Of a stretch of DNA of 64,000 nucleotides, positions 1 through 64,000 are shown piece after piece (within the stretch, counting starts at the first letter, position 1; every line of letters starts with the position of its first letter). The notes under the pieces were generated by a model. That model was not told the origin of the DNA and searched no databases. It worked only from the letters and a program-made list of their open reading frames with translations. Made by a program: the position numbers and the translations under genes. The DNA comes from a virus. Location of the stretch: the IMG/VR virus record IMGVR_UViG_3300022752_002570, positions 1-64,000 of that record. One strand, written 5' to 3'.

Positions 1-2
1 AA

Positions 3-413
3 ATTTTTAAAGATCTCGAATTACTATTACCTCAATATCAGTTTGTAATTTGTCAAGAAAAGTCTTTGACTAAGGACGAGTACCACAGTTTATTGGGAGA
101 ATCTAAGATTGTATTCTCAGCCAATCTACAGGAAACACTGGGTATAAGTTGTTATGAAGGTGCCTTGTTGGATGCCATACCAGTAGTGCCAGATAGATTG
201 AGTTATAGGGAAATGTATTATGATGGATTCAAATATCCCAGTCATTGGACAGAAAGTTGGGACAATTATATGGACTATAGGCAAGAACTTTGTCACCACA
301 TCATTGTCACTATGACGCACTACGAAAAGCGTATTCCTCAAGTTCAAAAACAAGCAGAAGACTTAACAAAGAATTTCTTTTCATGTCAACCTCTCTTGAA
401 CAACTTAAACTAA
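3..413 (+). CDS. GT-B (GT4-like) glycosyltransferase, C-terminal part, 5'-truncated by window edge
   Basis: Frame is open from position 3 (IFKDLELLLPQYQF...). Motif VFSANLQETLGISCYEGALLDAIPVVPDRLSYREM fits the GT-B E-x7-E nucleotide-sugar binding signature. Confidence 0.7.
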   Translation: MFKDLELLLPQYQFVICQEKSLTKDEYHSLLGESKIVFSANLQETLGISCYEGALLDAIPVVPDRLSYREMYYDGFKYPSHWTESWDNYMDYRQELCHHIIVTMTHYEKRIPQVQKQAEDLTKNFFSCQPLLNNLN

Positions 414-454
414 TCTTTGTCATTGAATGACCTTTTATATGTTGAGAGAATAAA

Positions 455-631
455 ATGAAAATAGGCAGTAAGTGGTACAGCAGCAATGGAGACTTATTTG
501 AAGTAGATGACATAAGAGTGATATCAGGTGAAACATGGGTTTTTTATACAAACACATTTACTATGCAAACTTATAGTTGTTTAATAGGCGCATTTACAGA
601 TAGATTTAGGGAGACTATCAATGAGAATTGA
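455..631 (+). CDS. small hypothetical protein (58 aa, not in ORF track)
   Basis: ATG at 455 after [38 protein letters not shown]...[12 protein letters not shown]. Fills the gap and overlaps the guaC start. Confidence 0.6.
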
Positions 632-1697
632 AGATGACATTAAAATAGACTTCAAGGACGTTCTCATTCGTCCTAAACGTTCAACACTTTCAAGTCGTAA
701 AGAAGTTGACTTGGTTAAATCTTATCGGTTCAAACATAGTGGTTATGAATACCAAGGTATTCCTATCATGGCCGCTAATATGGATGGTGTAGGCACTATT
801 AAGATGGCTCAGGCCCTACATCGTCATCGCCTATTCACCTGCCTGGTGAAATCATATAACGCAGACATTGAAAATTTATCAGAGTTGCGAGTTGCCAAAG
901 ATAATTATGCTGTCAGCACAGGAACCAGTGATGAAGATTTTCGTAATCTACGGGCAGTAATTACAGGTCTAGGTGCTCAGTTTATCTGTATTGATGTAGC
1001 CAATGGTTACTCAGAACACTTTGGAGATTTTGTCGAACGTGTAAGAAAGCAGTTTCCAGATAAAACAATTATAGCAGGTAATGTGGTTACCGCAGATATG
1101 ACACAGGAGTTAATTTTACGTGGAGCAGATATTGTTAAAGTGGGCATCGGTCCTGGGAGCGTTTGCACAACTCGTATTCAAACTGGCGTTGGGTATCCTC
1201 AGCTTAGTGCTATTATTGAGTGCGCTGATGCTGCTCATGGGCTTGGTGCTCATATTATCGCAGATGGAGGGTGTACCTGTCCTGGTGACATAGCAAAAGC
1301 ATTTGGCGCAGGCGCAGACTTTGTAATGCTAGGCGGTATGTTTGCTGGACATGATGAAGGTGGTGGAAAACCCATCTATAAATCATATCTAACCAATGAA
1401 CTAGATAATAAAACCGGAGAACCCTATGTTGATACACAAGATTTTGTGGAATTCTACGGTATGAGTTCAGACACTGCTATGAGCAAGCACCACGGCGGAG
1501 TTGCTGAATATCGTAGCAGTGAAGGTAGAACTGTGGAAATTCCCTATCGCGGTAGTGTTAATGAAACCGTGCTGAATATACTAGGTGGGCTACGAAGCAC
1601 CTGTACCTATGTTGGCGCAGAAACTCTAAAACAATTGCCAAAATGCACTACCTTCATCCGTGTTAATCGTCAAATCAATGATGTCTTTGTTAAGTAA
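621..1697 (+). CDS. guaC: GMP reductase
   Basis: [24 protein letters not shown]-terminus, [11 protein letters not shown], catalytic loop [31 protein letters not shown]. Confidence 0.95.
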
Positions 1698-2571
1698 ATT
1701 TTGTGATTTTTTGATCATTGTCAAAAAAACATACAGTCATTCCACAAGGATGTCCTTCTACGGGTAATCGAAAAGAATCTTTCCATATATTTCCAAGAGG
1801 TCTATCGTTACATTCACTGCCTTTTACCCATCCTTGTGGTGAAATATATAGTTTCTCAATTCCAGCATTACAAATCTTACCAGTATAACTAGGATTATTT
1901 TTAACTATATGAACTATTTTTTCTGCATGAGTTGTATCTTTAAAAAATCTACTATCTTGTATTAAAGAAGATTCCGTCTCATCATATGGATCTAAACCTT
2001 CTAATATTCTTAATTGTTTTTCTGTATAATGAAACATTCCATGTCTGGAATCTGCATTATAGTAGAGTATCTGCTTTGTAACTGGTATCCAAAATTCTTC
2101 TTGTATTTGTTTGGCCCTACTTATGTCATCATCAAAGGCAGTGTTCCTTATAGGTACGAAAATTTCAATTTGTTTTTTAGAGTTAAGAAAAGTTTGTATT
2201 ATGAATTTAATTAAATTATAATTTTGCCAATAATGAAAACTTAGATGTAAATTATCTATATAAGGTTCTATGGCAAACCAGTCTAACCAAATTTTTCCAC
2301 CGTTAGTTGTGAGGTCAATATTTCCTCCATTTTCTTTACATATCTTCAATAAAGATGTAAAATCAGAAAAATCTAAAGGTTCCCCCCCATTAAAATACCA
2401 GTCAACATGTCTATCAAGAGATAAGTAATGTTCAATTATTTTACTAGTGATAGATTTATATTGCTCAATATCTCTAGGTTTATCTCCGTTCCAAAATGTA
2501 CTAGGACAATAAAAACATCTAGATTCGCAATAATCATTCAATGACCAGTATATTTGAGTTTTTTCTGTCAT
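1690..2571 (-). CDS. radical SAM protein with Cys-containing C-terminal (twitch/SPASM-like) extension
   Basis: CESRCFYC (CxxxCxxC), GGEP, TTNG. C-terminal CNAG...SEC...CGMTVC. Confidence 0.85.
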
Positions 2572-2576
2572 TTAGG

Positions 2577-2605
2577 TTGACTTTTCTAAATAATAATGCT
2601 ATATT
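2577..2605 (+). promoter_or_regulatory. sigma70-like promoter for queE; also overlaps TAAATA boxes on both strands
   Basis: TTGACT(2577-82)-17 nt-TATATT(2600-05) with a TG extension. TAAATA at 2587-92 (+) and 2602-07 (-). Confidence 0.55.
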
Positions 2606-2632
2606 TACTAGTATTCAAAAGGTATCACAATT

Positions 2633-3490
2633 ATGTCAAAGTTAAAGGTTTCTGAGTTGTTTTATAGTGTGCAAGGTGAAGGACGTTATATGGGCGTACC
2701 TTCAGTGTTTCTACGTGTGTTCGGATGTAATTTTACCTGTGATGGATTCGGAATGCCTAGAGGAGAACGATCAAATGAACGAAATATTGTCGCCCAAAAT
2801 ATTACAAACATTAAGCAATACAGAGATTTACCTTTGGTTCATACCGGTTGCGATAGTTATGCTAGTTGGGATCCTAGGTTTAAGGATTTTAGCCCTATGC
2901 TGGAAACGGATGCTATTGCTGATGCTATTATGGACATGCTACCGCACAAAAGATGGATGAGAGAACATCTTGTAATCACAGGTGGGGAACCTTTACTAGG
3001 TTGGCAACGTGCGTATCCAGACTTACTTAATCATCCTAAAATGGATGAACTAAGAGAAATCACTTTTGAAACAAATGGCACCCAAGAACTCACCAACGAC
3101 TTCAAAGCATACCTACAAGAATGGCGTTGGAAGCATGAAGGGTTGATTGACAGGCAAATTACTTTCAGTGTCAGTGCTAAATTACCAGCAAGTGGAGAAA
3201 AGTGGGAAGAAGCAATTAAACCAGATGTTGTCTGTGGCTATGAATCAGTAGGTTGGACCTGTCTTAAACTGGTTGTTGCTACAGAGCAAGATATTGAAGA
3301 TGCACTTAGAGCCATTGAAGAATATCGTAGTGAAGGATTCGAAGGTGAAGTCTACTTAATGCCTGTAGGTGGTGTAGAAAGTGTCTACAGTCTAAATAAC
3401 AAAAATGTTGCTCTTGCCTGTATGAAATATGGATTGCGGTACAGTGATAGACTTCAAGTGCCGCTTTTTAAAAACGAGTGGGGTACATAA
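2633..3490 (+). CDS. queE: 7-carboxy-7-deazaguanine synthase QueE-like radical SAM enzyme
   Basis: ELFYSVQGEG, PSVFLRVFGCN, GCDS, ITGGEP, FETNGT, SVSAKL, YLMP, RLQV motifs. Confidence 0.9.
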   Translation: MSKLKVSELFYSVQGEGRYMGVPSVFLRVFGCNFTCDGFGMPRGERSNERNIVAQNITNIKQYRDLPLVHTGCDSYASWDPRFKDFSPMLETDAIADAIMDMLPHKRWMREHLVITGGEPLLGWQRAYPDLLNHPKMDELREITFETNGTQELTNDFKAYLQEWRWKHEGLIDRQITFSVSAKLPASGEKWEEAIKPDVVCGYESVGWTCLKLVVATEQDIEDALRAIEEYRSEGFEGEVYLMPVGGVESVYSLNNKNVALACMKYGLRYSDRLQVPLFKNEWGT

Positions 3491-3891
3491 TGAAAGACTT
3501 TCTTAGAAAACTATTTGGCTTTGAAGAGATGGACAGAGCCATAGAAGAAACAAGGGCAGCATCAAAAGCCGCCCAACAACCTCCTGTTATGGAATTAAGT
3601 CCAAAAGAGCAGGCTACTGAAAATAAAGAACCTTGGGTAGGTGTTCTAAATACTCACGTTAACAAAGATAATATTCGAAACGGATTCTTTGAACTTGACT
3701 GGAATGAATACTTTGTGTTAGAGTTAAGAACTGCTGGATACAGAGGTGAATCAGATGAAGAAATTGTAAATCAGTGGTTTACAGAGTTATGTCGCAATGT
3801 AGCCGCAGAAGATGGTATAGACATGAGCCGTAGAGGAACTGGCTATATAAATGTAAATAACTTAGGAAACGGACGTTCAGAGGTCAGTTAA
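3490..3891 (+). CDS. hypothetical phage protein
   Basis: TAATG coupling to queE (ATG at 3490) and to the next gene. FFELDWNEYF motif. Confidence 0.7.
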   Translation: MKDFLRKLFGFEEMDRAIEETRAASKAAQQPPVMELSPKEQATENKEPWVGVLNTHVNKDNIRNGFFELDWNEYFVLELRTAGYRGESDEEIVNQWFTELCRNVAAEDGIDMSRRGTGYINVNNLGNGRSEVS

Positions 3892-4883
3892 TGACTAAAA
3901 CATACATACTAGTAGACACAGCCAATACATTTTTCCGTGCTCGTCACGTTGTCAGAGGGAATTTAGAAGATAAAGTAGGCATGAGTATACATACCGTCTT
4001 AGGTAGTGTACGAAAGGCTTGGCGAGATTTCAAAGGCAATCACGTGGTCTTTTGTCTAGAAGGACGGTCGTGGCGAAAGGATTATTACGAGCCTTATAAG
4101 CGCCAACGTTCTGAGGCACGTGCTGCTCAAAGTCCACGTGAAGCAGAAGAAGATCGTGTGTTTTGGGAAACATTTGATCAGTTCAAAGACTTTATTATTA
4201 ACAAGACAAACAGTACGGTTCTACATCATCCTAACCTAGAAGCAGATGATTTAATTGCAGGCTGGATTAGGTCTCATCCAAAAGACAGGCATATTATTAT
4301 TAGTACTGACGGAGATTTCGCACAACTTATTTCTCCAAATGTTCAGCAGTATAACGGTGTTATGAGTATGACTATTACTCATGAAGGTTATTTCGACGAA
4401 AAAGGTAAGCCTATAAAAGATAAAAAGACAGGAGAAGCCAAACCTGCCCCAGATCCCGAATGGTTACTTTTTGAAAAATGTATGCGTGGAGATACTTCAG
4501 ACAATATTTTTAGCGCATACCCTGGTGTCAGAGAAAAAGGCACAAAAAATAAGGTAGGTCTTAGAGAAGCCTTTAGTGACAGAAATAGTAAGGGATACAA
4601 TTGGAATAACCTTATGTTACAAAAATGGGTAGACCATGAAGGTGTAGAACATAGAGTTTTAGATGACTACAATAGAAATAAATTGCTCTGTGACCTAAAT
4701 GCACAGCCCAACAACATAAAAGAAATTATCAATTCTGTTATTAAAGATCAAGAACATTCAAATAAAAATATTTTACAGGTTGGCATTAGACTATTAAAAT
4801 TTTGTCAAACTTATGATTTACAGAAAATCAGCGAACAAATTCAAACATACGCTGAACCATTAAATGCGAGGTATGAACAATGA
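3891..4883 (+). CDS. rnh: T4 RNase H-like 5'-3' exonuclease (FEN family)
   Basis: ILVDTAN, WRKDYYEPYK, LEADDLIA, IISTDGDFAQL, GDTSDNI acidic active-site motifs. Confidence 0.9.
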   Translation: MTKTYILVDTANTFFRARHVVRGNLEDKVGMSIHTVLGSVRKAWRDFKGNHVVFCLEGRSWRKDYYEPYKRQRSEARAAQSPREAEEDRVFWETFDQFKDFIINKTNSTVLHHPNLEADDLIAGWIRSHPKDRHIIISTDGDFAQLISPNVQQYNGVMSMTITHEGYFDEKGKPIKDKKTGEAKPAPDPEWLLFEKCMRGDTSDNIFSAYPGVREKGTKNKVGLREAFSDRNSKGYNWNNLMLQKWVDHEGVEHRVLDDYNRNKLLCDLNAQPNNIKEIINSVIKDQEHSNKNILQVGIRLLKFCQTYDLQKISEQIQTYAEPLNARYEQ

Positions 4884-5359
4884 GTGCAGTTACTAAAACC
4901 CTAATACCAAATCAAGAATGGATTGTAAAAGATAACGATAGAAAAATTGGCTCAATATATAAGAAAAAAAGAGGCTATGATTTCATAAGAAAAGGTCAAA
5001 AATTAGAATTTAAAAACCTAGAACAGGTAAAGACAGACCTAGGAATAACTATAATCGAAGGCGGTCAATCAAAAAAGTCAATTGCACTAGATGAAAATCA
5101 ACATGTAATTTATGACTTTCCTTGCGGGTCTAAGCCTTTTAACCCACTTTATAATATCAAGAAAAAATTACCTTTATTTGCTAAAAGTTTAAAAAGCCAA
5201 AGTCTGTATTGTGCAGGTTACTATGTGATTAAGTTTAGAAAAGGTTGGGTCAAAAGTTTCTGTCCTAAACTAATCACGTTGGAAAGATATCCCTATTACG
5301 GACCTTTTAAAACAGAATGTGAAATGAAAAATATGTTAAATTTCTTAAATAAATCATGA
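4880..5359 (+). CDS. hypothetical protein
   Basis: 159-aa ORF with ATGA overlaps at both ends. Confidence 0.7.
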   Translation: MSAVTKTLIPNQEWIVKDNDRKIGSIYKKKRGYDFIRKGQKLEFKNLEQVKTDLGITIIEGGQSKKSIALDENQHVIYDFPCGSKPFNPLYNIKKKLPLFAKSLKSQSLYCAGYYVIKFRKGWVKSFCPKLITLERYPYYGPFKTECEMKNMLNFLNKS

Positions 5360-5574
5360 AGCAGTTAAACGTAATTCCAATTGAAAACTTTTTACATAAG
5401 GCTAGAATCGCTCTAAAATCCAGCCAAAAAAACCTAGTACTTACTATGGAAGAAGTTACAGAATTATCAAACAGCCTTAGTGTAGTAATGACTAGGTTAG
5501 CAGGAGACTTAGATCAAATAAAAGAAAGTTCTAACCAACCAATCCAAATAAAAGTAGACGGTGGCAGATTCTAA
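5356..5574 (+). CDS. hypothetical protein
   Basis: 72-aa ORF translationally coupled to the upstream gene. Confidence 0.65.
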   Translation: MKQLNVIPIENFLHKARIALKSSQKNLVLTMEEVTELSNSLSVVMTRLAGDLDQIKESSNQPIQIKVDGGRF

Positions 5575-5582
5575 ATTTTGAA

Positions 5583-5616
5583 TAAATATATACGCATTTT
5601 TGGAGATGCGTATATA
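5583..5616 (+). promoter_or_regulatory. late-promoter box plus RBS-containing hairpin
   Basis: TAAATA 5583-88. Stem TATATACGCAT(5587-97)/ATGCGTATATA(5606-16) encloses GGAG and ends 1 nt before the ATG at 5618. Confidence 0.65.
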
Positions 5617-5617
5617 A

Positions 5618-5917
5618 ATGAGTAGACCTAAGCCTCAAATACTTTTAGAAGCAACAAATAAAAAGAATTTTAAAACCGAACAAGTTTTAGAAGCAGAGGC
5701 TATCTGGGCAGTTTTTTATAAGGACTCTCCTATCAATCTCAAAACAATGAGTTATATTGCACAATCGATAGGTCCAAAATATAAAAAAGTTAGTTTTTCA
5801 AATAGTGGACATGCCTTTAATCTAGCAGAAAAACTAAACAAACTTTTCAATAGCACAGACTTTGCCGTTTTTAAATTAACATCGGGCGAGAAAGTCACAT
5901 ATGAATCAGAAGATTGA
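5618..5917 (+). CDS. hypothetical protein
   Basis: 99-aa ORF with GGAG SD. Confidence 0.75.
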   Translation: MSRPKPQILLEATNKKNFKTEQVLEAEAIWAVFYKDSPINLKTMSYIAQSIGPKYKKVSFSNSGHAFNLAEKLNKLFNSTDFAVFKLTSGEKVTYESED

Positions 5918-6299
5918 ATTAACAAAATACGTTCTTAACTTCCTCAATTCTTCTTACACAGAAAAAGAACTCAAAAAAATAATGCACCTCTGGTGGTGGA
6001 ATACAAGAAATAAATCTAAGGGAGGTTGGAGACTAACCGAACTAGGATTTTTTCATTTAAATGCTGCTCAAATAAAATCTTATGAAGTAAAATTTGAAGA
6101 AGAAATTTTCTTTTCTAACGAACTAGTAATTTGGATTGACCAAAATATAGATTGTCCATTTTATATAACAGATAATAGGATTTGGGTTTTCAACGAGAAA
6201 ACTGCTGTCCAATTGGTATTGTTTTCTGGTAACATTCAGCGATATCACAATGCTAAGAAAAGATGGGCTTCTAAAGAAAAACTAGTTGACAAAGCATAA
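5901..6299 (+). CDS. hypothetical protein
   Basis: 132-aa ORF overlapping the upstream gene. GWRLTELG resembles a winged-helix wing, but the evidence is weak. Confidence 0.7.
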   Translation: MNQKIELTKYVLNFLNSSYTEKELKKIMHLWWWNTRNKSKGGWRLTELGFFHLNAAQIKSYEVKFEEEIFFSNELVIWIDQNIDCPFYITDNRIWVFNEKTAVQLVLFSGNIQRYHNAKKRWASKEKLVDKA

Positions 6300-6314
6300 G
6301 ATATTTCATATAAT
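6286..6314 (+). promoter_or_regulatory. consensus sigma70 (early) promoter
   Basis: TTGACA(6286-91)-17 nt-TATAAT(6309-14), upstream of the AAA+ gene. Confidence 0.85.
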
Positions 6315-6357
6315 AAACACTGTAGTAACAAAACACCACTTTATTTGAGAGAGTAAT

Positions 6358-7440
6358 ATGTCTAAAGAAATTTCTACTAGCCGCACTGTAACTCCTAATG
6401 AAGCCAAGGCAGCACTTCGTAAGGCCATTATCAAACAGCGCCCAATTTTTATGTGGGGTCCTCCAGGTATTGGTAAGTCAGATATCATCAAGCAACTTGG
6501 CGAGGAACATGATCGGGAAGTTATTGACGTCCGTTTAAGCCTTTGGGAGCCTACTGATATCAAAGGTATTCCCTATTATAATAGCCAGGCCAATACTATG
6601 AGTTGGGCACCACCTGCAGAACTGCCCAGCGATCCAGATAGTACCGCTATTTTATTCCTAGATGAGTTAAACTCTGCGGCGCCTGCTACTCAGGCAGCGG
6701 CTTATCAACTTATTTTGAATCGTCGTGTGGGAACTTATATCCTGCCCAAAGGCGTGGCTATTGTGGCTGCTGGTAACCGCGAGACTGACAAGGGCGTAAC
6801 TTATCGTATGCCTGCTCCGTTGGCTAACCGTTTTGTTCATTTGGAATTGCGAGTAGATTTTGAAGATTGGCTTCAGTGGGCTACCCTTAACAAGGTACAT
6901 GAGCAGGTTGTAGGCTATGTCGGTTTTGCCAAACAAGACCTCTACGACTTTGATCCAAAAGGTTCAAGTCGCGCATTTGCCACACCCCGTTCATGGTCTT
7001 TTGTAAGTGAACTTTTAGAAGATGACGACATCAGCGAAGGTACCCTAACTGATTTAGTTGCAGGTGCTGTAGGTGAAGGTCTTGCTGTTAAGTTCATGGC
7101 TCACCGCAAGGTTGCCAAGCAGATGCCCAAACCTGAACTTATCCTTAAAGGTGAGGTCAAGAAGTTTGATATCAAAGAAATTTCAGCAATGTACTCTCTA
7201 ACTATTAGCCTTTGCTATGAGCTCCAAGAAGCAGATAAGAAAAAGGTTAAAGGCTGGGATGCTATGGCAGACAACTTCTTTGGATTTATGATGGACAATT
7301 TTCCAACTGAGTTGGTTGTTATGGGTGCCAAAGTTGCTCTAACCAATTATGCTTTACCGTTCGATGCCAGCAAGTTAAAGAACTTTGACAAGTTCCATGA
7401 CAAGTATGGAAAATATATCATACAGGCCATGGAAGGTTAA
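6358..7440 (+). CDS. MoxR-like AAA+ ATPase
   Basis: Walker A GPPGIGKS, Walker B LFLDE, sensor AAGN, PLANRF arginine finger, TPRSW. Confidence 0.9.
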   Translation: MSKEISTSRTVTPNEAKAALRKAIIKQRPIFMWGPPGIGKSDIIKQLGEEHDREVIDVRLSLWEPTDIKGIPYYNSQANTMSWAPPAELPSDPDSTAILFLDELNSAAPATQAAAYQLILNRRVGTYILPKGVAIVAAGNRETDKGVTYRMPAPLANRFVHLELRVDFEDWLQWATLNKVHEQVVGYVGFAKQDLYDFDPKGSSRAFATPRSWSFVSELLEDDDISEGTLTDLVAGAVGEGLAVKFMAHRKVAKQMPKPELILKGEVKKFDIKEISAMYSLTISLCYELQEADKKKVKGWDAMADNFFGFMMDNFPTELVVMGAKVALTNYALPFDASKLKNFDKFHDKYGKYIIQAMEG

Positions 7441-7442
7441 TT

Positions 7443-7462
7443 TAAGGGCCCTAGGGCCCTTA
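7443..7462. terminator. perfect 20-bp palindrome/hairpin after the AAA+ gene
   Basis: TAAGGGCCCTAGGGCCCTTA immediately after the stop codon. Confidence 0.6.
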
Positions 7463-7466
7463 TTAG

Positions 7467-7495
7467 TTGACTACGGACTAAAAAGAATATATAAT
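7467..7495 (+). promoter_or_regulatory. sigma70-like promoter
   Basis: TTGACT(7467-72)-17 nt-TATAAT(7490-95), followed by AAGGAG SD. Confidence 0.8.
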
Positions 7496-7520
7496 TGTAT
7501 TATACATTAAGGAGTAAGTT

Positions 7521-8780
7521 ATGACCTCAGTTATAAAACCCGAACGTCAGTCTAAAAAAGATTGGTCTAAACAAGAATTTAGTGCTTCAGAAAAAGCCAA
7601 AATTTTAGATAAATTGATTACAGCACGAGTAGGATTGCTACTTCGTCATCCGTTTTTTGGCAATCTCGCTACTCGTATGAAACTGGTAGATGCCAGCGAC
7701 TGGTGTGCTACTCTTGCCACTGACGGACGTAACTTCTACTTTAATTACGGATTCGTTAATAAACTCAATCCTAAAGAATGTGAGTTTGGGTTTGCACACG
7801 AAGTTCTGCATAATGTATTTGATCATATGGGTCGTCGCGAAGGACGTGATCCTACTCTTTCTAATATTGCGGCAGACTACGCTGTTAACCAAATTCTCAA
7901 GGATGAGAAAATTGGTGCCGTTCCTACGTTCCTTAAGATTTTCCAACATGACAAGTACCGTGGAAAATCTTATGAGGAGATTTATCAGGATCTCTATGCC
8001 AATGCGGAAAAAATTAATATTGGAGAACTAGGAGAACTGCTAGACGAACACTTAGACGACAGTGAAGGGCAAGGGGAAGGGGAAGGGGAAGGTTCTAATA
8101 ATGGTAAAGGTCGTCCTAAACTTACTCCAGAGGAACGTAAACAGATCCGCGACGAGATCAAAGAAGCAATGGTTGCGGCTGCTCAGACTGCAGGTGCAGG
8201 CAAAGTGCCTGCAGGGGTTAGCCGTCTTATCAAAGACTTCACAGAGCCCAAAATGGATTGGCGTCAACTGTTAAGAATGAATATTCAAAGTATCTTAAAA
8301 AGCAATTTTAGTTTTGCTCGTCCGAATCGCAAAAGTCAGCACTCCGGTGCCATATTACCAGGTATGATAAACGAGGAAACTATTGACGTATCAGTTGCTG
8401 TTGACATGAGTGGTAGTATTTCAGATCAACAGGCCAAAATTTTTATCAGTGAAGTAAAAGGTATCATGGAAGAGTACGTTGACTTCAAACTAGACATTTG
8501 GTGTTTTGATACAGAAGTCTACAGTTATGCCAAATTTAGTTTAGAAAACGCAGATGACATTAACCAGTACGAAGTCAAAGGTGGTGGAGGTACAGATTTT
8601 GAAGCCAACTGGACGTTTATGAAGGATAATGATATCACTCCTAAGAAGTTTATTATGTTTACAGATGGATACCCTTGCGGTAGTTGGGGTGACGAGGACT
8701 ACTGTGATACACTGTTCATTATTCACGGTAACGACTCTATTATTGCTCCGTTTGGCCAAACTGCACATTTCAAAGAATGA
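7521..8780 (+). CDS. HEXXH metallopeptidase-like domain plus vWA domain protein (DUF2201-type), MoxR partner
   Basis: ATDG, AHEVLH, NIAADYAVN. MIDAS motif DMSGS, GGGGTDF, FTDG. Confidence 0.85.
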   Translation: MTSVIKPERQSKKDWSKQEFSASEKAKILDKLITARVGLLLRHPFFGNLATRMKLVDASDWCATLATDGRNFYFNYGFVNKLNPKECEFGFAHEVLHNVFDHMGRREGRDPTLSNIAADYAVNQILKDEKIGAVPTFLKIFQHDKYRGKSYEEIYQDLYANAEKINIGELGELLDEHLDDSEGQGEGEGEGSNNGKGRPKLTPEERKQIRDEIKEAMVAAAQTAGAGKVPAGVSRLIKDFTEPKMDWRQLLRMNIQSILKSNFSFARPNRKSQHSGAILPGMINEETIDVSVAVDMSGSISDQQAKIFISEVKGIMEEYVDFKLDIWCFDTEVYSYAKFSLENADDINQYEVKGGGGTDFEANWTFMKDNDITPKKFIMFTDGYPCGSWGDEDYCDTLFIIHGNDSIIAPFGQTAHFKE

Positions 8781-9067
8781 GTATTAAAAGAGGACAGATA
8801 AACCCGCTAGGTGTTCTGGGGCTAAGGAAAATTTCCTTTATCCCAGAACATTTTGTTAAATTGAGTGTGCCTAAAAATGTGGATATCAGATCTATAGAGA
8901 GATGGATAGAAACAAACTTAAATAGTCGGTATGCTATACAATCAAATTTTAAGGTTGGTAGTGATAATAAACTAACTAATATTATAGAAATAGGATTAGA
9001 AGATCCTAAAGAATTAACCCTACTAAGTTTAGGGTGCCAATATCTTCACAAAGAGAGGACATTTTAA
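8777..9067 (+). CDS. hypothetical protein
   Basis: 96-aa ORF with ATGA overlap. Confidence 0.65.
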   Translation: MSIKRGQINPLGVLGLRKISFIPEHFVKLSVPKNVDIRSIERWIETNLNSRYAIQSNFKVGSDNKLTNIIEIGLEDPKELTLLSLGCQYLHKERTF

Positions 9068-9270
9068 TGGAAGAGCAAAAGACAGAGCAACAGCCTGAAC
9101 AACCCAGTGTACCGGAATTGACTATCACAGATTTAATTAATCTTAGGACAATTATCGATGTGGCGGTTAAACGAGGTGTATTCGGTGCAGGCGAAGTTGC
9201 AGGTGTAGGTACTGTATATAATAGATTAGATTCATTTATTACAGCAGTCACACCCGCTAAATCAGAATAA
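9067..9270 (+). CDS. hypothetical protein
   Basis: Start at 9067 (GAGGA SD, TAATG coupling) is preferred to 9034. Confidence 0.65.
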   Translation: MEEQKTEQQPEQPSVPELTITDLINLRTIIDVAVKRGVFGAGEVAGVGTVYNRLDSFITAVTPAKSE

Positions 9271-9280
9271 AGGAAACCCT

Positions 9281-9925
9281 ATGAAACATGTAGGTAAGAT
9301 GAAAAGCAACTCTGCTAGAGTAGCAGTAGTTTATAGAACATTGCCAAACGAGCATATGAATGCTCTAGTAGTTGGAACAAACGGTTTGCCAGATGCTTAT
9401 CATGACAGTCTTATGAGTGTAATCGAAAGCGAAGCAGGACAACAGGCAAATGAATTAGCAGACATCCTGGCAACTAGACGTTTCCCAGATGGTGAAGTAA
9501 TGCTTAGTTGGTTACACACAAGGGGTCAGTTGAAAAAAGTTCCAACTAACCTAGTTCTTATGACTCCGAATAATCAAACGCAGATTCCTTTGGATAAACT
9601 AAATGAAATCATCGCAGAACAAAAAGGCGTCAGTGTAGAAGAACTAGCGGTCACAGACGGCAGTCAGAAAAAAGAAAAAACTGCCAAATCAAAAGAAGAA
9701 GTTGTAGTTCCGCCTGCCGATGATCCTGAATACAAACAAATGGTGAACGAAGCGCCTTATCATCCAGGCTATGAAGGTGCCGTGTTTGATAAACCAGTCA
9801 CAGCATCAGACCTACGATCAATGGCTGATAAACTGTTCAAAGAAGCACAGGCTCTGCGTAAGAAAGCAGAAGAGATGGAACCAACGAAGAAAAAAACTAA
9901 AGCAGATAAAGTAGAGGCAGAGTAA
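9281..9925 (+). CDS. hypothetical protein
   Basis: 214-aa ORF, AAGGA SD, charged C-terminal helix. Confidence 0.75.
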   Translation: MKHVGKMKSNSARVAVVYRTLPNEHMNALVVGTNGLPDAYHDSLMSVIESEAGQQANELADILATRRFPDGEVMLSWLHTRGQLKKVPTNLVLMTPNNQTQIPLDKLNEIIAEQKGVSVEELAVTDGSQKKEKTAKSKEEVVVPPADDPEYKQMVNEAPYHPGYEGAVFDKPVTASDLRSMADKLFKEAQALRKKAEEMEPTKKKTKADKVEAE

Positions 9926-10098
9926 TGTTTAAGGTAGGCGATAAGGTTCAAAAGGTGTCAGGCTATCTATGGCCTGGCATTGTGGTAAGTGTATTTGATA
10001 CACTAGCAGGCGAACGAAGAGTAGTTGTAGAATGTACAGTACCTGAAATAAAGGGCGCACTGCACATTTACAATGAATCTCAATTGAAACTGCAATAA
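9925..10098 (+). CDS. DfrB/R67 (type II) dihydrofolate reductase-like SH3-fold protein (57 aa, not in ORF track)
   Basis: MFKVGDKVQKVSGYLWPGIVVSVFDTLAGERRVVVECTVPEIKGALHIYNESQLKLQ* matches the R67 pattern F-x-x-GD-x-V-x-K-x-SG-x-x-W-x-G-x-(I/V)V...VE...G-x-(VQ/LH)IY. TAATG-coupled on both sides, directly upstream of thyA. Confidence 0.7.
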   Translation: MFKVGDKVQKVSGYLWPGIVVSVFDTLAGERRVVVECTVPEIKGALHIYNESQLKLQ

Positions 10099-10979
10099 TG
10101 TCAGAGCGTTCTTATCTAAATTTACTAGAAACTATACTTGCCCAAGGTGAACAACGGGAAGATCGAACAGGTACAGGTACTCTCAGTATATTTGGTCCGC
10201 AACTTCAATTCGATCTTACTCAAGGATTTCCTGCAATAACTACCAAGAAACTGGCATGGAAATCTGTAGTAAGTGAACTCCTATGGTTTATTGAAGGCAG
10301 CAATGACGAAAATAGACTTAGGGAAATACTTCACGGTGAGAGGTATAGCGATAAAAAAACTATTTGGTCAGATAACGCTACTGCTCCTTACTGGACAAAT
10401 AAACGACTGGCACGACATCAAGGTGACTTAGGCAGAATTTACGGTGTACAGTGGCGCAAATGGCGCAAACCTCTAATTAGAATTAATAAAGTAGTACTTC
10501 AAAATCACGATCAGTTATTAGAATTAATTGAAGGAATTAAAAAAGATCCCTATGGTCGCAGGCACATTATAACAGCATGGAATCCAGGTGAATTAGAATT
10601 AATGGCATTACCTCCATGTCACATGATGTCACAATTTTATGTTTCCAAAGACGGTGGACTAAGTTGTCATATGTACCAGAGATCTGCGGATATGTTTTTG
10701 GGAGTGCCTTTCAACATTGCTTCTTATGCCTTGTTCACCCATATGATTGCACAGGTCTGTAATTTACATGCAAAACAGTTAATTATATCATTTGGTGATG
10801 CTCACGTATACTGCAATCATATAGATCAAGTTCGTGAACAACTGACAAGACAGACTCTAGCGATGCCAAGACTAGAACTAAACCCTTCTATTACAGACAT
10901 TAACAAATTTACAATGGAAGATGTTAGTCTTATTAATTATGAAAGTCATCCTGCCATTAAAGCAGATATGGCAGTTTAA
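10098..10979 (+). CDS. thyA: thymidylate synthase
   Basis: DRTGTGT, ELLWFI, LGRIYGVQWR, RRHIITAWNP, LPPCH, YQRSADMFLGVPFN, GDAHVY. Confidence 0.97.
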   Translation: MSERSYLNLLETILAQGEQREDRTGTGTLSIFGPQLQFDLTQGFPAITTKKLAWKSVVSELLWFIEGSNDENRLREILHGERYSDKKTIWSDNATAPYWTNKRLARHQGDLGRIYGVQWRKWRKPLIRINKVVLQNHDQLLELIEGIKKDPYGRRHIITAWNPGELELMALPPCHMMSQFYVSKDGGLSCHMYQRSADMFLGVPFNIASYALFTHMIAQVCNLHAKQLIISFGDAHVYCNHIDQVREQLTRQTLAMPRLELNPSITDINKFTMEDVSLINYESHPAIKADMAV

Positions 10980-12265
10980 ACCATTACTTCGATTCTATCG
11001 TCATCATCTTTAGAATCTTCTAGGGCTTTTCCTAATACAGCACAAGGATGATCGTTATCAGCAGCCGCTTCTGCATAACCTGGTTTAGAACTTGTTACAA
11101 GCAATTGCCCTTTTTTAACAGGTCCATTAACCTTACACAAAACTCTGCCCTTTAAGGCTACGAACGGATGTGTATTGTTTTCTCCTACATCTTCATTCAT
11201 TCTAAATGCAGGATGTTTAGAAATAATACCAGCAACTGATGTATCTGCTCTTTTATTTGTTACTGTAATTTCTTTTTCTCCACCAATTACAACAACGGTT
11301 CCATATGTATAAAAATTGTCTGCTGCATATCTTTCTGCTAAATCTGCATAGAGAGAACTACTGGCAATAGTGCTTAGAACTCTTGTTACTGGATTGTATT
11401 GCAACCCAGTGTTAGCATATACAACAGCAGAACTTGTGCTTGTGCTTAGAAAAGGAACAAAATACGGCTTGTTAGCACTACCCTGGGACGATAATATTTC
11501 TTGATAGGCCATCGATGAAGCATATGTAGCAGTTGATGCAGTTAATGAATGTAATGCTTCTGCTGCTGTTCCCCAAAAATAACTGTCTGTCGCTAGACCT
11601 GTGACTTCTTTTCTAGTAGATCCTGTAACTGCATCTGCGCCTACTAGGGTTATACCTCTAACCAACCTAGTTGTTGTAGGATATATAGGGTATTCTCCTG
11701 GATCACTTACCGATTCAGACGCAGGAACACTATAGGTTTCCTGGCTAACTATGGCAATAACTTCATTGGCGCTACCAATTACTGCCTTAATATTATATAT
11801 AGGCAAATCTAAAGAGTTAGCATTGTACTCAAAATCACCTCGCCACTGTGCTCGTGTATCAGATCCAATTGGGGGTCCTACGGTTATGTAGTCTGATCCA
11901 TCAAAAACATTAATTTGTTTTTTAGATTTGTTATACCACAAGTCACCTTCACGGGGATTTTTTGTAGAACTTGGTATATTGCTTTCAGTAGCGATTTCTA
12001 AATTTGCAACGCCTTTCCAGTATTGACTGTCATAGGCATACAGTCGTTTTTCCGTAGTATTATACCACAATTGCCCTTCAATTGGCTTACTTGGTGCGGA
12101 TGTGTTTGCAAAATTTTCCAGTAATTTTAAGAAATTTTCATTTTGAATCTCACCGTAACCAGCATAGTTCTTTCCTACAAATAATAAATCGGTTGTTTGA
12201 TCTAGACTTGCATCCTGTACTGTGGATAAAATTGTTCCATTAGTTTTATTAAGTATGTACGGCAT
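10976..12265 (-). CDS. tail fibre/baseplate-associated protein with C-terminal chaperone-like domain
   Basis: N-terminal GKNYAGYGE..NENFLKLLENFA..P..GQLWY module. C-terminal YADLAERY...VALKGRV.CKV.G.VKKG.LL...G.ALE resembles intramolecular-chaperone domains. Confidence 0.7.
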   Translation of the reverse strand: MPYILNKTNGTILSTVQDASLDQTTDLLFVGKNYAGYGEIQNENFLKLLENFANTSAPSKPIEGQLWYNTTEKRLYAYDSQYWKGVANLEIATESNIPSSTKNPREGDLWYNKSKKQINVFDGSDYITVGPPIGSDTRAQWRGDFEYNANSLDLPIYNIKAVIGSANEVIAIVSQETYSVPASESVSDPGEYPIYPTTTRLVRGITLVGADAVTGSTRKEVTGLATDSYFWGTAAEALHSLTASTATYASSMAYQEILSSQGSANKPYFVPFLSTSTSSAVVYANTGLQYNPVTRVLSTIASSSLYADLAERYAADNFYTYGTVVVIGGEKEITVTNKRADTSVAGIISKHPAFRMNEDVGENNTHPFVALKGRVLCKVNGPVKKGQLLVTSSKPGYAEAAADNDHPCAVLGKALEDSKDDDDRIEVMV

Positions 12266-12276
12266 TATCTAAATCC

Positions 12277-13482
12277 TTAAACTATAATATTAGTCATTGT
12301 GAAATTACCTAAATTTACACCTACACTTGTGCCAGTGTAATTTTCTAAAGGAGCCCATCGTACAGAGGGGGTATCTATAATTGTAAAATGTCTTATACTA
12401 GTTGTAACTGTGCTAAATGTTACAATTGTACCAGTTACAATATGACTTATTGTTGCATTGGTTAATGTCATAGCGAACGGGGCAACTGCTGCAACTAAAG
12501 ATTCTGGATATAAACTCCATGATCCATTAACCATTAGACCAGATTGTATAGATGTGGTTGTTGAAATAGCAACAGTTAGTGTGCCTGTGCTGTAAAAGTT
12601 TGTTACTGTAGTTAATGTAACAAATTTTTTAAAATCACAGACCACTTTACAACTTGAACCTACAGGGTATTCATTGGTTCCTGGGGGAAATACCTTAGTA
12701 ATCGCACTTGCTATCGCTAGATTTCCATTATCGTATCTTGTTTTATTTGTGACAGTGTTAGCACCAACATTATCAACTAGACCAAATCTAGTAATATCGT
12801 AGTATGAAGATTCTTGTCTAGGTCTAATCAGTATATCACTGCCATTCTGCCTGATTGTTCCTCTTACATTTAAATCATGAAATATAGTTAACCCTTTCAC
12901 AATATTCAAAGTGGTATTAACACTGTAAAACACTGTTCCAGAATTTGAATCTAAGGTAAAATTATCATCAGATATCATGCCTATGTATTCACCCCTTGAA
13001 TACAGAATACTAGGATAATACTGATCTACAGGCACATTGTAATCATATATATTAAATGTTGCTGTATAAAATCCTATAAGGCCATCTTGCGGAGGCGTAT
13101 GAGGTCCAATCAACCAAAATTGTGTTCCGTCATATGCATATGTTTGCTTAGTAGCGTCGTTAAACCAAAACTCTCCTGTGCCCACATCTGTCGGTTCACT
13201 AGAATCTACATAGGAGCCTAGAGAAGTATCCCAATTAGTACCATCGTAGACCTTTAATCTGCCTGCGGTAGTATCGAACCAAATTTGTCCAACTTGTGGA
13301 CTTACAGGCTGTTGGTTATCTGCAAAATTTGTAAGTAATTTAACAAAGTTATTATTAAAATACTCGCCATAGTTATTAACATTTTTACCCAATAATGTCA
13401 AACTTGTTGTAGTATCATCTATTTCGCCAACATCTATGACAGTTAGAACTTCGTCACCATTTTTATAAATTATGTATGCCAT
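12277..13482 (-). CDS. tail fibre/baseplate-associated protein
   Basis: Shares the N-terminal module (GKNVNNYGE..NNNFVKLLTNFA..P..GQIWFD). Thr-rich C-terminus. Confidence 0.65.
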   Translation of the reverse strand: MAYIIYKNGDEVLTVIDVGEIDDTTTSLTLLGKNVNNYGEYFNNNFVKLLTNFADNQQPVSPQVGQIWFDTTAGRLKVYDGTNWDTSLGSYVDSSEPTDVGTGEFWFNDATKQTYAYDGTQFWLIGPHTPPQDGLIGFYTATFNIYDYNVPVDQYYPSILYSRGEYIGMISDDNFTLDSNSGTVFYSVNTTLNIVKGLTIFHDLNVRGTIRQNGSDILIRPRQESSYYDITRFGLVDNVGANTVTNKTRYDNGNLAIASAITKVFPPGTNEYPVGSSCKVVCDFKKFVTLTTVTNFYSTGTLTVAISTTTSIQSGLMVNGSWSLYPESLVAAVAPFAMTLTNATISHIVTGTIVTFSTVTTSIRHFTIIDTPSVRWAPLENYTGTSVGVNLGNFTMTNIIV

Positions 13483-13485
13483 GTT

Positions 13486-15258
13486 TTAAGTCTTTATCAG
13501 ATAGTAAAAAGTTCCTGTGGTTAACGCAGTTGATACATTAGGAACATCAAATGAAGCACCTGCTCCACCATATGAATAACCAATAACATTAAACAGAGCA
13601 AGTTGTGCCGCAGTTGTTGTAGATTGTCCGTTACATAACAGCCAACTAGGTTGTCCGTCCTGTTTATAAATTGCTGGTACCGTAGAAGTAGTCCAAGGAA
13701 CAATCATTCCAGTAGTAAATGAATATTCCCTTGAGTCAGTTAGGAAATGATTTTTACTAATATGCTCCATAGATTGAGACACTGTACCTGTGTTTACTAC
13801 AAGTAAAGACAATGTAGCCGTTGTAGATGTTGTATATGTTGTACCAGTAATTAGTGCTGCATTTGTTGTAGCAGTTAACACTACACTAGCGGTACCATTA
13901 AAGAGCACATTAGTGCTTGTAATTACACCCTCAATTTTAAATGATCGTTGTGTGGTTAATTTTTGTGCAGACTCAACTTCACCATAGATATATACAGATG
14001 TACCAGTTTGTCCTATTCTACTAACATAAATTTGTTCAAAAGGAGTAGATGCAGTACCTATAACTGCTGTAGACGTGTTAGCAACAATATTTTTTGTTGT
14101 TAAAGTGTTAGTAACATTAATAGAATCTCCTACCAATAACGATTGAGTAGTTGACATAACACCAGTTACATTCAATCTTCCGAGAACTTCTACCGCAGTT
14201 TGTGTACTGGCTACAGAAACAGTAATTGTTCCTAAGAAAGAGGCTCCTCCGTTTACAGTTAATGTTCTCGAAGCACCTGTTAACAGTGATGCAGTAGTAT
14301 TAATCCCTACTTTTCTATATTGACCATTAAAAGATATAAAACTTCTATCTTCTATACCTAATTTAAATGTCTGTGCTGTAGCAGTAAATGAAATAGAAGC
14401 CTGTGTTGGCTCTACAATAAATTTAATTTCTGGACTAGAGTTATTTCTTCTTACTGCAAAACCTTGAGGTGACTCTACAATAAAAGTTCCGGTATGTATT
14501 TGTCTAGATGTTGAACCTATCCTTGATCTTAAAACATCAGCAGCACTTACAGTGACTCCACGACTAATCTCTAATGCGCTGGCCCTTGAAGCCAGACCAT
14601 TAAGTACAGCACCGGACTTGCTGGTTAAATTAAGCCCTACCTTGATTTCACCAAATCCATTTATAACAGATCTAGGTGTAAAAGCATAGTAAGAAATTAT
14701 TTCTACTACTTGACCGTCCACCCAGTTCAAAATTACTGGATAAAAGTTTCCAGTACTGCTTTCTAATATAACATTTTCACTACCTGTCTTATTGGCAGAC
14801 GCACTTGTTGTAGGACCAACAACTGTCCATTCAGTTCCATATCTAATTTTAAGTTGATTATTTTGAGTATCTACCCATATATCTCCTTCAGTAACAGACT
14901 GAATATACTGCGTTGAGGGATCAGTGGCCTGCTGATAAATGCCACTTGCTGCTGGCCATCTATCACTGCTTTGATTACCGTTATTGACTCTTAAAATATT
15001 TCTATCTGGATCGCTTGTATCGTACCAAAGTTGCCCTTCAATACTATGTTGAGGGGGATTTGGCCCTGCAAAACTTTCAAGTAACTTGACAAAATTTTGT
15101 TGTAAACTCTGACCGTAAAGTATATACCCTGGCCCTACAAGGTCTAGACTGGTATCGTAGTTGTTGATCCCAGAGCCGTTATTTCCTGTACCAATGACCT
15201 GAATAGGATTTTTAGTAGGATCAGAAAATGTTAAAGTATATATAAACTGAGTTGGCAT
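13486..15258 (-). CDS. tail fibre protein with C-terminal tail-collar domain
   Basis: Same N-terminal module. C-terminal GMIVPW...WLLCNGQ...LFNVIGYSYGG...F.VPN is the phage tail-collar signature. Confidence 0.75.
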   Translation of the reverse strand: MPTQFIYTLTFSDPTKNPIQVIGTGNNGSGINNYDTSLDLVGPGYILYGQSLQQNFVKLLESFAGPNPPQHSIEGQLWYDTSDPDRNILRVNNGNQSSDRWPAASGIYQQATDPSTQYIQSVTEGDIWVDTQNNQLKIRYGTEWTVVGPTTSASANKTGSENVILESSTGNFYPVILNWVDGQVVEIISYYAFTPRSVINGFGEIKVGLNLTSKSGAVLNGLASRASALEISRGVTVSAADVLRSRIGSTSRQIHTGTFIVESPQGFAVRRNNSSPEIKFIVEPTQASISFTATAQTFKLGIEDRSFISFNGQYRKVGINTTASLLTGASRTLTVNGGASFLGTITVSVASTQTAVEVLGRLNVTGVMSTTQSLLVGDSINVTNTLTTKNIVANTSTAVIGTASTPFEQIYVSRIGQTGTSVYIYGEVESAQKLTTQRSFKIEGVITSTNVLFNGTASVVLTATTNAALITGTTYTTSTTATLSLLVVNTGTVSQSMEHISKNHFLTDSREYSFTTGMIVPWTTSTVPAIYKQDGQPSWLLCNGQSTTTAAQLALFNVIGYSYGGAGASFDVPNVSTALTTGTFYYLIKT

Positions 15259-15260
15259 AA

Positions 15261-15920
15261 TTATATTCCGTTACTTAAACTCTGTATCCTTATCGTATAA
15301 TCAACTTGAATTAATCTGTTTAAAGATTTTTGCACTGGATGAAAAATAACATGAGTTAATAATAAACCTAAATTTGGGCCACCGGGGTAATAAGAACGTA
15401 GGCCCAATTCATCAAAAACGAAATCACCTTCTGTGGTAGTAGCATTATCAAACGCTTCTTGTCCTGCAGGCTCGCCAAAATCTAATAAACAACTTACTAG
15501 AACATCGCTGTATGCTACACCCGAAATATGTCTCGCTTCCATAAAGTTTCTAGCAGGATCTGTTGAATAAGGACTTCTAGCATCAACCGTTTTATAGTAA
15601 GTTTGATTGTAAAGGGCCGAACCTGTTCCAATAGTATTTGGTGTAAGATAAGTAATTATACCTGTTGCATCAACCAGCGTACCTCCGTTTCCAAAACACA
15701 TTTCAGCAATAGTTCCTTCACCCTGGTTGGCGATACTTTTTGCCAAGGCAATGCTAAAATTTTCGTAATGAATAGCATTTCTTTTATCTACAAAAACTTC
15801 TTTGCTAACAGGATCAAATATTTTAATATGACCTTGTATAGAAATAGGACTAGTTTCATTTGGCTTTGAAACAGGTTTTTGTTCTTTATTGTCAGGTTTT
15901 GAAGGTATAGTTTGATTCAT
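15261..15920 (-). CDS. putative baseplate/tail structural protein
   Basis: 219-aa ORF in the baseplate operon. FDELGL...THVIFHPVQKS...YTI fibre-base-like motif. TAAATA 5 nt upstream. Confidence 0.6.
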   Translation of the reverse strand: MNQTIPSKPDNKEQKPVSKPNETSPISIQGHIKIFDPVSKEVFVDKRNAIHYENFSIALAKSIANQGEGTIAEMCFGNGGTLVDATGIITYLTPNTIGTGSALYNQTYYKTVDARSPYSTDPARNFMEARHISGVAYSDVLVSCLLDFGEPAGQEAFDNATTTEGDFVFDELGLRSYYPGGPNLGLLLTHVIFHPVQKSLNRLIQVDYTIRIQSLSNGI

Positions 15921-15952
15921 AATGATATTTATTCAATATTTTAAAGTAAATT

Positions 15953-17605
15953 TTATCTACCATATCTAAAAATTTTGCTTCTTGGGTAGACTTGACCTGT
16001 GCTAGGCCTATTTCCATAGTTTTGTACTGGTCCAACTTGTCCATTATCTGGACGTTTTTTTAGAAAGAACAAATATCTATTTGAACTTCCCTGTAATGAT
16101 GTATAGTCAGTAGGTCCTCCACCTGTATCTGTTATTTGACCTACTTTAGAATTGTCTTGAATATACTTTAATGCATCAGCCTGTTTTAGAGTTGGCCAGG
16201 TTTCAGCCAAACAGGCTATCACTCCGCATACTTGAGGACTGCTCATAGAAGTACCAGATTTTTTAGTTTGGTAATAAGAAGCACTTCTAGGATCATTTAC
16301 ATAGGTAACAATAGTAGAATTCACACTACTCATAATTAATCTACCAGGAGCATATACGTCTACTCTAGGACCACAGTTACTAAAATTAACTTTTGAATCG
16401 TTTACTAAACTGTTTATTGCGCCTACACAAATTACATTACTTGCAGCAGTAATCGTTCCTCGGAGATAATAATAAGTAGAACCTGAAACAAAATAATTAT
16501 TATAATCATCACTTGTACTTACATTATAATTTGCAATCTTAGTAAAAGTATTTCCCGCAGCTCCTACCACTATAACACCTGCATTGATCAAATCTTGCAA
16601 ATCCGCTTCAAAGGCTGAATTTCTTGTAGGAGCATAAGCATACGTACCATCATTGAAAATGCCATAACTAGATAGTTGTGCGCTGCTAAATGGACCTGTA
16701 TATACGGTGCCTTGATATCTAACATTGGTTATAGAAGATATAGTTACAGCAGATTCAATCCCGTAACTGTGATTTGTTATGGTAGGATTTTTAACTCCTG
16801 TTACAGGATTTATCTGTTTATTTTGATGCCATACTTTAATATACTGTAAAAAATATGAGGTGTAGGTAGGTGCAGAACCATATGGGTTAATATTAAAAAT
16901 ATTAGAATCTCTGGCCCAACCTTGCAAATTTCCTACAGCAGTTCCAGCAACGTGGCATCCATGATCGTTATCAGTCGTTCTATCAGAATACCCATCACCG
17001 TCATAGTCAGGATAGGTAGCATCTACGTAAGGAGTATACACATAGGTTCCAACGGCGCCACCAGTTACCTGAGGATTGTATGTGTACCAATTGAACTGAT
17101 TTACTCTTGATCCTCCTGTACCGTCCGGATTAACAGCAAATTCTGGGTGAGCAGGATTTATACTACCATCTACAATTACTACATCAACATGTTTTCCGCT
17201 GGCTGTTACATTAACAGTGCCAGATACACTTGTTACACCGTTGCTGCCCCAACCTGCTCTAGTTTGCCCTTCAACGCTTCTAAGGATAGCCCAGTTTCTA
17301 TGTGTATTATTAAGGGTATTACTTTTATTCCATGCTGTACTAGTTTGTGTCCATAACGGTCTAAATACCAATCCCTGTTCTTTGGCACTAAGTTCAACGG
17401 ATTGTACTCTATTATCTCTTCTAATTCTTTCTGCTTCTGAGTCTGTCAGTAGATATGTAGTATTACGACTTATAGGTTGACGTTCGTGAACAGGAATAGC
17501 CCGTCTAGGTATGTAAATTGGCCCTCCTTCATTTTCCATGTCCTCATAAAATCTATCTAAGTCATCGTGGCTATGAAGGGTAATTACATATTCTCTTTGT
17601 GACAT
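15953..17605 (-). CDS. subtilisin-like S8 serine protease
   Basis: Catalytic motifs VVIVDG, HGCHVAG, AAGN (oxyanion), FSNCGPRVDVYAPG, GTSMSSPQVCG. N-terminal propeptide-like segment. Confidence 0.9.
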   Translation of the reverse strand: MSQREYVITLHSHDDLDRFYEDMENEGGPIYIPRRAIPVHERQPISRNTTYLLTDSEAERIRRDNRVQSVELSAKEQGLVFRPLWTQTSTAWNKSNTLNNTHRNWAILRSVEGQTRAGWGSNGVTSVSGTVNVTASGKHVDVVIVDGSINPAHPEFAVNPDGTGGSRVNQFNWYTYNPQVTGGAVGTYVYTPYVDATYPDYDGDGYSDRTTDNDHGCHVAGTAVGNLQGWARDSNIFNINPYGSAPTYTSYFLQYIKVWHQNKQINPVTGVKNPTITNHSYGIESAVTISSITNVRYQGTVYTGPFSSAQLSSYGIFNDGTYAYAPTRNSAFEADLQDLINAGVIVVGAAGNTFTKIANYNVSTSDDYNNYFVSGSTYYYLRGTITAASNVICVGAINSLVNDSKVNFSNCGPRVDVYAPGRLIMSSVNSTIVTYVNDPRSASYYQTKKSGTSMSSPQVCGVIACLAETWPTLKQADALKYIQDNSKVGQITDTGGGPTDYTSLQGSSNRYLFFLKKRPDNGQVGPVQNYGNRPSTGQVYPRSKIFRYGR

Positions 17606-19201
17606 TTAGGCTTCCAGTTGAAGTAATACTAAAGAAACACTTACTGTGCTCGCACCTGAATGTTTATTCGTTACTTGAAGATAGACTGTGCTAGTAGTAG
17701 GTGCATCGTTATTAAATCCTACAACACCAGGAGTGATTAATTGCGTTAAAGATCCTGCTGTAGTTATTACCTCTGCAAGTATACCTGCTCCAGGGAGTGG
17801 ATCATTACCCTCTGCTCTAGTTAGATCATTAGATCTACTAGTACTATCTGAATAAATTCTTACCCAAGCAGGGACAGATGTGCTGACTTTTGATAATACA
17901 TATGATCTATATCCTACAACATGTGTGGTAGCACTAAACCCTACTGCTAGCGAATTAGTTACAGTCGTGGAGGTGGTCCTTAAGCCTAGGCTTGTTCCAC
18001 CTCCACCGCTGACAATTGTTGTCCAAGTTGAATCATAATTAGTATTACTTGCTTTGACTAGAGCCTGTCCGGTCGTGCCACCTTCTCTTATACCCGGACC
18101 TGTTGGCCCAGACGGTCCTTGAGGTCCAATAGCGCCTGTAGGGCCAATAGCGCCTGTAGGCCCTGTAATCCCTCCAGGCCCAGTTGGCCCAGTCGGCCCA
18201 GTTGGTCCAGTGGGGCCGCTTGGTCCTCCGCTTGGTCCAGTAGGTCCTTCTGGTCCTGTAGGTCCAGTTACACCAGGATCTCCTTGAAAGCCTCTAGGTC
18301 CTTGTGGTCCTTGTGGTCCCTTAGGTCCCTGCGGTCCGCTTGGTCCTCCGCTTGGTCCCGTTGGGCCTACAGGTCCCTGCGGTCCCTGCGGTCCCTCTGG
18401 ATCTCCTTTATCACCCGTTGGCTGAAAAATAAATGCTAAGTCTTGATTTAAACTTGGAAGAGCCCCACTAAGATACGTTACAGGAACCTCTAAATGATTA
18501 CTCTGATTAGTGACTGTTCCTATTACTTTAAAAATGTTTGTCGTAACTGTACTAGTACTTTGAGTATTGTTTATATATAATATACCCTTGCTAGAATCTG
18601 ATGTACTATCGTCCCAACTTAATACCCAATTTGTCTGATTATGCCCTAGAGCGTCAATTTTTGAAATTACTAAAATTGTTGCAGAGGTAATATTACCAGA
18701 ATTATATCTTACATTACCATTACCCGGATTTGATAAAGTAGTTAACACACTAAAATTATAGTAAACACCAGACCTCGGTCCACTTGGGCCTGTGATTCCT
18801 GTAGGACCGGTCGGGCCTTGTGGTCCAGAAGGTCCTTGCGGGCCTCCTGGTGGTCCTGTTATACCTGCTGGTCCGGTTGGTCCTGTTACGCCTACACCAG
18901 TTGGTCCTGTTATACCTGCTGGTCCGGTTGGGCCAGTTGGTCCACTAGGTCCTCCACTTGGACCTGTTGGTCCTAATGCGCCAGTTGGTCCTGTGACTCC
19001 TGCTGGTCCACTGGGACCGGTTGGTCCGCTTACACCTGTAGGACCCACCGTCCCTACATAGCCTAATCCTGCAACAGCACTAAGAATTTGGTTCTTAATC
19101 GTATTGTATGTTACTCTCCGTGTCAACTGATTATCCACAACTATAAAAGTTGTAGATGTAGTTGCTGTAGATAAAATATTCAGTTGTGCAACGTTAGGCA
19201 T
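17606..19201 (-). CDS. collagen-like fibre protein
   Basis: Two long Gly-X-Y blocks (GPT/GPS/GPQ) separated by a globular domain. [20 protein letters not shown] motif. Confidence 0.9.
18095..18420 (-). repeat. Gly-X-Y collagen repeat block 2
   Basis: 9-nt periodic GGN-CCN-NNN repeats. Confidence 0.85.
18775..19050 (-). repeat. Gly-X-Y collagen repeat block 1
   Basis: 9-nt periodic GGN-CCN-NNN repeats. Confidence 0.85.
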
Positions 19202-19204
19202 ACC

Positions 19205-22200
19205 TTATAATCCTTGTAATAAATCACCATCATCTTCTGTCAATGGGGCGTTAGTTTCATCTGTAAGTTCTAAATTGCCTCCATAGTAGTAAGAACTTGG
19301 TAACTGTGCAGGACCTTTACGTAAGAATTTGGCCTGTGTGCTTGTGCTTACTAGTATAGAAGCAGTTGAAATATCCCATACTCTGCCTTTACGTTGAATA
19401 ACAGTAATTTGAGTTCCTGGAACAATTTCTTCGCTAATATTTAACAATAATGTCTGGCTTGTGTCAACTTCAATGGTATATTCAGGCGGTAAAACATCGT
19501 AACTACTAGTTGTTTCATTATTGTAATATACGCTAGAGGTTGTATCATATGCTCGTTCATTATAGTGTAACTTAAGTTCTGTTTTTCTTAATTTTCTACC
19601 ACCATAATATACATCTACTTGATCTACATATGCAGGTACATACCCATGGGTACTTGTGGTTAATAGACTAATACCACTTCCTGCATGTGTTGTAGTGTTT
19701 ATACTAAATGAACTAGTATTGGTAACTGTGCTGATATTATACAACGTTAAGTATGTAGTTGGAATATTTTGAATGTTTACTGTCTCTTCTGTATAAACAT
19801 TCTGCTTAACACTTTGATCAAATACCAACGTGCCTTCTGCAGAATACCACGGAGTTCCAGTTCCAAAGGTTCCTCTCCTTAGTTGTGTTAGTTCATTACC
19901 GTTCTTAACAAAGTATTCAATTCTTTCACCGTCTATAAAGACTACACCCGGAATATTTTTGCTAGGATTGGGACTAAACAGCATACTTCCATCTTCAACA
20001 TGAATACTGTCATCATAATAGTTTAATGGATGTGCAAGTTTTGTACTAAAGAAATTTGAAACTCTCCTGAATGACTGTCTATCAAAAATATCCTTGAATA
20101 ACCTATAGGCAATAACAGTGTTATCATAATTTGCTGGATTAACTGAAACAATCACTACCTTTGAACCAGTAGTCATCGGAACATCATTACCTATGACAAT
20201 TGTTTGTAGATCTGGCTTTACATAAAAATCGTAGCCTGCAATCAATGCCTTATCATTTGCTGTAACCCAAATATAATTTTCATTTATAACAGGCATATCT
20301 AATGTATACTCATTATTGTGCGTACGATCAAATCTTTCTGTTCTTAGTCCCATTCCGTCATGATCTGTGAAACTTGTTACCTTAATAGCACCACTAGTAA
20401 CAGCATTTTTCAAATATAAAATTCTATTAATGATAACATAATCATAATCTGTTAGATCCATAATTGCAATGACATCATTAAAAGCAACTACATTTTGTAT
20501 TATTGTAATAGTCTCTGTGGCAGCATTTACAACAAAATCGAATCCAGGACGAATCTCGTATCCATTAACATACACCTTGACATTTTGGTTGTTATATGCA
20601 GCACCAGACTTGTTATTATTAATATCAAAGGTTAATTGATTACCTGTAATTTTATAATAACTGGTATCAGGAGGTAACAATCTTGTTCTAGGTGAATAAG
20701 GATTTCCTGTAAGTTTTTCAACTATGACCTGTGTACTGATAGGTTCTAAGTTGAAAGGAACAGGATCTAATGGTATGCTTACAGTTGATGTAGAAATATT
20801 GTAATAAGTTTCTTTAATTCTATTAAAGGTATCAATACGATTTCTAAAGAACCAAGCAGTAACTTCGTTCCTTCCGGCAGCAATTTCGTTTACAGTAATC
20901 TTAGCTCGTTTGTTTACATTGCCGACTGGTTCTAAAACATAGCCAAGTCCAGTTCCTACAGAATAAGGACCTATTTGCTGATTTCCATTTAATTGTACAA
21001 AAACACTTCCCACCCCGTTAAAGGGCATATCACTTATCAATGTAGCGGTTTGTGTAGAAGTTGAATTCACATAGACATATTGGCTATCTAATCCAGTATC
21101 TGAACTTGCCGTTACATATGAATATCCAATTCTACCGCCAACTGTCTGTGCTCCAATGGTAATTCTATTACCTTCTAGAAAATAAACCTGATTGTCTAAA
21201 TCAAAAGGTAATGGATAGTTGTCTACTCTGGAAAGTGGTTTACCGTTAAAAGTTACAATTAGTCCTGCCGGTATTTCATCAGTCACCAATTGAAGAGTAG
21301 CAGTTGTTTCCTGACCTGCGATGTTATAGATTACTCCATTAAACATTATAGGACTAATTCTTTCTGGCCTTGTATACACAGTGATAGACAAACTATCTTT
21401 AGTGTCGCCGGGAACAAATTCTTCAGGTGCATAACTTCTAAATGGATTGATTAAACCGTCTGGATTAAAAGACGCATTAATTTGAGTGCTCTCAGCAGAT
21501 ACTTTAATATTTGCTTCAACTGATTCTAAAGTGTTATTGCCATCTACAATAGTTTGCACCCAGTAATCTAAACCTACCTGATCTGCGTGTCTATACAAGT
21601 ATCTTAGATAATATCTGTCAATAGCGTCGGCATAGTTTGATGCAGTAGAACCAGGAACATTTGTGGTTAGTTTATAACCATAATATTGTCCAACTGGCTT
21701 AATCCAGCCCCCTCCTTGAACAATATTATCTGTAGCAGTTGTGCCCAATGCAGATGTTTTTATACCATTGGTATACTGTCCACCGTCTAAGTTTACAGTC
21801 AATTGGTCTGGACTTAAATTATATTTCCAAAAATCTATATCTGTGTTTCCAAGAATAGTTACCGTTGCTGTTGTACGAACACTAGGATTCAGACCTGAAA
21901 TATTAACTATTGCTCGTTGAACTGTTCCTGAACTAGATGCAATATACCAAGATGGAGATCCTGAACTAAACGAAACTGTGGCTGTGGCTATCTGTGAATA
22001 AAGAGCATATGTGAAAATTTGTAAAGTCGACGTACCTGTTGAACTCTGTACTACCTTGTCAAGCACAGATGTTATGCTTGAAATAGTTGATAAAATGCTG
22101 AGAACACGGGCTGTTGCAGGTGTGCTTAACTGTGTAGTTGTTGAACTCAGTACCTGTGTTGCTGTAGTATAGAACTTATTATTTGTTGTAGTTGAAACAA

Positions 22201-25200
22201 CATATTGTCCATTATACCCTCCTGTTATAATTCCATTTATTAACACAACATCGCCTACTTTAATATCACCTCTAAATTGTTTCTTAGTTGTAAATTCAAT
22301 TAAAGATCCTATTGAGGTATCAGTAGATAACACGGTTTTTAAATCGTATACAGGACTACTAATTGTAATTACGTTAGTAGAAGAATCAATTTCAGTAACA
22401 ATAGTCTCAGGTCTAATCTTAATTGTACTGGTATTTCCGATAATAATACTTTGACCAGTTGTTATACCTGTAGTGGTATTAACAGTAATTGTAGTTGCAG
22501 TTGTATCAATGTCCTGCAATAATTTAACAGTTACCAATTCACTTACAATATCATCCCAAGGTGCAGAGTCATATGTAGTAGTTCCCCAAGGAGCAGTTTG
22601 ATCAAACATCATACCTTCATAAGTTGTTAATGGATAATCTAAACCTGATACTAGATCTGTTAGATTATCTGCTAACATTCCCGGAGTAGGACTATAATAT
22701 TGTTCAATCCTGTCTACTGCATTGAACAATTTAATATTTTTCTTGTAAATAACTTTAAATGTTTGACCTGCTAATGGCACAGATTTAAGAAGTGTTAATC
22801 TTGTAAATTCCTTAGTATATAGACCTTCATAATCTTCTTTATAGTATTCTAGTTTATAATCTGTTGCAAATACAAGTTTACCATCTATAGTTGGCGTAAT
22901 TGTAGATTTATCGGGATTTGCCAACCATGTTAATACAAAACTATTTTGTTCACCTGTGCAATCAAACTTATCTGTAACATAGGTATCGGTGATTTCTACT
23001 CCCTTGCTTATACGATCAAATCGTAAACCTATCTTATTCTTACGAATTGTATCGTTGTCCATAACGACAGATAGAGCAGCGGGAATTACTCCTGCGCCGC
23101 CACCCGTTAATTGTGCCACAGGTGCGAATACATATCCAGATCCAGGATTAGTTACAATAACCTTGTAAACTTTTCCTGCCCTTATAAATGCTTCTGCGGT
23201 TGCCCCTGTACCATAATCACCGTTTACAGTTATTAATTCAACAACAGGTCTTTGAGTATAATTTTGTCCACCATCCGCTACAAGTATTTCCTTAACATAG
23301 TAAGTATAATTGTCTGTCCAATATTTCCAAGGATAAACATTTGTTAATGTGTTTGTCAATGTAAACACTGTGGCAGAAGTAGTACTTAATATAGTAATAG
23401 GTTTGTATTCGTTCAGTGTTTGATCATACACAGTAGGCAAGTCAAAATCAGTTATGTTTCCGTCATAAAATTCTATTGTGTTGTACTTAGAATTATAATT
23501 TCTAATTTTGGTATGATAAGGCTTAATTTCTTTTATATAATCTTCAAAATATTGTTCATTATCTAACTTGTAAACTGGTCGCTGGTCTAATACTCCAAGA
23601 TCAGTAACTACATTTACAAAAGAAGTTTTGAATGCCCAATCTAACAATTTTTGTTCTGTGAGAGCGTATCTCACAGCCACAAAAAATAACAAATTCCAAT
23701 TAACTTTAAGATCGCCAACAAAAAGATCATTTTTTAAGGCTGTTAAAATGTTACGTAATTCAATAGTATTTGATTGATCATATAAATTGTCTGCAAGTCC
23801 TGCTTCATCATAATTGTCAGCGGCCTCTGCATCGTTCCATACTTTATCTAATATTTTAATAGTACCATCTTGTACATAAACTGAATTGAAATACTTTGTG
23901 AAGTTTCCGTTGTCGCTTACCTTTTCAACAATTACGTATTTTCCGTTACCATTGTTATTAATTTTTATATAAGTTCCGTCAGTGGTATCGTTATATAAGG
24001 CAATGTCACTAGGAATACCTACAACATAGGAAAATATCTTATATTGATTGTAGTTACTAGCAGACCAATCTATATAATCCCAATAATCTTCTGTTCTAAA
24101 TTTTTGTGTAGAAACCTTAAACCAGGTTTCGGATGCATTGTTATATTCGTGAACAGTCCACCTGCCTCCGTCATCTGGGTTGCTGGTTAAAATTGCAGTA
24201 AATGGTCTCACTTCTAATAACGGAGCCGTAGCATATTCAGTTCCTGCGTTTGTGATATCCACACGAATTATCTTACCAGACTCGTCTAAAACAGAAACTA
24301 GTTCTGCACTTGTATTAGTATCTTTAATGGTTACTACTGGTGCAAATATATATCCCTTACCGCTATCAATAACATTTACATTATCTATCTTTCCATTATT
24401 GACTGTACATGAAATAACTGCCTGTCTAATATTGGATGTATCTATACTGTCTAACTCTAGAATAGAATCTATGAGAATGTCATATCTCCCTTCAGACTCT
24501 GAAGGAATTTCATCTTTAAGAAGAAGTGTATCTAGTTCATACTTGCCTACTATCTGTTCTTTGCTTAATACATCATTTGAGAATACAACTATATTTCTAA
24601 GGGCTTCTACTCTGTCCTTAAATAATGTCTGCTGCGGTCTGATTCCTAAACCGTATCTATTTCTAAAAGATAAAATAGGATCAGGAACAGGATTACCAGA
24701 AGTATCTTCTCCTAGTAAACTATCAAATAATTTCTTTTCTAATAAGGCATTAGGTACGCTATTTTGATTGCCTTCATTTAACAATAACCACTCTGTGTGC
24801 CTTGGAATAGGATTGTCATAGGTAAAGGACATGTTGGCACTTATTCTATTATCAACCAATAAAGGCTGTACATTTGTAAATGCCACAGAACTAGAACTTA
24901 ATACTTGAACAAATTTAACACCATTGGCCTGCGGATCTGCGATTAGATTAGCGACTTGATAAGAACTTAATCTTCTATTCTTAACATCTGGTAATAAAAG
25001 TTTATTCTTTACCCAGAAATAATAAACATTTTCAAAACTACCTGTAACAGCATTGAATATCTGCTTAACGCTTACTACATCGTTAGCAGGATACTTTGGT
25101 TGACCACTTATACCGTTTGAGGTACCCTGATTAGTATCTGCCTGTGCAGCCCAGGCACTTGGTAAGAGATCTGAACGCACCCATTCGTAGATATCTATAG

Positions 25201-28200
25201 TAGCACCAGGAAATAATTTGCCCCAATTATTCTTCCTAAAGATATCATCGCCTTGTTCATACCAAATGTACTTTAAGGTGCTGAGATCCCACCATAGTTC
25301 ACCAACATGATCATCTAGCCAATTATTTTTATCATCAACAATATTACCTGGTCTACCTATAGAGTAGATGGCAGGATCTGAAGGTGACTTATACTTGATT
25401 TCTTGCTCCGCCAATCCAGAAATTTTGCCCTTTAAAGGATCTATAAGTTCAAGATATTCAGATACTTCCTCTTTGTAAGAATCAATAAGTGCTATTCTTT
25501 CAATACTCGAAATGTCTACTAAATCAGGCTGTTGATGCTTAACTGTCAATATTTCAGGCATATCAAAAACAAATGCCATGCTATTATCTGTTCCTGTAGA
25601 CAATTTATTAAATGGTGCACCAACATAAGAATATTTGTTTGTTGAAACTACATCAAATCCATATTTGCTACCTTCTTGTATGGCAGTATCAACTATTTCA
25701 TTTCCAGGAACAAAATAAGTTCCTAGTCTTTGATAAGCATAAACTGTTCCAGAATCTGGAATTAGATCCTTGAACTTGGTAGTTCCGCCATCGAATGTAG
25801 TGATACCAGATTTTGAATTTTCATCAAATTTAATTTCAATTGATCTATTTGTGCCTAAACCGCTAATTAATAATTTTGTTTCTGCTTTGTTTAATGATAG
25901 GCTATGCCCAAATCTTAAATCACTTCCGGCTATAGGGTTGTCTATGGTCTGTAGCAACGAGTAACGTCTATTCGTTCCTAATTGATAGACCTTAACACTT
26001 CCATAACTTGTATCAAGATTTCTATAATCCGGAGCACTAACTACAAGATATTTTCCTGTATAAGAAATAATTTGATCTTTACCAAAATTACCACTTGTAC
26101 CGTAAGGACTAAAAATAGTTTGGTTGTGATATATTCCGTTATTGATAAATCTAAATATCTGTACCAAACCTGATGAATTTTCGTCTTTGTAACCGGGAGC
26201 ACTGACTGATATATAAGTTCCTGTACTATTACCGCTTACCTTGTAACCCCATTGATCTCCAACCTTTAGTGCTACGCTAGATGTTGATAAAACATTTAGG
26301 CCTGACGCAAAAGCACCAATTTGTAATCCATTATTTTTTCTAATTCTGTAGGCAAATACATTGCCTGTTGTACCTGTACTAATATTTGTGCTTGTTGAAG
26401 AAATCACACTTGCAGTAGACCCTGTACTCATAGCAAAGGTAACTGATGTTGGATATACATAAAGTTGGTTACCAACACCCTCTGTGCCCGGAGCACTTAC
26501 AATCAATAAGGTCGATGCACTAGTCGTTGCTTCATTAATATATATTGAATGGCCAAATCTTACTTTGTTAGATGAGGTTGAGTATTGTCCTAAAGGATTT
26601 GTTAGTACAGCTTCAACTACTTCTGCATCATTATAAGGCCCTATGCTACTGATCTTTACCAATCCTTCATCATCAAAAATTCTTGTAGCACTAGTAAAAG
26701 TTCCGGCGGTAGAATATACAGTGCTAGTAGTAACACCTACTGTCATATTCCATGTGACTTCTTCCGGGCTAGCAATAAAGGCATTAGACCCTACCGCCTC
26801 TCCAGAGGATGAGGTAACTGTAGCAGAATTGCTAACAAGTATGTCTATAGAAAAAGTTACATTAGTAGGTCTAAATTCTAAACTAGATAGTCCTTTGACA
26901 TTACTTGCTCTAGGTGCTCCTATAATTAGATAATTTTTACCAACATCATAGGCCATTGCATAACCAAATTCTGTAGGCTTAGCAGGATTGCAGTATTGAA
27001 TATCGTAGGTGTTTAATGTATACTCAAACAGTTTAGTGATACTTTGATCTATCCTGTCATAGACCTTGACCCTTCCATAACTCTGAGTAGCGGTTGTATT
27101 AAAATTAGGAACCGCTACTAGGAATTTGTCAGTGTTGTCTGCTGCCCATATTGTGTATCCTAACTCCTGTGCAGAAGGACTGTCAACAGACCTTATGTAC
27201 TCAACAGGAAATTGATTGCTTTTTTCATAGACTTGCCATCTATTGTCTATCCCGCTATCAACCCATATAAGTTCACCTTCATCGAGATCGAATAACTGTT
27301 TTTTATTTCGTAGATCACTAAGTCTTGTAAATCTAGCAGATTCAAAAACAAATAAATTTCCATAGGCAAGCTGCTCTTGATTTTGAATACTGGTTAAACT
27401 TGACTGAACTGTAAACTGACTTAATTGAGGGACAGATTCAACAATATAAACTCCATTTACCTGTTCATTGAAATTTACAATAGAAACAATATCACCCACT
27501 GATAGATTGTGATGTAAATTAGTACTAAATGTAATATTAGCACCAGGAGCACTTACATATACACCTGTTACTTTGGCTTTATTTTTAGAATATCTATAAA
27601 CAGACCAATCTCCATTTTCTAAAAATCCTGTCCATATAGTCGATCTATTTTGTATCTGATTGTTCTTTGCTATATCTAGCAGACTATTTTTATTATATGC
27701 TGTAGCAGTAACATCATCTAATCTTACATAACCTGCTGTTGAAAGAATTATTCCTGTTTCATTATAGGTTCCGCCGGGACTATTTGGAGAATCTAAAAAT
27801 GTCCCTCCAGGTACAATTGTAGACTCTGGAGTGATCACTGGAAATACATTACTTGATGAATAGTCTTGTGGAGTCAATAGTAAATCATTAGGTGTTACAT
27901 AGTTTTCCAATGGACCGACATCTGTAGGAACCTGATCAGCAAACTTAACAAGATATGGATTTTCTAAAGTAGTACCTTCTGGGAGAGTAAATTCTATTTC
28001 ATCATAGTTACTGAATCCACCGTAATATCCTGTTCTAAATGCCCATTCTTCTGTAAATGTAACTTCGCCCTTATTAAGATATCTACTGGCCTTTGATAAT
28101 TTGTCAATGGCATTTTTTGTGCCTTTGTCTTTAATGAATCCTTGATAGAATTTATATTGACTGATAGGGTTTGTGAAAATATTATTGAAGTATGTTCTTG

Positions 28201-31200
28201 GGGTATAACCGATAAGATGCTGTGCCAATTTTTGTTGTCCAGCGTCAAAGTTATCAATATCTAAACTGTAAAAGTCTTCAAACTGATTTATTTTATAATC
28301 AAAGTTAGGCAATAGATCAGGTACAGGTTTTTCGTTAAGTAAAGACCATTTCTTGAAATCAAAATTAGTGCTAGGCTCAATTCTTTTGTTTGCCTGATAA
28401 TACGAACCATTATATCTTACAATGTCCCCTATGGTATAATTCTTTAGCGAACTCCAATCAGTTATAATTAGATTATCATAAACGAATCCAGGACTGTAAA
28501 AATCTCCGTTCCAGTTTTTAGTTCTAAATCCTGAAAGTTTGACCCTTCGTTGTTTATATCCTGTTTCAATATCATATATAGTATCATTAAAAACAGTAGT
28601 ATTATTAAAAACTATAGCATGTTCTTTTTGTATAAGAACTAACTTAACAAAAAATATTCCTTCTTCGGTATTTTTTGTTTGTATTCTACAGGCACTGTCT
28701 TCTCTTATTAAACTAAAATTTTCAATAGGGAATGACTTGCCGTCGGCTTTTAATAAGTTGTATGCGAACCGTCCTGTCTTAACATCATCAACTATGCTGT
28801 TATCGTAAAAATACTTGAACGCATTTGCAAAGGGACTCAGTGTAATGATATTTCCGTCAGCCCAGTTTTGTGTACACCAAAATAAAAATTCTTTAGCACT
28901 GTATTTCCAGTCTATATTTTGTTCTAAGTCTGTAGAATAATCATCAAAAATAAAACCTTCTTGCTCTAAAAATTTTCCGTAGCCGGTAATAATATCATAA
29001 ACCTCTTGTATTGTAGGAATTTCAGAACCATAAAAGTATCTAGTTGTTGTAGGGCTAAACTTTCTAGAAGTTTGAACAGTGACACCGCCTTTTAATGGCA
29101 AAGTAGTCAATGAATACCATAAAGATGAATCAAAAGTACTTCCCGGATTATGACCAACTTTAGATCTATAAAATCTATTATTGTATCTAACTATTTGACC
29201 TTCTCTATAAAATCTAGTTGTAGGCGATGCATTTGCTGTAGATGTTTCAGATGCGGTTAATTTTAAATTTTTATTTTGAGTAATACCAGACCATTCTGTA
29301 AAATCTTCACTTATTCCACCAACTGTTAGCGCAGGAGAAGTCGCTTCTTTAAAAGGTAACAGTACATCAAAATAAGGCTTTTCTAAATCATAACCCTTTA
29401 AAACAAATTTGCCATTTTGTTTCTGAATTATCATACCTGATGCAGAAGCAATTTTTACAGGATTACTTACATTGAGAAATACATTGTAATCTTCATAAGG
29501 TACAACTAGTCCCGGACTTGTTGAAACTGGATCAACTGAATCAATATTAATCTGTAGTTTTTCTTTACTGGTAAATCCACCCAGTTTGTAAAATAGGTTG
29601 TAATCTAGATTATCTAAATCTTGTCGCAAACTTTGTAGATAATTTTGATTTTTTAATTTTCCTGCTTCTATAACCATTATACTATAACCAGAACTTTGAT
29701 TATTATTTTCTCCGTCTAAAATAATTTTACGTGGATCTAAATATAAATCATCTTCTGTGTAAGTTACTTGATTTTTTATGTTTAAAGCAATCCTACTCGT
29801 ATCAAATAATGCACTTAGATAATCTGCAGGATTTAATAATAGACTTATAATATTGACAGCGTATGGCCAGTAACTACTATTCTTCCATGCTGTTTCAGAA
29901 GGTGCGCCGTCTCCGTAGATCCATCCTAATATTTTAACATTGTCTGCATTGTTTGAAACTACTGCTAGAGGTCCTACTAAATTTCCAGAACTATCAACAG
30001 GATTAATTGAAGCAAAATTAGGTCTTGCGTATCTTATATTGTATTCATCAGATTCGGTTGGATCAGAAACTTTGCCTTGAACTATAGCGTCAATTAAATC
30101 TGCTCTTTTAACATTATCTACCCACTCATAATGAGTATCCCACCAGTTAGGTTTTATTGCAAATCCCAACATCTCCCAAGGATGACTATGTGGTCTATCA
30201 GTATCAAAGAAATAATTGTAAATTCCTCTCCAATAGGACGGAACTTCCTCAGCAAATATCTTGTCAACAGACTGAGTATAATTATAGGTAAATTCATTAC
30301 CGTAATCAAATGCTGTATTAGTTTTTATATCTACATTGTTGATACCAGCCCAAAAACTAAAATCTACATTAACAATATCTTGTGAAGGTCTAAATAAACT
30401 TCTATTCCTAAATGCTCCAGGAATACCTGCTCTAACATCATAAATGTTAGGTTGGTACTGAACTTTAATATTATTGTAGATTCTTTTCTCAAATTCTAAA
30501 ATAATATCGTCTCTGTAGTCACCATAGGCAACTAACAAACTTCCATCGTGTCCTCTTATTAAATCTACATTTTGATCTATGTAAGTGTCGTCTGTAAATA
30601 TTTCTGGCTCGTACTTAGGATACAGTCCTAATTTTGTAGGAGTCGGCGGAACAAAACACCCTAAGGTGTTTGAATATACAAGTATTTCAATTTCATCATT
30701 TACAGATAAAGACAAATTAAAAGAAACTTCATCGATATTAATAAAATAATCTGTATCATAAATTAATTGATCACCATTTAAGTAAACTAATACTGATTTA
30801 AAAGATAACGCTGATAAACTAAAATCTATACCAATTGGATAATCCGTAACAGCAGGATTAGTTACAGTATAATTTTTAACAGTCTTATTATCTCCATAAC
30901 CTAGCATATCTGATCTATAATATGCAGAATTAAAATCTTTAGTTAAATTAATTTCTTTTAAAATTTGATCAACAGCCTCAGCATGTGTTATGTCAGCACT
31001 AACAAAAAGTAGTTTTCTTAAAAAGTTGTCTTTAAATTGTAGATAACTATTTCCCACTTTTCTTAATGCATCAACTACATTATGTTCTGATTTTCCTAAG
31101 AAAATAGATGCAAACGACAATGGGTTACTGTTAACAATAATACGTGTACCATATTTTGTATAACCTACAACATCTCTCAAATTAGTGCCATCATAGTTAA

Positions 31201-33163
31201 CATCGGTAATGTCATCTAACATGGTAGTAAGATGATCTCTTAATTCGGATAATGTAAAATCTTTTACAGGGCCATTAAGAGGATTATTAACCATACTTAA
31301 AGGAATTTCATAATATCCGTTTAAATTAGGCTCTTGGTCTGTAAAGATCTTAATTGCCACTGTATCATTTGCATCTAACTGATTATCTAAAGTTACAGAT
31401 GACGCGGTAGAAGAGGCAGTAAACGCACTTCTTAATAGTTGATCATTTTTATAAACTGCTATTGACGTAATAGATGCTGCCTCTATTGGAACATCTAAAG
31501 ACTTTATATAAAGAGTACTGGTTGTTTCAGATACAGTTTGTATTTCAACTATTGGCAAATGATATTCAGTTTCTTGTTGCCATACATTGAATAATTCACT
31601 TGTTTCATAATTTTTTAAATAAGTGTTAGCAACAAGTTTAGTAGAACTCTGATTATTTTCTTTAATGTTGAAAGAATCTGTCATAAAATAATTTTTAAAT
31701 AGAAAACTTCCTATGCCCGAACTATTTTGATATTTTAAAGGAAATCCTAGCACAGTATCACTGGCACCTATACCCACGTCATAGCCAAATAATCTTGTGC
31801 CTAAAAAATTAGACTGATATGTTGCAGTATTTGAATAACTTACGCCATCATTATCAAATACATCAAAAAGTGGAAACTGATTTATTGTTGTGTGCTGTTG
31901 TGCTAGTTTCCACGAATCAGATTCTGTATCAAAATACCAACTTGTACCTCCATAGGTATTTCCAAAATTAATTGACACACCTACACTGCTAGTTGTTAAA
32001 GATGTAACTGTAGTTAAAATTATTGTAGATGTTGTTCCTGTCGTATAAGAAACTTGAAAAATTTTATTTTTATTATCAGGATCAGTATTAAAAATTAATC
32101 TATTTCCTGCTTGTATCAATGTTCCGTCAATATAATATCCATAAGAACCATTTACAGTTGCAAACGCATCAGCAGTATTATTATCAATTAAATCTACATT
32201 TTCTAAACCTACTGTACCGTGATTGTACAATTTAAGATTGGGTCTGAATTCTACAATAGGTCTTTTTGCACGTTGGTTAAAATCAAACAATACTGGTGTT
32301 TGATTAATTCCTGCTGTTTTTTCAATAATGTCTTTATGAAACCACCTATTATATCTGGTCCATGAATTATAATCTTTGCTGGCTCTATTAATAGTAATGT
32401 ATTCAGGTACCAATGGTAAACGTTTTCCACCGTCAAAAGGATATTCATCTAATCCATCTGAATCAAATGTCTCGTTGTATACATCTGCTAAGCCTTCATT
32501 ATTTTCTAAATATCTTATGTCAATTAACCTTATACTGTCACCAACTCCCTCAACATAATAAGTATTTTCTCTATAGGTGCTAGGAGTTACCTGAGTACCA
32601 AATACTAATTTCATACCATTTGATAAAGTGTAATTTATTAAATTTCCTTCACCATCAGTATACTGATATGGTAAGGAGTAGGTTGGATTTCCTACGATTT
32701 CAGCATCAACATCTATGCCTAATTCATCAATTACAATAGAATCTGGTCCTTGGGGCAACCAATAATAATCAAAATAATTTACAAGTTTATCCCAATCTAT
32801 ATAAGGATCGTAAGAATAAAACTTAGACCTCATCAATTTATCTAAATTATCTGTATTAGATTGATAAGATTTTAATTCATTTAATAAATCATCAAAGGCA
32901 ATAATATCTGTTATTTCACCAGAAATATTTTTAAGTGTTAGTGCAGGTTCTAAAGAATAATTCTTTTTTGAGCCTTGAGATTCATCAATATAAACATCAA
33001 TGGTAGGATCGTAATTTGGCGTTAACTTTGATCCTACGAATCCGTCTATTCTTTCTACTTCAGGAGTTTGAATAAGATGATCTAATGTACTGGCTAAAAA
33101 TTTTTTATTTTTTTCAGTCTTTAGATATTCGGGTAAAAAATTAACTGATTTCTTTTTAGCCAC
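19205..33163 (-). CDS. giant (4652 aa) baseplate wedge/fibre-like structural protein
   Basis: Uninterrupted 14-kb ORF (GTG start) downstream of the gp6-like gene. Contains FG-GAP-like repeats, CBM5/12-like Y..G.IVRYN motifs, G.GY..AP.V repeats and an IKPYHTK wedge-like motif. Confidence 0.8.
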   Translation of the reverse strand: MAKKKSVNFLPEYLKTEKNKKFLASTLDHLIQTPEVERIDGFVGSKLTPNYDPTIDVYIDESQGSKKNYSLEPALTLKNISGEITDIIAFDDLLNELKSYQSNTDNLDKLMRSKFYSYDPYIDWDKLVNYFDYYWLPQGPDSIVIDELGIDVDAEIVGNPTYSLPYQYTDGEGNLINYTLSNGMKLVFGTQVTPSTYRENTYYVEGVGDSIRLIDIRYLENNEGLADVYNETFDSDGLDEYPFDGGKRLPLVPEYITINRASKDYNSWTRYNRWFHKDIIEKTAGINQTPVLFDFNQRAKRPIVEFRPNLKLYNHGTVGLENVDLIDNNTADAFATVNGSYGYYIDGTLIQAGNRLIFNTDPDNKNKIFQVSYTTGTTSTIILTTVTSLTTSSVGVSINFGNTYGGTSWYFDTESDSWKLAQQHTTINQFPLFDVFDNDGVSYSNTATYQSNFLGTRLFGYDVGIGASDTVLGFPLKYQNSSGIGSFLFKNYFMTDSFNIKENNQSSTKLVANTYLKNYETSELFNVWQQETEYHLPIVEIQTVSETTSTLYIKSLDVPIEAASITSIAVYKNDQLLRSAFTASSTASSVTLDNQLDANDTVAIKIFTDQEPNLNGYYEIPLSMVNNPLNGPVKDFTLSELRDHLTTMLDDITDVNYDGTNLRDVVGYTKYGTRIIVNSNPLSFASIFLGKSEHNVVDALRKVGNSYLQFKDNFLRKLLFVSADITHAEAVDQILKEINLTKDFNSAYYRSDMLGYGDNKTVKNYTVTNPAVTDYPIGIDFSLSALSFKSVLVYLNGDQLIYDTDYFINIDEVSFNLSLSVNDEIEILVYSNTLGCFVPPTPTKLGLYPKYEPEIFTDDTYIDQNVDLIRGHDGSLLVAYGDYRDDIILEFEKRIYNNIKVQYQPNIYDVRAGIPGAFRNRSLFRPSQDIVNVDFSFWAGINNVDIKTNTAFDYGNEFTYNYTQSVDKIFAEEVPSYWRGIYNYFFDTDRPHSHPWEMLGFAIKPNWWDTHYEWVDNVKRADLIDAIVQGKVSDPTESDEYNIRYARPNFASINPVDSSGNLVGPLAVVSNNADNVKILGWIYGDGAPSETAWKNSSYWPYAVNIISLLLNPADYLSALFDTSRIALNIKNQVTYTEDDLYLDPRKIILDGENNNQSSGYSIMVIEAGKLKNQNYLQSLRQDLDNLDYNLFYKLGGFTSKEKLQINIDSVDPVSTSPGLVVPYEDYNVFLNVSNPVKIASASGMIIQKQNGKFVLKGYDLEKPYFDVLLPFKEATSPALTVGGISEDFTEWSGITQNKNLKLTASETSTANASPTTRFYREGQIVRYNNRFYRSKVGHNPGSTFDSSLWYSLTTLPLKGGVTVQTSRKFSPTTTRYFYGSEIPTIQEVYDIITGYGKFLEQEGFIFDDYSTDLEQNIDWKYSAKEFLFWCTQNWADGNIITLSPFANAFKYFYDNSIVDDVKTGRFAYNLLKADGKSFPIENFSLIREDSACRIQTKNTEEGIFFVKLVLIQKEHAIVFNNTTVFNDTIYDIETGYKQRRVKLSGFRTKNWNGDFYSPGFVYDNLIITDWSSLKNYTIGDIVRYNGSYYQANKRIEPSTNFDFKKWSLLNEKPVPDLLPNFDYKINQFEDFYSLDIDNFDAGQQKLAQHLIGYTPRTYFNNIFTNPISQYKFYQGFIKDKGTKNAIDKLSKASRYLNKGEVTFTEEWAFRTGYYGGFSNYDEIEFTLPEGTTLENPYLVKFADQVPTDVGPLENYVTPNDLLLTPQDYSSSNVFPVITPESTIVPGGTFLDSPNSPGGTYNETGIILSTAGYVRLDDVTATAYNKNSLLDIAKNNQIQNRSTIWTGFLENGDWSVYRYSKNKAKVTGVYVSAPGANITFSTNLHHNLSVGDIVSIVNFNEQVNGVYIVESVPQLSQFTVQSSLTSIQNQEQLAYGNLFVFESARFTRLSDLRNKKQLFDLDEGELIWVDSGIDNRWQVYEKSNQFPVEYIRSVDSPSAQELGYTIWAADNTDKFLVAVPNFNTTATQSYGRVKVYDRIDQSITKLFEYTLNTYDIQYCNPAKPTEFGYAMAYDVGKNYLIIGAPRASNVKGLSSLEFRPTNVTFSIDILVSNSATVTSSSGEAVGSNAFIASPEEVTWNMTVGVTTSTVYSTAGTFTSATRIFDDEGLVKISSIGPYNDAEVVEAVLTNPLGQYSTSSNKVRFGHSIYINEATTSASTLLIVSAPGTEGVGNQLYVYPTSVTFAMSTGSTASVISSTSTNISTGTTGNVFAYRIRKNNGLQIGAFASGLNVLSTSSVALKVGDQWGYKVSGNSTGTYISVSAPGYKDENSSGLVQIFRFINNGIYHNQTIFSPYGTSGNFGKDQIISYTGKYLVVSAPDYRNLDTSYGSVKVYQLGTNRRYSLLQTIDNPIAGSDLRFGHSLSLNKAETKLLISGLGTNRSIEIKFDENSKSGITTFDGGTTKFKDLIPDSGTVYAYQRLGTYFVPGNEIVDTAIQEGSKYGFDVVSTNKYSYVGAPFNKLSTGTDNSMAFVFDMPEILTVKHQQPDLVDISSIERIALIDSYKEEVSEYLELIDPLKGKISGLAEQEIKYKSPSDPAIYSIGRPGNIVDDKNNWLDDHVGELWWDLSTLKYIWYEQGDDIFRKNNWGKLFPGATIDIYEWVRSDLLPSAWAAQADTNQGTSNGISGQPKYPANDVVSVKQIFNAVTGSFENVYYFWVKNKLLLPDVKNRRLSSYQVANLIADPQANGVKFVQVLSSSSVAFTNVQPLLVDNRISANMSFTYDNPIPRHTEWLLLNEGNQNSVPNALLEKKLFDSLLGEDTSGNPVPDPILSFRNRYGLGIRPQQTLFKDRVEALRNIVVFSNDVLSKEQIVGKYELDTLLLKDEIPSESEGRYDILIDSILELDSIDTSNIRQAVISCTVNNGKIDNVNVIDSGKGYIFAPVVTIKDTNTSAELVSVLDESGKIIRVDITNAGTEYATAPLLEVRPFTAILTSNPDDGGRWTVHEYNNASETWFKVSTQKFRTEDYWDYIDWSASNYNQYKIFSYVVGIPSDIALYNDTTDGTYIKINNNGNGKYVIVEKVSDNGNFTKYFNSVYVQDGTIKILDKVWNDAEAADNYDEAGLADNLYDQSNTIELRNILTALKNDLFVGDLKVNWNLLFFVAVRYALTEQKLLDWAFKTSFVNVVTDLGVLDQRPVYKLDNEQYFEDYIKEIKPYHTKIRNYNSKYNTIEFYDGNITDFDLPTVYDQTLNEYKPITILSTTSATVFTLTNTLTNVYPWKYWTDNYTYYVKEILVADGGQNYTQRPVVELITVNGDYGTGATAEAFIRAGKVYKVIVTNPGSGYVFAPVAQLTGGGAGVIPAALSVVMDNDTIRKNKIGLRFDRISKGVEITDTYVTDKFDCTGEQNSFVLTWLANPDKSTITPTIDGKLVFATDYKLEYYKEDYEGLYTKEFTRLTLLKSVPLAGQTFKVIYKKNIKLFNAVDRIEQYYSPTPGMLADNLTDLVSGLDYPLTTYEGMMFDQTAPWGTTTYDSAPWDDIVSELVTVKLLQDIDTTATTITVNTTTGITTGQSIIIGNTSTIKIRPETIVTEIDSSTNVITISSPVYDLKTVLSTDTSIGSLIEFTTKKQFRGDIKVGDVVLINGIITGGYNGQYVVSTTTNNKFYTTATQVLSSTTTQLSTPATARVLSILSTISSITSVLDKVVQSSTGTSTLQIFTYALYSQIATATVSFSSGSPSWYIASSSGTVQRAIVNISGLNPSVRTTATVTILGNTDIDFWKYNLSPDQLTVNLDGGQYTNGIKTSALGTTATDNIVQGGGWIKPVGQYYGYKLTTNVPGSTASNYADAIDRYYLRYLYRHADQVGLDYWVQTIVDGNNTLESVEANIKVSAESTQINASFNPDGLINPFRSYAPEEFVPGDTKDSLSITVYTRPERISPIMFNGVIYNIAGQETTATLQLVTDEIPAGLIVTFNGKPLSRVDNYPLPFDLDNQVYFLEGNRITIGAQTVGGRIGYSYVTASSDTGLDSQYVYVNSTSTQTATLISDMPFNGVGSVFVQLNGNQQIGPYSVGTGLGYVLEPVGNVNKRAKITVNEIAAGRNEVTAWFFRNRIDTFNRIKETYYNISTSTVSIPLDPVPFNLEPISTQVIVEKLTGNPYSPRTRLLPPDTSYYKITGNQLTFDINNNKSGAAYNNQNVKVYVNGYEIRPGFDFVVNAATETITIIQNVVAFNDVIAIMDLTDYDYVIINRILYLKNAVTSGAIKVTSFTDHDGMGLRTERFDRTHNNEYTLDMPVINENYIWVTANDKALIAGYDFYVKPDLQTIVIGNDVPMTTGSKVVIVSVNPANYDNTVIAYRLFKDIFDRQSFRRVSNFFSTKLAHPLNYYDDSIHVEDGSMLFSPNPSKNIPGVVFIDGERIEYFVKNGNELTQLRRGTFGTGTPWYSAEGTLVFDQSVKQNVYTEETVNIQNIPTTYLTLYNISTVTNTSSFSINTTTHAGSGISLLTTSTHGYVPAYVDQVDVYYGGRKLRKTELKLHYNERAYDTTSSVYYNNETTSSYDVLPPEYTIEVDTSQTLLLNISEEIVPGTQITVIQRKGRVWDISTASILVSTSTQAKFLRKGPAQLPSSYYYGGNLELTDETNAPLTEDDGDLLQGL

Positions 33164-33165
33164 AA

Positions 33166-36100
33166 TTAATTCCCAGTAGAAGTGACTATTGATGAAGTTC
33201 TTAATTGTGATGCAGTAATAGCATCAATAACTTCAATATCATTTACACTAGCACCGCTTATCAATATCTCATTTGATAAACAAGATATTTCATATAAACT
33301 TCCAAAACTACTGTCATTTTTTGGTAAAATTACAAGGTTAACTATACTAGGCGTTAACATATTCATAATATATGTGCTAAGTTCACTAAAATAAAATGAT
33401 TGACCGAAATCCCAATTGTTTAAATCAAAGAAAGAATTAATTGCCTCAATAATTTTAGTTTTTATTTCATTATCAGTAGTTACAATTTTATTGTTCCTTA
33501 CAGCCTTAAATTGTGCCTGTAAGTTAACGTCTGCTTTTTCACCAAATAATATTTTATATTTTACAGGATTAAAAACAATCTCGTCGCTTATTGCCTTAAT
33601 TGATTGTAGATACGGTTTATAATTTTGTTCTAAATCTTGCGATGTTGGAGATAGAGGAGCAGTAGAAGTTACACCTTTTAGATAGTTTCTAAAATCGTTA
33701 TCGTATCCAGTTGTTAACATGTATACATCGATTAGATTAGTTTTACTTGGATCTATTCTTCTTTCTTTTCCGCTATTGTGCAAATAATGAAACTTTAGAT
33801 CACTTCTTCCATTCCTGGCAAAGTATTGATCAGTATAAACAAATGACGCAGTTTGTGAATCAAAGTATTTTACAACATTAATATCTTCGTTATAAAAATA
33901 AAATAAATTTCCATTTACTTTATCTGTTTCTTGTACAAAACTTTCATTTGGTAACGATATAAAAATACTAGCATCTTCTAATTCATATCTTAATCCATCA
34001 GACATTTTTTTAAAATACACAAAGTTTTCTCTATACCCAGACGGACCTATTTCTGAGGGTTTTACAATACTTTCAAAAGATTCAGGATCGTCTAATTGAC
34101 CTGTATTATTAAAATCGTAAAAACTTACCTTTATCTTTTTAGGATTAACATATCCATCTATCTCTATAACAGGTGAATCAATTTGCCAAACTCTATCAAA
34201 TCCTAAACTTCCATCACCTGATGTGTTAATAGATAAGACTTCTATTTTATCTTTTATAACTTTATTTGTGACATAATCAAAATTAATAGAAGTCTCATCA
34301 ATGTGAAACGCTGTTTGTGCAACACTTTCAAATATATAGTCTAGTGTTCTATATCTCACTTTGTAATAACTACCCGTCCATGTAAAAGATATAAGCCAAC
34401 TAGAATCAAACCCCGAGTCGTCAACATTTCCTTGCTTTTCTAAACTAAAATTTTGTGTTAAATTTAAATTTGAACTTAAAATAATATCCCATGCTCTTGT
34501 AGAATTATCAATTGTAAGTCCAAAATTTTTCTGCGTCATACAAATATTTGCGATTTCATTCTCTACAGAAAATCCTAAAAGTTTAGGATATTTTGGAATT
34601 ACTTCTGCCGGTATGCTGCCTTGTGGTACTCTTGTTGAAAATATAACAGGTCCAGTTCCGTCATCTAATTGTCCTATTCCATTATTAGAGCCATCGCCGA
34701 TAACCTGTTGAACTAATGCCCAAATATACGATCTTCCACCTTGAGGAGTAGTTGTCCCTGCTTTTAAATTATTCTTTTTATCATAGTAATAACCCGACGG
34801 AGCAGTAAATTTTACTAAAGAACCAGGCACAATGTATTTCATTTCACTTTGACTAAATTCTCCTACTGCAATAGCAAGATCATTGAATGTGAAATAACCT
34901 CTAGATTGAGTTGCAACTTTATTGACTTCAGTCCATCCTATACCTAATGCACCAAGATTTGGATTAGAAAATTTTTCAATATAGAAATTTTTCATATTTG
35001 GTGAAGCAATCACGTCGCTTAAATTATTTTTAACGAATCCTAAAACCTGATTGCGGTTTGTAAATGTTAACTGTAAAAGTCCCTCTTGTTCTTCCTGATA
35101 TAATATGCCATCATCGGCAAAAATGTTTGTCTTACTGTATGCACCACTGACATCAGCAATATCAAAATATCTGCTAATACCACTTGATATTCTATTAACA
35201 CTTTTTACCTTTAGTATATCACTACCTGCATTCAAAGGCGCTATGTTATAGTCCTCACCAGTAATCATTCTATTTTGTAGATAATAATTTTGCGGGGCTT
35301 TGAGTTGTATGCTGGCATTAGATTCTGGACCGCTGCTATTAGCCACTGTATATAGCAATGAGAGAGTAAGTTGAAGTGTATGACTTTGTCCAAGACTATT
35401 AACATAGGGCAGAGCAACTATGACTCCACTAAAATTCTCAGGCTTTAATACATAGGTATTGGCATTACTCTGTCTATAAAATAATACAAAATCACCTTTT
35501 GGAAGATCGCCAAATACACCGTCACTGAAATTTAAATCTATTTGATCATTTTCTCTAGAAGTCACAGCATAAAATGTTCTAAGATCTTTACTTAGACTAT
35601 TATAAATGACATTGTTATTTTGTGAAGCAGAATTAACCTTGGTCCACAATTGACTGAAATTATTAGCATTATCTTTTTGCCACAACCAAATATCTGTATC
35701 ATTTATATTAGTTGTATTAACACCAATAATTTCATTTGGTACAGGATTGTCAACCGTAAAGTTTGCTACATTTAACTTACCTTGCCTAAAATGCACAAAA
35801 AAACCAGTATTTGCACTACCAGGACCTTGATTATCATTTTTGTAGATATAACTAAACTTGTTAGCAGGTGTAGGAGGTTCTTCATAAATGTAGTCTGTAC
35901 CTGAAAACGTGCAAGGCACGATTTCAAAATTCATTTGAACACCGTTGATATTTTTATTAAAACTGAATAAAGGTACATCTTGGTTGTCACTAGCAAACTT
36001 GTAGTTTTCAGTAGTAACGCCACTAATAACTGCTTTATCTACAGGAGTTCCAAAGTTTGAAGTAGATGCGCTATTAATAATATTAACAAATTGTTGATAC

Positions 36101-36552
36101 CATTCTGGATTGGTAGAATCATTCCAACCTATAACTGTGTTTGCTAAATTTACACCATTACTGTCAAAAACACTATCTGTGGTACTAACTGCTGTAATTT
36201 TTAAAAAACCATTTGACGGGACGTTTCTTTTAGGTGTGTAACCTATTAATTGTGCTAGACGTAAAATGCTATCACGTCGTTGCGCTGTCTCAATAAAGTT
36301 TTCTCTGGCATTTAGATCAATTCTAAAACTTAAATTTTGACCAAGAAATGCAATAAGATCTATTAGTGCAACATACTCGCTACTATCAATGTAGTCATTA
36401 AAATCTTCAGGATAGTTATCACGAAGATAACCAATCATTGTTCTCTTAAGAGTCTCAAAATCATAACTCTTAAAATCTGCGTTCTTAAAAGACTGGTATA
36501 CTTTTTGCCAATCTTCTGTAACAAATAGTTTATTAGTAGTATTCGGTATCAT
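33166..36552 (-). CDS. baseplate wedge protein, T4 gp6-like
   Basis: YDFETLK, DLIAFLG, ENFIETAQRRDSILRLAQLIGYTPKR, QNRMITGEDY. Confidence 0.85.
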   Translation of the reverse strand: MIPNTTNKLFVTEDWQKVYQSFKNADFKSYDFETLKRTMIGYLRDNYPEDFNDYIDSSEYVALIDLIAFLGQNLSFRIDLNARENFIETAQRRDSILRLAQLIGYTPKRNVPSNGFLKITAVSTTDSVFDSNGVNLANTVIGWNDSTNPEWYQQFVNIINSASTSNFGTPVDKAVISGVTTENYKFASDNQDVPLFSFNKNINGVQMNFEIVPCTFSGTDYIYEEPPTPANKFSYIYKNDNQGPGSANTGFFVHFRQGKLNVANFTVDNPVPNEIIGVNTTNINDTDIWLWQKDNANNFSQLWTKVNSASQNNNVIYNSLSKDLRTFYAVTSRENDQIDLNFSDGVFGDLPKGDFVLFYRQSNANTYVLKPENFSGVIVALPYVNSLGQSHTLQLTLSLLYTVANSSGPESNASIQLKAPQNYYLQNRMITGEDYNIAPLNAGSDILKVKSVNRISSGISRYFDIADVSGAYSKTNIFADDGILYQEEQEGLLQLTFTNRNQVLGFVKNNLSDVIASPNMKNFYIEKFSNPNLGALGIGWTEVNKVATQSRGYFTFNDLAIAVGEFSQSEMKYIVPGSLVKFTAPSGYYYDKKNNLKAGTTTPQGGRSYIWALVQQVIGDGSNNGIGQLDDGTGPVIFSTRVPQGSIPAEVIPKYPKLLGFSVENEIANICMTQKNFGLTIDNSTRAWDIILSSNLNLTQNFSLEKQGNVDDSGFDSSWLISFTWTGSYYKVRYRTLDYIFESVAQTAFHIDETSINFDYVTNKVIKDKIEVLSINTSGDGSLGFDRVWQIDSPVIEIDGYVNPKKIKVSFYDFNNTGQLDDPESFESIVKPSEIGPSGYRENFVYFKKMSDGLRYELEDASIFISLPNESFVQETDKVNGNLFYFYNEDINVVKYFDSQTASFVYTDQYFARNGRSDLKFHYLHNSGKERRIDPSKTNLIDVYMLTTGYDNDFRNYLKGVTSTAPLSPTSQDLEQNYKPYLQSIKAISDEIVFNPVKYKILFGEKADVNLQAQFKAVRNNKIVTTDNEIKTKIIEAINSFFDLNNWDFGQSFYFSELSTYIMNMLTPSIVNLVILPKNDSSFGSLYEISCLSNEILISGASVNDIEVIDAITASQLRTSSIVTSTGN

Positions 36553-36596
36553 ATCTTTATTGTACCAATATTTATTTTACAAATTATGTAGGTATT

Positions 36597-37034
36597 TTAT
36601 TGCAGTCTAAGCCCTAGTTGTTGATCAAATGCTAATTTTAATACAGATGTTTGATCAGTTTCTCTTAGGGCTAAGGTTATTTCAATAAGATAACCTTTTT
36701 CATATTCGTTTATTGCTAGTTGAGTAGGGTATACTCTAGGATCAAATGCACAGATAGTCCTAATATCAGAGATCAAAATTTCTTTTGTCTGCTGAGTCAT
36801 AGGTTCCATTAATAAATCCCATATAATTGTTCCAAAATTTGGATTCATTACACGTTCGCCCTTACGAGTATTAAAATGATTTAAAAGATTTTGTTTAATT
36901 AAATCAAAGTCGTATAATTTAGAGGAACGATTGTTAGGATTTAATGTACTAAATCCCTTATAGAAATGTGTTCGCGATACTGTAACCTCAGGTGAATAAG
37001 GAGCAGGATTAAGTTCAATATTCTTGTATGGCAT
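36597..37034 (-). CDS. baseplate wedge subunit, T4 gp25-like
   Basis: IKQNLLNHFNTRKGERVMNPNFGTIIWDLLMEP...DPRV. Confidence 0.9.
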   Translation of the reverse strand: MPYKNIELNPAPYSPEVTVSRTHFYKGFSTLNPNNRSSKLYDFDLIKQNLLNHFNTRKGERVMNPNFGTIIWDLLMEPMTQQTKEILISDIRTICAFDPRVYPTQLAINEYEKGYLIEITLALRETDQTSVLKLAFDQQLGLRLQ

Positions 37035-37041
37035 CTTATAT

Positions 37042-39348
37042 TTATTGACTGCCTGAACCAGTCTTTATTGGATTCCCACTGCTGTCTGTCACTATACCCC
37101 CTGTGCTGCTGAGTGTGGTTCCTTGTAATTGTCCAAGAAAACATTCATAGTATCCACGTTTTTTAGCCTTGATGTCTGGTGTATTATAACCAACAGCAGA
37201 ACAGGCCGCTTCAAAATATCCTGGATCTGTTTGTGATAATTTACATCTGTCTAACATATACTTTACACTGACTTCGGCGGCAACATCTGATGTGTTTAAT
37301 TTTTTAGGATCAGCAATAAGATCTTGATTAATTAATCCACCGTACTTGGCGTAATTGGCTCTACCTGTTAACTGAATATATCCTCGTCCAATGAACTTAC
37401 CACCATCTCCGGGCTGCGTATTGCCGAGCCCTTTACCTTTAGCAGTTGTTGATCCGTATAAAAATTCAGGTAGACTGTTATTAGGATTGCCTGCGTATTG
37501 TTGCGCCAATGAACGATCTCCCTTAAACACGCTAGGAAAGACCTGTAATAATCTATCTGCGCTGTAGTTAAAGTTTTCTTCAACTAACTTCCAACGGCAT
37601 TCTCCTCCTGCTATTCCTAGTAAAGCAGCCACAGCGTAGGGGCTTGTTAGGCCGTATTTTTTACAGGCCGCTTTTAGTGCTTCAATACCTGGTTGAGCAG
37701 CAGAACTATTGATGTCTTTGGCATATTCTGGACTACAGGTTCCTGCAGGTACATCAGGAGTATTAGCACTCTGTTGAGGCGCTGCACTTCCACCCTCGGC
37801 GGTATTAGGATTAGGAGGTATTCCTGCACCTGCCCTATTCTGTAGTGTAACATCTGTGGCAGCAGGACTAAACTGATTTGGATTTACATTTTCATGTTGT
37901 GGCCAAGGTTCATGAGTAGGCACACGCTGCATAATACTCTTTATAGGTGTACTGTTGTAGAAAGAACCGTTAGCCCATCCTGCACTTATTTTTCTATTTG
38001 GCAGAGAGAAGATCGGAAGGTCTGGTGGTATTTCAGCATTTGTAGCAACTTCAGGCGACGGTGCTGCTGGACCATTTAGGTGAACTTGACTACCACTGAT
38101 CAATACTTGTCCATTGGCTCCTAGACCCAACTGTCCTGCTGTGCCTAGATTAATATTTCCCTCTGCGGCAAGACTTAATGCTCCACCTGCATTTAATATT
38201 ATTTTATCAGAAGCATTAAATGACAGTGTGCCATCTATGGTAAATTTACTTGTGCCGTTTACTGTATGATCATGATTACCCATCACACTAATCTTATGGT
38301 CTTGATCTACTTTTAGAAAATGATAACCTCCAATATTCACTTCATAATTCTTTATGCTTCTTACATTGATATTTCTTCCTGCTTCAAAGTTTATGTCTCT
38401 ATCTGCTCTAAAATTAAAATCCTGTTCTGAATGTATGCTCATACTGTCATGAGCATAGATATCAATCTTACCATTACTGGTCATTTCTATCCAGGCGGTA
38501 CCCTTACTATTTGCTATATAAATTAGATCCTGACTGTTATGCATGAGTATTTGATGACCTGTTCTTGTCCTCAATCTAACTAATTCATTCTGTCCGTTGA
38601 CATCACCATCGTCCATAACAAATTGACTGCCGCCTAAACGACTTACAGGCACAGTGGTACCTGCTCCATAACCAATTTTCCCACGTCTAGCATTTGGCCT
38701 TTCGTCTAAGGGACCAGGAGTGCTTATGCCAAACACGCTACTAGGTACTTCTCTCCTAGCACTAGAACTTGTAACACCTCGTATAGTATCTAACAATAGA
38801 CCCTGTTCTAATAATCGTTCTGCGAACGGATGTACAGGTTTTGCAAATGATTCTACATTAGGATTTTCTAACTTTTTGCTGCTGATATGAAACTCACCCA
38901 CTGGTAAAAAATCTGTACCGTACTTTCTTTTTTGTTCTTCAGTCAGTGCAGTTTGTCTACTAGCAGCAATTCCGGGAACCATGTGATTCTGATAAGTATT
39001 CAACACACAACCAAACCAATAACCTTGATTAGTGTCTCCTTCTATAAAGAATACCATAACAGTAGCACCAATATCAGGAGGAATCATCCACATACCATAA
39101 CTTTTTTGCACATCATTAAAGTCGCTGCTATTATTGCCTTCATATCTTACACTGGTATTTCCTTGAAAAGGACTACAGTATCTAACTACATAAGTTTCTC
39201 CTTCAGCCTTTGTTGACCCAGGTACTCCTTTATAGAGAGCAACTTCTAACATTCCCATATAAGTAGGATCTAGGTGGTTTACCACTTCGGCAAGATAGGG
39301 CCCTGGTTTACCTAAAGGTGATCTTTTTCTAGTTTCTATAAATCTCAT
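37042..39348 (-). CDS. baseplate hub/spike protein (gp5-like) with C-terminal GH19-family lytic domain
   Basis: N-terminal OB-fold motifs (DPTYMGMLEV, YGMWMIPPDIG, GYWFG), RTRTGHQI, beta-helix repeats, VPTHEPW. C-terminal ENFNYS...GNTQPGDG..FIGRGYIQLTGRANY. Confidence 0.85.
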   Translation of the reverse strand: MRFIETRKRSPLGKPGPYLAEVVNHLDPTYMGMLEVALYKGVPGSTKAEGETYVVRYCSPFQGNTSVRYEGNNSSDFNDVQKSYGMWMIPPDIGATVMVFFIEGDTNQGYWFGCVLNTYQNHMVPGIAASRQTALTEEQKRKYGTDFLPVGEFHISSKKLENPNVESFAKPVHPFAERLLEQGLLLDTIRGVTSSSARREVPSSVFGISTPGPLDERPNARRGKIGYGAGTTVPVSRLGGSQFVMDDGDVNGQNELVRLRTRTGHQILMHNSQDLIYIANSKGTAWIEMTSNGKIDIYAHDSMSIHSEQDFNFRADRDINFEAGRNINVRSIKNYEVNIGGYHFLKVDQDHKISVMGNHDHTVNGTSKFTIDGTLSFNASDKIILNAGGALSLAAEGNINLGTAGQLGLGANGQVLISGSQVHLNGPAAPSPEVATNAEIPPDLPIFSLPNRKISAGWANGSFYNSTPIKSIMQRVPTHEPWPQHENVNPNQFSPAATDVTLQNRAGAGIPPNPNTAEGGSAAPQQSANTPDVPAGTCSPEYAKDINSSAAQPGIEALKAACKKYGLTSPYAVAALLGIAGGECRWKLVEENFNYSADRLLQVFPSVFKGDRSLAQQYAGNPNNSLPEFLYGSTTAKGKGLGNTQPGDGGKFIGRGYIQLTGRANYAKYGGLINQDLIADPKKLNTSDVAAEVSVKYMLDRCKLSQTDPGYFEAACSAVGYNTPDIKAKKRGYYECFLGQLQGTTLSSTGGIVTDSSGNPIKTGSGSQ

Positions 39349-39350
39349 TG

Positions 39351-42300
39351 TTATATGCTCGTTTTACGTATAAGTTTATCTAAGGGACTTTGACCGCTGG
39401 TTAGACTGCCAAACTTCTGCGAGACTGCTCCTTGAATGTTTTGATCTGCAATATTAGGAAATCCCGTAAGTCCGGATAGGCTTTCCCGTGCAGAATTAAA
39501 TCTGTCAGCAGATACCGTACTATCAATCGGCGTACTGGCAGAAATATTTCCTTCACTGTAATAAGGATCATAACCTCCATTGTAAGATTCTCCAGGTTCT
39601 GGTGCAGTATAATTTGGAGGTATAGGAGGAAGGTTAGCAATTTTTGTACTAGGCAAATAGTCTAATATGATACCTTGATTGGCTGCTTTTTCTAGATCTA
39701 AATTCGGTGGTGTGTTTTTCATTAGATCAGAAATTTGTGAATTAACCTTACCAGTGTAGTTAGATAATCCAGATAACTTGGCAGCATCAAGCCCTCCTCG
39801 TGCGGCAATATTAAAAGGATCTGTAGTAGGCGCAGTTAAGCCTTGAAGTTTCTCGCCTACTCCTCCTATTAATCTAGATGCGCCTGCACCTAAACTTACA
39901 ACGTTATCTATCGCTGCGGAACCTATATTTTTCACAGAATCTACAACGTCAGTTAAGGAACCAACAGGGTTAGAAAAGTTATTGATATTCAATCCCTGCT
40001 TGGCCTCATTAGATGTTAAAAGTTCACTTGGTACAAAGTCTTGTGTTAATTTTACAGGAGCATCTATACCTATACCAGTGCCTTGATTGGATTTACTGAG
40101 TGCAGATGAAATAACTGAACCTAACAATCCACCCGCCACAACGCCTGCCGCACGTTTAAGAGGAATATTACCAGTGACCACATTAGCCGCAGCGGCTACG
40201 AGAGCAGCACTACCGAGGCTGGTTTTATTTAAGTCAAACAGTCCACTGGTTTTCAATCTCATGTTACTGGCTATATCTGATGTAGGTAAAGGTTGACCTA
40301 TTACCTGCGAAACTATTGGTACAGGAGTAGGTATTATTGATGCGGGATTATTAATAGCGTTCATTACAAAGCTAGCAGGTGCAGTTCCAGGTGTCTGCAC
40401 TAATAGACTAGGTTCAGCACCCCCAAGTCCTCCTACTGCTCCTGTAAAGTTGCTAGGTTCACCTGGTTCACCAGGTGACGGTGCTCCACGACCTAAGGTT
40501 TCTGCTACTGTTTCGGAACTTACACGTTGACTGGTATTTTCGGCTGTGGAGGTATCAGGAACAGGCTGTGCAGACGGATTCGGTTTACTGATTAATAGAT
40601 CATCAGGATCAGTTATCGGAACTTTCTGATCTAATACTTGACCGTTAAATCGCATGACTTCTAAAACCTGTTTAAAGAAGCCATCTTTAAAACTACTTTT
40701 AGCCTTTATTACTCTATAGACACCACTGAACGGAATACGATTTTCATCAAACTGCATCATTCCTGTATCTGCGTTTATGTCTACAGGATTTCTAAAGTTT
40801 ATCGTTATTAAAACTTCTGAAAATTGGTATGCGGCTTCTCCGTCTTTGGTTTCGTTTTCATTTTTTAAATTAGGATTATAGTTACCCATACCTCCTGTAA
40901 CAAGATAAAATGGATCTCCTACAATTTCAATCTCACCTTTTAGCAGAGCAGATTTAGAATTAATAATGGCTTCATGCATGGCTCTGGCCATATTTGAGTA
41001 AGGATCATGCCTGGGTTGAAGTGCGTTACCACCTGTTGATTGAACATCTACAGAAGTTGCTCTTACCGCAGGTAATGGTACAGTATGTTCTTTCTGCTCA
41101 TTTACAGGGGTTCCTTGTACCTGTACATTACTGTCTCCGCTTTTACTGGCAGTACCTTTACTTGACGGTGATTCCTTATTACCCATAGCAGGAGGAACTG
41201 CTTCGAAAAATAGATAATTAAAGTCTAATTTAAAATTAAGTACCTCTGTATTAAGTCCAGTATAGAGATAATTGTATTCTCTTCGACTAAGTTTCTTTAA
41301 TTTTTTTTCTTTATATGGTAAACTTCCAAACGGTTGTATTCTACTGATATGAACTTTATATGGAGTTACCACATAGGTATACTTTTTATAAGGCTCTTTA
41401 GTTATAGGACTAATTTTTTCTAAATTCTCTACTTGGAGATTAACGCTGAAATAATCCATCATACCATAGTCGTCAATCTTTTCTTTAACTTGAGTTAATA
41501 ATTTTTTAACATAGGCACTATCTCTTATAACAGCAGTAATTAAACTATCAACCATTCCTCCTTCAGGAAATTGCACAACTGTTTTCCCTGGATTATATTT
41601 TATAGAGGAAGAACTAGCAGACTTATTTCCCTTGTACCCATTCTTTTTATTACTTTCTTCGGGTTGAACCATTTTGAATAGATTATTATCTTTGGCAATT
41701 TCAACCAATAGCGATCCTGCTATTTCATTTTCAGGATTATCTACAAATCCTAGTGTAGCATCTCTAGAGGGAAATTTAATATCGTATATGTCGGTTGGTT
41801 CGAAATTATTTGTAAGGAGTCCATTAGGATCTACATCTGGACTAACACTGGCAACCTGTTTAGTAAGGTTGTCCATAAAATCTTTTAATATTTCTTTAAC
41901 TGTAGTACCAGCCATTTTTATAGGCTTTTTAAGTCTATTAGGTTCACCGTAGGCTCTATCATTTACAGGAATGGCCTGAATTTTATAGCGTGTTCCACGT
42001 TCTGTAACTTCAACACCCGCTTTGGTTATAACAATCGGATAGTATCTTACAGAATTAGGTATTGGTTCGGGTTCAGGCAAATCCATATCATCAGGATATC
42101 CAACAAATTCTAACTTTAGAAGGAACGGAGTATTTTGATAAGTTGTATATCCTGCTGCAACCGCGGTAACATGTAATGCTTCTAAGAATCCGTTAATACT
42201 GTAAGGTTCTATCACATCAAATGTAATCTTTGTAGGCTTAGACATATTGCCTTCTTCATTGGCAACCATTATACTTTCGACATATACGTTTTCAATATAC

Positions 42301-42785
42301 ATGTCAAACCTACCGGGACTATTTTTATTAAACCCGCTTATTAGAGCGTTATTATCTGTTTTAAGTTTTTCTACGTTTTTTATATTATTTTCTGTTACGC
42401 CTGAACCAACTGTAGGATCATTTGCTAACACAGTGTCAGATACTGCTGCCGACTGAGCAGAACTTAGTTCAGTAGGAGGTGTAACACCTTGGTACCCTTT
42501 TCCTCCCGATTTTAAAATAACCAAATCTAATTCACCGGCCCTATACTTAGAGGCATCTTTTAAATAATCCTTAGGTAAGCCTGCCAGGGTCCAATTATAA
42601 GTATAGGATCTATAGAAACTAAGAACATTAGATTCTTGCGTACCTACTACACCAGTTTTATCTGTAGATGTATTAAGAAATTGTGTTTTTTGTGCAGATT
42701 CTTCTGCCTGCGTTGACGCAGCCTCTAACGACTTTTCCTGACGTTCTATATCTGAATCACTTTTTTTAGGTGATGCAGTGCTCAT
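39351..42785 (-). CDS. large baseplate hub/tail protein
   Basis: 1144-aa ORF between the gp53-like and gp5-like genes. EIVGDPFYL...SGVYRVIKAKSSFKDGFFKQ.L is a hub-like (gp27/gpD) motif. Low-complexity C-terminus. Confidence 0.65.
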   Translation of the reverse strand: MSTASPKKSDSDIERQEKSLEAASTQAEESAQKTQFLNTSTDKTGVVGTQESNVLSFYRSYTYNWTLAGLPKDYLKDASKYRAGELDLVILKSGGKGYQGVTPPTELSSAQSAAVSDTVLANDPTVGSGVTENNIKNVEKLKTDNNALISGFNKNSPGRFDMYIENVYVESIMVANEEGNMSKPTKITFDVIEPYSINGFLEALHVTAVAAGYTTYQNTPFLLKLEFVGYPDDMDLPEPEPIPNSVRYYPIVITKAGVEVTERGTRYKIQAIPVNDRAYGEPNRLKKPIKMAGTTVKEILKDFMDNLTKQVASVSPDVDPNGLLTNNFEPTDIYDIKFPSRDATLGFVDNPENEIAGSLLVEIAKDNNLFKMVQPEESNKKNGYKGNKSASSSSIKYNPGKTVVQFPEGGMVDSLITAVIRDSAYVKKLLTQVKEKIDDYGMMDYFSVNLQVENLEKISPITKEPYKKYTYVVTPYKVHISRIQPFGSLPYKEKKLKKLSRREYNYLYTGLNTEVLNFKLDFNYLFFEAVPPAMGNKESPSSKGTASKSGDSNVQVQGTPVNEQKEHTVPLPAVRATSVDVQSTGGNALQPRHDPYSNMARAMHEAIINSKSALLKGEIEIVGDPFYLVTGGMGNYNPNLKNENETKDGEAAYQFSEVLITINFRNPVDINADTGMMQFDENRIPFSGVYRVIKAKSSFKDGFFKQVLEVMRFNGQVLDQKVPITDPDDLLISKPNPSAQPVPDTSTAENTSQRVSSETVAETLGRGAPSPGEPGEPSNFTGAVGGLGGAEPSLLVQTPGTAPASFVMNAINNPASIIPTPVPIVSQVIGQPLPTSDIASNMRLKTSGLFDLNKTSLGSAALVAAAANVVTGNIPLKRAAGVVAGGLLGSVISSALSKSNQGTGIGIDAPVKLTQDFVPSELLTSNEAKQGLNINNFSNPVGSLTDVVDSVKNIGSAAIDNVVSLGAGASRLIGGVGEKLQGLTAPTTDPFNIAARGGLDAAKLSGLSNYTGKVNSQISDLMKNTPPNLDLEKAANQGIILDYLPSTKIANLPPIPPNYTAPEPGESYNGGYDPYYSEGNISASTPIDSTVSADRFNSARESLSGLTGFPNIADQNIQGAVSQKFGSLTSGQSPLDKLIRKTSI

Positions 42786-43078
42786 TAAACTTCTCTAACT
42801 TTCTTTATGGTTGACATTTTTGGCAGATATATTTTAGTGCCTGCTGTGAAATCAAATACAGGATCTTTAAGGACCTGCTTGTTTCTAACAGCAAATACCC
42901 ACCATAAATTAGAATCTTTATAAAGATCATTTGCCAACAAATCGGGTCTGTTTTCGTATACCTTGGTTATTTCAAATAAAATATCATCAGTCTCTCTAGG
43001 TAAATCAGGAAGATTCAATATATCAAGATAACCATTAACTATAGGAGTGTTATAATATGGACTAGAATTACTGTACAT
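42785..43078 (-). CDS. gp53/LysM-like baseplate wedge protein
   Basis: YENRPDLLANDLYKDSNLWWVFAVRN...G.KIYLP. Confidence 0.8.
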   Translation of the reverse strand: MYSNSSPYYNTPIVNGYLDILNLPDLPRETDDILFEITKVYENRPDLLANDLYKDSNLWWVFAVRNKQVLKDPVFDFTAGTKIYLPKMSTIKKVREV

Positions 43079-43896
43079 TAGATGTATCCTCTACCTTTAA
43101 AGGCATTTCTTAAATAACCTGTTACATTAAATTCTTGCATTTCTGCTCTGCTATACATAGGCACGCAAACAATGTTAATTGTGCTGGAAACTGGTACAGA
43201 AGTAGGTCCATAAGATATACCATCCCCAGGAAATGTAAAATAATCTACATTTTCAGGAAGTTCTATTCTAAATTGAGATACAGCAACAGGTACATTGTCT
43301 AACATCATTTCACCATAGGCATCTAAACGACAAACAGGAGGAGGACTGCCACTGTCCGCATCACCAGTAAGACCACCGAATCTCATCTTAGTAAGTGCTT
43401 TTAACAAAACCTTTGTACTAACATACACCTTTGCATCTTCGATATTTTGCACTGTAAATTTTCCATTAATAGATATGTTGCCTATGGAACTATTTTTATA
43501 AAAATTTATAGGAAAATTGGAATGTGTAGGTGTTTGGGCTGTGTATTCTGCTTTGACCTCATATTGAATTTGTGGGGTATACGGAAAAACAATACCACCT
43601 AACTCAACAAGTTCTTGATTCCTGCCGCCCTGTGTTAACTCAGTAAGATATTTTGGTGGGACCCTTAACTTAACTCGTAGGTCTTCACCTAGGTTATTGC
43701 CAAAAATATCACGTACCAATACTTCCGGAGGCTTTGGACTCTGTGGTTGAGCGCCTTGAGGTACACCGTTTAATCTAATAGATTCCATTCCTGCGTCAAT
43801 TCTTGGTCTAGTCGAAACAGCAGATAACACTGATGCATCACCTGTACCTGGAGTTCCGTAAGAATTATCAGTACTGTCGATGTAATTTTGGCTCAT
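43078..43896 (-). CDS. baseplate-tail tube junction protein (gp48/gp54-like)
   Basis: VFPYTPQI, GSPPPVCRLDAYG, VPVAVSQF tube-fold motifs. First gene of the baseplate operon. Confidence 0.65.
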   Translation of the reverse strand: MSQNYIDSTDNSYGTPGTGDASVLSAVSTRPRIDAGMESIRLNGVPQGAQPQSPKPPEVLVRDIFGNNLGEDLRVKLRVPPKYLTELTQGGRNQELVELGGIVFPYTPQIQYEVKAEYTAQTPTHSNFPINFYKNSSIGNISINGKFTVQNIEDAKVYVSTKVLLKALTKMRFGGLTGDADSGSPPPVCRLDAYGEMMLDNVPVAVSQFRIELPENVDYFTFPGDGISYGPTSVPVSSTINIVCVPMYSRAEMQEFNVTGYLRNAFKGRGYI

Positions 43897-43916
43897 ATTG
43901 AAATCCTAATAAAACA

Positions 43917-43933
43917 TATTTAACCAATAAATA
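43917..43933. promoter_or_regulatory. divergent TAAATA late-promoter boxes
   Basis: TAAATA on the minus strand at 43917-22 (baseplate operon) and on the plus strand at 43928-33. Confidence 0.6.
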
Positions 43934-43951
43934 AAGCGCCTATCTGCTCGG

Positions 43952-43979
43952 TTGACAACACTGATTCCTGTGTTATACT
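43952..43979 (+). promoter_or_regulatory. sigma70-like promoter for the late sigma factor gene
   Basis: TTGACA(43952-57)-16 nt-TATACT(43974-79) with TG extension. Confidence 0.7.
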
Positions 43980-44003
43980 AACAATAAAGGAAAAAAATAT
44001 TAT

Positions 44004-44912
44004 ATGACCTCAACTGTAAACCTTGCCGGTAAAAAAGTCAAGTATCTAAATAATAGAGACTTATTATCGGAAATACACAAAAGTAAATGCAGTTTTTCAA
44101 GTTTTAGCAAAAAAGAATACAGCCAACACGACATTATTCTACCTTCTTTGAATAAAATTAATATCAGAACTATCGCTCAGGCCAAAAAAAACCGTGCCAA
44201 AAGATTAGGCCTCGAAACATTTATGGAGGCAAGAAACTCTGGAGATAAAAAAATTAAACTAGCGGATTGCACTGTTGACTATAAAACCATATCAAAATTG
44301 GATCTTGTTTTTAGAATAATGACATTTGAACATGTGCCATTGGCGCCTGGTAGAAAGAAAACTACCAAAACTACAGCAGACAGTCACGACAAAGTAAACT
44401 TTCCACCGTTTCAGCATTGGAAATTTGATGATTCAGAAGAACTAGTATGTGTAGGTAAAAGCCACTGGAAAGGAACTGTAAGTAAAGGAAAATTTTCAAA
44501 GGATCACGGGCGCATAACTGAAAATTTAGGTAGAATGTTTTTAAAACTTTCAGAACGTTATGCCCATCGTTCAAACTGGAGAGGATATACCTATATCGAA
44601 GAAATGAAGGGTCAGGCAATTTTACAATTGAGTCAGATAGGATTACAGTTCGACGAATCCAAATCAGAAAATCCCTTTGCCTATTACACAGCAGCAGTTA
44701 CTAATTCATTTACTCGTATTTTAAATATTGAAAAGAAAAATCAAAATATTCGAGACGACATGTTAGAAGAAGCAGGACTAACTCCTAGCATGACGCGACA
44801 ATATCAACACGAATTTTTGGAAGAAACTGCACGTCAAGCCGAACTGTATAAAAATATCAGATTACCAAAAAGTGAAGATACTCCGGAAGAAGATGCAGAA
44901 GTCGAAGCTTGA
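44004..44912 (+). CDS. late-transcription sigma factor, T4 gp55-like
   Basis: YLNNRDLLSEI N-terminus. LGRMFLKLSERYAHRSNWRGYTY.EEM, FDESKSENPFAYYT....NSF.RILNIEKK. Syntenic with gp47-gp46. Confidence 0.8.
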   Translation: MTSTVNLAGKKVKYLNNRDLLSEIHKSKCSFSSFSKKEYSQHDIILPSLNKINIRTIAQAKKNRAKRLGLETFMEARNSGDKKIKLADCTVDYKTISKLDLVFRIMTFEHVPLAPGRKKTTKTTADSHDKVNFPPFQHWKFDDSEELVCVGKSHWKGTVSKGKFSKDHGRITENLGRMFLKLSERYAHRSNWRGYTYIEEMKGQAILQLSQIGLQFDESKSENPFAYYTAAVTNSFTRILNIEKKNQNIRDDMLEEAGLTPSMTRQYQHEFLEETARQAELYKNIRLPKSEDTPEEDAEVEA

Positions 44913-44937
44913 CTTTGTCTTTTAAGCAGTATAAACT
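44909..44937 (+). promoter_or_regulatory. sigma70-like promoter
   Basis: TTGACT(44909-14)-17 nt-TAAACT(44932-37), followed by AGGAG SD. Confidence 0.55.
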
Positions 44938-44957
44938 AAACACAGGAGATATTATAT

Positions 44958-45971
44958 ATGAACCTTTTTAAAAAGGTAGCCTGTTTTACCGACATACACT
45001 TTGGTCTAAAATCAAATTCTACCACACATCTTAAAGACTGTGAAGAATTTGTAGACTGGTTTATAGACACTGCAAAAAAAGAAGGTTGTGAAACTGCGAT
45101 CTTTCTAGGTGACTGGAGTCATAATCGCAACAGTCTTAATCTAATAACTCTAGATACCAGTCTACGTTGTTTAGAAAAACTTGGACAATCATTTGAACAG
45201 TTCTTTTGGTTTCCTGGTAACCACGATCTATATTATAAGGACAAACGTGATATACATAGCAGTGCGTTCGGACGTCACATACCCGGCGTAACTATAGTAG
45301 ATTCTGTTACCACTCTAGGCAATGTTACATTAGTTCCATGGCTAGTAGGTGATGAATGGCAGGCAATGAAAAATGTAAAAAGCAAATATGTATTTGGACA
45401 TTTTGAATTGCCACTATTTTACATGAACGCAATGGTTCAAATGCCAGACACTGGCGAACTGAGAGCAGAATACTTTAACGGCCCTGATTACGTATTCAGC
45501 GGTCATTTTCATAAAAGACAAAGTAGAGGTATAGTACATTACATAGGTAATACTTTCCCGCATAATTTCTCAGACACATGGGACGATGAAAGAGGTATGA
45601 TGACTCTAGAGTGGAGTTGTAAACCTCAATATCATAACTGGCCTAATGCTCCAAAGTACAGACATATAAAATTATCTGATCTAATTGATCAAAAAGATAC
45701 TATAATGAAAAGTAAAATGTATCTTAAGGTAAATTTAGACATTGATATTAGTTTTGAAGAAGCTAATTTAATCAAAGAAACATTTACCAATGATTATGAT
45801 ATTAGAGAGATCAGTCTTATACAGGATAAAGTTAACCTTGATGGTACCTATGAGGACAATCCTGATACGCAGTTTGAGTCTGTCGATCAAATTGTTTCGG
45901 AACAATTGATTAACCTCGAAGGTGATCAATACGATAAAAAACTCATGCTTGAAATTTACAACAATCTATGA
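44958..45971 (+). CDS. recombination nuclease subunit, gp47/Mre11/SbcD-like
   Basis: Metallophosphoesterase motifs DIHFG, LGDW, GNHD, GHFE, SGHFH. Confidence 0.92.
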   Translation: MNLFKKVACFTDIHFGLKSNSTTHLKDCEEFVDWFIDTAKKEGCETAIFLGDWSHNRNSLNLITLDTSLRCLEKLGQSFEQFFWFPGNHDLYYKDKRDIHSSAFGRHIPGVTIVDSVTTLGNVTLVPWLVGDEWQAMKNVKSKYVFGHFELPLFYMNAMVQMPDTGELRAEYFNGPDYVFSGHFHKRQSRGIVHYIGNTFPHNFSDTWDDERGMMTLEWSCKPQYHNWPNAPKYRHIKLSDLIDQKDTIMKSKMYLKVNLDIDISFEEANLIKETFTNDYDIREISLIQDKVNLDGTYEDNPDTQFESVDQIVSEQLINLEGDQYDKKLMLEIYNNL

Positions 45972-47752
45972 CATTTCGAATAAAAAATCTAACCGTAAAA
46001 AACTTTATGAGCGTGGGTAATCAAACCCAGGCCGTTGATTTTAACAAGGCTAATCTAACTTTAGTGCTAGGATCTAATCTCGACCTAGGTGGTGATGATA
46101 CTGGCAGTAGAAACGGTACTGGTAAAACTACTATCATAAATGCTCTCAGTTATGCACTTTACGGGCAGGCATTAACTAACATTAGAAAAGAAAATCTTAT
46201 CAATAAGATAAATGGTAAGAATATGTTGGTCACTGTTGAATTCGAAAAAAATGGTCTCCAATATAAAATTGAGCGAGGTCGCAAGCCTAACATACTTAAA
46301 TTCTTTGTTAATAATCAAGAAATACAAAACACACATAATGAAGATGAAAGCCAAGGAGATAGCAGAGAGACACAAAAGTATATTGAAGAAATGCTGAACA
46401 TGAGCCATACCATGTTCAAACATCTGCTAGCCCTTAATACCTATACTGAACCTTTTTTGGCCATGAAGGCCGCAGATCAAAGAGAAGTTATTGAACAACT
46501 TCTAGGTATCACAATCTTATCAACCAAGGCAGAAGCACTCAAGAACGTTGTAAAAGAAACTCGAGATTCAATACAACAGGAAACCTTTAAAATAGAAAGC
46601 ATTAAAACTGCTAACGAAAATGTTCAAAAGAGCATTGACAGCCTGCATATCAAAAGTTCTGCTTGGGAAAATAAACATCAAACTGAATTAGAAAATCTAG
46701 GTCGTGCCATTGTTAATCTTGAATCTGTTGATATTGAAGCAGAATTACAGGCACACAAAGATCTAGCCATATGGTTAGAGAATGATCGCAAACTGACTCA
46801 ACTTAGAAAACAAATGGCTACATTAGAAACTGCGGTCATGCAGTCGGCTAAAAGTGTAGACAAATATTCTAAAGACTACAACATGCTGATGGGAAAAACG
46901 TGTCCGTCATGTAAACAAGGTTTACAAGATCATGACCACGAAGACATGATTAAAGAAGTTTCAAAGAATCTAGCAGACGCTAGCGAATATGCAGGCAAGG
47001 TAACATATGAGTACGGTCTAGTGGTCAATGAAGTTGAAGCAATCGTTAAACAGCCTAGGAAACCAGATACCTTTTATGAAACAGAAGCAGAAGCATTAGG
47101 TCATAAAAATAATTTAAGTAATCTAGAAAAGGCTCTTATAGAAAAAGACAACGAAGGAAACCCTTACCAAGAACAGATTGAAGAACTACAACGCACAGCC
47201 ATTCAAGAAATTGATTGGACCAAGGTAAATGAACTAACTAGGTTGCGGGATCATCAAGAGTATCTATACAAATTATTGACAAATAAAGATAGTTTTATTA
47301 GAAAAAAGATTATTGATCAAAATTTAACATATCTTAACAAACGTCTAACATATTATATCGATAAACTTGGCTTGCCTCATAAGGTAGTTTTTCAAAATGA
47401 TCTCAATGTAGAAATCACTCAGTTAGGACAAGAACTAGACTTTGACAATCTAAGTCGAGGTGAACGTAATAGATTAATTTTATCTATGAGTTTTGCATTT
47501 CGAGATGTATGGGAAGGCCTATATCAAAGTATTAATCTATTGTTTATTGATGAACTTGTTGATGCAGGTATGGATAGTGCCGGTGTGGAAGCAGCACTAG
47601 CAGTTCTAAAGAAAATGAGTAGAGAAAGAAATAAAAATATCTATCTAATTAGTCACAAAGATGAACTTGTTGGCCGTGTTAACAATGTTCTTAGGGTGAT
47701 TAAAGAAAACGGCTTTACCAGTTATTCAAATGATCTAGAGTATGTTGACTGA
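45968..47752 (+). CDS. recombination ATPase subunit, gp46/Rad50/SbcC-like
   Basis: KNFMSVG, NGTGKTT, CPSC zinc hook, LSRGE signature, LFIDE, ISHK. Confidence 0.93.
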   Translation: MTFRIKNLTVKNFMSVGNQTQAVDFNKANLTLVLGSNLDLGGDDTGSRNGTGKTTIINALSYALYGQALTNIRKENLINKINGKNMLVTVEFEKNGLQYKIERGRKPNILKFFVNNQEIQNTHNEDESQGDSRETQKYIEEMLNMSHTMFKHLLALNTYTEPFLAMKAADQREVIEQLLGITILSTKAEALKNVVKETRDSIQQETFKIESIKTANENVQKSIDSLHIKSSAWENKHQTELENLGRAIVNLESVDIEAELQAHKDLAIWLENDRKLTQLRKQMATLETAVMQSAKSVDKYSKDYNMLMGKTCPSCKQGLQDHDHEDMIKEVSKNLADASEYAGKVTYEYGLVVNEVEAIVKQPRKPDTFYETEAEALGHKNNLSNLEKALIEKDNEGNPYQEQIEELQRTAIQEIDWTKVNELTRLRDHQEYLYKLLTNKDSFIRKKIIDQNLTYLNKRLTYYIDKLGLPHKVVFQNDLNVEITQLGQELDFDNLSRGERNRLILSMSFAFRDVWEGLYQSINLLFIDELVDAGMDSAGVEAALAVLKKMSRERNKNIYLISHKDELVGRVNNVLRVIKENGFTSYSNDLEYVD

Positions 47753-48047
47753 AGAATTAGAAAAATACAATGAAATGTATCGCAAAATGATTGATCATTT
47801 AGTGACATTGCATAATGCAAATATTACTTTCCAAAAGTTTCAAGGTAGAGATCGTGCTAACGATGTTAAACGACAGTTTAGAGGCATTATGAAATTAAGT
47901 CGCGAATTGATAAAGCAATGCAGCAAAGTCAGTCGAGAGGGTTCTGATCGAAGAAAACTTATAAGTACTCAAAGGAAAGAAGCCAAACGACTAAGGCAAC
48001 AACAAAGACAAAAAAATGTGGCTGTATCAGGGGGAAACAATCAATGA
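47742..48047 (+). CDS. basic helical hypothetical protein
   Basis: 101-aa ORF overlapping both neighbours, K/R/Q-rich. Confidence 0.6.
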   Translation: MLTEELEKYNEMYRKMIDHLVTLHNANITFQKFQGRDRANDVKRQFRGIMKLSRELIKQCSKVSREGSDRRKLISTQRKEAKRLRQQQRQKNVAVSGGNNQ

Positions 48048-48447
48048 ACTACCAGAAACTTGCGTAGGATTCGTGTATATTATAACTAATACAGTAACAG
48101 GCAAGATGTACATAGGCAAAAAACTTAGTAAATTTTCAAAAACAACTTATAAAACTGTTAAATTAAAAAACGGCACTAAGAAAAAGAAACGAATTAAATC
48201 TAAAATATCCTCAGACTGGCAGACATATTACGGCTCAAACGATCATCTCAATCAAGACGTACTAAATTTAGGCACAGATAAATTTGTAAGAGAAATATTA
48301 TACTTTTGTAATTCAAAGGCAGAATGTTCCTATATTGAGGCACGTGAACAATTTACTCGCAAAGTACTAGAATCAGACGAATACTATAACGGACAGATAT
48401 CTGTTCGTGTCCATGGCTCACACATCAAAGGCAAACTAAACGGTTAA
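48016..48447 (+). CDS. stand-alone GIY-YIG endonuclease
   Basis: GFVYIITNTVTGKMYIGKK, YYGS, F.REIL, conserved E (YIEAREQ) and YYN. Lys-rich insertion. Confidence 0.85.
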   Translation: MWLYQGETINELPETCVGFVYIITNTVTGKMYIGKKLSKFSKTTYKTVKLKNGTKKKKRIKSKISSDWQTYYGSNDHLNQDVLNLGTDKFVREILYFCNSKAECSYIEAREQFTRKVLESDEYYNGQISVRVHGSHIKGKLNG

Positions 48448-48448
48448 C

Positions 48449-48860
48449 GGCTAGCGCAGGCTAATATCATGCGCCCTAGACCTGGATCTCAGATCGCAGG
48501 GACGGAATGCTCACCGCCGTAGTGAGAACTCAACCACTACCCGAAAGGATGACGATCACTTAACTGCTGTGATTTGGTTGTTTGAAGTAGAAGGAGCAAA
48601 AAGACGCAGAAGTGATTCTGCACGTTCATATGATGAGGTAGTGTTCGTTATATGAGCCGCCGTTGTAATAAAGCCTGAACGAGTAGGTACCGGACAACCG
48701 CCTACGCTAAACTAGTTCTAACACTATGTGACTATGCTACTCAGATGATGCATACCTTTGCCCGCCCTGGGCAAAGAGTGACCACTTAATCTAGATGATA
48801 CTAAAAGACAAAAAATGCTTCGAGTCTCGTAGACGAAGAAGCAAACGAACGTAGTTCGTT
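48449..48860 (+). ncRNA. candidate large structured non-coding RNA, family unknown
   Basis: No ORF of 60 aa or more in any frame. About 10 consecutive helices, GNRA tetraloops (GAAA, GUGA), a 14-bp helix with 4 G-U pairs that work only on the + strand, and long-range complementarities. Confidence 0.65.
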
Positions 48861-48862
48861 AC

Positions 48863-48868
48863 TAAATA
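48863..48868 (+). promoter_or_regulatory. late promoter box TAAATA
   Basis: Lies upstream of ORF 48890. The same box precedes most structural units. Confidence 0.55.
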
Positions 48869-48889
48869 TTGATTATTCCGGAATAATTT

Positions 48890-50200
48890 ATGCGATTACA
48901 TCAAGCACTAGGTCAACAGACTATCTTTGAAAGTATAGGAGGAACTGATCCCTACTTCAAAACATGGCAACGAGACATACATCCCGTATTATGTGAAGTT
49001 GCTCTAAACCCTGATCAGATAAATCAATTATTCAAATCTATAGAGAAGGGTGGAGGAAGATCTCTTCTAGGTAAAGCCAAAGATGCTATAAGTGGTGCTA
49101 CAAATAAAATTAGTGATGTATGGTTTAATAAGTTTGGAGGAATGTTGCAGAGCAGTGGACCTGTTCAAGCATTTGATCAAAAATTTGAAGAAATTAAATC
49201 CAGTATTGCAGCGAAGAATCCTAAATTGGCCGCAAAGTTAGCCAAATATGGAGAGTTTGCTAAGAACAATCCTAAATTACATAAGTTTTTATTAGCCATT
49301 GGAGGATCTGTAGCCGCTGCTGTAGGTGTTACTGTTGCGGGTGGAGTAGGCGCAGGTGCTCTAGCAGTGGGCACAGGTGCCGGTGTTGCTACTGGTATCA
49401 TTAACATTGCTGATCGTTTATTACAAGGGCAAAAAGCATCAACTGCTATTGGACGTGGAGCCACTACAGGACTAGTAACAGGAATAACTGCTGCTGCCGC
49501 TACTAAAATTCTTAGTGGTGTGGCCAACAGTTTTAAGGCAGAATATGTTAATACAGTTCGAGGTGAGCGATTAATGAACGGAACATTTGACATCAATGGT
49601 CAGTGGACTTTTGTTACTGGCAGACCGGAAGATGTTAGGGCTCTCGGACAAGCCATGGATGCAGAAAACTATCAGTTATTCTACAGTCTTGTAGAAAAAA
49701 TGAGGTCACCTGAATATGTAAAAGGTTTAGAAGCATCTCAAGAAATTATAAAACAGGCCACTCAAAACTATCAATCCACGGCAGGTGTAATTAAAACTCT
49801 AGCACAGGCTGCAACAGCAGCCGCAGGTGGTGCAGCCAGTGCGGCTACAAATCAACAACCTAAAGAAAGTTTATCAGAAAATAAAATTTATGAATTATTT
49901 GGCATAACCGGTAACAAGATAGATGCTAGTAAATTAGAAAAGGCATGGAAGAAGGCAGGAAGTCCTACGGACAGTGATGAGATTGCGAAAATCTTACAGG
50001 GTGCTGGTGTGGATCCTACAATTATTTCACAGGCATTTAAGGAAATAGGAGCACCTACACCTCAAGGCCGTGTAGAACCAACACTAGGAACAGACACCAA
50101 TACAACAGCCCAGCCAATAAATACAAAAGATATTGTAGCCAGGATAAAAAAATTACCTCCTGATCAACAAAAAATCTTAATACAACTATTAAAAGCATAG
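48890..50200 (+). CDS. putative virion internal/ejection protein with Gly/Ala-rich hydrophobic segment
   Basis: 436 aa. FLLAIGGSVAAAVGVTVAGGVGAGALAVGTGAGVATGII glycine zipper. Late box upstream. Confidence 0.55.
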   Translation: MRLHQALGQQTIFESIGGTDPYFKTWQRDIHPVLCEVALNPDQINQLFKSIEKGGGRSLLGKAKDAISGATNKISDVWFNKFGGMLQSSGPVQAFDQKFEEIKSSIAAKNPKLAAKLAKYGEFAKNNPKLHKFLLAIGGSVAAAVGVTVAGGVGAGALAVGTGAGVATGIINIADRLLQGQKASTAIGRGATTGLVTGITAAAATKILSGVANSFKAEYVNTVRGERLMNGTFDINGQWTFVTGRPEDVRALGQAMDAENYQLFYSLVEKMRSPEYVKGLEASQEIIKQATQNYQSTAGVIKTLAQAATAAAGGAASAATNQQPKESLSENKIYELFGITGNKIDASKLEKAWKKAGSPTDSDEIAKILQGAGVDPTIISQAFKEIGAPTPQGRVEPTLGTDTNTTAQPINTKDIVARIKKLPPDQQKILIQLLKA

Positions 50201-50208
50201 GAACTACA

Positions 50209-51186
50209 ATGAGAATACATGAAGTTATTGTTTTAGACCCGCAGATAAATGAAATTAGCGCCTTTGGTGCAGGATCAGGAATAGGCAAAGTTGCGGGAAA
50301 CGTTGTAGGAGGTGTAAAAGATTTTTGGGCAGGCGCTAAACAGGGCTATAAAGATGCAAGAGCGGGATTTGTAACAGGACAAGGAGCAGGCACTACTGCG
50401 GCAACAACTGGCACCAATACACCCCAAGCCTCTGCTTCTACGGCTGGAACTGCTGCTCCAACATCTGGCGCAGCATCAGCACCTAGTGGACAGGCAGCGT
50501 CTGCTGCACCACAACAGGCACCTACACAACAGGCACCTGCACCTCAAACTACACCGGATGAACTAGACGATTTAAAGGCAACTATTGCAAAACTAAATCC
50601 CGAGCAGAAACAAGAAATTGCCTCACAACTACAGCAACCTGAAATAGAACAACCGTCAGCGCCTGCGGCAGGTGCAAAAACAGAACCTTTTGTTGATCCA
50701 CGCAGTGCAGCGGCAAGAGGTCAGAAAGATCAAGGATTTGGATTTAATAGAGACACTGGTGTGGCGTTTAAATCACAAGCAGAAAAAGATGCTTACAATG
50801 CATCTAATCAGCAAGATGATGATGATTTTGAACCTGATTGGAATTTTGGTAAAGATTCTAATGCTCCGTCTCCTGGAACTGCGGTTAATATAGGACAGGT
50901 TAAACAGCAAAGCGCCCAACAAGCACAGGCAGCACAGGCAGATAAACAAACTGCCCAACAACAGATAGCAGCCACACAGGCCGCTAACGCAGCCAAGGCT
51001 AAACAAGATGCTGCTATCAAGGCCGCTAAAGATGCTGCTATGGCCAAGCCTGCGTTTCAACAGACTGCATCAGATAGGTTAGCAATCAAACAAGCCAAGG
51101 ACAGAGGTATTAGAGAATCTAAAAAATCCAAGAAGAAAAAAGTCGTTGCAGAATTTAATAGTAAGTTTCTAGGAATAACAATTTAA
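50209..51186 (+). CDS. Ala/Gln/Pro-rich hypothetical protein, possibly head-internal
   Basis: 325-aa low-complexity ORF with AGGA SD and MRIHE N-terminus. Confidence 0.6.
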   Translation: MRIHEVIVLDPQINEISAFGAGSGIGKVAGNVVGGVKDFWAGAKQGYKDARAGFVTGQGAGTTAATTGTNTPQASASTAGTAAPTSGAASAPSGQAASAAPQQAPTQQAPAPQTTPDELDDLKATIAKLNPEQKQEIASQLQQPEIEQPSAPAAGAKTEPFVDPRSAAARGQKDQGFGFNRDTGVAFKSQAEKDAYNASNQQDDDDFEPDWNFGKDSNAPSPGTAVNIGQVKQQSAQQAQAAQADKQTAQQQIAATQAANAAKAKQDAAIKAAKDAAMAKPAFQQTASDRLAIKQAKDRGIRESKKSKKKKVVAEFNSKFLGITI

Positions 51187-51419
51187 AAGAACGGCAAACC
51201 AGTCTTTTGGGCAGTTTCTAAATTTTCCTCAATAATTTTACTAAGGATTTCTCTATCTTCCTGGGTAAGTTGGTATGCTTCATTTACAGTAATACTGCCT
51301 CGCATGTACCAACAAATTTTAAATAATTCTCGTTTTATGGCTTTTACATCTTGGTCATAATGATCAACTAGTGTCTTTATTTCCTCAAGATCTAGATATA
51401 AAAGCCTTACACGAAAAAA
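51183..51419 (-). CDS. gp51-like extension ORF in the -1 frame of the gp26-like gene
   Basis: Open frame FFRVRLLYLDLEEIKTLVDHYDQDVKAIKRELFKICWYMRGSITVNEAYQLTQEDREILSKIIEENLETAQKTGLPFF*. It begins at the slippery T-TTT-TTC. The only ATG is internal (51305). Confidence 0.65.
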   Translation of the reverse strand, partial: FFRVRLLYLDLEEIKTLVDHYDQDVKAIKRELFKICWYMRGSITVNEAYQLTQEDREILSKIIEENLETAQKTGLPFF

Positions 51420-52273
51420 GTTGAAGGATCAAAAACTAGAGGAATGGTTATTGTGTCTTGAGTATAACCTTGCATTTTGATATTTTCAGGAGTATCGATA
51501 GTTATAGGTTTAATTAGATTGTTATCTTTTAGTTTATCCAAATGATTCTGTATAATATTGAACATGTCCTTGTCAATGTTATCAATAAATTCTCTTATGT
51601 GTACTATATTTTCTGTACTGCCCGTAGGTGAGTCTATTCTAAATACACTTTCTTTTACAACACCAATAGTGACATCAGTAAGTTTACTAAATGTCTTTTG
51701 AAACATTTCTAATTTTTGCTCTTGACTTAGGCTTTCATCATTGGCCAAATTAAGAATCTTTTGTGTTTCAAAACTTTTTATACTGCTATCACTAATCTGT
51801 TTATAGTTAAGCGGTTTCACATAGACTGTTAAATCATCATTTATTGGAATCACTGGATCCCAATCTATCGTTTGGTATAGATTGTCCATTACAAGACGTA
51901 GATCAACTTCATATTCTAAATTAATATCTCCGGGTAGATTCAACGGAGTACTCATCTTTTCACCGTAGGTAGCAATTCTGATAGCAATTAGAATTGCATC
52001 AAGATCTATACTTGGCGTCATCCATGCATTTTTAATATTCGGCATACAATTTTGTATTGCATCTACTACTGCTTGCCCGTTCATAATAGCGTCTGGAACT
52101 TTTAGCAAGAGTTCATCCTTAGCAGTCATAGAAAAAACAGGATATTCATTGTTTTCTGATTTTTCCAAACTACCTGGAGGCCAGTATTCTCCATTACTGG
52201 GTAACCTAATATAAATCTTTGGTTGCCTCATATAATTCATTAAAGGGTTTTGATTTTTTGGGGATGATATCAC
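51407..52273 (-). CDS. baseplate hub assembly chaperone, T4 gp26-like
   Basis: YIRLPSNG, MTAKDELLL, DLDAILIAIRIATYGE, C-terminal IPLVFDPSTFF. GTG start with GGAG SD. Confidence 0.8.
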   Translation of the reverse strand: MISSPKNQNPLMNYMRQPKIYIRLPSNGEYWPPGSLEKSENNEYPVFSMTAKDELLLKVPDAIMNGQAVVDAIQNCMPNIKNAWMTPSIDLDAILIAIRIATYGEKMSTPLNLPGDINLEYEVDLRLVMDNLYQTIDWDPVIPINDDLTVYVKPLNYKQISDSSIKSFETQKILNLANDESLSQEQKLEMFQKTFSKLTDVTIGVVKESVFRIDSPTGSTENIVHIREFIDNIDKDMFNIIQNHLDKLKDNNLIKPITIDTPENIKMQGYTQDTITIPLVFDPSTFFV

Positions 52274-52287
52274 AGTTTTTACTCCGA

Positions 52288-52321
52288 TAAATAAAAGATC
52301 AATTTAAGTGAAGTATTTATA
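52288..52321. promoter_or_regulatory. overlapping late promoters for the tape-measure-like gene (+) and gp26-like gene (-)
   Basis: TAAATA on + at 52288-93. Full T4-type TATAAATA on - at 52314-21. Confidence 0.65.
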
Positions 52322-52346
52322 TACCAATATTATTGCATGAAAACTA

Positions 52347-54629
52347 ATGGCTGACGTAACAGGATCAATAGGTAATCAACCGGTAGAACTTAACAATGCT
52401 GCTACTGAAGCAACGTTACGGCAACTTCTTGCGGCGGTTCAAGGTAGAGGCGGTGCCGCTAATGTTGCAGGACTGGCAGGACAAACTCTTAATCCACAAA
52501 CTGTAACACAGGTCAATAATTCGCTATCCACTATGCATCGAGTGGGTACAAGTGTTGGACAGGGATTTGGTACACTTGTTAACGCACTGGCAGCGAATAA
52601 AGAAGGACTACAAAATTTTATATCCAAGATAAATCAGGGCACAGCACAGTCTAGTGATTTATTTGGCGCATTTACAAAACTTCCAGGTCCTGCAGGAGCA
52701 GTAGCCAGAGGTTTTCAATTACTGGCACAATATCAAGAAAAGAATTTCGAAGCATACCAAAAGACAACAGCAGCAGGTGTCAGTTTTGGAGGAAGTTTAA
52801 CTGACCTGCGTGTAGCGGCTGCACAGGCCAGTATGACTCTAGATAGTTTTGCCAGTCTTATAAAAGAAAACAATAAAACATTTTTACTGTTAGGCGGCAG
52901 TGTAAACGAAGGTGCTAAGAACTTTGTCATGTTTAGCCAAAGCCTTACACAAGGACAAACTGGTAGAGAACTTCGTGCTCTAGGATTTACAACAGAACAA
53001 ATTAACAGCGGCTTTGCTGCTATGTTAGCATCACAAGGGGGCTTGAGTAGGCAAGAGCAAGCAAACATGGGAATAGTAACTGCGGGAGCAAAACAGTTAT
53101 TCATGCAAATGGATGCTCTAGCACAGTTGACCGGAGAACAGAGAGAAGAACAAGAACGCATCATGAAGGAGCGTGCTGCTAATGAAGCCATACAGAATTA
53201 TCTATCAACACTAGGAGTAGAAGAACGCAACAAGGCAGAAGCAGCACTTAATGAAGCACGAATGAGAGGCGGTAAAGGTGCGGAAGAAGCATTGGCCAGT
53301 AAATTAATGGGAATCCCTCCCCTAACAGATCGTGCTCAACAATTTGAAACAGTGATACAAGGTGGCAGTCAGGCATTAGGTAATCTGGCCAAGGATGTTA
53401 ATGATTCAAGTAAGACTGTTCAGGACATACAAAAAACAGGAGCACAGGTAACAAGATCTCTTGCAGAATCAGGCAGAGACAACAAAGAATTGTTTAGAGC
53501 GATGATTATGGGCAATGATGCTCAGTTTAGAGAAACTGCTGGCGCCGCTTTACGTGCTGACACACAGGCAAGAAAACAAGGTATAGAAAATCTAAACGAC
53601 GAAGAACAAAGATTAGCAGCAACTAAAGAAGATCAAGATAAGAGAATGAGAGAAAGCCAAGCGAAGTCTATGGCAGATGCTAAAGCAGGACTTGATGAAC
53701 TTACTCTTGCATTCCAACAGATGCTGGCACCTATTGTAGGTGCCCTAACCCCTGTGCTAAAATTAGTAGTAGATGTTTTATCAGCAGTTCTAGTGCCAAC
53801 CTTTACCAAAGTAGGGGAAGTAAGTAAAGGCCTCCTTGACAGTTTTCAAGGCGTAAAGGAAAAGTTAGGAGACAATGCCACAGGAGTAGTAGGGGGATTG
53901 GCTGCTGCTGGAGTAGGTGCTTATCTTCTTAGTAGGAAAATGGGAGGTAGAGGTACACCTGGATCTGGCGGAGCACCTGGAGGTGGTGGTGGCGTAGCCG
54001 GTGTGCTAGGAGGTATAATGGGCAGTGGTATGGGAGCACCTGGCTCTAGTCCTGCTAATCCTTTATTTGTTTCTATCGTGCCAGGAGATGTGAGTTCGAT
54101 TCTTGCAGGTATGATGGGTGGAGGTGGTCCTAGTTTACCGTCGTCGGGTGGAGGCGGAGGTGGTGGCAAATTTAAATTAGGTAAACTTGGCGGATTAGGA
54201 TTGGGCATGGTTGGTGGAATGGCAGGAGACCTTGCAGCAGATTACTTTGGTAGAGATTCAACCGCAGGTAAAACCGCAGACATGCTAGGAACCGCAGCCA
54301 GTTTTGCAGGTATGGGAGCAATGTTAGGACCATTAGGTGCCGCACTAGGTGGGGTTGCGGGACTAGGTTATGGAGCCTATAAAAACTTCTTTGCTGACAA
54401 GCCGCCTGAAATGGCAGCAGGTGGAGTTATCACAAGACCTACAGCTGTTATGGCAGGGGAAGCAGGTAAAGAAGCAATTATTCCGCTGTCTGATGAAAAT
54501 GCTCTTCCAGGTATCAATGAGTTAAATAAGACTATGAACGAAATTCTCCGTTATATGAAGGATACTGCTGAAAATACTAAGAAAAATGCAGAAGCCACTC
54601 AGGCTCTTAGCGGTGACTTATTTGCTTAA
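52347..54629 (+). CDS. tape-measure-like tail protein
   Basis: Helical Ala/Gln-rich body and Gly-rich hydrophobic segments. C-terminal MAAGGVITRPTAVMAGEAGKEAIIPL is typical of tape measure proteins. Confidence 0.7.
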   Translation: MADVTGSIGNQPVELNNAATEATLRQLLAAVQGRGGAANVAGLAGQTLNPQTVTQVNNSLSTMHRVGTSVGQGFGTLVNALAANKEGLQNFISKINQGTAQSSDLFGAFTKLPGPAGAVARGFQLLAQYQEKNFEAYQKTTAAGVSFGGSLTDLRVAAAQASMTLDSFASLIKENNKTFLLLGGSVNEGAKNFVMFSQSLTQGQTGRELRALGFTTEQINSGFAAMLASQGGLSRQEQANMGIVTAGAKQLFMQMDALAQLTGEQREEQERIMKERAANEAIQNYLSTLGVEERNKAEAALNEARMRGGKGAEEALASKLMGIPPLTDRAQQFETVIQGGSQALGNLAKDVNDSSKTVQDIQKTGAQVTRSLAESGRDNKELFRAMIMGNDAQFRETAGAALRADTQARKQGIENLNDEEQRLAATKEDQDKRMRESQAKSMADAKAGLDELTLAFQQMLAPIVGALTPVLKLVVDVLSAVLVPTFTKVGEVSKGLLDSFQGVKEKLGDNATGVVGGLAAAGVGAYLLSRKMGGRGTPGSGGAPGGGGGVAGVLGGIMGSGMGAPGSSPANPLFVSIVPGDVSSILAGMMGGGGPSLPSSGGGGGGGKFKLGKLGGLGLGMVGGMAGDLAADYFGRDSTAGKTADMLGTAASFAGMGAMLGPLGAALGGVAGLGYGAYKNFFADKPPEMAAGGVITRPTAVMAGEAGKEAIIPLSDENALPGINELNKTMNEILRYMKDTAENTKKNAEATQALSGDLFA

Positions 54630-54644
54630 AGGATCTATTTTTTA

Positions 54645-56363
54645 ATGTCTTGGAAAAAATATTTTACTCCAGTTAATACATCTGGAGCACTAAGTCCTAT
54701 CAGTGGAGCGTTAACAGCAGATTCCAGGGCAAATCCTACTCACAGAAATTATTCAAGTTATCTTCCAGATGTATATTCAGGACATCCAAACCGTCTAGAA
54801 CGTTATGGACAATATGATACAATGGACAGCGACAGCGAAGTTAACGCTGCACTAGATATTTTAGCAGAGTTTTGTACACAACAAAACGAAGAAAACGGTA
54901 CACCGTTCCGTGTATTTTTTAAAGAACAGGCTACATCAACAGAAGTAAAAATTATTAGACAGTTGATGCAGCAATGGTGTAAACTAAACAAGTTTAATAT
55001 TCGCATACATAAAATTGTTCGTAATGCATTTAAGTATGGCGATGTATTTTTTGTAAGAGACCCTGAACTACAGTCTTGGATGTATGTTGATCCTGCTAAA
55101 GTTGATAGAATTATTGTAAATGAATCTGAAGGTAAGAAACCCGAACAGTATCACATAAGAGACTTTAATCCAAATTTAGAATCTCTTGCTACAACTCAAA
55201 TTAACCCTAGTAATGTAGCAGGTGGTGGCAGTCAATATGCCAGTGGATATGCAGGTAACAATGCAGGCGTTGGAATGAGTCGAGGTATGACAGGTTCCTA
55301 TCCTACAAATTTAACAGCGACAAGATTTCAAAAGACAGAAAACCAATGGGCTATTGATGCCAAGCATGTTATACATATTAGTATGAGTGAAGGATTAGAT
55401 AACAATTATCCTTTCGGTACAAGTTTACTAGAAAGTATCTTCAAGGTTTATAAGCAAAAAGAACTACTAGAAGATGCTATTATCATTTATCGTATTCAAC
55501 GTGCTCCTGAACGCCGTGTTTTTTACATTGATGTAGGTAATATGCCAAGCCACTTGGCAATGAGTTTTGTAGAACGTGTTAAAAATGAAGTAAATCAAAG
55601 AAGAATTCCCAGTGTCACTGGCGGGAGCCAGAGCGTAATAGACGCAGGATATAATCCCTTATCTATTAATGAAGATTATTTTTTCCCACAGACAGCGGAA
55701 GGCAGAGGAAGTAAGGTAGAAGTTTTACCAGGCGGAACTAATTTAGGAGAAATTGATGACCTTAAGTACTTTACTAATAAACTTTTTCGTGCTCTACGTA
55801 TCCCTAGTAGCTATCTACCTACTGGTCCCGACGACGGAGGAAGTAATTTTAATGATGGAAGGGTCGGAACCGCTTATATTCAGGAACTTAGATTTAATAA
55901 ATATTGTGAAAGACTACAATCATTAATGAATGAGCAATTTGATAATGAGTTTAAGGCCTATTTGCATAATAAAGGCATTAATGTTGATTCTACAATATTT
56001 GAAATAAAATTTAATCCACCTCAAAACTTTGCCAGTTATAGACAGGCTGAAATGGATGGTGTTAGAATGAATGTGTTTTCTAATATCAGTCAAGTACCTT
56101 TCTTGTCTAAGCGATTTGCCCTAAAGAGATTTTTAGGATTAACCGCAGAGGAAATGGCAGAAAATGAAAAGTTATGGAGAGAAGAAAATATAGACGATGA
56201 TGTAGATCTAACTGCTAATGCAGAACTTAGGGGAGCAGGTATTACATCAGCAGGAATGAATGCTGACATGAGTGCAATTGGTAGTGCAACCACGCCGCCG
56301 GCACCTCAACCTGGAGCGGAACCTGCTGCTACTGCACCTCCAGGATCTCCACCACCTGCATAA
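54645..56363 (+). CDS. portal protein, T4 gp20-like
   Basis: LEDAIIIYRIQRAPERRVFYIDVGNMP, EDYFFP...GRGSKVEVLPGG.NLGEIDDLKYF..KLFRALRIPSS. Confidence 0.95.
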   Translation: MSWKKYFTPVNTSGALSPISGALTADSRANPTHRNYSSYLPDVYSGHPNRLERYGQYDTMDSDSEVNAALDILAEFCTQQNEENGTPFRVFFKEQATSTEVKIIRQLMQQWCKLNKFNIRIHKIVRNAFKYGDVFFVRDPELQSWMYVDPAKVDRIIVNESEGKKPEQYHIRDFNPNLESLATTQINPSNVAGGGSQYASGYAGNNAGVGMSRGMTGSYPTNLTATRFQKTENQWAIDAKHVIHISMSEGLDNNYPFGTSLLESIFKVYKQKELLEDAIIIYRIQRAPERRVFYIDVGNMPSHLAMSFVERVKNEVNQRRIPSVTGGSQSVIDAGYNPLSINEDYFFPQTAEGRGSKVEVLPGGTNLGEIDDLKYFTNKLFRALRIPSSYLPTGPDDGGSNFNDGRVGTAYIQELRFNKYCERLQSLMNEQFDNEFKAYLHNKGINVDSTIFEIKFNPPQNFASYRQAEMDGVRMNVFSNISQVPFLSKRFALKRFLGLTAEEMAENEKLWREENIDDDVDLTANAELRGAGITSAGMNADMSAIGSATTPPAPQPGAEPAATAPPGSPPPA

Positions 56364-56371
56364 ATATTTCT

Positions 56372-56620
56372 ATGTTACTTAAAGAATTTATATATTTTGA
56401 TCGTAAGCATCTTGAAATGAAAGATGATCAACGTTATGATTCTGACAGAGATGTTGGGGTTATGTATCCTGACGATGTTAGAAAGCATAGTAGATTAACC
56501 TTAGGAATGATCAATAATGTTCGTAAGGCCACAGAGGCTCGTATGAAAGAGCGTAAAGAAGATTTAGCATTAGTTAGAAAAATGTATGCCGCTCCTCCTC
56601 CTGAAGCAGCACCTACCTAA
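56372..56620 (+). CDS. small head-cluster protein
   Basis: 82 aa, MLLKEF start. TAAATA (56361-66) lies 5 nt upstream. Confidence 0.65.
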   Translation: MLLKEFIYFDRKHLEMKDDQRYDSDRDVGVMYPDDVRKHSRLTLGMINNVRKATEARMKERKEDLALVRKMYAAPPPEAAPT

Positions 56621-57249
56621 GGTTTGTAGACAGCGTAAGAGCTAAATTTACCATCTTCTGGATCTACTAAATCTGATTTCCTTAGAAAAGTTTCGTAATC
56701 TGTTCTATCTTTAAAAAATTCATCTACTGCTTTTCGAGCGCCCAGACATCCTGCTCCGCTATAGTCGTCAAATATTAAAATGGCGCCAGGGACTAGTTTA
56801 TCCTGAACCCAATTCAATATAAGTTTATAACTTTCATAAACATCTACATCTATATGTACAAGAGAGATCATAGATGTAGATACTTGCTCACTAGTTTCTA
56901 AAGGAAAAATCCCTTCAATTAAATTAAATTTTGTAATTTGATTACTAACCAGCAAATTGTAAACATGTTCTTTTGAAGTATTTGAAAAATCACCATCTTT
57001 ATGATGATTGTCGTTAGGACCTGCAAGTACAATACCCTTAAAAGTATCGCATAGATAGACATTAGATTCTGGTTTATATATTTTTGATGCACCTGCAATT
57101 ACTAAAGATGAGCCACCTCTCCAGCAACCTATTTCTATAATATCTCCTTTAGGACAACTTTCTACAGCATTCCATAAAAAGTCTAATTTCCAAGGAGGGA
57201 TTACTGTATTTCCGTTACTTGCAATCTGAATGGCTAAATTTTTATCCAT
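56617..57249 (-). CDS. TylF/MycF-family O-methyltransferase
   Basis: GDIIEIGCWRGGS, LCDTFKG, LVHIDVDVYES, GAILIFDDY, GARKAVDEFF. Confidence 0.85.
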   Translation of the reverse strand: MDKNLAIQIASNGNTVIPPWKLDFLWNAVESCPKGDIIEIGCWRGGSSLVIAGASKIYKPESNVYLCDTFKGIVLAGPNDNHHKDGDFSNTSKEHVYNLLVSNQITKFNLIEGIFPLETSEQVSTSMISLVHIDVDVYESYKLILNWVQDKLVPGAILIFDDYSGAGCLGARKAVDEFFKDRTDYETFLRKSDLVDPEDGKFSSYAVYKP

Positions 57250-57266
57250 AAACTATCCTTTTTTTT

Positions 57267-57296
57267 ATTATATATTATTATTAGTTTCATTGTCAA
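57267..57296 (-). promoter_or_regulatory. sigma70-like promoter for the methyltransferase
   Basis: Minus strand TTGACA(57296-91)-18 nt-TATAAT(57272-67), with AAGGA SD. Confidence 0.6.
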
Positions 57297-57424
57297 GCAT
57301 TAAATAATCTAGTATTAACATTTCTTTAATCTATTTTCGTACTCAAATAGATTAAATTCACACACATTAGGTCATAAAACAGACCGTTTTTGGCCTATTT
57401 CGTACGCCTTTGAAAAAACCCAAT

Positions 57425-57430
57425 TAAATA
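57425..57430 (+). promoter_or_regulatory. late promoter box TAAATA for the head operon
   Basis: Upstream of the AAGGAG SD of ORF 57475. Confidence 0.55.
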
Positions 57431-57474
57431 ACACACATTGCCTTGCCGCGAACAGATTAAGGAGATAACCCGAC

Positions 57475-58443
57475 ATGACAAAGTTTGAACAATTATTAGA
57501 CTATATTGTCAATGAGGAGCATGATAAAGCTAACGAACTTTTTCATGAAATCGTTGTAGAAAAGTCTAGAGAAATTTATGAGAATTTAGTTGCTGAAGAA
57601 GAAACAGAAGAAGACGTTGAAGAAGCCATGCACGACGATGATGTTGAAGAGTCAATGGACGATGATGATGTTGAAGAAGCCATGGATGATGAAGCAGATG
57701 AATCTGTTGACTTAGAAGATTCATATATGATGGATGGTGATGATGAAATGCCAGAACCAGGTGGTTTAGAAAAAACTGACGACCTAGAAGGCGATATTGA
57801 GTTTGGTGGTGAAGAAGAAGAAGCGGAAGACAAAATCAAAGACGCTATCGCCCAACTAGAAGCCGCACTTGCTGCCATTGGAGGTGGTGACATGGGCGAC
57901 GAAATGGACGACCTAGGCGACGAAATGCCTGATGATGAAATGCCTAAAGAAGATGATATGATGGGCGTTCCTGCATTTGAAGGTCGTCGTATGACCCGTG
58001 AGTATCGTGAAAAAGTTGGTAACGATTGGGATAAAAATTCTATGAAAACACAGGGCCAGTACGTAGGTAGTGGTTCAGGTGACAAAGATGGAGCCCCAGT
58101 AGAAGGTCGTAGTCCAATTGCTAGCGGTTCAAACAAACCAGGTCCAGCAGGTGTTAATGCTAAAAATCTAAATCAAAGTCATCATGAGGGCCAAAACAAT
58201 ACAGGCACAAGCCCAGGTAAAGTTAATCATGGTATCACAGGCACCAAAGGTGACAAGATGGGATCAGGTATGAACAATGTTGATGGTAAGCAAACTGGTG
58301 TAAAGACATTGAGCAAGCAACCAGGTCATGGTCCTGAGAAGAAAGGTGGCGCTCCTGGCCCAGTAGGTAGTGGTTCAGGTGACAAAGCTGGTCAGACCAG
58401 TATTGGTAATCAACAATCTTTACTAAAGAGTTACGGTAAGTAA
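57475..58443 (+). CDS. acidic prohead core/scaffold-like protein
   Basis: D/E-rich DDDVEE repeats and Gly-rich C-terminus. Positioned between portal and protease like T4 gp67/68. Confidence 0.65.
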   Translation: MTKFEQLLDYIVNEEHDKANELFHEIVVEKSREIYENLVAEEETEEDVEEAMHDDDVEESMDDDDVEEAMDDEADESVDLEDSYMMDGDDEMPEPGGLEKTDDLEGDIEFGGEEEEAEDKIKDAIAQLEAALAAIGGGDMGDEMDDLGDEMPDDEMPKEDDMMGVPAFEGRRMTREYREKVGNDWDKNSMKTQGQYVGSGSGDKDGAPVEGRSPIASGSNKPGPAGVNAKNLNQSHHEGQNNTGTSPGKVNHGITGTKGDKMGSGMNNVDGKQTGVKTLSKQPGHGPEKKGGAPGPVGSGSGDKAGQTSIGNQQSLLKSYGK

Positions 58444-58455
58444 TCTGAGAAGTGG

Positions 58456-59085
58456 ATGAAATTAACCTATTTAAAAGAAACTCTATCATTTGATCAGGCT
58501 CAAGCAGTGCTTGAGTCTGATGATAAAGATGGACGTAATCTACACCTAAAAGGTATTGCTATTCAAGGCGGGATTAGAAACGCTAATCAGCGTGTCTATC
58601 CTGTTGATGAAATAGAACGTGCTGTAAAAACCCTTAATGATCAAATTCAAAACGGTTATTCAGTTCTTGGAGAAGTTGATCATCCAGATGATTTAAAAGT
58701 AAATTTGGACCGTGTCAGTCACATGATCACTAACATGTGGATGGAAGGTCCTAATGGTTATGGTAAGTTTAAAATCCTACCTACCCCAATGGGCAACCTT
58801 ATTCGCACAATGCTTGAAAGCGGTGTAAAACTTGGTGTCAGTTCAAGAGGCAGCGGCAACGTTGACGATATGAGTGGCAAAGTATCTGATTTTGAGATTA
58901 TAACTGTGGATATAGTTGCACAACCTAGCGCACCTGGTGCCTATCCTACTCCGGTTTATGAGCATTTGATGAACGTAAGAGGTGGAAACCGTGCTTTTAA
59001 GGTCGCACAAGAAGTAAGAGAAGATCCAAAGGCCCAGAAATATTTGAAGGAATCGCTCCTTCAGATCATCAAAGGTCTAAAATAA
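58456..59085 (+). CDS. prohead protease, T4 gp21-like
   Basis: NANQRVYP, LGEVDHP, VSHMI, LPTPMG, GVSSRGSG, DIVAQPSAPGAY. Confidence 0.95.
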   Translation: MKLTYLKETLSFDQAQAVLESDDKDGRNLHLKGIAIQGGIRNANQRVYPVDEIERAVKTLNDQIQNGYSVLGEVDHPDDLKVNLDRVSHMITNMWMEGPNGYGKFKILPTPMGNLIRTMLESGVKLGVSSRGSGNVDDMSGKVSDFEIITVDIVAQPSAPGAYPTPVYEHLMNVRGGNRAFKVAQEVREDPKAQKYLKESLLQIIKGLK

Positions 59086-59103
59086 GCCCGAGGAGAAAAA
59101 CTA

Positions 59104-60189
59104 ATGTTGGACGCATTCAAAAAATTAGTAGAGAGTGGTGTAATTTCAGAAGATGTTGGATCTGAATTAGAAACCGCCTTGGCTACTAAAATTCAAGAGA
59201 ATCGCGACCAAGTTACCGCTGAACTTCGTGAAGAATTTGCACAGAAGTACAATCATGACAAGTCAGTTATGGTTGAAGCAATTGACAAGATGTTAAGCGA
59301 GAGATTGGCCGCAGAAATGGCCGAACTGCATGAAGATAAAAAGGCACTAGCAGAAGCAAAAGCACGATACGCACAACGTATTAGTGAAGATGCTCAAAAA
59401 CTAGAAGGCTTTGTTATTCAACAGTTAGGCAAAGAGTTAGTAGAATTTCAAAGTGATCGCAAGAAAGTTAGCGAAAACTTTGCTAAATTAGAGCAATTTG
59501 TTGTACATGCTCTTGCTAAAGAAATTCAAGAGTTTGCTACAGACAAGCGCGACTTGGCAGAAACAAAAGTGAAGTTAGTTCGTGAGGCTAAGGCAAAATT
59601 TGAAGAAATAAAAGGTACCTTTATAAAGCGTTCTGCTAAGGCCGTTGAAGAGACAGTCAGTAAAAAACTTACAACTGAGATTCGTCAGTTAAAAGAAGAC
59701 ATTGACGGTGCTCGTAACAATGACTTTGGTCGTCGTCTGTATGAAGCCTTTGCACAAGAATATGCTAGTTCATTCCTAAATGAAAAATCTGAAACAGCAA
59801 AATTGTTAAAGATTATTCAAAAGAAAGATCAAGAATTAGCAGAAGCAAAAAATGCTGTTACTGAAAAAGAAAGTTTAGTTGAATCTGCACAGCGCGAAAT
59901 TCGTGTTACTAAAGATTTAATGGAACGCAAACAGGTAATGGCAGAACTGTTATCACCATTAAGTGGAGATAAGAGAGTAGTGATGCAGGAATTGTTAGAA
60001 AGTGTGCAAACACAGAAACTACGTACTGCATTTGACAAATACCTACCCGCAGTAATGGAAGGCGAAAAGAAAAAAGTAGAAAAAACTACTTTAACTGAAG
60101 GAACTGCTGTAACAGGCAATCGTGAAACCAAGCCCGAGGTAGGCTTAGACAACATCTTAGATATCCGCAAACTTGCGGGTCTAAAATAA
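59104..60189 (+). CDS. prohead core scaffold, T4 gp22-like
   Basis: Long coiled coil between the protease and the major capsid protein. Confidence 0.8.
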   Translation: MLDAFKKLVESGVISEDVGSELETALATKIQENRDQVTAELREEFAQKYNHDKSVMVEAIDKMLSERLAAEMAELHEDKKALAEAKARYAQRISEDAQKLEGFVIQQLGKELVEFQSDRKKVSENFAKLEQFVVHALAKEIQEFATDKRDLAETKVKLVREAKAKFEEIKGTFIKRSAKAVEETVSKKLTTEIRQLKEDIDGARNNDFGRRLYEAFAQEYASSFLNEKSETAKLLKIIQKKDQELAEAKNAVTEKESLVESAQREIRVTKDLMERKQVMAELLSPLSGDKRVVMQELLESVQTQKLRTAFDKYLPAVMEGEKKKVEKTTLTEGTAVTGNRETKPEVGLDNILDIRKLAGLK

Positions 60190-60208
60190 TTCAAGGAGAC
60201 AATAGGAA

Positions 60209-61390
60209 ATGTCACAACTTTTAAATGAAAGATGGTCAGAGACCAAAGAAGCTCTGCTTGAAGGCCTACAAGGTAACCGTCGTGCTTCTATGGGCGTATG
60301 CTTAGAAAATACACGTCGTTATTTGGCAGAAGCCGCAACAGCAGGTGCAACAAGCACTGGAAATATTGCAACATTAAACCGTGTAATTCTTCCAGTTATT
60401 CGTCGTGTTATGCCAACAGTTATCGCTAACGAAATCATCGGCGTTCAGCCAATGACAGGACCTGTAGCACAGATCCACACTCTACGTGTTCGTTATGCTG
60501 ATGGTGTTGCATCTGGCGACACAGTAACAGCAGGCGAAGAGGCATTAAGCCCCTTCAAGATTGCTCAAGCCTATTCTGGTAGTACACTTTCAGGTGGCGG
60601 CGCTGCTACAACAGCCGCTCTAGAAGGTACACCAGGAAAGCGTATGAGCATTCAGATCTTAAAGACACCAGTTGAAGCTAAGAGCCGTAAGTTATCAGCT
60701 CGCTGGACCTTTGAGGCTGCACAAGATGCACAGGCACAACAGGGTATCGACATCGAAGCAGAAATCATGGCTGCTCTAGCACAAGAAATTACTGCTGAAA
60801 TCGATCAAGAGATTCTAAGTTCACTACGTTCATTAGCCAGTGTTGAAGAAACATATGACCAGGCTCTAGTTTCTGGTACAGCAACATTCGTTGGTGATGA
60901 GCACGCTGCTCTTGCTATTCAGATCAACCGTGTAAGCAACTTAATTGCTCAGCGTACACGTCGTGGTTCTGCTAACTGGGCAGTTGTTAGTAACCAGGCT
61001 CTAACAATTCTACAAAGCGCAACAACTTCTGCTTTTGCTCGCACAACAGAAGGCACATTTGAAGCACCTACAAATACTAAATTTGTTGGTACATTGAACG
61101 GTGCAATGCGTGTTTATGTAGATGCATACCTAAGCGACACAACAGACAATAACCAGGTTCTAGTTGGTTATAAGGGAACAAGCGAAGCTGATGCTGCTGC
61201 TTTCTATTGCCCATATATTCCTCTAATGAGTTCTGGTGTTGTTCTAGATCCAGCAACATTTGAGCCAGTAGTTGGCTTTATGACACGTTACGGATATGTT
61301 GAGTTAACCAACACAGCATCATCTCTAGGTAACGCTGCTGACTATCTAGGTAAGGTTGCAATTACTTCTGCTAATGTAAGTTTCAAATAA
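60209..61390 (+). CDS. major capsid protein, T4 gp23-like
   Basis: IIGVQPMTGP, VEAKSRKLSARWTFEAAQD, EITAEIDQE, FYCPYIPL, FEPVVGFMTRYG. Confidence 0.97.
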   Translation: MSQLLNERWSETKEALLEGLQGNRRASMGVCLENTRRYLAEAATAGATSTGNIATLNRVILPVIRRVMPTVIANEIIGVQPMTGPVAQIHTLRVRYADGVASGDTVTAGEEALSPFKIAQAYSGSTLSGGGAATTAALEGTPGKRMSIQILKTPVEAKSRKLSARWTFEAAQDAQAQQGIDIEAEIMAALAQEITAEIDQEILSSLRSLASVEETYDQALVSGTATFVGDEHAALAIQINRVSNLIAQRTRRGSANWAVVSNQALTILQSATTSAFARTTEGTFEAPTNTKFVGTLNGAMRVYVDAYLSDTTDNNQVLVGYKGTSEADAAAFYCPYIPLMSSGVVLDPATFEPVVGFMTRYGYVELTNTASSLGNAADYLGKVAITSANVSFK

Positions 61391-61412
61391 TAACTTATAT
61401 ACAGACGACATT

Positions 61413-61441
61413 AAGCCCGCAGTTGCGGGCTTTTTGTTTTT
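61413..61441 (+). terminator. rho-independent terminator after the capsid gene
   Basis: AAGCCCGC-AGTT-GCGGGCTT followed by TTTGTTTTT. Confidence 0.85.
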
Positions 61442-61519
61442 AATAAAATAAATAATGAGTCTAGACAAATTATGCGGGACCCACCGCGTAGACCTAGAAC
61501 GTCAATCAGGAGAAAACAA

Positions 61520-62188
61520 ATGGGACGTCCGATTAAATCAAAATATTTTGGTATTCGTAAAGGTGTAGGCACAGGTGGTGAAGGTGTAACAGCAGTCACT
61601 ATCGGTGGAACAGCGCCTGTATCTACATTAACTGTAACAGTTGTTCTTGGGGCACCTAACATTGCAGGTGGTACACAGGCAACTGCTACAGCAGTTAAAA
61701 CAGGTAACACGGTTACAAGTGTGACTATCACCAACCAAGGTTCTGGTTATACATCTGCACCAACAGTGGTGTTTACCGGTACAAACATGACCACACAAGG
61801 TACAGGTCATACTGCCACAATTAGCGTGAATACAGTAAGCAATGTAATTCTAGTTGAAGCATATGTTCCTGCGGCAAACGGTGGTTCAAGTGGTGTTACA
61901 GGAGATATACTTGAGCAAGTAGCCAGTAAAAAATATCGTGTGCAAACCGCACAAGGTACAGGAACATGCTTATTAACAACTGCTACAGGTGCATTAACAG
62001 CAGGCAAGGTTAGAATAGTAGCAGAAGATACAAATGGTAGCACATATTTTATTAAGAAACTTACAGCACGTAGAGCAGTCTTAAGTCGTTCAACTGTGAG
62101 TACTGCATTTATATTTGACAACAGTGGATCAGTAGGTTGGAATTTAAGTGCAGCATCAGCAACTTCTGTTAAAATACGCAGTCATTAA
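61520..62188 (+). CDS. Thr/Gly-rich virion structural protein (decoration/fibre-like)
   Basis: True start is probably ATG 61520 (AGGAG SD; MGRPIK). Contains the ITNQGSGYTSAPTV repeat motif. TAAATA at 61449-54. Confidence 0.7.
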   Translation: MGRPIKSKYFGIRKGVGTGGEGVTAVTIGGTAPVSTLTVTVVLGAPNIAGGTQATATAVKTGNTVTSVTITNQGSGYTSAPTVVFTGTNMTTQGTGHTATISVNTVSNVILVEAYVPAANGGSSGVTGDILEQVASKKYRVQTAQGTGTCLLTTATGALTAGKVRIVAEDTNGSTYFIKKLTARRAVLSRSTVSTAFIFDNSGSVGWNLSAASATSVKIRSH

Positions 62189-62207
62189 GATTTAAAATAT
62201 CGATGTA

Positions 62208-62236
62208 AAAAATGGGGGACTAGTTCCCCCATTTTT
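62208..62236. terminator. rho-independent terminator, potentially bidirectional
   Basis: AAAAATGGGGGA-CTAGT-TCCCCCATTTTT. Confidence 0.8.
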
Positions 62237-62255
62237 ATATTGGTAAATATCAATT

Positions 62256-62780
62256 ATGAGTTCACCTTGGGCACTTCCTAGACAAATCACGCAATATTCT
62301 GAAGCAGATGCAGGAAACATCCATGTTTCTTGGATAGAAAACGAAAACTTTTATAGTTTAAAATTTCGAGATGGTAAGCATGTAAGAACACAAAGAGATC
62401 TCATTCACATAGCAAGAGACCCTAAACACGACATTCTTGAAAAGACATACTATCTTAAATTAACAGATTTTAATTTTTCAGACTTGCCTCAAGGTCTTTC
62501 CGGTATTGAAGCCAAACTAATTATGAATAGAGGGGGCAGAATAACAGACGATACGATTCAACTTTGTTTAAATGCCGATCTTCTAGGAGAAAATCAATCA
62601 ACAACTGATTTGAATCCAATAAAATCTTATGGTGGTGAATCAAATTTATGGGGAACAAGTTTAACTATTAACGATATTAAAAGTTCATCGTTTGGAATAG
62701 TTTTAAGATTTAAAAGTCATCCTAAATTTCCTCACAGGACAAGCCCTTTGATTGATACCGTTGAGCTAAGGATTTATTAA
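62256..62780 (+). CDS. hypothetical structural protein
   Basis: 174 aa. TAAATA (62244-49) lies 6 nt upstream. YGGESNLWG motif. Confidence 0.65.
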   Translation: MSSPWALPRQITQYSEADAGNIHVSWIENENFYSLKFRDGKHVRTQRDLIHIARDPKHDILEKTYYLKLTDFNFSDLPQGLSGIEAKLIMNRGGRITDDTIQLCLNADLLGENQSTTDLNPIKSYGGESNLWGTSLTINDIKSSSFGIVLRFKSHPKFPHRTSPLIDTVELRIY

Positions 62781-62808
62781 AAAAATAAATACATTCGAGG
62801 AACGTTGA

Positions 62809-64000
62809 ATGGCCAAGACATATTTTTCAAATACACCACCATCATATACTGGTACACCCATATCCGCTACACTATCAAATGGAAGCACGGTTCTAGACCT
62901 ACCCGGTGATTACGACATTAATGTCAGCAAAGGTTATACAAAAATAACCACAGATAATCTTTATCACGAAGTACAGAATAATTTTGAAGGTAATATAGGC
63001 GGTGATTATTTATTAGATGTTGGCGATAATTATACTGCTAATATTGTAGGTGACTACACAACAGAAATTACCGGTGAAACACTTATTGAAGGTGTTGGCA
63101 ATGTAAAAATTTGGACCCCAAGAATAGAACTCGGAACCGTGGACGGGTCTCAAGATATTGCTGTGTACTCTAAGGTTATCACCGACATACTTCCTAAGGT
63201 AGACGATGATGTTGCATTAGGAAGTGAAGCTCTTAGTTGGTCATATCTATGGACGCAAGAATTAGATGTTAAAGATGAAACAAATGTAGGAAATCCTTTT
63301 GGCTATGCCTACGACCCCAACAATAGATTTGGCATGGAGTGGGGGCAGACAGAACAAGAGTCAATCGATTCGAGAAAAGAAGCTTCTGCGTATTTTGCGG
63401 GCGGGGTCGGTATTGAAAAAGATTTAAACGTAGGTGGATTTATCTACGGTCGAGTATTAATTTCAGTAACTACTACAAACATTGTTATAACTGCAACCAA
63501 TAATAATCTTGAATACTACCCAATTTTTGCATTGAATACAGGAAATCAATTTTTGTATGTAGATAACCAAGGAATTATTAACGGATTTAGATATAATCCA
63601 TTTTTAGGACGTTTAAGAACTGACAGAATTATAGTTGTAGAAACTGACGTTGCAGATGCATCTCAAGGAGCACTTAGAGTTGAAGGAGGTGCTAGCATTG
63701 GGGATAACTTGTGGGTAGCAAACGTTAATGCTGCTACCTCAGCCGATGGTTCAATTAGAACAGATGGCGGACTCAGTGTAGAAAAAAATCTCTGGGTAAA
63801 TGATGATGCTTATGTAGAAAACGCAGTAGAAGCAGATGAAGTCGTTCCTCATGCTAACGATGATGGTAATATAGGCACAACCAGTACATTCTGGCACGAA
63901 GCATACATCAATAATATCTATACAAAACTTATTCAAAGCACCACAGGCACTATACAGATTAAACCTAAAGATCCTGTAACTGAAATAATTGGTGATATTA
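62809..64000 (+). CDS. tail fibre/spike-like protein, 3'-truncated by window edge (not in ORF track)
   Basis: ATG 62809 after TAAATA (62786-91) and GAGG. MAKTYFSNTPP... appears open to the window end. Contains beta-helix-like repeats and GGVGIEKDLNVGG / GALRVEGG fibre motifs. Confidence 0.7.
   Translation, partial: MAKTYFSNTPPSYTGTPISATLSNGSTVLDLPGDYDINVSKGYTKITTDNLYHEVQNNFEGNIGGDYLLDVGDNYTANIVGDYTTEITGETLIEGVGNVKIWTPRIELGTVDGSQDIAVYSKVITDILPKVDDDVALGSEALSWSYLWTQELDVKDETNVGNPFGYAYDPNNRFGMEWGQTEQESIDSRKEASAYFAGGVGIEKDLNVGGFIYGRVLISVTTTNIVITATNNNLEYYPIFALNTGNQFLYVDNQGIINGFRYNPFLGRLRTDRIIVVETDVADASQGALRVEGGASIGDNLWVANVNAATSADGSIRTDGGLSVEKNLWVNDDAYVENAVEADEVVPHANDDGNIGTTSTFWHEAYINNIYTKLIQSTTGTIQIKPKDPVTEIIGDI

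Follow-up and report, generated by a model that had tools for sequence, protein, structure and literature searches.

The phage sequence analysed here carries a 57-aa open reading frame (ORF) directly ahead of thyA. We consider it probable that its product is a dihydrofolate reductase (DHFR) of the DfrB type (type B, R67-like), of the "cluster II" kind with an LHIY motif. The ORF is a true gene and an R67/DfrB homologue with the key residues, and it lies in a slot that holds folA in sister phages; an R67-like fold and tetramer are predicted. We infer that the protein has dihydrofolate reductase activity and is insensitive to trimethoprim.

The window (the whole stretch of 64,000 nucleotides that was analysed) comes from a freshwater giant phage, the record of which is 81.9 kb long and approximately 23% complete; related phages have records of up to 322–348 kb. 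The sequencing runs with large shares of matching sequence were lake-water and freshwater metagenomes, with no RNA run among those listed. Megablast with positions 9000–11500 gave zero matches to GenBank phages.

Genomic position and reality of the 57-aa gene

The ORF listing of the window gives a 57-aa ORF with an ATG start, placed between a 214-aa gene and thyA (Table 1). The 214-aa gene matched no family in Pfam and NCBIfam. The product of thyA passed two thymidylate synthase equivalog cut-offs, NCBIfam NF002497 (347.4 bits against a cut-off of 327) and TIGR03284 (342.8 bits), and its identity as a dCMP/dUMP hydroxymethylase was therefore rejected. Promoter and terminator scans of positions 7000–11600 returned nothing usable, with seven promoter-like sites against 11.9 in shuffled sequences.

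Table 1. Features around the 57-aa ORF (positions in the window)
Feature	Position	Strand	Description
214-aa gene	9281..9925	+	function unknown; phrog_15894, E 1.7e-18; left flank of the DHFR slot
GAGG, Shine-Dalgarno-like	9914..9917	+	7 bases ahead of the ATG of the 57-aa ORF; read from the sequence, putative role
dfrB-like gene	9925..10098	+	57-aa protein with a predicted SH3 fold; LHIY pore motif; K10/W16 at the R67 K32/W38 positions
thyA, thymidylate synthase, 293 aa	10098..10979	+	Pfam Thymidylat_synt, E 4.7e-104; phrog_160
tail-fibre-like gene	10976..12265	-	convergent with thyA, the final gene of the + strand block

Both junctions of the 57-aa ORF read TAATG. The stop codon TAA of the 214-aa ORF (9923–9925) overlaps the ATG of the 57-aa ORF (9925–9927), and the stop codon TAA of the latter (10096–10098) overlaps the ATG of thyA (10098–10100). 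The initial annotation had described this ORF with overlaps to both neighbours, and its coordinates and quoted translation were confirmed by the ORF listing and the sequence. Because of the stop/start overlaps, the dfrB-like gene and thyA are probably translated from one message, and the protein may be coupled to the phage ThyA.

At only 57 aa, the ORF falls under the usual gene-calling cut-offs, as an intergenic reading frame that had arisen by chance would. This reading is already refuted, and we leave it practically no weight. The ORF has 188 protein relatives at E ≤ 0.01, the best 120 of which are 75–100% identical, and the family comprises 1289 clusters (50% identity) that match at E ≤ 1e-3. 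Across 80 viral loci of the ORF, codon positions 1/2/3 showed 0.268/0.166/0.578 differences per site, so divergence is concentrated at third positions, and the fold is predicted with confidence (see below). The many conserved relatives and the third-position divergence show that the ORF is a real gene. Four longer homologues of 104–176 aa were also found, and none of them is fused to ThyA (0/4), which is weak evidence from a word-limited search.

Homology to R67 DHFR and predicted structure

The 57-aa protein is a distant but genuine homologue of DfrB/R67. Its sole Pfam match is DHFR_2 (PF06442; E 0.0065, 16.7 bits against a curated cut-off of 25), and its sole NCBIfam match is trim_DfrB (NF000331; E 0.0012, 18.7 bits against a cut-off of 137). 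Both scores lie under the curated cut-offs, and therefore these models do not file the protein as a named DfrB resistance protein. The FolA-type family (DHFR_1, PF00186) was not matched. A profile of 149 family members searched against the PDB found only R67 DHFR chains, in all four hits at E ≤ 1 (2p4t at 4e-5 and 1vie at 8.5e-4). DHFR_2 was matched at E ≤ 0.01 by 53 of the 149 members (best 1.1e-6), and no other family recurred. An hhalign comparison with a VQIY-motif phage protein that carries an R67 DHFR annotation gave a probability of 95.9% and E 5.9e-9, and a 176-aa relative with 71% identity has PF06442 on record. The profile-level homology is thus specific to DfrB/R67, which places the protein among DfrB homologues in the wide sense. 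The profile check proposed at the outset was positive, with matches specific to R67/DfrB, and the DHFR_2 score of the single sequence stayed below the cut-off.

HMMER aligned residues 2–53 of the protein to residues 8–57 of the 2p4t chain. K10 corresponds to K32 of R67, W16 to W38, and L46-H47-I48-Y49 to V66-Q67-I68-Y69, on the assumption that chain and R67 residue numbers differ by 16; this difference agrees with the numbering in PMC9835603. The alignment made earlier by eye, with the K32 and W38 equivalents and LHIY for VQIY, was reproduced in this way. K10, which is conserved in at least 90% of the family, supplies the positively charged residue (Lys/Arg) that the catalytic clusters I and II of PMC12486381 have at position 32. 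LHIY, aligned to VQIY, follows the nonpolar/polar/nonpolar/aromatic pattern of the B4 strand. The Q67H mutant (2p4t) is the best PDB sequence match because the protein has a natural His at the Q67 position.

The AF2 model of the protein has five strands and a pLDDT of 97.2. The top seven Foldseek matches in the PDB were all R67 DHFR, with a TM score of 0.80–0.82, an rmsd of 2.0–2.1 Å and 30–32% identity, and other SH3-like folds ranked below them. With so short a protein, the Foldseek E-values were weak (1.4e-3). The five strands of the model form an SH3-like fold, which can be superposed on DfrB1.

The prediction with four copies gave ipSAE values of 0.88, 0.88 and 0.90 and a pLDDT of 94, against 0.01 for the best of three controls, and the runs shared at least 95% of contacts. 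When the tool was calibrated, the mark was reached by 20 of 30 solved pairs and by 1 of 23 single chains; the prediction may draw on R67 tetramer structures already known to the model. One predicted interface runs strand to strand (residues 19–28, 32–38 and 44–48), and the other joins loop L1 (13–17, including W16) with loop L3 (37–45). A DfrB1-like tetramer is defined by a B2-B2 monomer interface and an L1-L3 dimer-dimer interface (PMC12486381), and such a homotetramer was predicted here by a program different from that of PMC12486381. In that paper, AlphaFold-multimer prediction and activity agreed in 139 of 148 tested homologues, and 114 of the 123 predicted tetramers were active, while the remaining nine were not expressed. 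The structural check suggested by the initial annotation thus ended in its favour, with R67 structures ranked first and a DfrB1-like tetramer predicted.

The DHFR slot ahead of thyA

We surveyed 80 thyA-anchored sister loci, the ThyA of which is 69–79% identical to that of the window. In 79 of them, a homologue of the 214-aa gene is found upstream of thyA. The slot between these two genes holds folA in 27 loci and a DfrB-like gene in two, and it is empty in 51. The FolA of the slot is 158–164 aa long, and all ten slot ORFs tested from folA loci matched PF00186 (E 1e-34 to 1e-42). In the T4-type frd-td arrangement, a FolA-type DHFR adjoins thymidylate synthase. The DfrB-like gene matches this arrangement in position and presumed role, whereas its fold is unrelated to FolA and its protein is one third the size. 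DfrB enzymes work only as tetramers around one pore, whereas FolA is a monomer with a tailored site. The proposal that a DfrB-type enzyme stands in the frd position is directly supported by folA in the same slot and by the conserved 214-aa flank.

FolA was found in none of 46 records with a DfrB-like gene, and a DfrB-like gene in none of 18 records with folA (positive control 5/5). The window's own record contains no FolA (PF00186) within its 81.9 kb, which represent approximately 23% of the genome, so FolA elsewhere is possible. Empty-slot phages gave no indication of a DHFR elsewhere: a DfrB-like gene and a full FolA were each found in 0 of 18 such records (11–41% complete). In one record, a DfrB-like homologue lies 135 kb from thyA.

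Mapped on the ThyA tree, the slot requires at least 16 changes of content. The phages nearest to the window by ThyA have folA, and one "empty" slot retains a 34-codon folA remnant. On these observations, the junction of the 214-aa gene and thyA in this lineage of freshwater T4-like giant phages may be a site where DHFR cassettes have been exchanged repeatedly. The wider proposal adds that the LHIY-type DfrB is a mainstream reductase of freshwater phages, and that trimethoprim-insensitive DHFRs are old phage metabolic genes and not a recent resistance invention; taken as a whole, we judge it evenly balanced. If it is true, the unrelated FolA and DfrB types displaced each other or were lost several times, non-orthologous gene displacement is seen in situ at one locus, and small phages without a thymidylate synthase would pair the LHIY-type DfrB with that of the host. 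The main text of PMC12486381, in which "displace", "in place of" and "jumbo" do not occur, seems to say nothing of folA and dfrB alternating at a single slot.

Among 80 IMG/VR homologue loci, thyA lies directly downstream of the DfrB-like homologue in eight, and all eight have a homologue of the 214-aa gene. No ThyA was seen in the available flank of the other 72 loci, six of which have fewer than 900 bases downstream. The DfrB-like gene was independently found directly before thyA in Pelagibacter phage Kolga and in Rhizobium phages RHph_N1_10 and RHEph10. A MazG/PRA-PH-like pyrophosphohydrolase is one of the two nearest flanking ORFs in 21 homologue loci and is directly downstream in 15. Nine near-complete phage records with a homologue contained ThyA in 0/9 and ThyX in 1/9, which leaves eight of nine without a thymidylate synthase; the homologue is also present in complete small phages that have no thymidylate synthase. 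The DfrB-like family is therefore independent of a phage thymidylate synthase. The association with thyA proposed by the initial annotation holds in the eight of 80 homologue loci, and it does not extend to the family as a whole.

Proposed function, alternatives and known systems

In the mechanism that we favour, four SH3-like protomers would form a D2 tetramer whose pore, at the centre, has the B4 strand (LHIY) as its lining and K10 as its guard. Within the pore, NADPH and dihydrofolate would lie near enough to each other for a hydride to pass between them. The phage ThyA gives off dihydrofolate with each dTMP it makes, which the DfrB-like enzyme would turn back into tetrahydrofolate, and the DfrB-like gene would take the position that a FolA-type DHFR fills in sister phages.

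The 57-aa protein might instead be a non-catalytic or barely catalytic SH3-like binder of NADPH, another nucleotide, folate or ThyA, and not the reductase of the phage. DfrB homologues of clusters III–V are inactive, and an LHIF cluster II phage enzyme prefers two NADPH over NADPH plus DHF (PMC12486381). The homologue-bearing phage records without ThyA and ThyX (8/9) and the loci with a pyrophosphohydrolase, not thyA, beside the homologue also point this way. However, the exact LHIY motif occurs in an enzyme of near-DfrB1 efficiency, and the predicted DfrB1-like tetramer belongs to a class whose expressed members were all active (PMC12486381). The gene also fills the exact folA slot of sister phages, and the two reductases were never found together. 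We regard the binder as unlikely.

Still less probable, in our estimate, is an active DfrB-type reductase whose main job is the general tetrahydrofolate pool of the host cell or another pterin, with its place beside thyA an accident of a recombination-prone slot. The many homologue loci away from thyA, the complete small phages without a thymidylate synthase and the frequent slot changes on the ThyA tree would fit such a role. It is opposed by the TAATG overlap at both junctions, by the position directly before thyA in three unrelated phage groups and by a known DfrB-ThyA fusion protein (PMC12486381), and it differs from the best explanation in emphasis only.

The DfrB-like gene before thyA is one more case of a known phage type. 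Viral cluster II DfrB homologues beside ThyA were described and assayed by Lemay-St-Denis et al. (Mol Biol Evol 2025, PMC12486381), with A0A6J5PTB3 (LHIF) and a DfrB-TS fusion (LHIY) as examples. Both enzymes are active, trimethoprim-resistant tetramers, and the kcat/KM of DfrB-TS is 0.08 compared with 0.10 s-1 µM-1 for DfrB1 (Table 1 of PMC12486381). The LHIF enzyme catalyses poorly and is inhibited by NADPH, and its authors describe it as "more of a binder than a catalyst" (PMC12486381). In one case the cluster II gene lies 5 bp from ThyA, and the DNA phages concerned have no FolA (PMC12486381). The protein described here shares with cluster II the short SH3 fold, the LHIY/LHIF B4 motif, the Lys32 equivalent, the predicted DfrB1-like tetramer and the adjacency to ThyA. 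Cluster II has a local identity to DfrB1 of approximately 24–35%, and the motif and identity range of the 57-aa protein (30–32% to R67) fit a putative cluster II assignment. Unlike DfrB-TS, the 57-aa gene is unfused and overlaps thyA by one base.

The likeness to R67 DHFR/DfrB1 (1vie, 2rk1) comprises the five-stranded SH3-like fold (TM approximately 0.8, from the model), the equivalents of K32, W38, I68 and Y69, and the same two interface types in the predicted tetramer. The 57-aa protein differs in its low identity to R67, in scores under the Pfam and NCBIfam cut-offs, in a two-residue insertion ahead of the B4 strand and in having no disordered N-terminal tail (approximately 20 residues). 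It has Val for W45, a position that is not conserved (PMC9835603). Its setting is phage metabolism, whereas that of R67 is an integron/plasmid resistance cassette.

The natural role in phage dTMP supply put forward by the initial annotation is not new, as PMC12486381 had proposed it and tested it in part. This locus adds a well-supported example to that proposal of a native DfrB role. It also adds a line of evidence, namely that the same slot holds folA, a DfrB-like gene or nothing and that the two reductases are never found together. A practical reservoir of trimethoprim resistance in phage DfrB-like genes is speculation, and no mobile-element context was seen at the locus. DfrB-like genes are common in lake phages. 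PMC12486381 counted 20 viral homologues, four of them in cluster II, compared with the 1289 clusters of the LHIY-type family here. Because they are short and fall below the Pfam cut-off, genes of this kind are regularly overlooked or kept as "hypothetical"; neither of the Rhizobium phages named above has the homologous ORF annotated.

Homology of the 57-aa protein to R67 DHFR

The 57-aa ORF starts with an ATG at 9925, overlapping the TAA stop (9923-9925) of the upstream 214-aa gene, and ends with a TAA at 10096-10098, overlapping the thyA ATG at 10098. Its translation and both TAATG overlaps were as initially annotated, and a GAGG was read seven bases 5′ of its ATG. The protein had 188 protein matches at E ≤ 0.01; the best 120 of these shared 75–100% identity, were 57–85 aa long, and none carried a functional name. 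In a search of 1.84 billion representatives, the family profile matched 1289 clusters at the E ≤ 1e-3 threshold, of which 378 also reached E ≤ 1e-10. Compared with 80 viral loci, the gene showed 0.268, 0.166, and 0.578 differences per site at codon positions 1, 2, and 3, as expected of a coding sequence that evolves under purifying selection.

As a single sequence, the protein gave 16.7 bits with Pfam DHFR_2 (cut-off 25) and, well short of the required 137, 18.7 bits with NCBIfam trim_DfrB; these curated models thus do not count it as a member. The match to DfrB/R67 is nevertheless specific, and profiles strengthen it. When 149 family members were combined into a profile, its only matches in the whole PDB were R67 DHFR chains (4 distinct sequences), among them 2p4t (E 4e-5) and 1vie (E 8.5e-4). 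Of these 149, 53 matched DHFR_2 (E ≤ 0.01), the only family to recur among them. Comparison by hhalign with a VQIY phage protein whose annotation is R67 DHFR gave a probability of 95.9% (E 5.9e-9). The profile evidence, whose absence would have refuted the initial annotation, came out positive.

The alignments reproduced the residues matched earlier by eye: K10 corresponds to K32 of R67, W16 to W38, and LHIY to VQIY. W45 of R67 is Val in the phage protein; a passage of PMC9835603 describes position 45 as non-conserved among distant homologues. The top PDB sequence match was the Q67H mutant of R67, because the phage protein naturally has His there.

The AF2 model showed five strands and a pLDDT of 97.2. 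A Foldseek search of the PDB placed seven R67 DHFR entries first (TM 0.80–0.82, rmsd approximately 2.1 Å, identity 30–32%), ahead of PWWP, CAP-Gly, and Tudor domains. The predicted complex of four copies gave ipSAE values of 0.88, 0.88, and 0.90, compared with 0.01 for the best of three controls; the partner pLDDT was 94 and the runs shared at least 95% of contacts. In calibration, the mark was reached by 20/30 solved pairs and 1/23 single chains, a rough guide only, given that this prediction combined four copies with a custom alignment. One predicted interface runs strand to strand (symmetric pairs 22:22, 34:34, and 48:48), and the other brings residues 13-17, W16 among them, against residues 37-45. 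PMC12486381 defines a DfrB1-like tetramer by a matching B2-B2 and L1-L3 layout. The structure prediction therefore bore out the proposed R67-like fold, and the modelled tetramer may be taken as likeness to R67, short of proof, because its pass may draw on solved R67 tetramers. Overall, it is nearly certain that the 57-aa protein is a real DfrB homologue.

Function in relation to published DfrB homologues

The main text of PMC12486381 (Lemay-St-Denis et al., Mol Biol Evol 2025) describes 386 DfrB homologues in five clusters, 20 of them viral. Cluster II enzymes with the B4 motifs LHIF, LHIY, and QMIA are reported there to be tetramers that reduce DHF and make E. coli resistant to trimethoprim. 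All four viral cluster II homologues lie near a ThyA gene, one at 5 bp, in genomes without FolA, and were hypothesised to serve dTMP synthesis. The initial inference of a phage DfrB serving dTMP supply had therefore already been published. A fusion of a DfrB domain with an NTP pyrophosphohydrolase is also mentioned in the paper.

The initial observation was confirmed and its interpretation is supported: the 57-aa protein is probably an active DHFR that is insensitive to trimethoprim and serves the phage ThyA. The main rival explanation is a weakly catalytic binder, a behaviour known for one LHIF enzyme in the same paper.

Alternation of folA and the DfrB-like gene before thyA

The ThyA-anchored IMG/VR survey found 271 relatives, of which the best 80 loci were kept (L088-L166; ThyA 69–79% identical to that of the window). 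The 214-aa gene lay upstream of thyA in 79/80, the exception, L163, having no upstream sequence. The slot between the two genes held a 158–164-aa ORF in 27/80 loci, a DfrB-like gene in 2/80, and nothing in 51/80. All ten tested 158–164-aa ORFs were PF00186 FolA (E 1e-34 to 1e-42). The proposal that a DfrB-type enzyme occupies the frd position was borne out, as the same slot holds FolA in these 27 sister loci. FolA was found in 0/46 records with a DfrB-like gene, and a DfrB-like gene in 0/18 records with folA, a search that recovered 5/5 positive controls. The folA records include one complete genome of 322.5 kb that has terminal repeats. In record G052, whose slot was otherwise scored empty, 34 residues from the N-terminus of FolA are left immediately upstream of thyA and resemble the scar of a deletion.

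In a 90-row ThyA tree built by a quick maximum-likelihood method, the slot states were interspersed and the window's nearest neighbours carried folA. The tree requires at least 16 changes, with at least 4 for the DfrB-like state by well-supported branches; these counts are rough, given the quick method and the use of ThyA itself for the tree. The DfrB-like gene is of a kind already known from PMC12486381; that the locus alternates between folA, dfrB, and neither goes, as far as we could find, beyond the main text of that paper, from which the words "displace", "in place of", and "jumbo" are absent.

Table. Features in the window and in related loci (coordinates without a handle are window positions; L, survey locus; G, virus record)
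Feature	Location	Strand	Details
GMP reductase, phage-encoded	621..1697	+	NCBIfam equivalog NF003470, 536 bits (cut-off 397)
MoxR-like AAA ATPase (AAA_3/AAA_5), then DUF2201 putative metallopeptidase with VWA-like domain	6358..8780	+	
214-aa gene	9281..9925	+	upstream neighbour
dfrB-like gene	9925..10098	+	ATG ORF, 57 aa
thyA, thymidylate synthase	10098..10979	+	Pfam E 4.7e-104; passes two NCBIfam equivalog cut-offs
Virion structural protein, 4651 aa	19205..33163	-	phrog_10938, E 3.2e-301
FolA remnant	L146 ~2858-2962 (G052:C1:67878-67982)	-	21.8 bits, 47-aa open frame
Kolga gp36	L001 2713-3165		150 aa, "hypothetical"; DfrB-like domain C-terminal, 5 bases before thymidylate synthase
Rhizobium phages RHph_N1_10, RHEph10	L002 3001-3156, L004 3001-3141		DfrB-like ORF before thyA, unannotated
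Giant phage	L086 / G044		327,992 bases, 98% complete; ThyX at 58.6 kb, DfrB-like gene at 235 kb
Near-complete 35–61 kb phages	L063, L066, L067, L068, L070, L082, L083, L087 (G029-G033, G040, G041, G045)		intact LHIY-type homologue; without ThyA/ThyX/FolA
Pyrophosphohydrolase loci	L009, L013, L016, L020, L022-L025, L037, L039-L043, L045, L048-L050, L055-L057		

Distribution of the family and the source phage

From the 84 relatives that the DfrB-like-anchored survey found, 80 loci were retained. Only 8/80 had thyA directly downstream, each with the 214-aa gene upstream. Other neighbours included a MazG/PRA-PH-like pyrophosphohydrolase, an ATP-dependent DNA ligase, and an HhH-GPD protein. The pyrophosphohydrolase (119–159 aa) was among the two nearest flanking ORFs in 21 loci: in 15 it followed directly downstream, in 5 it was the second downstream ORF, and in 1 it lay upstream. 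Outside this clade, Pelagibacter phage Kolga and Rhizobium phages RHph_N1_10 and RHEph10 have thyA immediately after the DfrB-like gene, and Ruegeria phage Tedan does not.

ThyA was present in 7 of the 45 DfrB-like records of at least 25 kb, and FolA in none of these; ThyX occurred in one of 46 records searched, the window's own included. Nine records were at least 90% complete: eight are phages of 35–61 kb without ThyA or ThyX, and the ninth (328 kb) has ThyX. ThyX releases no dihydrofolate, so its pairing with a DfrB-like gene in this giant phage is puzzling. All hallmark residues are retained in the small-phage copies, and host ThyA is a possible partner. These results speak against a strict link to thyA. 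From the adjacency counts and the near-complete records, the family is best seen as a free-standing reductase module placed beside thyA by several phage lineages.

The source record (81,861 bases, 23% complete by CheckV) encodes a T4-type portal (E 1.9e-110) and baseplate wedge and hub proteins. Because of these, the 4651-aa structural protein, and the GMP reductase, it was assigned as a fragment of a T4-like giant phage. The 4651-aa ORF sits within a block of baseplate and tail-fibre genes, and the AAA ATPase and DUF2201 genes lie upstream in the same plus-strand block as the dfrB-like gene and thyA. The sequencing runs holding the stretch were lake-water and freshwater metagenomes.

What the first reader, a model, noticed from the sequence alone, without database searches (positions are those of the whole stretch)
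48016..48860. GIY-YIG nuclease followed directly by a ~410-nt highly structured ORF-free region: candidate nuclease-ncRNA system
Seen in sequence: this is the longest non-coding stretch in a densely coding window, and it starts right after the GIY-YIG stop. Helices are GCGCA/TGCGC (48454-58/48470-74), CCTG-GATC/GATC-CAGG (48481-500), CTCAC/GTGAG (48510-26), and a junction CAACCA/TGGTTG (48531-36/48575-80) enclosing CC-GAAA-GG and GATCAC/GTGATT. Further helices are GCAGAA-GTGA-TTCTGC (48606-21), a 14-bp helix with four G-U pairs (48624-37/48644-57), GTAGG..CGG-ACAA-CCG-CCTAC (48683-705), CTTTGCCC/GGGCAAAG (48756-76) and two terminal hairpins (48816-60). GNRA loops and strand-specific G-U pairs indicate an RNA on the + strand, co-oriented with the nuclease. 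The protein is a bare catalytic domain with a Lys-rich insertion (KTVKLKNGTKKKKRIKSK) and none of the DNA-binding domains that Seg/I-TevI homing enzymes carry. Established: nuclease plus adjacent structured RNA is the layout of IscB/HEARO and TnpB systems. Inference: this may be an RNA-associated or RNA-guided GIY-YIG system, or an independent new large phage ncRNA. I do not recognise it as a known family.
Basis: partly seen in the sequence, partly recalled or inferred. Interest (0 to 1): 0.88.

Follow-up and report, generated by a model that had tools for sequence, protein, structure and literature searches.

The report
Full-length Polynucleobacter-1 twin-box phage RNA
The gene-free stretch behind a small nuclease gene of this uncultured freshwater T4-like phage encodes a real, knotted non-coding RNA of about 410 bases; only its first third was catalogued, its job is unknown, and the nuclease looks like a fixed neighbour, not a partner.

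Summary
Window 48448-48889 is the longest internal ORF-free stretch. It encodes a + strand RNA of about 410 nt (48449-48861).

Its first 135 nt are a full-length match to Rfam Polynucleobacter-1 (RF01718, 117.9 bits against a cut-off of 37). So it is not wholly unknown.

The remaining ~280 nt match no Rfam family. They are conserved in 137 of 200 related loci and are supported by covariation:
- 104 pairs are 92.8% paired, against 37-42% in slid controls.
- 70 pairs carry double changes.
- There are two pseudoknots.

Two identical 7-nt boxes (AGAUGAU, 48743-49 and 48793-99) flank a conserved hairpin. They changed together at least 22, 13 and 8 times on a tree.

The RNA-guided GIY-YIG reading is not supported:
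- A complete 162-kb phage has the nuclease but no such RNA.
- No nuclease residue tracks the boxes.
- A PDDEXK nuclease replaces GIY-YIG in 2 loci.
- Bacterial island copies sit beside DUF6641 and often a short integrase, never GIY-YIG.

Earlier agents of this scan found the same RNA on other genomes. Function remains unknown.

The parts
48016..48447 (+). 143-aa stand-alone GIY-YIG nuclease (SegE-type catalytic domain with a conserved Lys-rich beta-hairpin insert, residues ~39-65). It is a syntenic neighbour of the RNA.
   Evidence: PF19835 at E 8.6e-32, residues 2-128. PHROG 447 at 1.5e-34. AF2 model pLDDT 83.1. VIA-align: 1ln0 Z 7.1, 9u75 Z 6.0, 2wsh Z 4.8, 1ycz Z 4.8. One copy per record in 5 of 5 phage records.
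48449..48583 (+). 5' domain of the RNA, equal to Rfam Polynucleobacter-1 (RF01718): helices P1-P6
   Evidence: cmscan 117.9 bits, cut-off 37, E 5.6e-25, model positions 1-141 of 141. Helices 1-8 are 90.5-100% paired and all but one carry double changes.
48584..48727 (+). Uncatalogued middle domain. It holds hairpin 48606-09/48618-21 and the 14-bp hairpin 48624-37/48644-57. The loop of the latter (48638-43) pairs with 48722-27 (pseudoknot 1). UUGU 48663-66 pairs with ACAA 48694-97 (pseudoknot 2). Further helices are 48676-80/48715-19 and 48683-93/48698-704.
   Evidence: No Rfam match at E <= 10. MI pairs. Helix 12: 6 of 6 pairs with double changes, 95.1% paired. Helix 13: 3 of 4, 96.8%. Helix 14: 5 of 5. 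Coordinates.
48728..48799 (+). Twin-box module: GUGAC (48728-32), box 1 AGAUGAU (48743-49), conserved hairpin CUUUGCCC/GGGCAAAG (48756-63/48769-76), GUGAC (48778-82), box 2 AGAUGAU (48793-99)
   Evidence: Identity covariation of 0.99, 1.0 and 1.0 at three variable box positions. Identical 7-mers in 143 of 144 instances, 139 of them on the RGAURAN pattern. At least 22-23, 13 and 8 joint changes on a tree. Coordinates.
48817..48861 (+). Two terminal hairpins (48817-26/48833-42 and 48843-50/48854-61): the likely 3' end or terminator of the RNA
   Evidence: The last hairpin has 8 of 8 pairs with double changes and is 97.1% paired; the other is weaker at 61-96%. The top MI pairs lie here. The scan calls the second hairpin terminator-like only on the - strand.
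48862..48889 (+). Spacer with ACTAAATA, a late-promoter-like motif 27 nt before the next gene's ATG
   Evidence: xATAAATA or xCTAAATA motifs lie upstream of many genes in the window. NATAAATA is the published late promoter of T4-like cyanophages (passage read in PMC2984593).

Best explanation
What it is. Window 48449-48861 (+) encodes one self-contained, multi-pseudoknotted non-coding RNA of about 410 nt. This is the full-length form of the orphan Polynucleobacter-1 RNA, whose catalogued motif is only the 5' third.

Shown:
- the fold
- the strand
- the two pseudoknots
- the twin identical boxes
- a single copy per phage genome
- its presence, with the same architecture, in genomic islands of freshwater Burkholderiales

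Inferred, transcription. It is transcribed as the last part of the gp55-gp47-gp46-ORF101-GIY-YIG unit. It starts 1 nt after the nuclease stop codon and no promoter motif is conserved in front of it. It ends at the two covarying terminal hairpins. A late-promoter-like motif then starts the next unit.

Inferred, mechanism. It works as a free-standing folded RNA. It displays the same 7-nt word twice (each with a GUGAC 10 nt upstream) on either side of a conserved hairpin. One sequence-specific reader therefore binds twice, as a dimer or as two copies. The word differs between phages (RGAURAN) and islands (such as AGCGAAAG), so it sets specificity.

The nuclease. The GIY-YIG protein is an EndoII/Seg-like stand-alone DNA nuclease occupying a 'small nuclease slot' behind gp46. 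It shares the RNA's transcript by synteny, not as its partner.
For: RNA reality: RF01718 at 117.9 bits. The 3' extension is conserved in 137 of 200 loci. The profile finds the RNA in 174 of 200. One search gives 92.8% paired, 70 of 104 pairs with double changes and 0 of 500 shuffles reaching the score. G-U is 7.1% against A-C 2.1%.

Not a leader for the next gene: a homologue of the 436-aa downstream gene follows the RNA in 16 of 132 loci with room. Many loci instead have convergent genes.

Twin boxes.

No partner in cis:
- No third covarying column appears in the top 90 MI pairs.
- The own box word is not enriched in 697 kb of flanks: 107 hits against 111 per control word, with no positional peak.
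- There is no complement within or between phage and island RNAs.

Nuclease as neighbour:
- GIY-YIG occurs without the RNA in 23 of 77 loci and in a complete genome.
- The best MI of any of its columns with a box position is 0.51 of a possible 0.56 bits for the rarely varying second position. For positions 5 and 7 it is 0.45-0.47 of 0.99 bits. All are in highly variable columns, and none is listed for position 1.
- PDDEXK_15 takes the same slot in L065 and L107.
- Extra ORFs lie between the nuclease and the RNA in 7 loci.
- 69 of 71 gp46-anchored loci have both genes.

Islands:
- 12 of 12 tested bacterial loci are RF01718 at 80-102 bits.
- About 410 nt are conserved there, with the same box-hairpin-box layout.
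- DUF6641 is divergent upstream in 25 of 26 loci.
- A short tyrosine recombinase is downstream in 10 of 16 with room.
Against: - No transcript data: no RNA run is listed among holders. Ends, abundance and independence from the mRNA are therefore inferred.
A protein encoded elsewhere, a host factor, or an intramolecular or intermolecular RNA contact (for example parallel homo-pairs of the two boxes, or oligomerisation) all remain possible.
- Box 1 can also pair with the AUCU before box 2 (48741-46/48789-95, 98.2% paired), but without any double change. The boxes may therefore not be single-stranded.
- Nuclease adjacency is kept across divergent clades according to earlier notes of this scan. 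This sits uneasily with pure chance synteny.
- The MI test for a protein reader has little power against phylogeny.
- RF01718 and my profile could miss a very divergent RNA in the 'RNA-less' genome.
Confidence: 0.6

Rival explanations
1. Nuclease-RNA partnership. The RNA binds the bare GIY-YIG domain, perhaps through its Lys-rich beta-hairpin. It supplies target recognition or control, with the twin boxes as the programmable part.
For: - The nuclease lies on the same strand upstream in 115 of 118 RNA-anchored loci with room, and is directly adjacent in 109.
- The protein has no DNA-binding domain and has an invariant basic hairpin.
- In 2 loci another small nuclease (PDDEXK) sits in the same place.
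- In bacteria a short (192-aa) tyrosine recombinase with only the catalytic domain is often nearby.
Against: - GIY-YIG occurs without the RNA in 23 of 77 loci and in a complete 161,882-bp genome.
- No GIY column tracks the boxes.
- Replacement by an unrelated fold argues against a co-evolved interface.
- Bacterial copies have no GIY-YIG, and only 10 of 16 have the recombinase.
- No box-matching site lies in the flanks.
- The linkage is one synteny block.
- T4 EndoII shows that small stand-alone GIY-YIG enzymes exist (their biochemistry is recalled).
Confidence: 0.08
2. Homing-site explanation of the linkage. The highly conserved RNA gene, or the gp46 end, is the home of free-standing homing endonucleases. 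On this view GIY-YIG and PDDEXK genes lodge beside it for selfish reasons, as SegB does in the T4 tRNA cluster (recalled). The RNA's own function is separate.
For: - Two unrelated nuclease families occupy the same slot.
- PHROG homing-endonuclease families match weakly (4.1e-12 and 1.7e-08).
- The slot also accepts other inserts.
- The nuclease is found without the RNA.
Against: - The gene is not sporadic. It is in 69 of 71 gp46-anchored loci, single-copy, and 70-87% identical across relatives with an invariant motif set.
- It lacks the DNA-binding domain that Seg enzymes use.
- Only one RNA locus (L031) has no recognised nuclease upstream.
Confidence: 0.2
3. Cis-regulatory leader or riboswitch for the downstream gene. 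This corresponds to the 'cis-reg y, switch ?' entry for Polynucleobacter-1 in Weinberg et al. 2010.
For: The table row in PMC2864571 (passage read). In this window a + strand gene starts 28 nt after the RNA.
Against: - The downstream gene is not conserved: a homologue of the 436-aa protein follows in 16 of 132 loci with room, and many loci have convergent genes directly after the RNA.
- Two covarying terminal hairpins and then a late-promoter-like motif separate it from the next gene.
- In bacteria the next + strand gene is 0.85-1.5 kb away.
Confidence: 0.03
4. A DNA-level element (replication origin, attachment or recombination site, protein-binding iterons), with the twin boxes acting as iterons or core sites.
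For: - The direct repeats evolve in concert.
- The neighbours are DNA enzymes.
- The hairpin between the repeats could form in single-stranded DNA.
Against: - Compensatory changes run through 70 of 104 pairs, including long-range pseudoknots.
- G-U is three times as common as A-C, which favours one transcribed strand.
- Rfam's covariance model scores 117.9 bits.
- No further box copies lie in the flanks.
Confidence: 0.03

Closest known systems
Polynucleobacter-1 RNA motif (Rfam RF01718; Weinberg et al. 2010, Genome Biol 11:R31, PMC2864571; table row read)
   Same: Window 48449-48583 matches the whole 141-position model at 117.9 bits. The habitat agrees: the table gives 'Burkholderiales, fresh water/estuary', and the best DNA holders of this stretch are freshwater or lake metagenomes with word shares of 0.76, 0.74 and 0.55. 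Bacterial copies score 80-102 bits.
   Different: The catalogued motif is only the 5' third. Here, and in the bacterial loci, about 270 further nucleotides are conserved and covary, with two pseudoknots, the twin boxes and terminal hairpins. None of this matches any Rfam 15 family. The 2010 table marks the motif as a possible cis-regulator, which the variable downstream genes do not support. The paper's supplements, which may list its gene contexts, could not be read.
Large ornate phage-linked RNAs (GOLLD, ROOL)
   Same: A large, multi-pseudoknotted orphan RNA carried by phages and by bacterial mobile DNA, with highly conserved unpaired nucleotides and no known partner.
   Different: There is no Rfam match to them. 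This RNA is smaller (~410 nt), is not next to tRNA genes here (0 tRNAs in the window), and has the twin-box feature. Whether it oligomerises, as cryo-EM showed for those RNAs (recalled), is untested.
IscB/TnpB omega-RNA and IS110 bridge-RNA systems
   Same: A structured RNA is encoded next to a small DNA enzyme, and it has short variable segments that could carry specificity.
   Different: The enzyme is a GIY-YIG fold, not RuvC/HNH or DEDD. Co-occurrence is not obligate. No transposon ends or guide-matching sites were found. The two variable segments are identical to each other, not two different guides.
T4 endonuclease II (DenA, PDB 2wsh) and Seg/I-TevI GIY-YIG enzymes
   Same: GIY-YIG fold: I-TevI catalytic domain Z 7.1, rmsd 2.8, 82 aligned; EndoII Z 4.8, rmsd 3.7, 82 aligned. 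Small size like EndoII (134-residue chain) and a T4-like phage context.
   Different: No sequence match to any PDB chain at E <= 1. It lacks the DNA-binding domains of Seg and I-TevI. It carries its own conserved Lys-rich beta-hairpin.

Membership tests
Rfam RF01718 Polynucleobacter-1 | Covariance-model score at or above the gathering cut-off (37 bits) over the whole model | tested here: met
   117.9 bits, E 5.6e-25, model positions 1-141 of 141, window 48449-48583 +. Repeated by the genome search.
Rfam RF01718 Polynucleobacter-1 | Model helices kept by compensatory changes among homologues | tested here: met
   Helices 1-8 (the 5' domain) are 90.5-100% paired. Double changes occur in 4 of 5, 0 of 1, 2 of 2, 4 of 8, 2 of 3, 6 of 8, 1 of 2 and 4 of 6 pairs.
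Rfam RF01718 Polynucleobacter-1 | The RNA is limited to the ~140-nt motif | tested here: not met
   A conserved, covarying RNA continues for about 270 nt more in phages and bacteria. The window's RNA is a member whose family model is incomplete.
GIY-YIG nuclease superfamily (Pfam SegE_GIY-YIG, PF19835) | Profile match over the catalytic domain, and the GIY-YIG fold | tested here: met
   E 8.6e-32, 110.4 bits against a cut-off of 25. The four best structural matches are all GIY-YIG enzymes. The Y21/Y32-I33-G34 motif residues are invariant or nearly so.
Seg-type free-standing homing endonucleases | C-terminal DNA-binding domain beside the catalytic domain | tested here: not met
   143 aa. The Pfam match covers residues 2-128 and no second domain is found. 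The model's tail, residues 129-143, has low confidence.
Seg-type free-standing homing endonucleases | Sporadic presence among close relatives | tested here: not met
   Present in 69 of 71 gp46-anchored loci with room. One copy in each of 5 records.
RNA-guided nuclease systems (IscB/TnpB omega-RNA type) | Obligate co-occurrence of nuclease and RNA | tested here: not met
   23 of 77 GIY loci lack the RNA. The complete genome G006 has the nuclease, no RF01718 match and no profile hit at E <= 10.
RNA-guided nuclease systems (IscB/TnpB omega-RNA type) | A guide segment matching a target or element end | tested here: inconclusive
   The own box word is not enriched in 697 kb of flanks, nor in bacterial loci. 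7-nt words have little power, and targets could lie in a host genome.
Group I intron with homing endonuclease | Intron core fold and flanking exons of one gene | tested here: not met
   No intron family at E <= 10 in 48400-48950. The RNA lies between a complete nuclease ORF and unrelated, variable downstream genes.
Type III toxin-antitoxin RNA (ToxI-like repeats) | Tandem repeats of the whole unit followed by a toxin gene | tested here: not met
   Only GUGAC and the 7-nt box recur; the spacers differ. No conserved gene follows. No PADLOC search was run.

The most novel reading that the evidence does not exclude
The RNA is a portable specificity module for DNA enzymes that lack their own DNA-binding domain: GIY-YIG or PDDEXK nucleases in phages, and a 192-aa catalytic-domain-only tyrosine recombinase in islands. 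Its two identical 7-nt boxes would pair with the same short word in two DNA partners or half-sites, much as the 6-8-bp overlap of tyrosine recombination must be identical in both sites (recalled). This would be a new class of RNA-directed DNA cutting or joining. A milder variant: the island copy is driven by a T4-type late promoter (TAAATA 55-70 nt upstream in 26 of 26 loci). It would be switched on by infecting T4-like phages and compete with the phage's own RNA.
Probability: 0.05. Interest if true: 0.95.

Novelty: new variant of a known kind. Interest (0 to 1): 0.6.

Why it matters
Polynucleobacter-1 has been an orphan motif since 2010. The only paper in the searched library that names it is the discovery paper.

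This window and its relatives show that the catalogued motif is the 5' third of a ~410-nt RNA with two pseudoknots. The RNA is shared by giant freshwater T4-like phages (two complete genomes of ~350 kb) and by genomic islands of their likely host group.

Its two boxes are always identical to each other although they changed at least 8-23 times per position. Identity covariation of this kind is rare in RNA. It points to a reader that binds twice, or to an unusual RNA-RNA contact.

Either outcome gives a concrete experiment for a large orphan RNA. Limnohabitans sp. Bal53, titled without a MAG label, carries two copies (loci L205 and L219).

For annotation, the Rfam model should be extended. The 'RNA-guided GIY-YIG' idea should not be propagated without biochemical evidence.

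Tried and rejected
1. tRNA or tmRNA: none in the window.

2. Other Rfam families in 48400-48950 at E <= 10: only a chance sR18 row at 13 bits.

3. Named phage records: blastn of 48016-48900 against 50,697 phage records found nothing.

4. PDB sequence search with the nuclease: nothing at E <= 1. Foldseek gave no match at E <= 0.001. VIA-align was needed.

5. Expression: no RNA holder listed among 24 runs. Read laying was not used, because only DNA contigs were on offer.

6. Partner of the boxes, all negative:
- GIY protein columns
- own flanks
- bacterial flanks
- complements within or between phage and island RNAs: observed 2 and 8 against shuffled-word means of 4.7 and 6.5

7. An apparent third box copy in the bacterial GGAGACAGCGAAACC segment does not track the boxes in L214 and L203. 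That segment aligns with the phage segment holding the ACAA arm of pseudoknot 2. I dropped it.

8. DUF6641 as a shared protein partner:
- It is absent from 5 phage records; the tool warns that nothing rang anywhere.
- There is no profile similarity to the nuclease: hhalign probability 0.23%, P 0.26.
- The only aligned stretch is the Lys-rich hairpin. An HMM of that hairpin scores DUF6641 ORFs at E 2.5-33, like unrelated ORFs.
- The DUF6641 model has no clear structural relative: best Z 5.0 at rmsd 7.5-10.

9. A promoter in front of the phage RNA: TATAAATA with at most 1 mismatch within 120 nt upstream in 13 of 93 loci, at scattered positions. The sigma-70 scan is no better than shuffles: 5 found against 3.4 +/- 2.1.

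10. Literature:
- 'Polynucleobacter-1': 1 paper.
- 'DUF6641': 0 papers.
- Two wider searches, listings only, showed nothing on this RNA.
- One preprint was checked by term search, with no hits.
- Supplements of Weinberg 2010 were not readable and may list gene contexts.

11. Correction: window coordinates in my notebook entry 2 for features 3' of ~48590 were 3-11 nt too low. They are corrected in entry 4.

12. The RNA-anchored and GIY-anchored locus sets overlap in contigs, so their counts are not independent.
Full report
**What is in the window.**
The window is part of an 81,861-base IMG/VR virus record that CheckV rates 23% complete. Around the finding the gene order is T4-like:
- a late sigma factor (PHROG 12791, 3.9e-84; 44004-44912)
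- a gp47-like phosphoesterase (44958-45971)
- a gp46-like SMC/AAA protein (45968-47752)
- a 101-aa ORF (47742-48047)
- the 143-aa GIY-YIG ORF (48016-48447)
- 442 ORF-free bases
- two low-complexity ORFs (48890-50200 and 50209-51186)
- a convergent baseplate-hub gene (51407-52273)

The ORF-free stretch is the longest internal one in the window.

The + strand folds better than its shuffles (z -3.11, 0 of 100). The - strand does not clearly do so (z -1.57, 4 of 100).

**Part of it is a known family.**
Rfam 15 gives one hit in the whole window. Polynucleobacter-1 (RF01718) matches 48449-48583 on the + strand at 117.9 bits (cut-off 37), covering the whole model. Nothing else in 48400-48950 reaches E 10 apart from a chance snoRNA row. 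The only paper in the library that names the motif is its discovery paper. Its table lists it as 'RNA y, cis-reg y, switch ?', from Burkholderiales and fresh water or estuary (passages read, supplements closed).

**The RNA is three times longer than the catalogued motif.**
- The nuclease protein found 574 relatives, of which the best 80 were kept.
- The 306 nt downstream of the Rfam match hit 137 of these 200 loci by blastn.
- A profile of the whole 435 columns hits 174 of 200.

I aligned the window with 94 full-length instances that are under 92% identical to one another. RNAalifold and a mutual-information scan gave a structure of 104 pairs. On that structure:
- 92.8% of 9825 cells pair, against 37-42% with slid partners.
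- 70 pairs show changes on both sides.
- The covariation score is 0.370 against 0.157 in shuffles (0 of 500).

Two helices cross others, so there are two pseudoknots. The loop of the 14-bp hairpin (48638-43) pairs with 48722-27; 6 of 6 pairs carry double changes. UUGU 48663-66 pairs with ACAA 48694-97; 3 of 4 pairs do. G-U cells outnumber A-C cells 7.1% to 2.1%, which fits a + strand RNA. The last hairpin (48843-61) is among the best-supported helices, with 8 of 8 pairs showing double changes.

**Twin boxes.**
Three column pairs covary by identity, not by complementarity: GG 49/AA 45/GA 1, GG 51/AA 44, and UU 66/AA 24/GG 5. They belong to two copies of a 7-nt word. In the window this is AGAUGAU, at 48743-49 and 48793-99. 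Each copy lies 10 nt after a GUGAC, and the two flank the conserved hairpin CUUUGCCC/GGGCAAAG.

A regex finds identical 7-mers in 143 of 144 instances. Four of those picks are off-target words, leaving 139 on the pattern [AG][GCA]AU[AG]A[UAG]. On a FastTree built from the alignment without the box columns, parsimony needs at least 22-23, 13 and 8 changes at the three positions. The joint states need no more than the single columns, so the two copies changed together.

Box 1 could also pair with the AUCU before box 2 (98.2% paired). That helix never shows a double change, so it is neither supported nor excluded.

**Is the nuclease the partner?**
For:
- In the RNA-anchored set, 109 of 120 loci have the GIY-YIG gene directly upstream.
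- 6 more have it 690-1836 nt upstream with other ORFs between. 3 lack it and 2 are cut.

Against:
- In the GIY-anchored set, 51 of 80 have the RNA directly behind, 3 have a far or weak hit, 3 are cut, and 23 have none. In most of those 23 a + strand ORF of 287-437 aa starts at the nuclease's stop.
- Five RNA-less records gave no RF01718 match. One is a complete 161,882-bp genome with terminal repeats. I fetched it whole. My profile finds nothing there at E <= 10, and its only long ORF-free gap is a cluster of 7 tRNA genes.
- Among 129 loci, no column of the nuclease alignment carries more than 0.51 bits about any box position, and those columns are highly variable.
- In 2 of the 3 GIY-less loci a 172-aa PDDEXK_15 nuclease (1.1e-27 and 3e-28) sits in the same slot.
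- An independent sample anchored on gp46 shows both genes in 69 of 71 loci with room. The linkage within this clade is therefore inherited synteny.

Each of five phage records, two of them complete at ~350 kb, has exactly one RNA and one such nuclease.

The protein itself is a GIY-YIG catalytic domain. T4 EndoII, a 134-residue stand-alone enzyme, is among the four best structural matches (Z 4.8). A bare domain alone is therefore no argument for an RNA guide.

**Not a leader for the next gene.**
A homologue of the 436-aa protein follows the RNA in only 16 of 132 loci with room. Elsewhere other + strand ORFs follow, or convergent 72-aa and ~282-aa genes directly.

**Bacterial copies.**
The same pattern found 30 stretches in bacterial genomes. 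Most are freshwater Burkholderiales (Limnohabitans, Polynucleobacter, Comamonadaceae). They include a complete 2.43-Mb chromosome and contigs of about 0.7 Mb. Three short MAG contigs are of the phage type with GIY-YIG upstream. One further locus (L213, a Clostridium MAG) matched the pattern but not the profile and was left out.
- 12 of 12 tested loci are RF01718 at 80-102 bits.
- About 410 nt are conserved among them.
- The alignment with the window shows the same layout, including ACUC-word, hairpin, AUCU-word, with words such as AGCGAAAG or AUCGAAAG.
- Twins were found in 18 of 26 loci. Four of the 8 misses are truncated.

None has GIY-YIG. A divergent DUF6641 gene lies upstream in 25 of 26. 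A 192-aa tyrosine recombinase (PF00589, 1.5e-24) lies downstream in 10 of 16 with room.

All 26 have TAAATA 55-70 nt before the model start, and by eye I saw no conserved -35. Fourteen read NATAAATA and twelve read GCTAAATA. The same kind of motif precedes many genes in the window. NATAAATA is the published late promoter of T4-like cyanophages (PMC2984593, passage). That the island RNA is switched on by an infecting T4-like phage is an inference only.

- The own box word is no commoner than other loci's words in 697 kb of flanks: 107 against 111 per word, with no positional peak.
- Bacterial flanks hold no consistent extra copy.
- Complements are not enriched within or between phage and island RNAs.
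- DUF6641 is absent from the phage records and is not detectably related to the nuclease. Its model has no clear structural relative.

Candidates are a dimeric protein encoded elsewhere or by the host, or an RNA-RNA contact of the two boxes.

**Verdict.**
A real, large, pseudoknotted RNA is present. It is a member of Polynucleobacter-1 whose family model is incomplete, and it carries the twin-box feature. The nuclease is best read as a fixed neighbour in a small-nuclease slot behind gp46.

The same RNA was reported by earlier agents of this scan on other genomes. I had reached the structure, the twin boxes and the bacterial context before reading those notes. I reuse their word 'twin-box'.

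Tests I did not see in the notes shown:
- the complete RNA-less genome
- the PDDEXK replacement
- the gp46-anchored sample
- the parsimony counts
- the TAAATA motif of the island copies
- the negative tests for a box partner

Noticed in passing
L202-L231 (bacterial loci), 55-70 nt upstream of the RF01718 start: All 26 bacterial copies of the RNA have an invariant TAAATA, and by eye no conserved -35. Fourteen read NATAAATA and twelve GCTAAATA. This resembles the late promoter of T4-like phages, so the island RNA might be transcribed by an infecting phage's late machinery. A further hairpin lies between this motif and the Rfam start.
   Followed up: partly
L065:1669-2184 (-) and L107:13758-14273 (-): In two phage loci a 172-aa PDDEXK_15 nuclease (PF24608) replaces the GIY-YIG gene directly upstream of the RNA.
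   Followed up: partly
L094:5115-6488 (-): A 458-aa radical SAM / B12-binding protein and a 151-aa ORF are inserted between the GIY-YIG gene and the RNA. Six other loci have inserts of 228-334 aa; the three I scanned have no Pfam match.
   Followed up: partly
window 48016-48447, residues 39-71, versus DUF6641 residues 47-79 (L204:4194-4628 -): The nuclease's Lys-rich beta-hairpin and the long beta-hairpin of DUF6641 share a loose motif (F-x4-[YF]-[KR]-T-V ... [ND]-G ... W). The similarity is not significant (hhalign P 0.26; HMM E 2.5-33).
   Followed up: yes
window 19205-33163 (-): A single ORF of 4652 aa lies among other large minus-strand ORFs of 1128, 768 and 1144 aa. It was not examined.
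   Followed up: no
window 48890-51186 (+): Two ORFs rich in Ala, Gly and Gln (436 and 325 aa) have no PHROG match. They fill a variable slot between the RNA and the convergent baseplate-hub gene. Homologues of them follow the RNA in only 16 and 13 related loci respectively.
   Followed up: partly
window 47742-48047 / 48016-48447: The 101-aa ORF overlaps the start of the GIY-YIG ORF by 32 nt. It has no Pfam or PHROG family and is found upstream in 24 related loci.
   Followed up: no
L210 and L231, about +448 from the RNA start: Some bacterial copies have a further copy of the box word about 52 nt after box 2. Some members may therefore have three units.
   Followed up: no

What the first reader, a model, noticed from the sequence alone, without database searches (positions are those of the whole stretch)
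48728..48799. Twin GTGAC-N10-AGATGAT units around a hairpin: guide-RNA-like two-fold architecture
Seen in sequence: GTGAC-TATGCTACTC-AGATGAT (48728-49) and GTGAC-CACTTAATCT-AGATGAT (48778-99) have identical flanks, exactly 10 unrelated nt inside and a 50-nt period. They sit on either side of the CTTTGCCC/GGGCAAAG hairpin, so the two 10-mers would face each other in a symmetric internal loop bounded by UGA-containing boxes. Established: conserved UGA boxes flanking two short variable segments describe box C/D guides, TIGR tigRNAs and bridge-RNA loops. Inference: the two 10-mers could be programmable guide segments or binding sites for a dimeric protein. No Nop-domain protein is visible in this window.
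Basis: partly seen in the sequence, partly recalled or inferred. Interest (0 to 1): 0.75.

Follow-up and report, generated by a model that had tools for sequence, protein, structure and literature searches.

The report
Twin matched words in phage RNA
Two copies of one short word in the tail of a large folded RNA of uncultured freshwater T4-like phages always change together, which points to one unknown reader (or contact between the copies) and not to two freely programmable guides.

Summary
GTGAC-N10-AGATGAT stands at 48728-49 and 48778-99 around a true hairpin.

The units are not a small guide RNA. They lie in the uncatalogued 3' domain of a roughly 410-nt structured phage RNA (48449 to about 48862). 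Its first third is the orphan Rfam motif Polynucleobacter-1 (117.9 bits).

I collected 189 distinct homologues by two independent routes. In them the variable letters of the second box are the same in both units:
- 188 of 189, 189 of 189 and 189 of 189 rows at the three positions.
- 21, 10 and 9 phylogenetically independent changes, with none discordant.

GTGAC variants and the letters before A-YYY also tend to match. The fixed differences between the units (CUC against UCU, G against A) are all transitions.

No other column of the RNA covaries with these letters. Neither does the neighbouring GIY-YIG gene. No complementary site stands out in the flanks or in two complete phage genomes. Nop, L7Ae, fibrillarin and IS110 genes are absent.

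The N10 is not free: its last four letters are fixed and the rest follows clades. The 50-nt period is not kept (47-60).

Best reading: a matched pair of docking sites for one unknown partner. Function is unknown. Earlier agents of this scan reported the same twin-box RNA on other DNA, and my tests agree with them.

The parts
48016..48447 (+). 143-aa ORF holding a GIY-YIG catalytic domain only (SegE_GIY-YIG). It is a fixed upstream neighbour of the RNA.
   Evidence: Pfam PF19835, 110.4 bits. A homologue lies directly upstream of the RNA in 89 of 90 pattern-found loci. The family occurs in 452 phage records, also without the RNA, for example Melnitz. It shows no co-variation with the box letters.
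48449..48862 (+). Whole structured non-coding RNA, about 410 nt. The ends are inferred from conservation and are not mapped.
   Evidence: A profile of the whole gap matches 179 of 186 loci, nearly all full length. Covariation supports its helices. MFE z-score of the 3' part is -3.28.
48449..48583 (+). 5' domain, equal to the Polynucleobacter-1 RNA motif (RF01718).
   Evidence: cmscan 117.9 bits against gathering score 37, model positions 1-141. The motif is present in 17 of 20 related loci scanned.
48638..48644 (+). 5' strand of the long-range helix whose 3' strand ends directly at unit 1.
   Evidence: Pairs with 48721-48727: 7 pairs, 6 with compensatory changes. Standard pairs in 153-189 of 189 rows.
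48721..48727 (+). 3' strand of that long-range helix, immediately before unit 1.
48728..48749 (+). Unit 1: GUGAC (48728-32), clade-variable hexamer (48733-38), invariant ACUC (48739-42), box N1 N2 A U R A U (48743-49).
48756..48776 (+). Hairpin between the units (8-bp stem, 5-nt loop).
48778..48799 (+). Unit 2: GUGAC (48778-82), clade-variable hexamer (48783-88), invariant AUCU (48789-92), box (48793-99) identical to that of unit 1.
48816..48842 (+). Conserved hairpin of the 3' end module.
48844..48860 (+). Terminal hairpin (7 pairs, 6 with compensatory changes).
48864..48869 (+). TAAATA, in most homologues TATAAATA. It matches the T4 late-promoter word (recalled). It would start the downstream late transcript after the RNA.
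   Evidence: Present behind the terminal hairpin in most of the 135 rows printed. The promoter identity is inferred.
48890..50200 (+). 436-aa ORF of unknown function, downstream. It is not a constant neighbour of the RNA.
   Evidence: Downstream of the RNA in only 11 of 91 pattern-found loci. No PHROG hit. Only a sub-threshold DUF3040 hit in Pfam.

Best explanation
The two units are two copies of one 22-nt recognition element. They lie in the 3' domain of a large structured phage RNA, a Polynucleobacter-1 5' domain with a phage-specific extension. Each copy starts right behind the 3' strand of a helix: the long-range helix 48638-44:48721-27 for unit 1 and the hairpin 48756-76 for unit 2. So the fold presents the two copies in equivalent settings. 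Selection keeps the copies the same: when a letter of the box changes, it changes in both. I read them as a matched pair of docking sites, read by one partner that has two equivalent reading surfaces or that binds twice. The partner lies outside the RNA. It is not encoded next door, and it is not a perfectly complementary phage sequence. Shown: the RNA family, its helices, the lockstep change, and the absence of an internal Watson-Crick partner. Inferred: that the RNA is transcribed, that the units are single-stranded and exposed, and that there is a partner at all. Its nature, protein or host RNA, is unknown.
For: Identity of the two boxes, in 189 rows from two independent ways of collecting (unit-2 pattern; 5'-domain pattern):
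- N1: 188 of 189.
- N2: 189 of 189.
- R: 189 of 189.
- Last letter: 187 of 189.
- In the 54 rows collected through the 5' domain alone: 53, 54, 54 and 52 of 54.

Phylogenetically independent contrasts on supported branches of a tree built without the unit columns:
- N1: 21 contrasts; the other unit goes the same way in 20.8 on average and never the other way (p about 1e-6).
- N2: 10 of 10.
- R: 9 of 9.
- A known Watson-Crick pair used as control: 13 of 13.
- An unrelated column pair: 2.3 the same way, 1.6 the other way, 17.1 unchanged.

No other column reaches a mutual information above 0.36 with these letters, against 0.74-1.00 for the twin position.

GTGAC variants also tend to match (GUGGY/GUGGC, AUGAC/AUGAC).

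A distant relative on a MAG contig uses another word, GCAAAAT, again in both units behind ACTC and ATCT.

Both units follow a covariation-supported helix.
Against: - No partner was found.
- The box letters do not co-vary with the neighbouring nuclease. N1 ranks 267 of 281 RNA columns for its best protein column.
- Complements of a locus's own box type are no commoner in its flanks than those of other types: 0.068 against 0.090 per locus, 191 loci, 3.25 Mb.
- In three phage records, two of them complete, exact complements occur as often as a reversed control. The extra sites lie in unrelated ORFs.
- If the partner paired through Watson-Crick and wobble pairs, mixed A/G states should be common. 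Only 1 of 189 is seen (L259).
- If it were a protein, at least 21 switches of N1 would require an odd history of specificity changes.
- There are no expression data (see Tried and rejected).
Confidence: 0.45

Rival explanations
1. The two units touch each other. They run in the same direction and would zip into a short two-fold symmetric, parallel-stranded stretch of like-with-like pairs (A with A, G with G, U with U, C with U). Identity would then be the direct analogue of Watson-Crick covariation.
For: Identity is found in register at many positions of the 22-nt unit, not only at one centre. An antiparallel contact cannot give that. Mixed states are nearly absent (1 of 189), as expected if the two letters contact each other. 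No third party is needed, which fits the fruitless searches for one. Every fixed difference between the units keeps purine opposite purine and pyrimidine opposite pyrimidine: C/U, U/C, C/U and G/A.
Against: I know of no natural RNA with a long parallel homo-paired stretch (recalled, not searched). N2 goes from G/G to C/C and the last letter from U/U to A/A or G/G, which changes pair width inside the supposed duplex. Position 48750/48800 is G/A in 172 of 189 rows although A/G is never seen at N1. Almost any pair can be rationalised, so sequence data alone test this weakly. RNAalifold prefers an ordinary antiparallel 6-pair helix between 48741-46 and 48789-95. It is complete in 157 of 189 rows but carries no informative covariation.
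Confidence: 0.17
2. One reading: a guide RNA of the box C/D, tigRNA or bridge-RNA kind. The two N10 segments would be programmable guides held by conserved boxes and a dedicated protein.
For: Two-fold layout around a hairpin. UGA-containing words that loosely recall the C and D boxes (recalled motifs). All fixed differences between the units are transitions, which one common complementary strand could tolerate through G-U pairs.
Against: - The N10 is partly invariant, follows clades, and in one clade pairs internally.
- There are only two units at one syntenic place, not an array.
- No Nop, L7Ae, fibrillarin or IS110 gene was found.
- Rfam gives no C/D match at the site.
- No complementary targets stand out in the flanks or in complete genomes.
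- The nuclease next door also occurs without the RNA and does not co-vary with it.
Confidence: 0.05
3. An identity-dependent re-pairing process. One pairing partner leaves the first word and lands on the second. That partner could be a nascent copy, or a tRNA as in the 50-nt translational bypass of T4 gene 60 (recalled). The box reads as an NNA triplet followed by UAA or UGA.
For: Such processes demand identical words without any third co-evolving gene. The box triplets are AGA, GGA, GAA or GCA, followed by URA in 189 of 189 rows. A hairpin lies between the words. The spacing is 50 nt in this window.
Against: - There is no conserved reading frame into unit 1. The variable hexamer is 6 to 11 nt long and the linker before the hairpin also varies in length, neither in steps of three, and with a 7-nt insert the frame meets a stop (by reading).
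- The spacing is 47-60 nt.
- Identity reaches GTGAC and the letters before A-YYY, which a triplet reader does not explain.
- The CUC/UCU difference would mismatch a nascent copy.
- No reverse transcriptase was noticed.
- Contigs show no form lacking the interval (weak).
Confidence: 0.05
4. The repeats act as DNA. They would be two binding sites for a phage DNA-binding protein, such as iterons of an origin or regulatory sites, that happen to lie inside an RNA gene.
For: Direct repeats that are alike within a replicon and differ between replicons are typical of iterons (established knowledge). The locus lies near baseplate genes, as T4 oriE does (recalled).
Against: The surrounding 410 nt show dense compensatory base-pair changes of an RNA, and the units are framed by RNA helices. 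The spacing varies from 47 to 60 bp, which would break helical phasing. Frequent A/G switches are unexpected for protein sites.
Confidence: 0.05

Closest known systems
Polynucleobacter-1 RNA motif (Rfam RF01718; Weinberg et al. 2010, PMC2864571; I saw the table row in the main text only)
   Same: The first 135 nt of this RNA match the model end to end (117.9 bits). The paper's table lists the motif for Burkholderiales and fresh water/estuary with unknown function, which fits the freshwater runs that hold this window.
   Different: The catalogued motif is 141 positions long. Here it is only the 5' third of an RNA of about 410 nt whose 3' two thirds, twin units included, are in no Rfam family. 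In Limnohabitans sp. Bal53 the motif stands without a recognisable twin domain.
Archaeal box C/D guide RNAs
   Same: Two-fold layout with short UGA-containing words on both sides of a central loop or hairpin. Two equivalent sites imply a two-fold partner.
   Different: The order of the words is reversed. No K-turn can be drawn with the adjacent helices, because a 4-13-nt variable linker separates the box from the hairpin. There is no L7Ae, Nop or fibrillarin. The segments between the words are not free guides. There is no Rfam match.
Large ornate phage-associated RNAs such as GOLLD and ROOL (recalled; not searched in the paper library)
   Same: Several hundred nucleotides long, many helices and pseudoknots, phage-borne, function unknown.
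   Different: No sequence or model similarity: Rfam holds these families and none matched. No tRNA genes are nearby: 0 in the window and 0 in 60 loci. Twin identical words are not a described feature of those RNAs, as far as I recall.
Regulatory or sponge RNAs with duplicated seed motifs (recalled class)
   Same: Two identical single-stranded words in one RNA, kept alike because both meet the same target.
   Different: No target was found. The words change often, whereas seeds of known examples are conserved.
Identity-dependent re-pairing signals (T4 gene 60 bypass, coronavirus leader/body junction words; recalled)
   Same: Two direct copies of a word that must be identical and that differ between lineages.
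   Different: No reading frame, variable spacing, and no joined form seen.

Membership tests
Polynucleobacter-1 RNA (RF01718) | Score at or above Rfam's gathering score over the whole model | tested here: met
   48449-48583, 117.9 bits against 37, model 1-141. This holds for the 5' domain only; the twin units lie outside the model.
Box C/D guide RNA | Match to a C/D covariance model, or C and D boxes in the order C..D'..C'..D | tested here: not met
   The permissive Rfam scan of 48400-48950 gives only sR18 at 13 bits (cut-off 45), at 48520-48569 and not at the units. By reading, the D-like word precedes the C-like word in both units.
Box C/D guide RNA | L7Ae, Nop5 and fibrillarin partners available | tested here: not met
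   PF01248, PF01798 and PF01269: 0 matches in the 81.9-kb contig. PF01798 and PF01248: 0 of 5 other phage records with this RNA, two of them 99-100% complete. Host genes could not be tested.
Box C/D guide RNA | Guide segments free to vary and complementary to a target | tested here: not met
   Four of ten letters are invariant and the rest follow clades. No target stands out.
TIGR-Tas tigRNA | Array of many units next to a Nop-domain Tas protein, with variable spacer pairs (features recalled) | tested here: not met
   Exactly two units in every homologue read. No Nop domain. The segments are conserved within clades.
IS110-type bridge RNA | Adjacent IS110 (DEDD) recombinase and loops matching target and element ends | tested here: not met
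   PF01548: 0 matches in the contig. The locus is syntenic in T4-like phages behind one conserved gene and is not a mobile element.
Kink-turn | Helix, 3-nt bulge, tandem G-A pairs with a GA directly before the partner strand of the same helix (recalled) | tested here: inconclusive
   Both units read helix-NGU-GA-C, as a bulged strand would. The required GA on the other strand is missing next to the hairpin and is not conserved next to the long-range helix (by reading).
Translational bypass element (T4 gene 60 type) | Open reading frame entering the first word and leaving the second; fixed gap | tested here: not met
   There is no conserved frame, because the inserts are not multiples of three. 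The gap is 47-60 nt.
CRISPR mini-array | Identical repeats around a variable spacer | tested here: not met
   The interval is a conserved hairpin, not a spacer. The units differ at fixed positions.

The most novel reading that the evidence does not exclude
The two units pair with each other in parallel, like with like, and form a two-fold symmetric parallel-stranded element inside a natural RNA. The lockstep identity would then be the covariation signature of a kind of RNA helix not yet known in biology.
Probability: 0.12. Interest if true: 0.9.

Novelty: new variant of a known kind. Interest (0 to 1): 0.62.

Why it matters
Comparative RNA analysis rests on complementary covariation. Here two single-stranded words show the opposite rule, sameness, and hold it through dozens of independent changes.

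Whatever enforces this rule is not predicted by current RNA annotation. It could be a two-headed reader or a direct like-with-like contact.

The finding also shows that an orphan motif catalogued in 2010 is, in phages, only the head of a three-times larger RNA.

The finding gives experimenters a sharp handle. Changing one box, or both, makes a clean genetic test, and the RNA is a good size for probing, pull-down and cryo-EM.

Tried and rejected
1. Internal partner. I computed mutual information of each box letter with every alignment column, a search for wobble complements within 1.5 kb, and RNAduplex scans of both halves of both units against the rest of each RNA.
- The only recurrent hit is the U/G-rich tail of the 5' domain (48577-83). 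It can pair with any purine-rich word and does not follow box type.
- GTGAC can pair with GUCRC at 48493-97, but that strand sits in a covariation-supported helix.

2. Pairing between the units. RNAduplex gives weak hybrids (-3 to -10.7 kcal/mol) in inconsistent registers. The N6 segments pair (UGUUCR/UGAACR) in one clade only.

4. Targets in trans.
- Window scan for the complement: 24 hits with up to 1 mismatch, against 12.5 expected. The exact hits are the units themselves plus one more.
- Hybrid scan of the whole 81.9-kb contig: the best sites hold CAUCUGGGU twice, about what chance gives.
- Flanks of 191 loci: no excess.
- Three long records: counts equal the control, and the extra sites lie in unrelated ORFs.

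5. Nuclease as partner. There is no co-variation, and the protein family is widespread without the RNA. phmmer against PDB sequences found nothing, so my thought that it is a T4 endonuclease II relative stays untested.

6. tRNA link. There are no tRNA genes in the window or in 60 loci. I did not test box triplets against phage tRNA sets.

7. Known phages. blastn (distant mode) of the gap and megablast of 10 kb against 50,697 phage records found no match.

8. Sequencing runs. No RNA holder is listed. All four runs laid are DNA contigs. No contig joins unit 1 to unit 2, and the only difference inside the units is 48738 T>A. Contigs cannot show rare forms.

9. The scan of genome contigs with the 5'-domain pattern was too loose for 596 Gb. 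Of the 120 stretches returned, 5 are real.

10. Literature.
- The terms 'Polynucleobacter-1' (1 paper) and 'RF01718' (3 papers, two of them genome reports) give only Weinberg 2010, where I saw the table row.
- A search for structured RNA / T4-like / freshwater / noncoding listed 15 of 49 papers.
- In PMC10690425 I saw only passages found by terms, none on this RNA.
- I found no printed description of the 3' domain in these searches.

11. The parsimony count of box changes on the first tree (35 or more) rests on weakly resolved branches. I rely on the independent contrasts instead. The nearest rows with different boxes are 87% alike outside the units.

Full report
WHAT IS THERE. The window is part of an 81,861-base IMG/VR virus record that CheckV rates 23% complete. 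It belongs to a T4-like phage. SbcD- and SbcC-like genes (gp47 and gp46) lie at 44958-47752 and a baseplate hub gene at 51407-52273. Related records with the same RNA reach 345-355 kb at 99-100% completeness.

The finding lies in the 442-nt gene-free gap 48448-48889. Upstream is a 143-aa ORF that holds only a GIY-YIG catalytic domain (PF19835). Downstream is a 436-aa ORF of unknown function.

THE UNITS BELONG TO A LARGE RNA. Rfam places Polynucleobacter-1 (RF01718) at 48449-48583, with 117.9 bits against a gathering score of 37. Nothing else in Rfam matches the gap.

Relatives were collected in two ways:
- Relatives of the downstream protein gave 66 loci.
- The pattern AAGTGTGAC-N6-ATCT-NN-AT-R-AT gave at least 120 more stretches.

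A profile of the whole gap matches 179 of 186 loci, nearly all from its first to about its last position. So the catalogued motif is the 5' third of an RNA of roughly 400-500 nt.

Compensatory changes support many helices. Among them:
- the long-range helix 48638-44:48721-27 (7 pairs, 6 with compensatory changes);
- 48662-66:48694-98;
- 48677-80:48715-18, which crosses the previous helix;
- the hairpin 48756-63:48769-76;
- the terminal hairpin 48844-50:48854-60.

Behind the terminal hairpin most homologues carry TATAAATA. I recall this as the T4 late-promoter word. It is followed by a ribosome-binding site and differing genes. I therefore infer that the RNA is a gene of its own, or the 3' end of the nuclease transcript, and not the leader of the downstream late gene.

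The nuclease gene is the upstream neighbour in 89 of 90 pattern-found loci. The downstream protein recurs in only 11 of 91. The nuclease family occurs in 452 phage records. In phage Melnitz only 148 nt follow the gene.

In cellular genome records the motif also occurs. I found it in Limnohabitans sp. Bal53 and in three MAG contigs. The Limnohabitans copy has no recognisable twin domain.

ANATOMY OF A UNIT. In unit coordinates:
- Positions 1-5 are GUGAC.
- Positions 6-11 are a hexamer that follows clades. It is 6 to 11 nt long in unit 1 and usually 6 in unit 2.
- Position 12 is A.
- Positions 13-15 are CUC in unit 1 and UCU in unit 2, in 188-189 of 189 rows.
- Positions 16-22 are the box N1 N2 A U R A U.
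- Position 23 is G in unit 1 and A in unit 2, in 172 of 189 rows.

Unit 1 starts directly behind the long-range helix. Unit 2 starts one letter behind the hairpin.

THE CENTRAL RESULT: SAMENESS. In 135 distinct RNAs the three variable box letters were identical in both units in 135 of 135 rows. No other column reached a mutual information above 0.36.

The second collecting pattern had fixed parts of unit 2. To remove that bias I collected again through the 5' domain alone. This gave 81 new loci, 62 near full length and 55 distinct; 54 of the 55 rows carry both units in the alignment.

In the merged 189 rows the two units agree as follows:
- N1: 188 of 189 (G/G 99, A/A 89).
- N2: 189 of 189 (G/G 160, A/A 15, C/C 14).
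- R: 189 of 189 (A/A 130, G/G 59).
- Last box letter: 187 of 189 (U/U 166, A/A 16, G/G 4; the other two are alignment gaps).
- The letter before A-YYY: 147 of 189.

The new rows brought box forms that the first pattern could not catch: a last letter of A or G, and GUGGY or AUGAC in place of GUGAC. These again mostly occur in both units.

I built a tree without the unit columns and counted phylogenetically independent contrasts on supported branches:
- N1 differs in 21 contrasts. The other unit follows in 20.8 on average and never goes the other way (sign test about 1e-6).
- N2 follows in 10 of 10 (p 0.002).
- R follows in 9 of 9 (p 0.004).
- The last letter follows in 4 of 4, which is too few for a test.
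- A true Watson-Crick pair behaves the same way (13 of 13).
- An unrelated column pair does not (2.3 the same way, 1.6 the other way, 17.1 unchanged).

One row, L259, is mixed (G in unit 1, A in unit 2). A distant relative on a contig binned with Nitrospira lenta has ACTC-A-GCAAAAT and ATCT-T-GCAAAAT. That is another word, again present twice.

WHAT IT IS NOT.
- The N10 segments are not free guides.
- The 50-nt period is not kept.
- The partner proteins of box C/D RNAs and tigRNAs are absent: Nop, L7Ae and fibrillarin from the contig, and Nop and L7Ae also from five further phage records with this RNA, two of them complete.
- An IS110 recombinase, the partner of bridge RNAs, is absent from the contig; I did not search the five further records for it.
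- The nuclease does not co-vary with the boxes. N1 ranks 267 of 281 columns.
- No complementary site stands out in the window, the contig, the flanks of 191 loci or three long records.
- No reading frame is conserved through the units.

HOW IT MAY WORK. Several in-register positions are identical, so an ordinary antiparallel contact between the units is ruled out as the cause. Such a contact would couple mirror positions.

Gene conversion is unlikely. The identical tracts are interrupted by three letters that always differ.

Three kinds of explanation remain.

(i) One external reader meets both copies. This is the plainest reading and the one I commit to, at 0.45. All fixed differences between the copies are transitions. 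That is what one complementary strand with G or U opposite them would tolerate, and it speaks for a nucleic-acid reader over a protein. Against it, wobble-tolerant pairing should allow mixed A/G states, and these are almost never seen.

(ii) The copies contact each other in parallel, like with like (0.17 as a rival; 0.12 in its strict form as the novel case). This explains the near absence of mixed states and the lack of any third party. But it would be without precedent, and the purine-to-pyrimidine switches at N2 strain it.

(iii) An identity-dependent re-pairing process is possible. The box reads as an NNA triplet (AGA, GGA, GAA, GCA) plus UAA or UGA, which recalls the matched take-off and landing codons of T4 gene 60. 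There is no frame, however, and the spacing varies (0.05).

The remainder is for things I have not thought of.

RNAalifold draws a 6-pair helix between 48741-46 and 48789-95. It is complete in 157 of 189 rows. It may exist, but it carries no compensatory change and does not explain the sameness of N1.

RELATION TO EARLIER NOTES OF THIS SCAN. After my own analysis I looked up earlier notes. Other agents reported the same RNA on other DNA: a full-length, twin-box Polynucleobacter-1 phage RNA with one 7-letter word twice and an unknown reader. They also saw the nuclease as a neighbour and not a partner. My tests agree.

This report adds:
- the second, independent way of collecting;
- the independent-contrast counts;
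- the extension of sameness beyond the 7-letter box;
- the transitions-only rule for the fixed differences;
- the negative searches in complete genomes;
- the divergent GCAAAAT relative.

LIMITS.
- There is no expression evidence.
- The RNA ends are inferred.
- Hosts are unknown.
- Alignments of unit 1's variable hexamer are uncertain.
- The trees rest on about 400 columns.

Noticed in passing
window 48871-48887: A perfect palindrome ATTATTCC/GGAATAAT lies between the late-promoter-like word and the start codon of the 436-aa gene and covers its likely ribosome-binding GGA (I9). TTCCGGAATAAT-like words recur in the same place in many loci with this gene. It may be a translational operator or a hairpin that hides the binding site.
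   Followed up: no
window 48016-48447: The 143-aa GIY-YIG domain-only protein is labelled 'NAD synthetase' in PHROG 447 and in many phage records, while Pfam sees a SegE-type GIY-YIG domain. The name looks like a propagated misannotation. In Melnitz the gene follows the ribonucleotide reductase genes.
   Followed up: partly
L382 3772-3909 (Limnohabitans sp. Bal53); L299, L315, L330: The Polynucleobacter-1 motif also occurs in cellular genome records (94-98 bits). In Limnohabitans no twin domain follows. The phage RNA therefore looks like a host-type 5' module joined to a phage-type extension, or the reverse.
   Followed up: partly
L330 4824-5310 (contig binned as Nitrospira lenta): A divergent long form: Polynucleobacter-1, then about 190 nt, then twin units with the word GCAAAAT behind ACTC and ATCT around a hairpin, then the usual two terminal hairpins. 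The contig may be a phage piece binned with a MAG.
   Followed up: partly
L259 (IMG/VR locus), units at about 289-311 and 342-363 of the extracted RNA: This is the only row of 189 with unlike boxes (GGATAAT in unit 1, AGATAAT in unit 2). It could be a natural intermediate or an assembly chimera of two strains.
   Followed up: no
window 48738: Contigs of close relatives in four freshwater or lake DNA runs read A here instead of T. That makes the letter before ACUC equal to its counterpart 48788 in unit 2. The window's clade is the main exception to sameness at this position (U/A in 39 of 189 rows).
   Followed up: partly
window 47742-48047 and 48016-48447: The 101-aa ORF overlaps the start of the nuclease gene by 32 bases, and gp46 overlaps the 101-aa ORF. 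This tight packing contrasts with the 442-nt gap behind the nuclease gene.
   Followed up: no
window 48657-48661 and 48699-48703: A second pair of identical words, CCGCC, flanks the helix GUUGU/ACAAC (48662-66:48694-98). Both are nearly invariant, so covariation says nothing about them.
   Followed up: no
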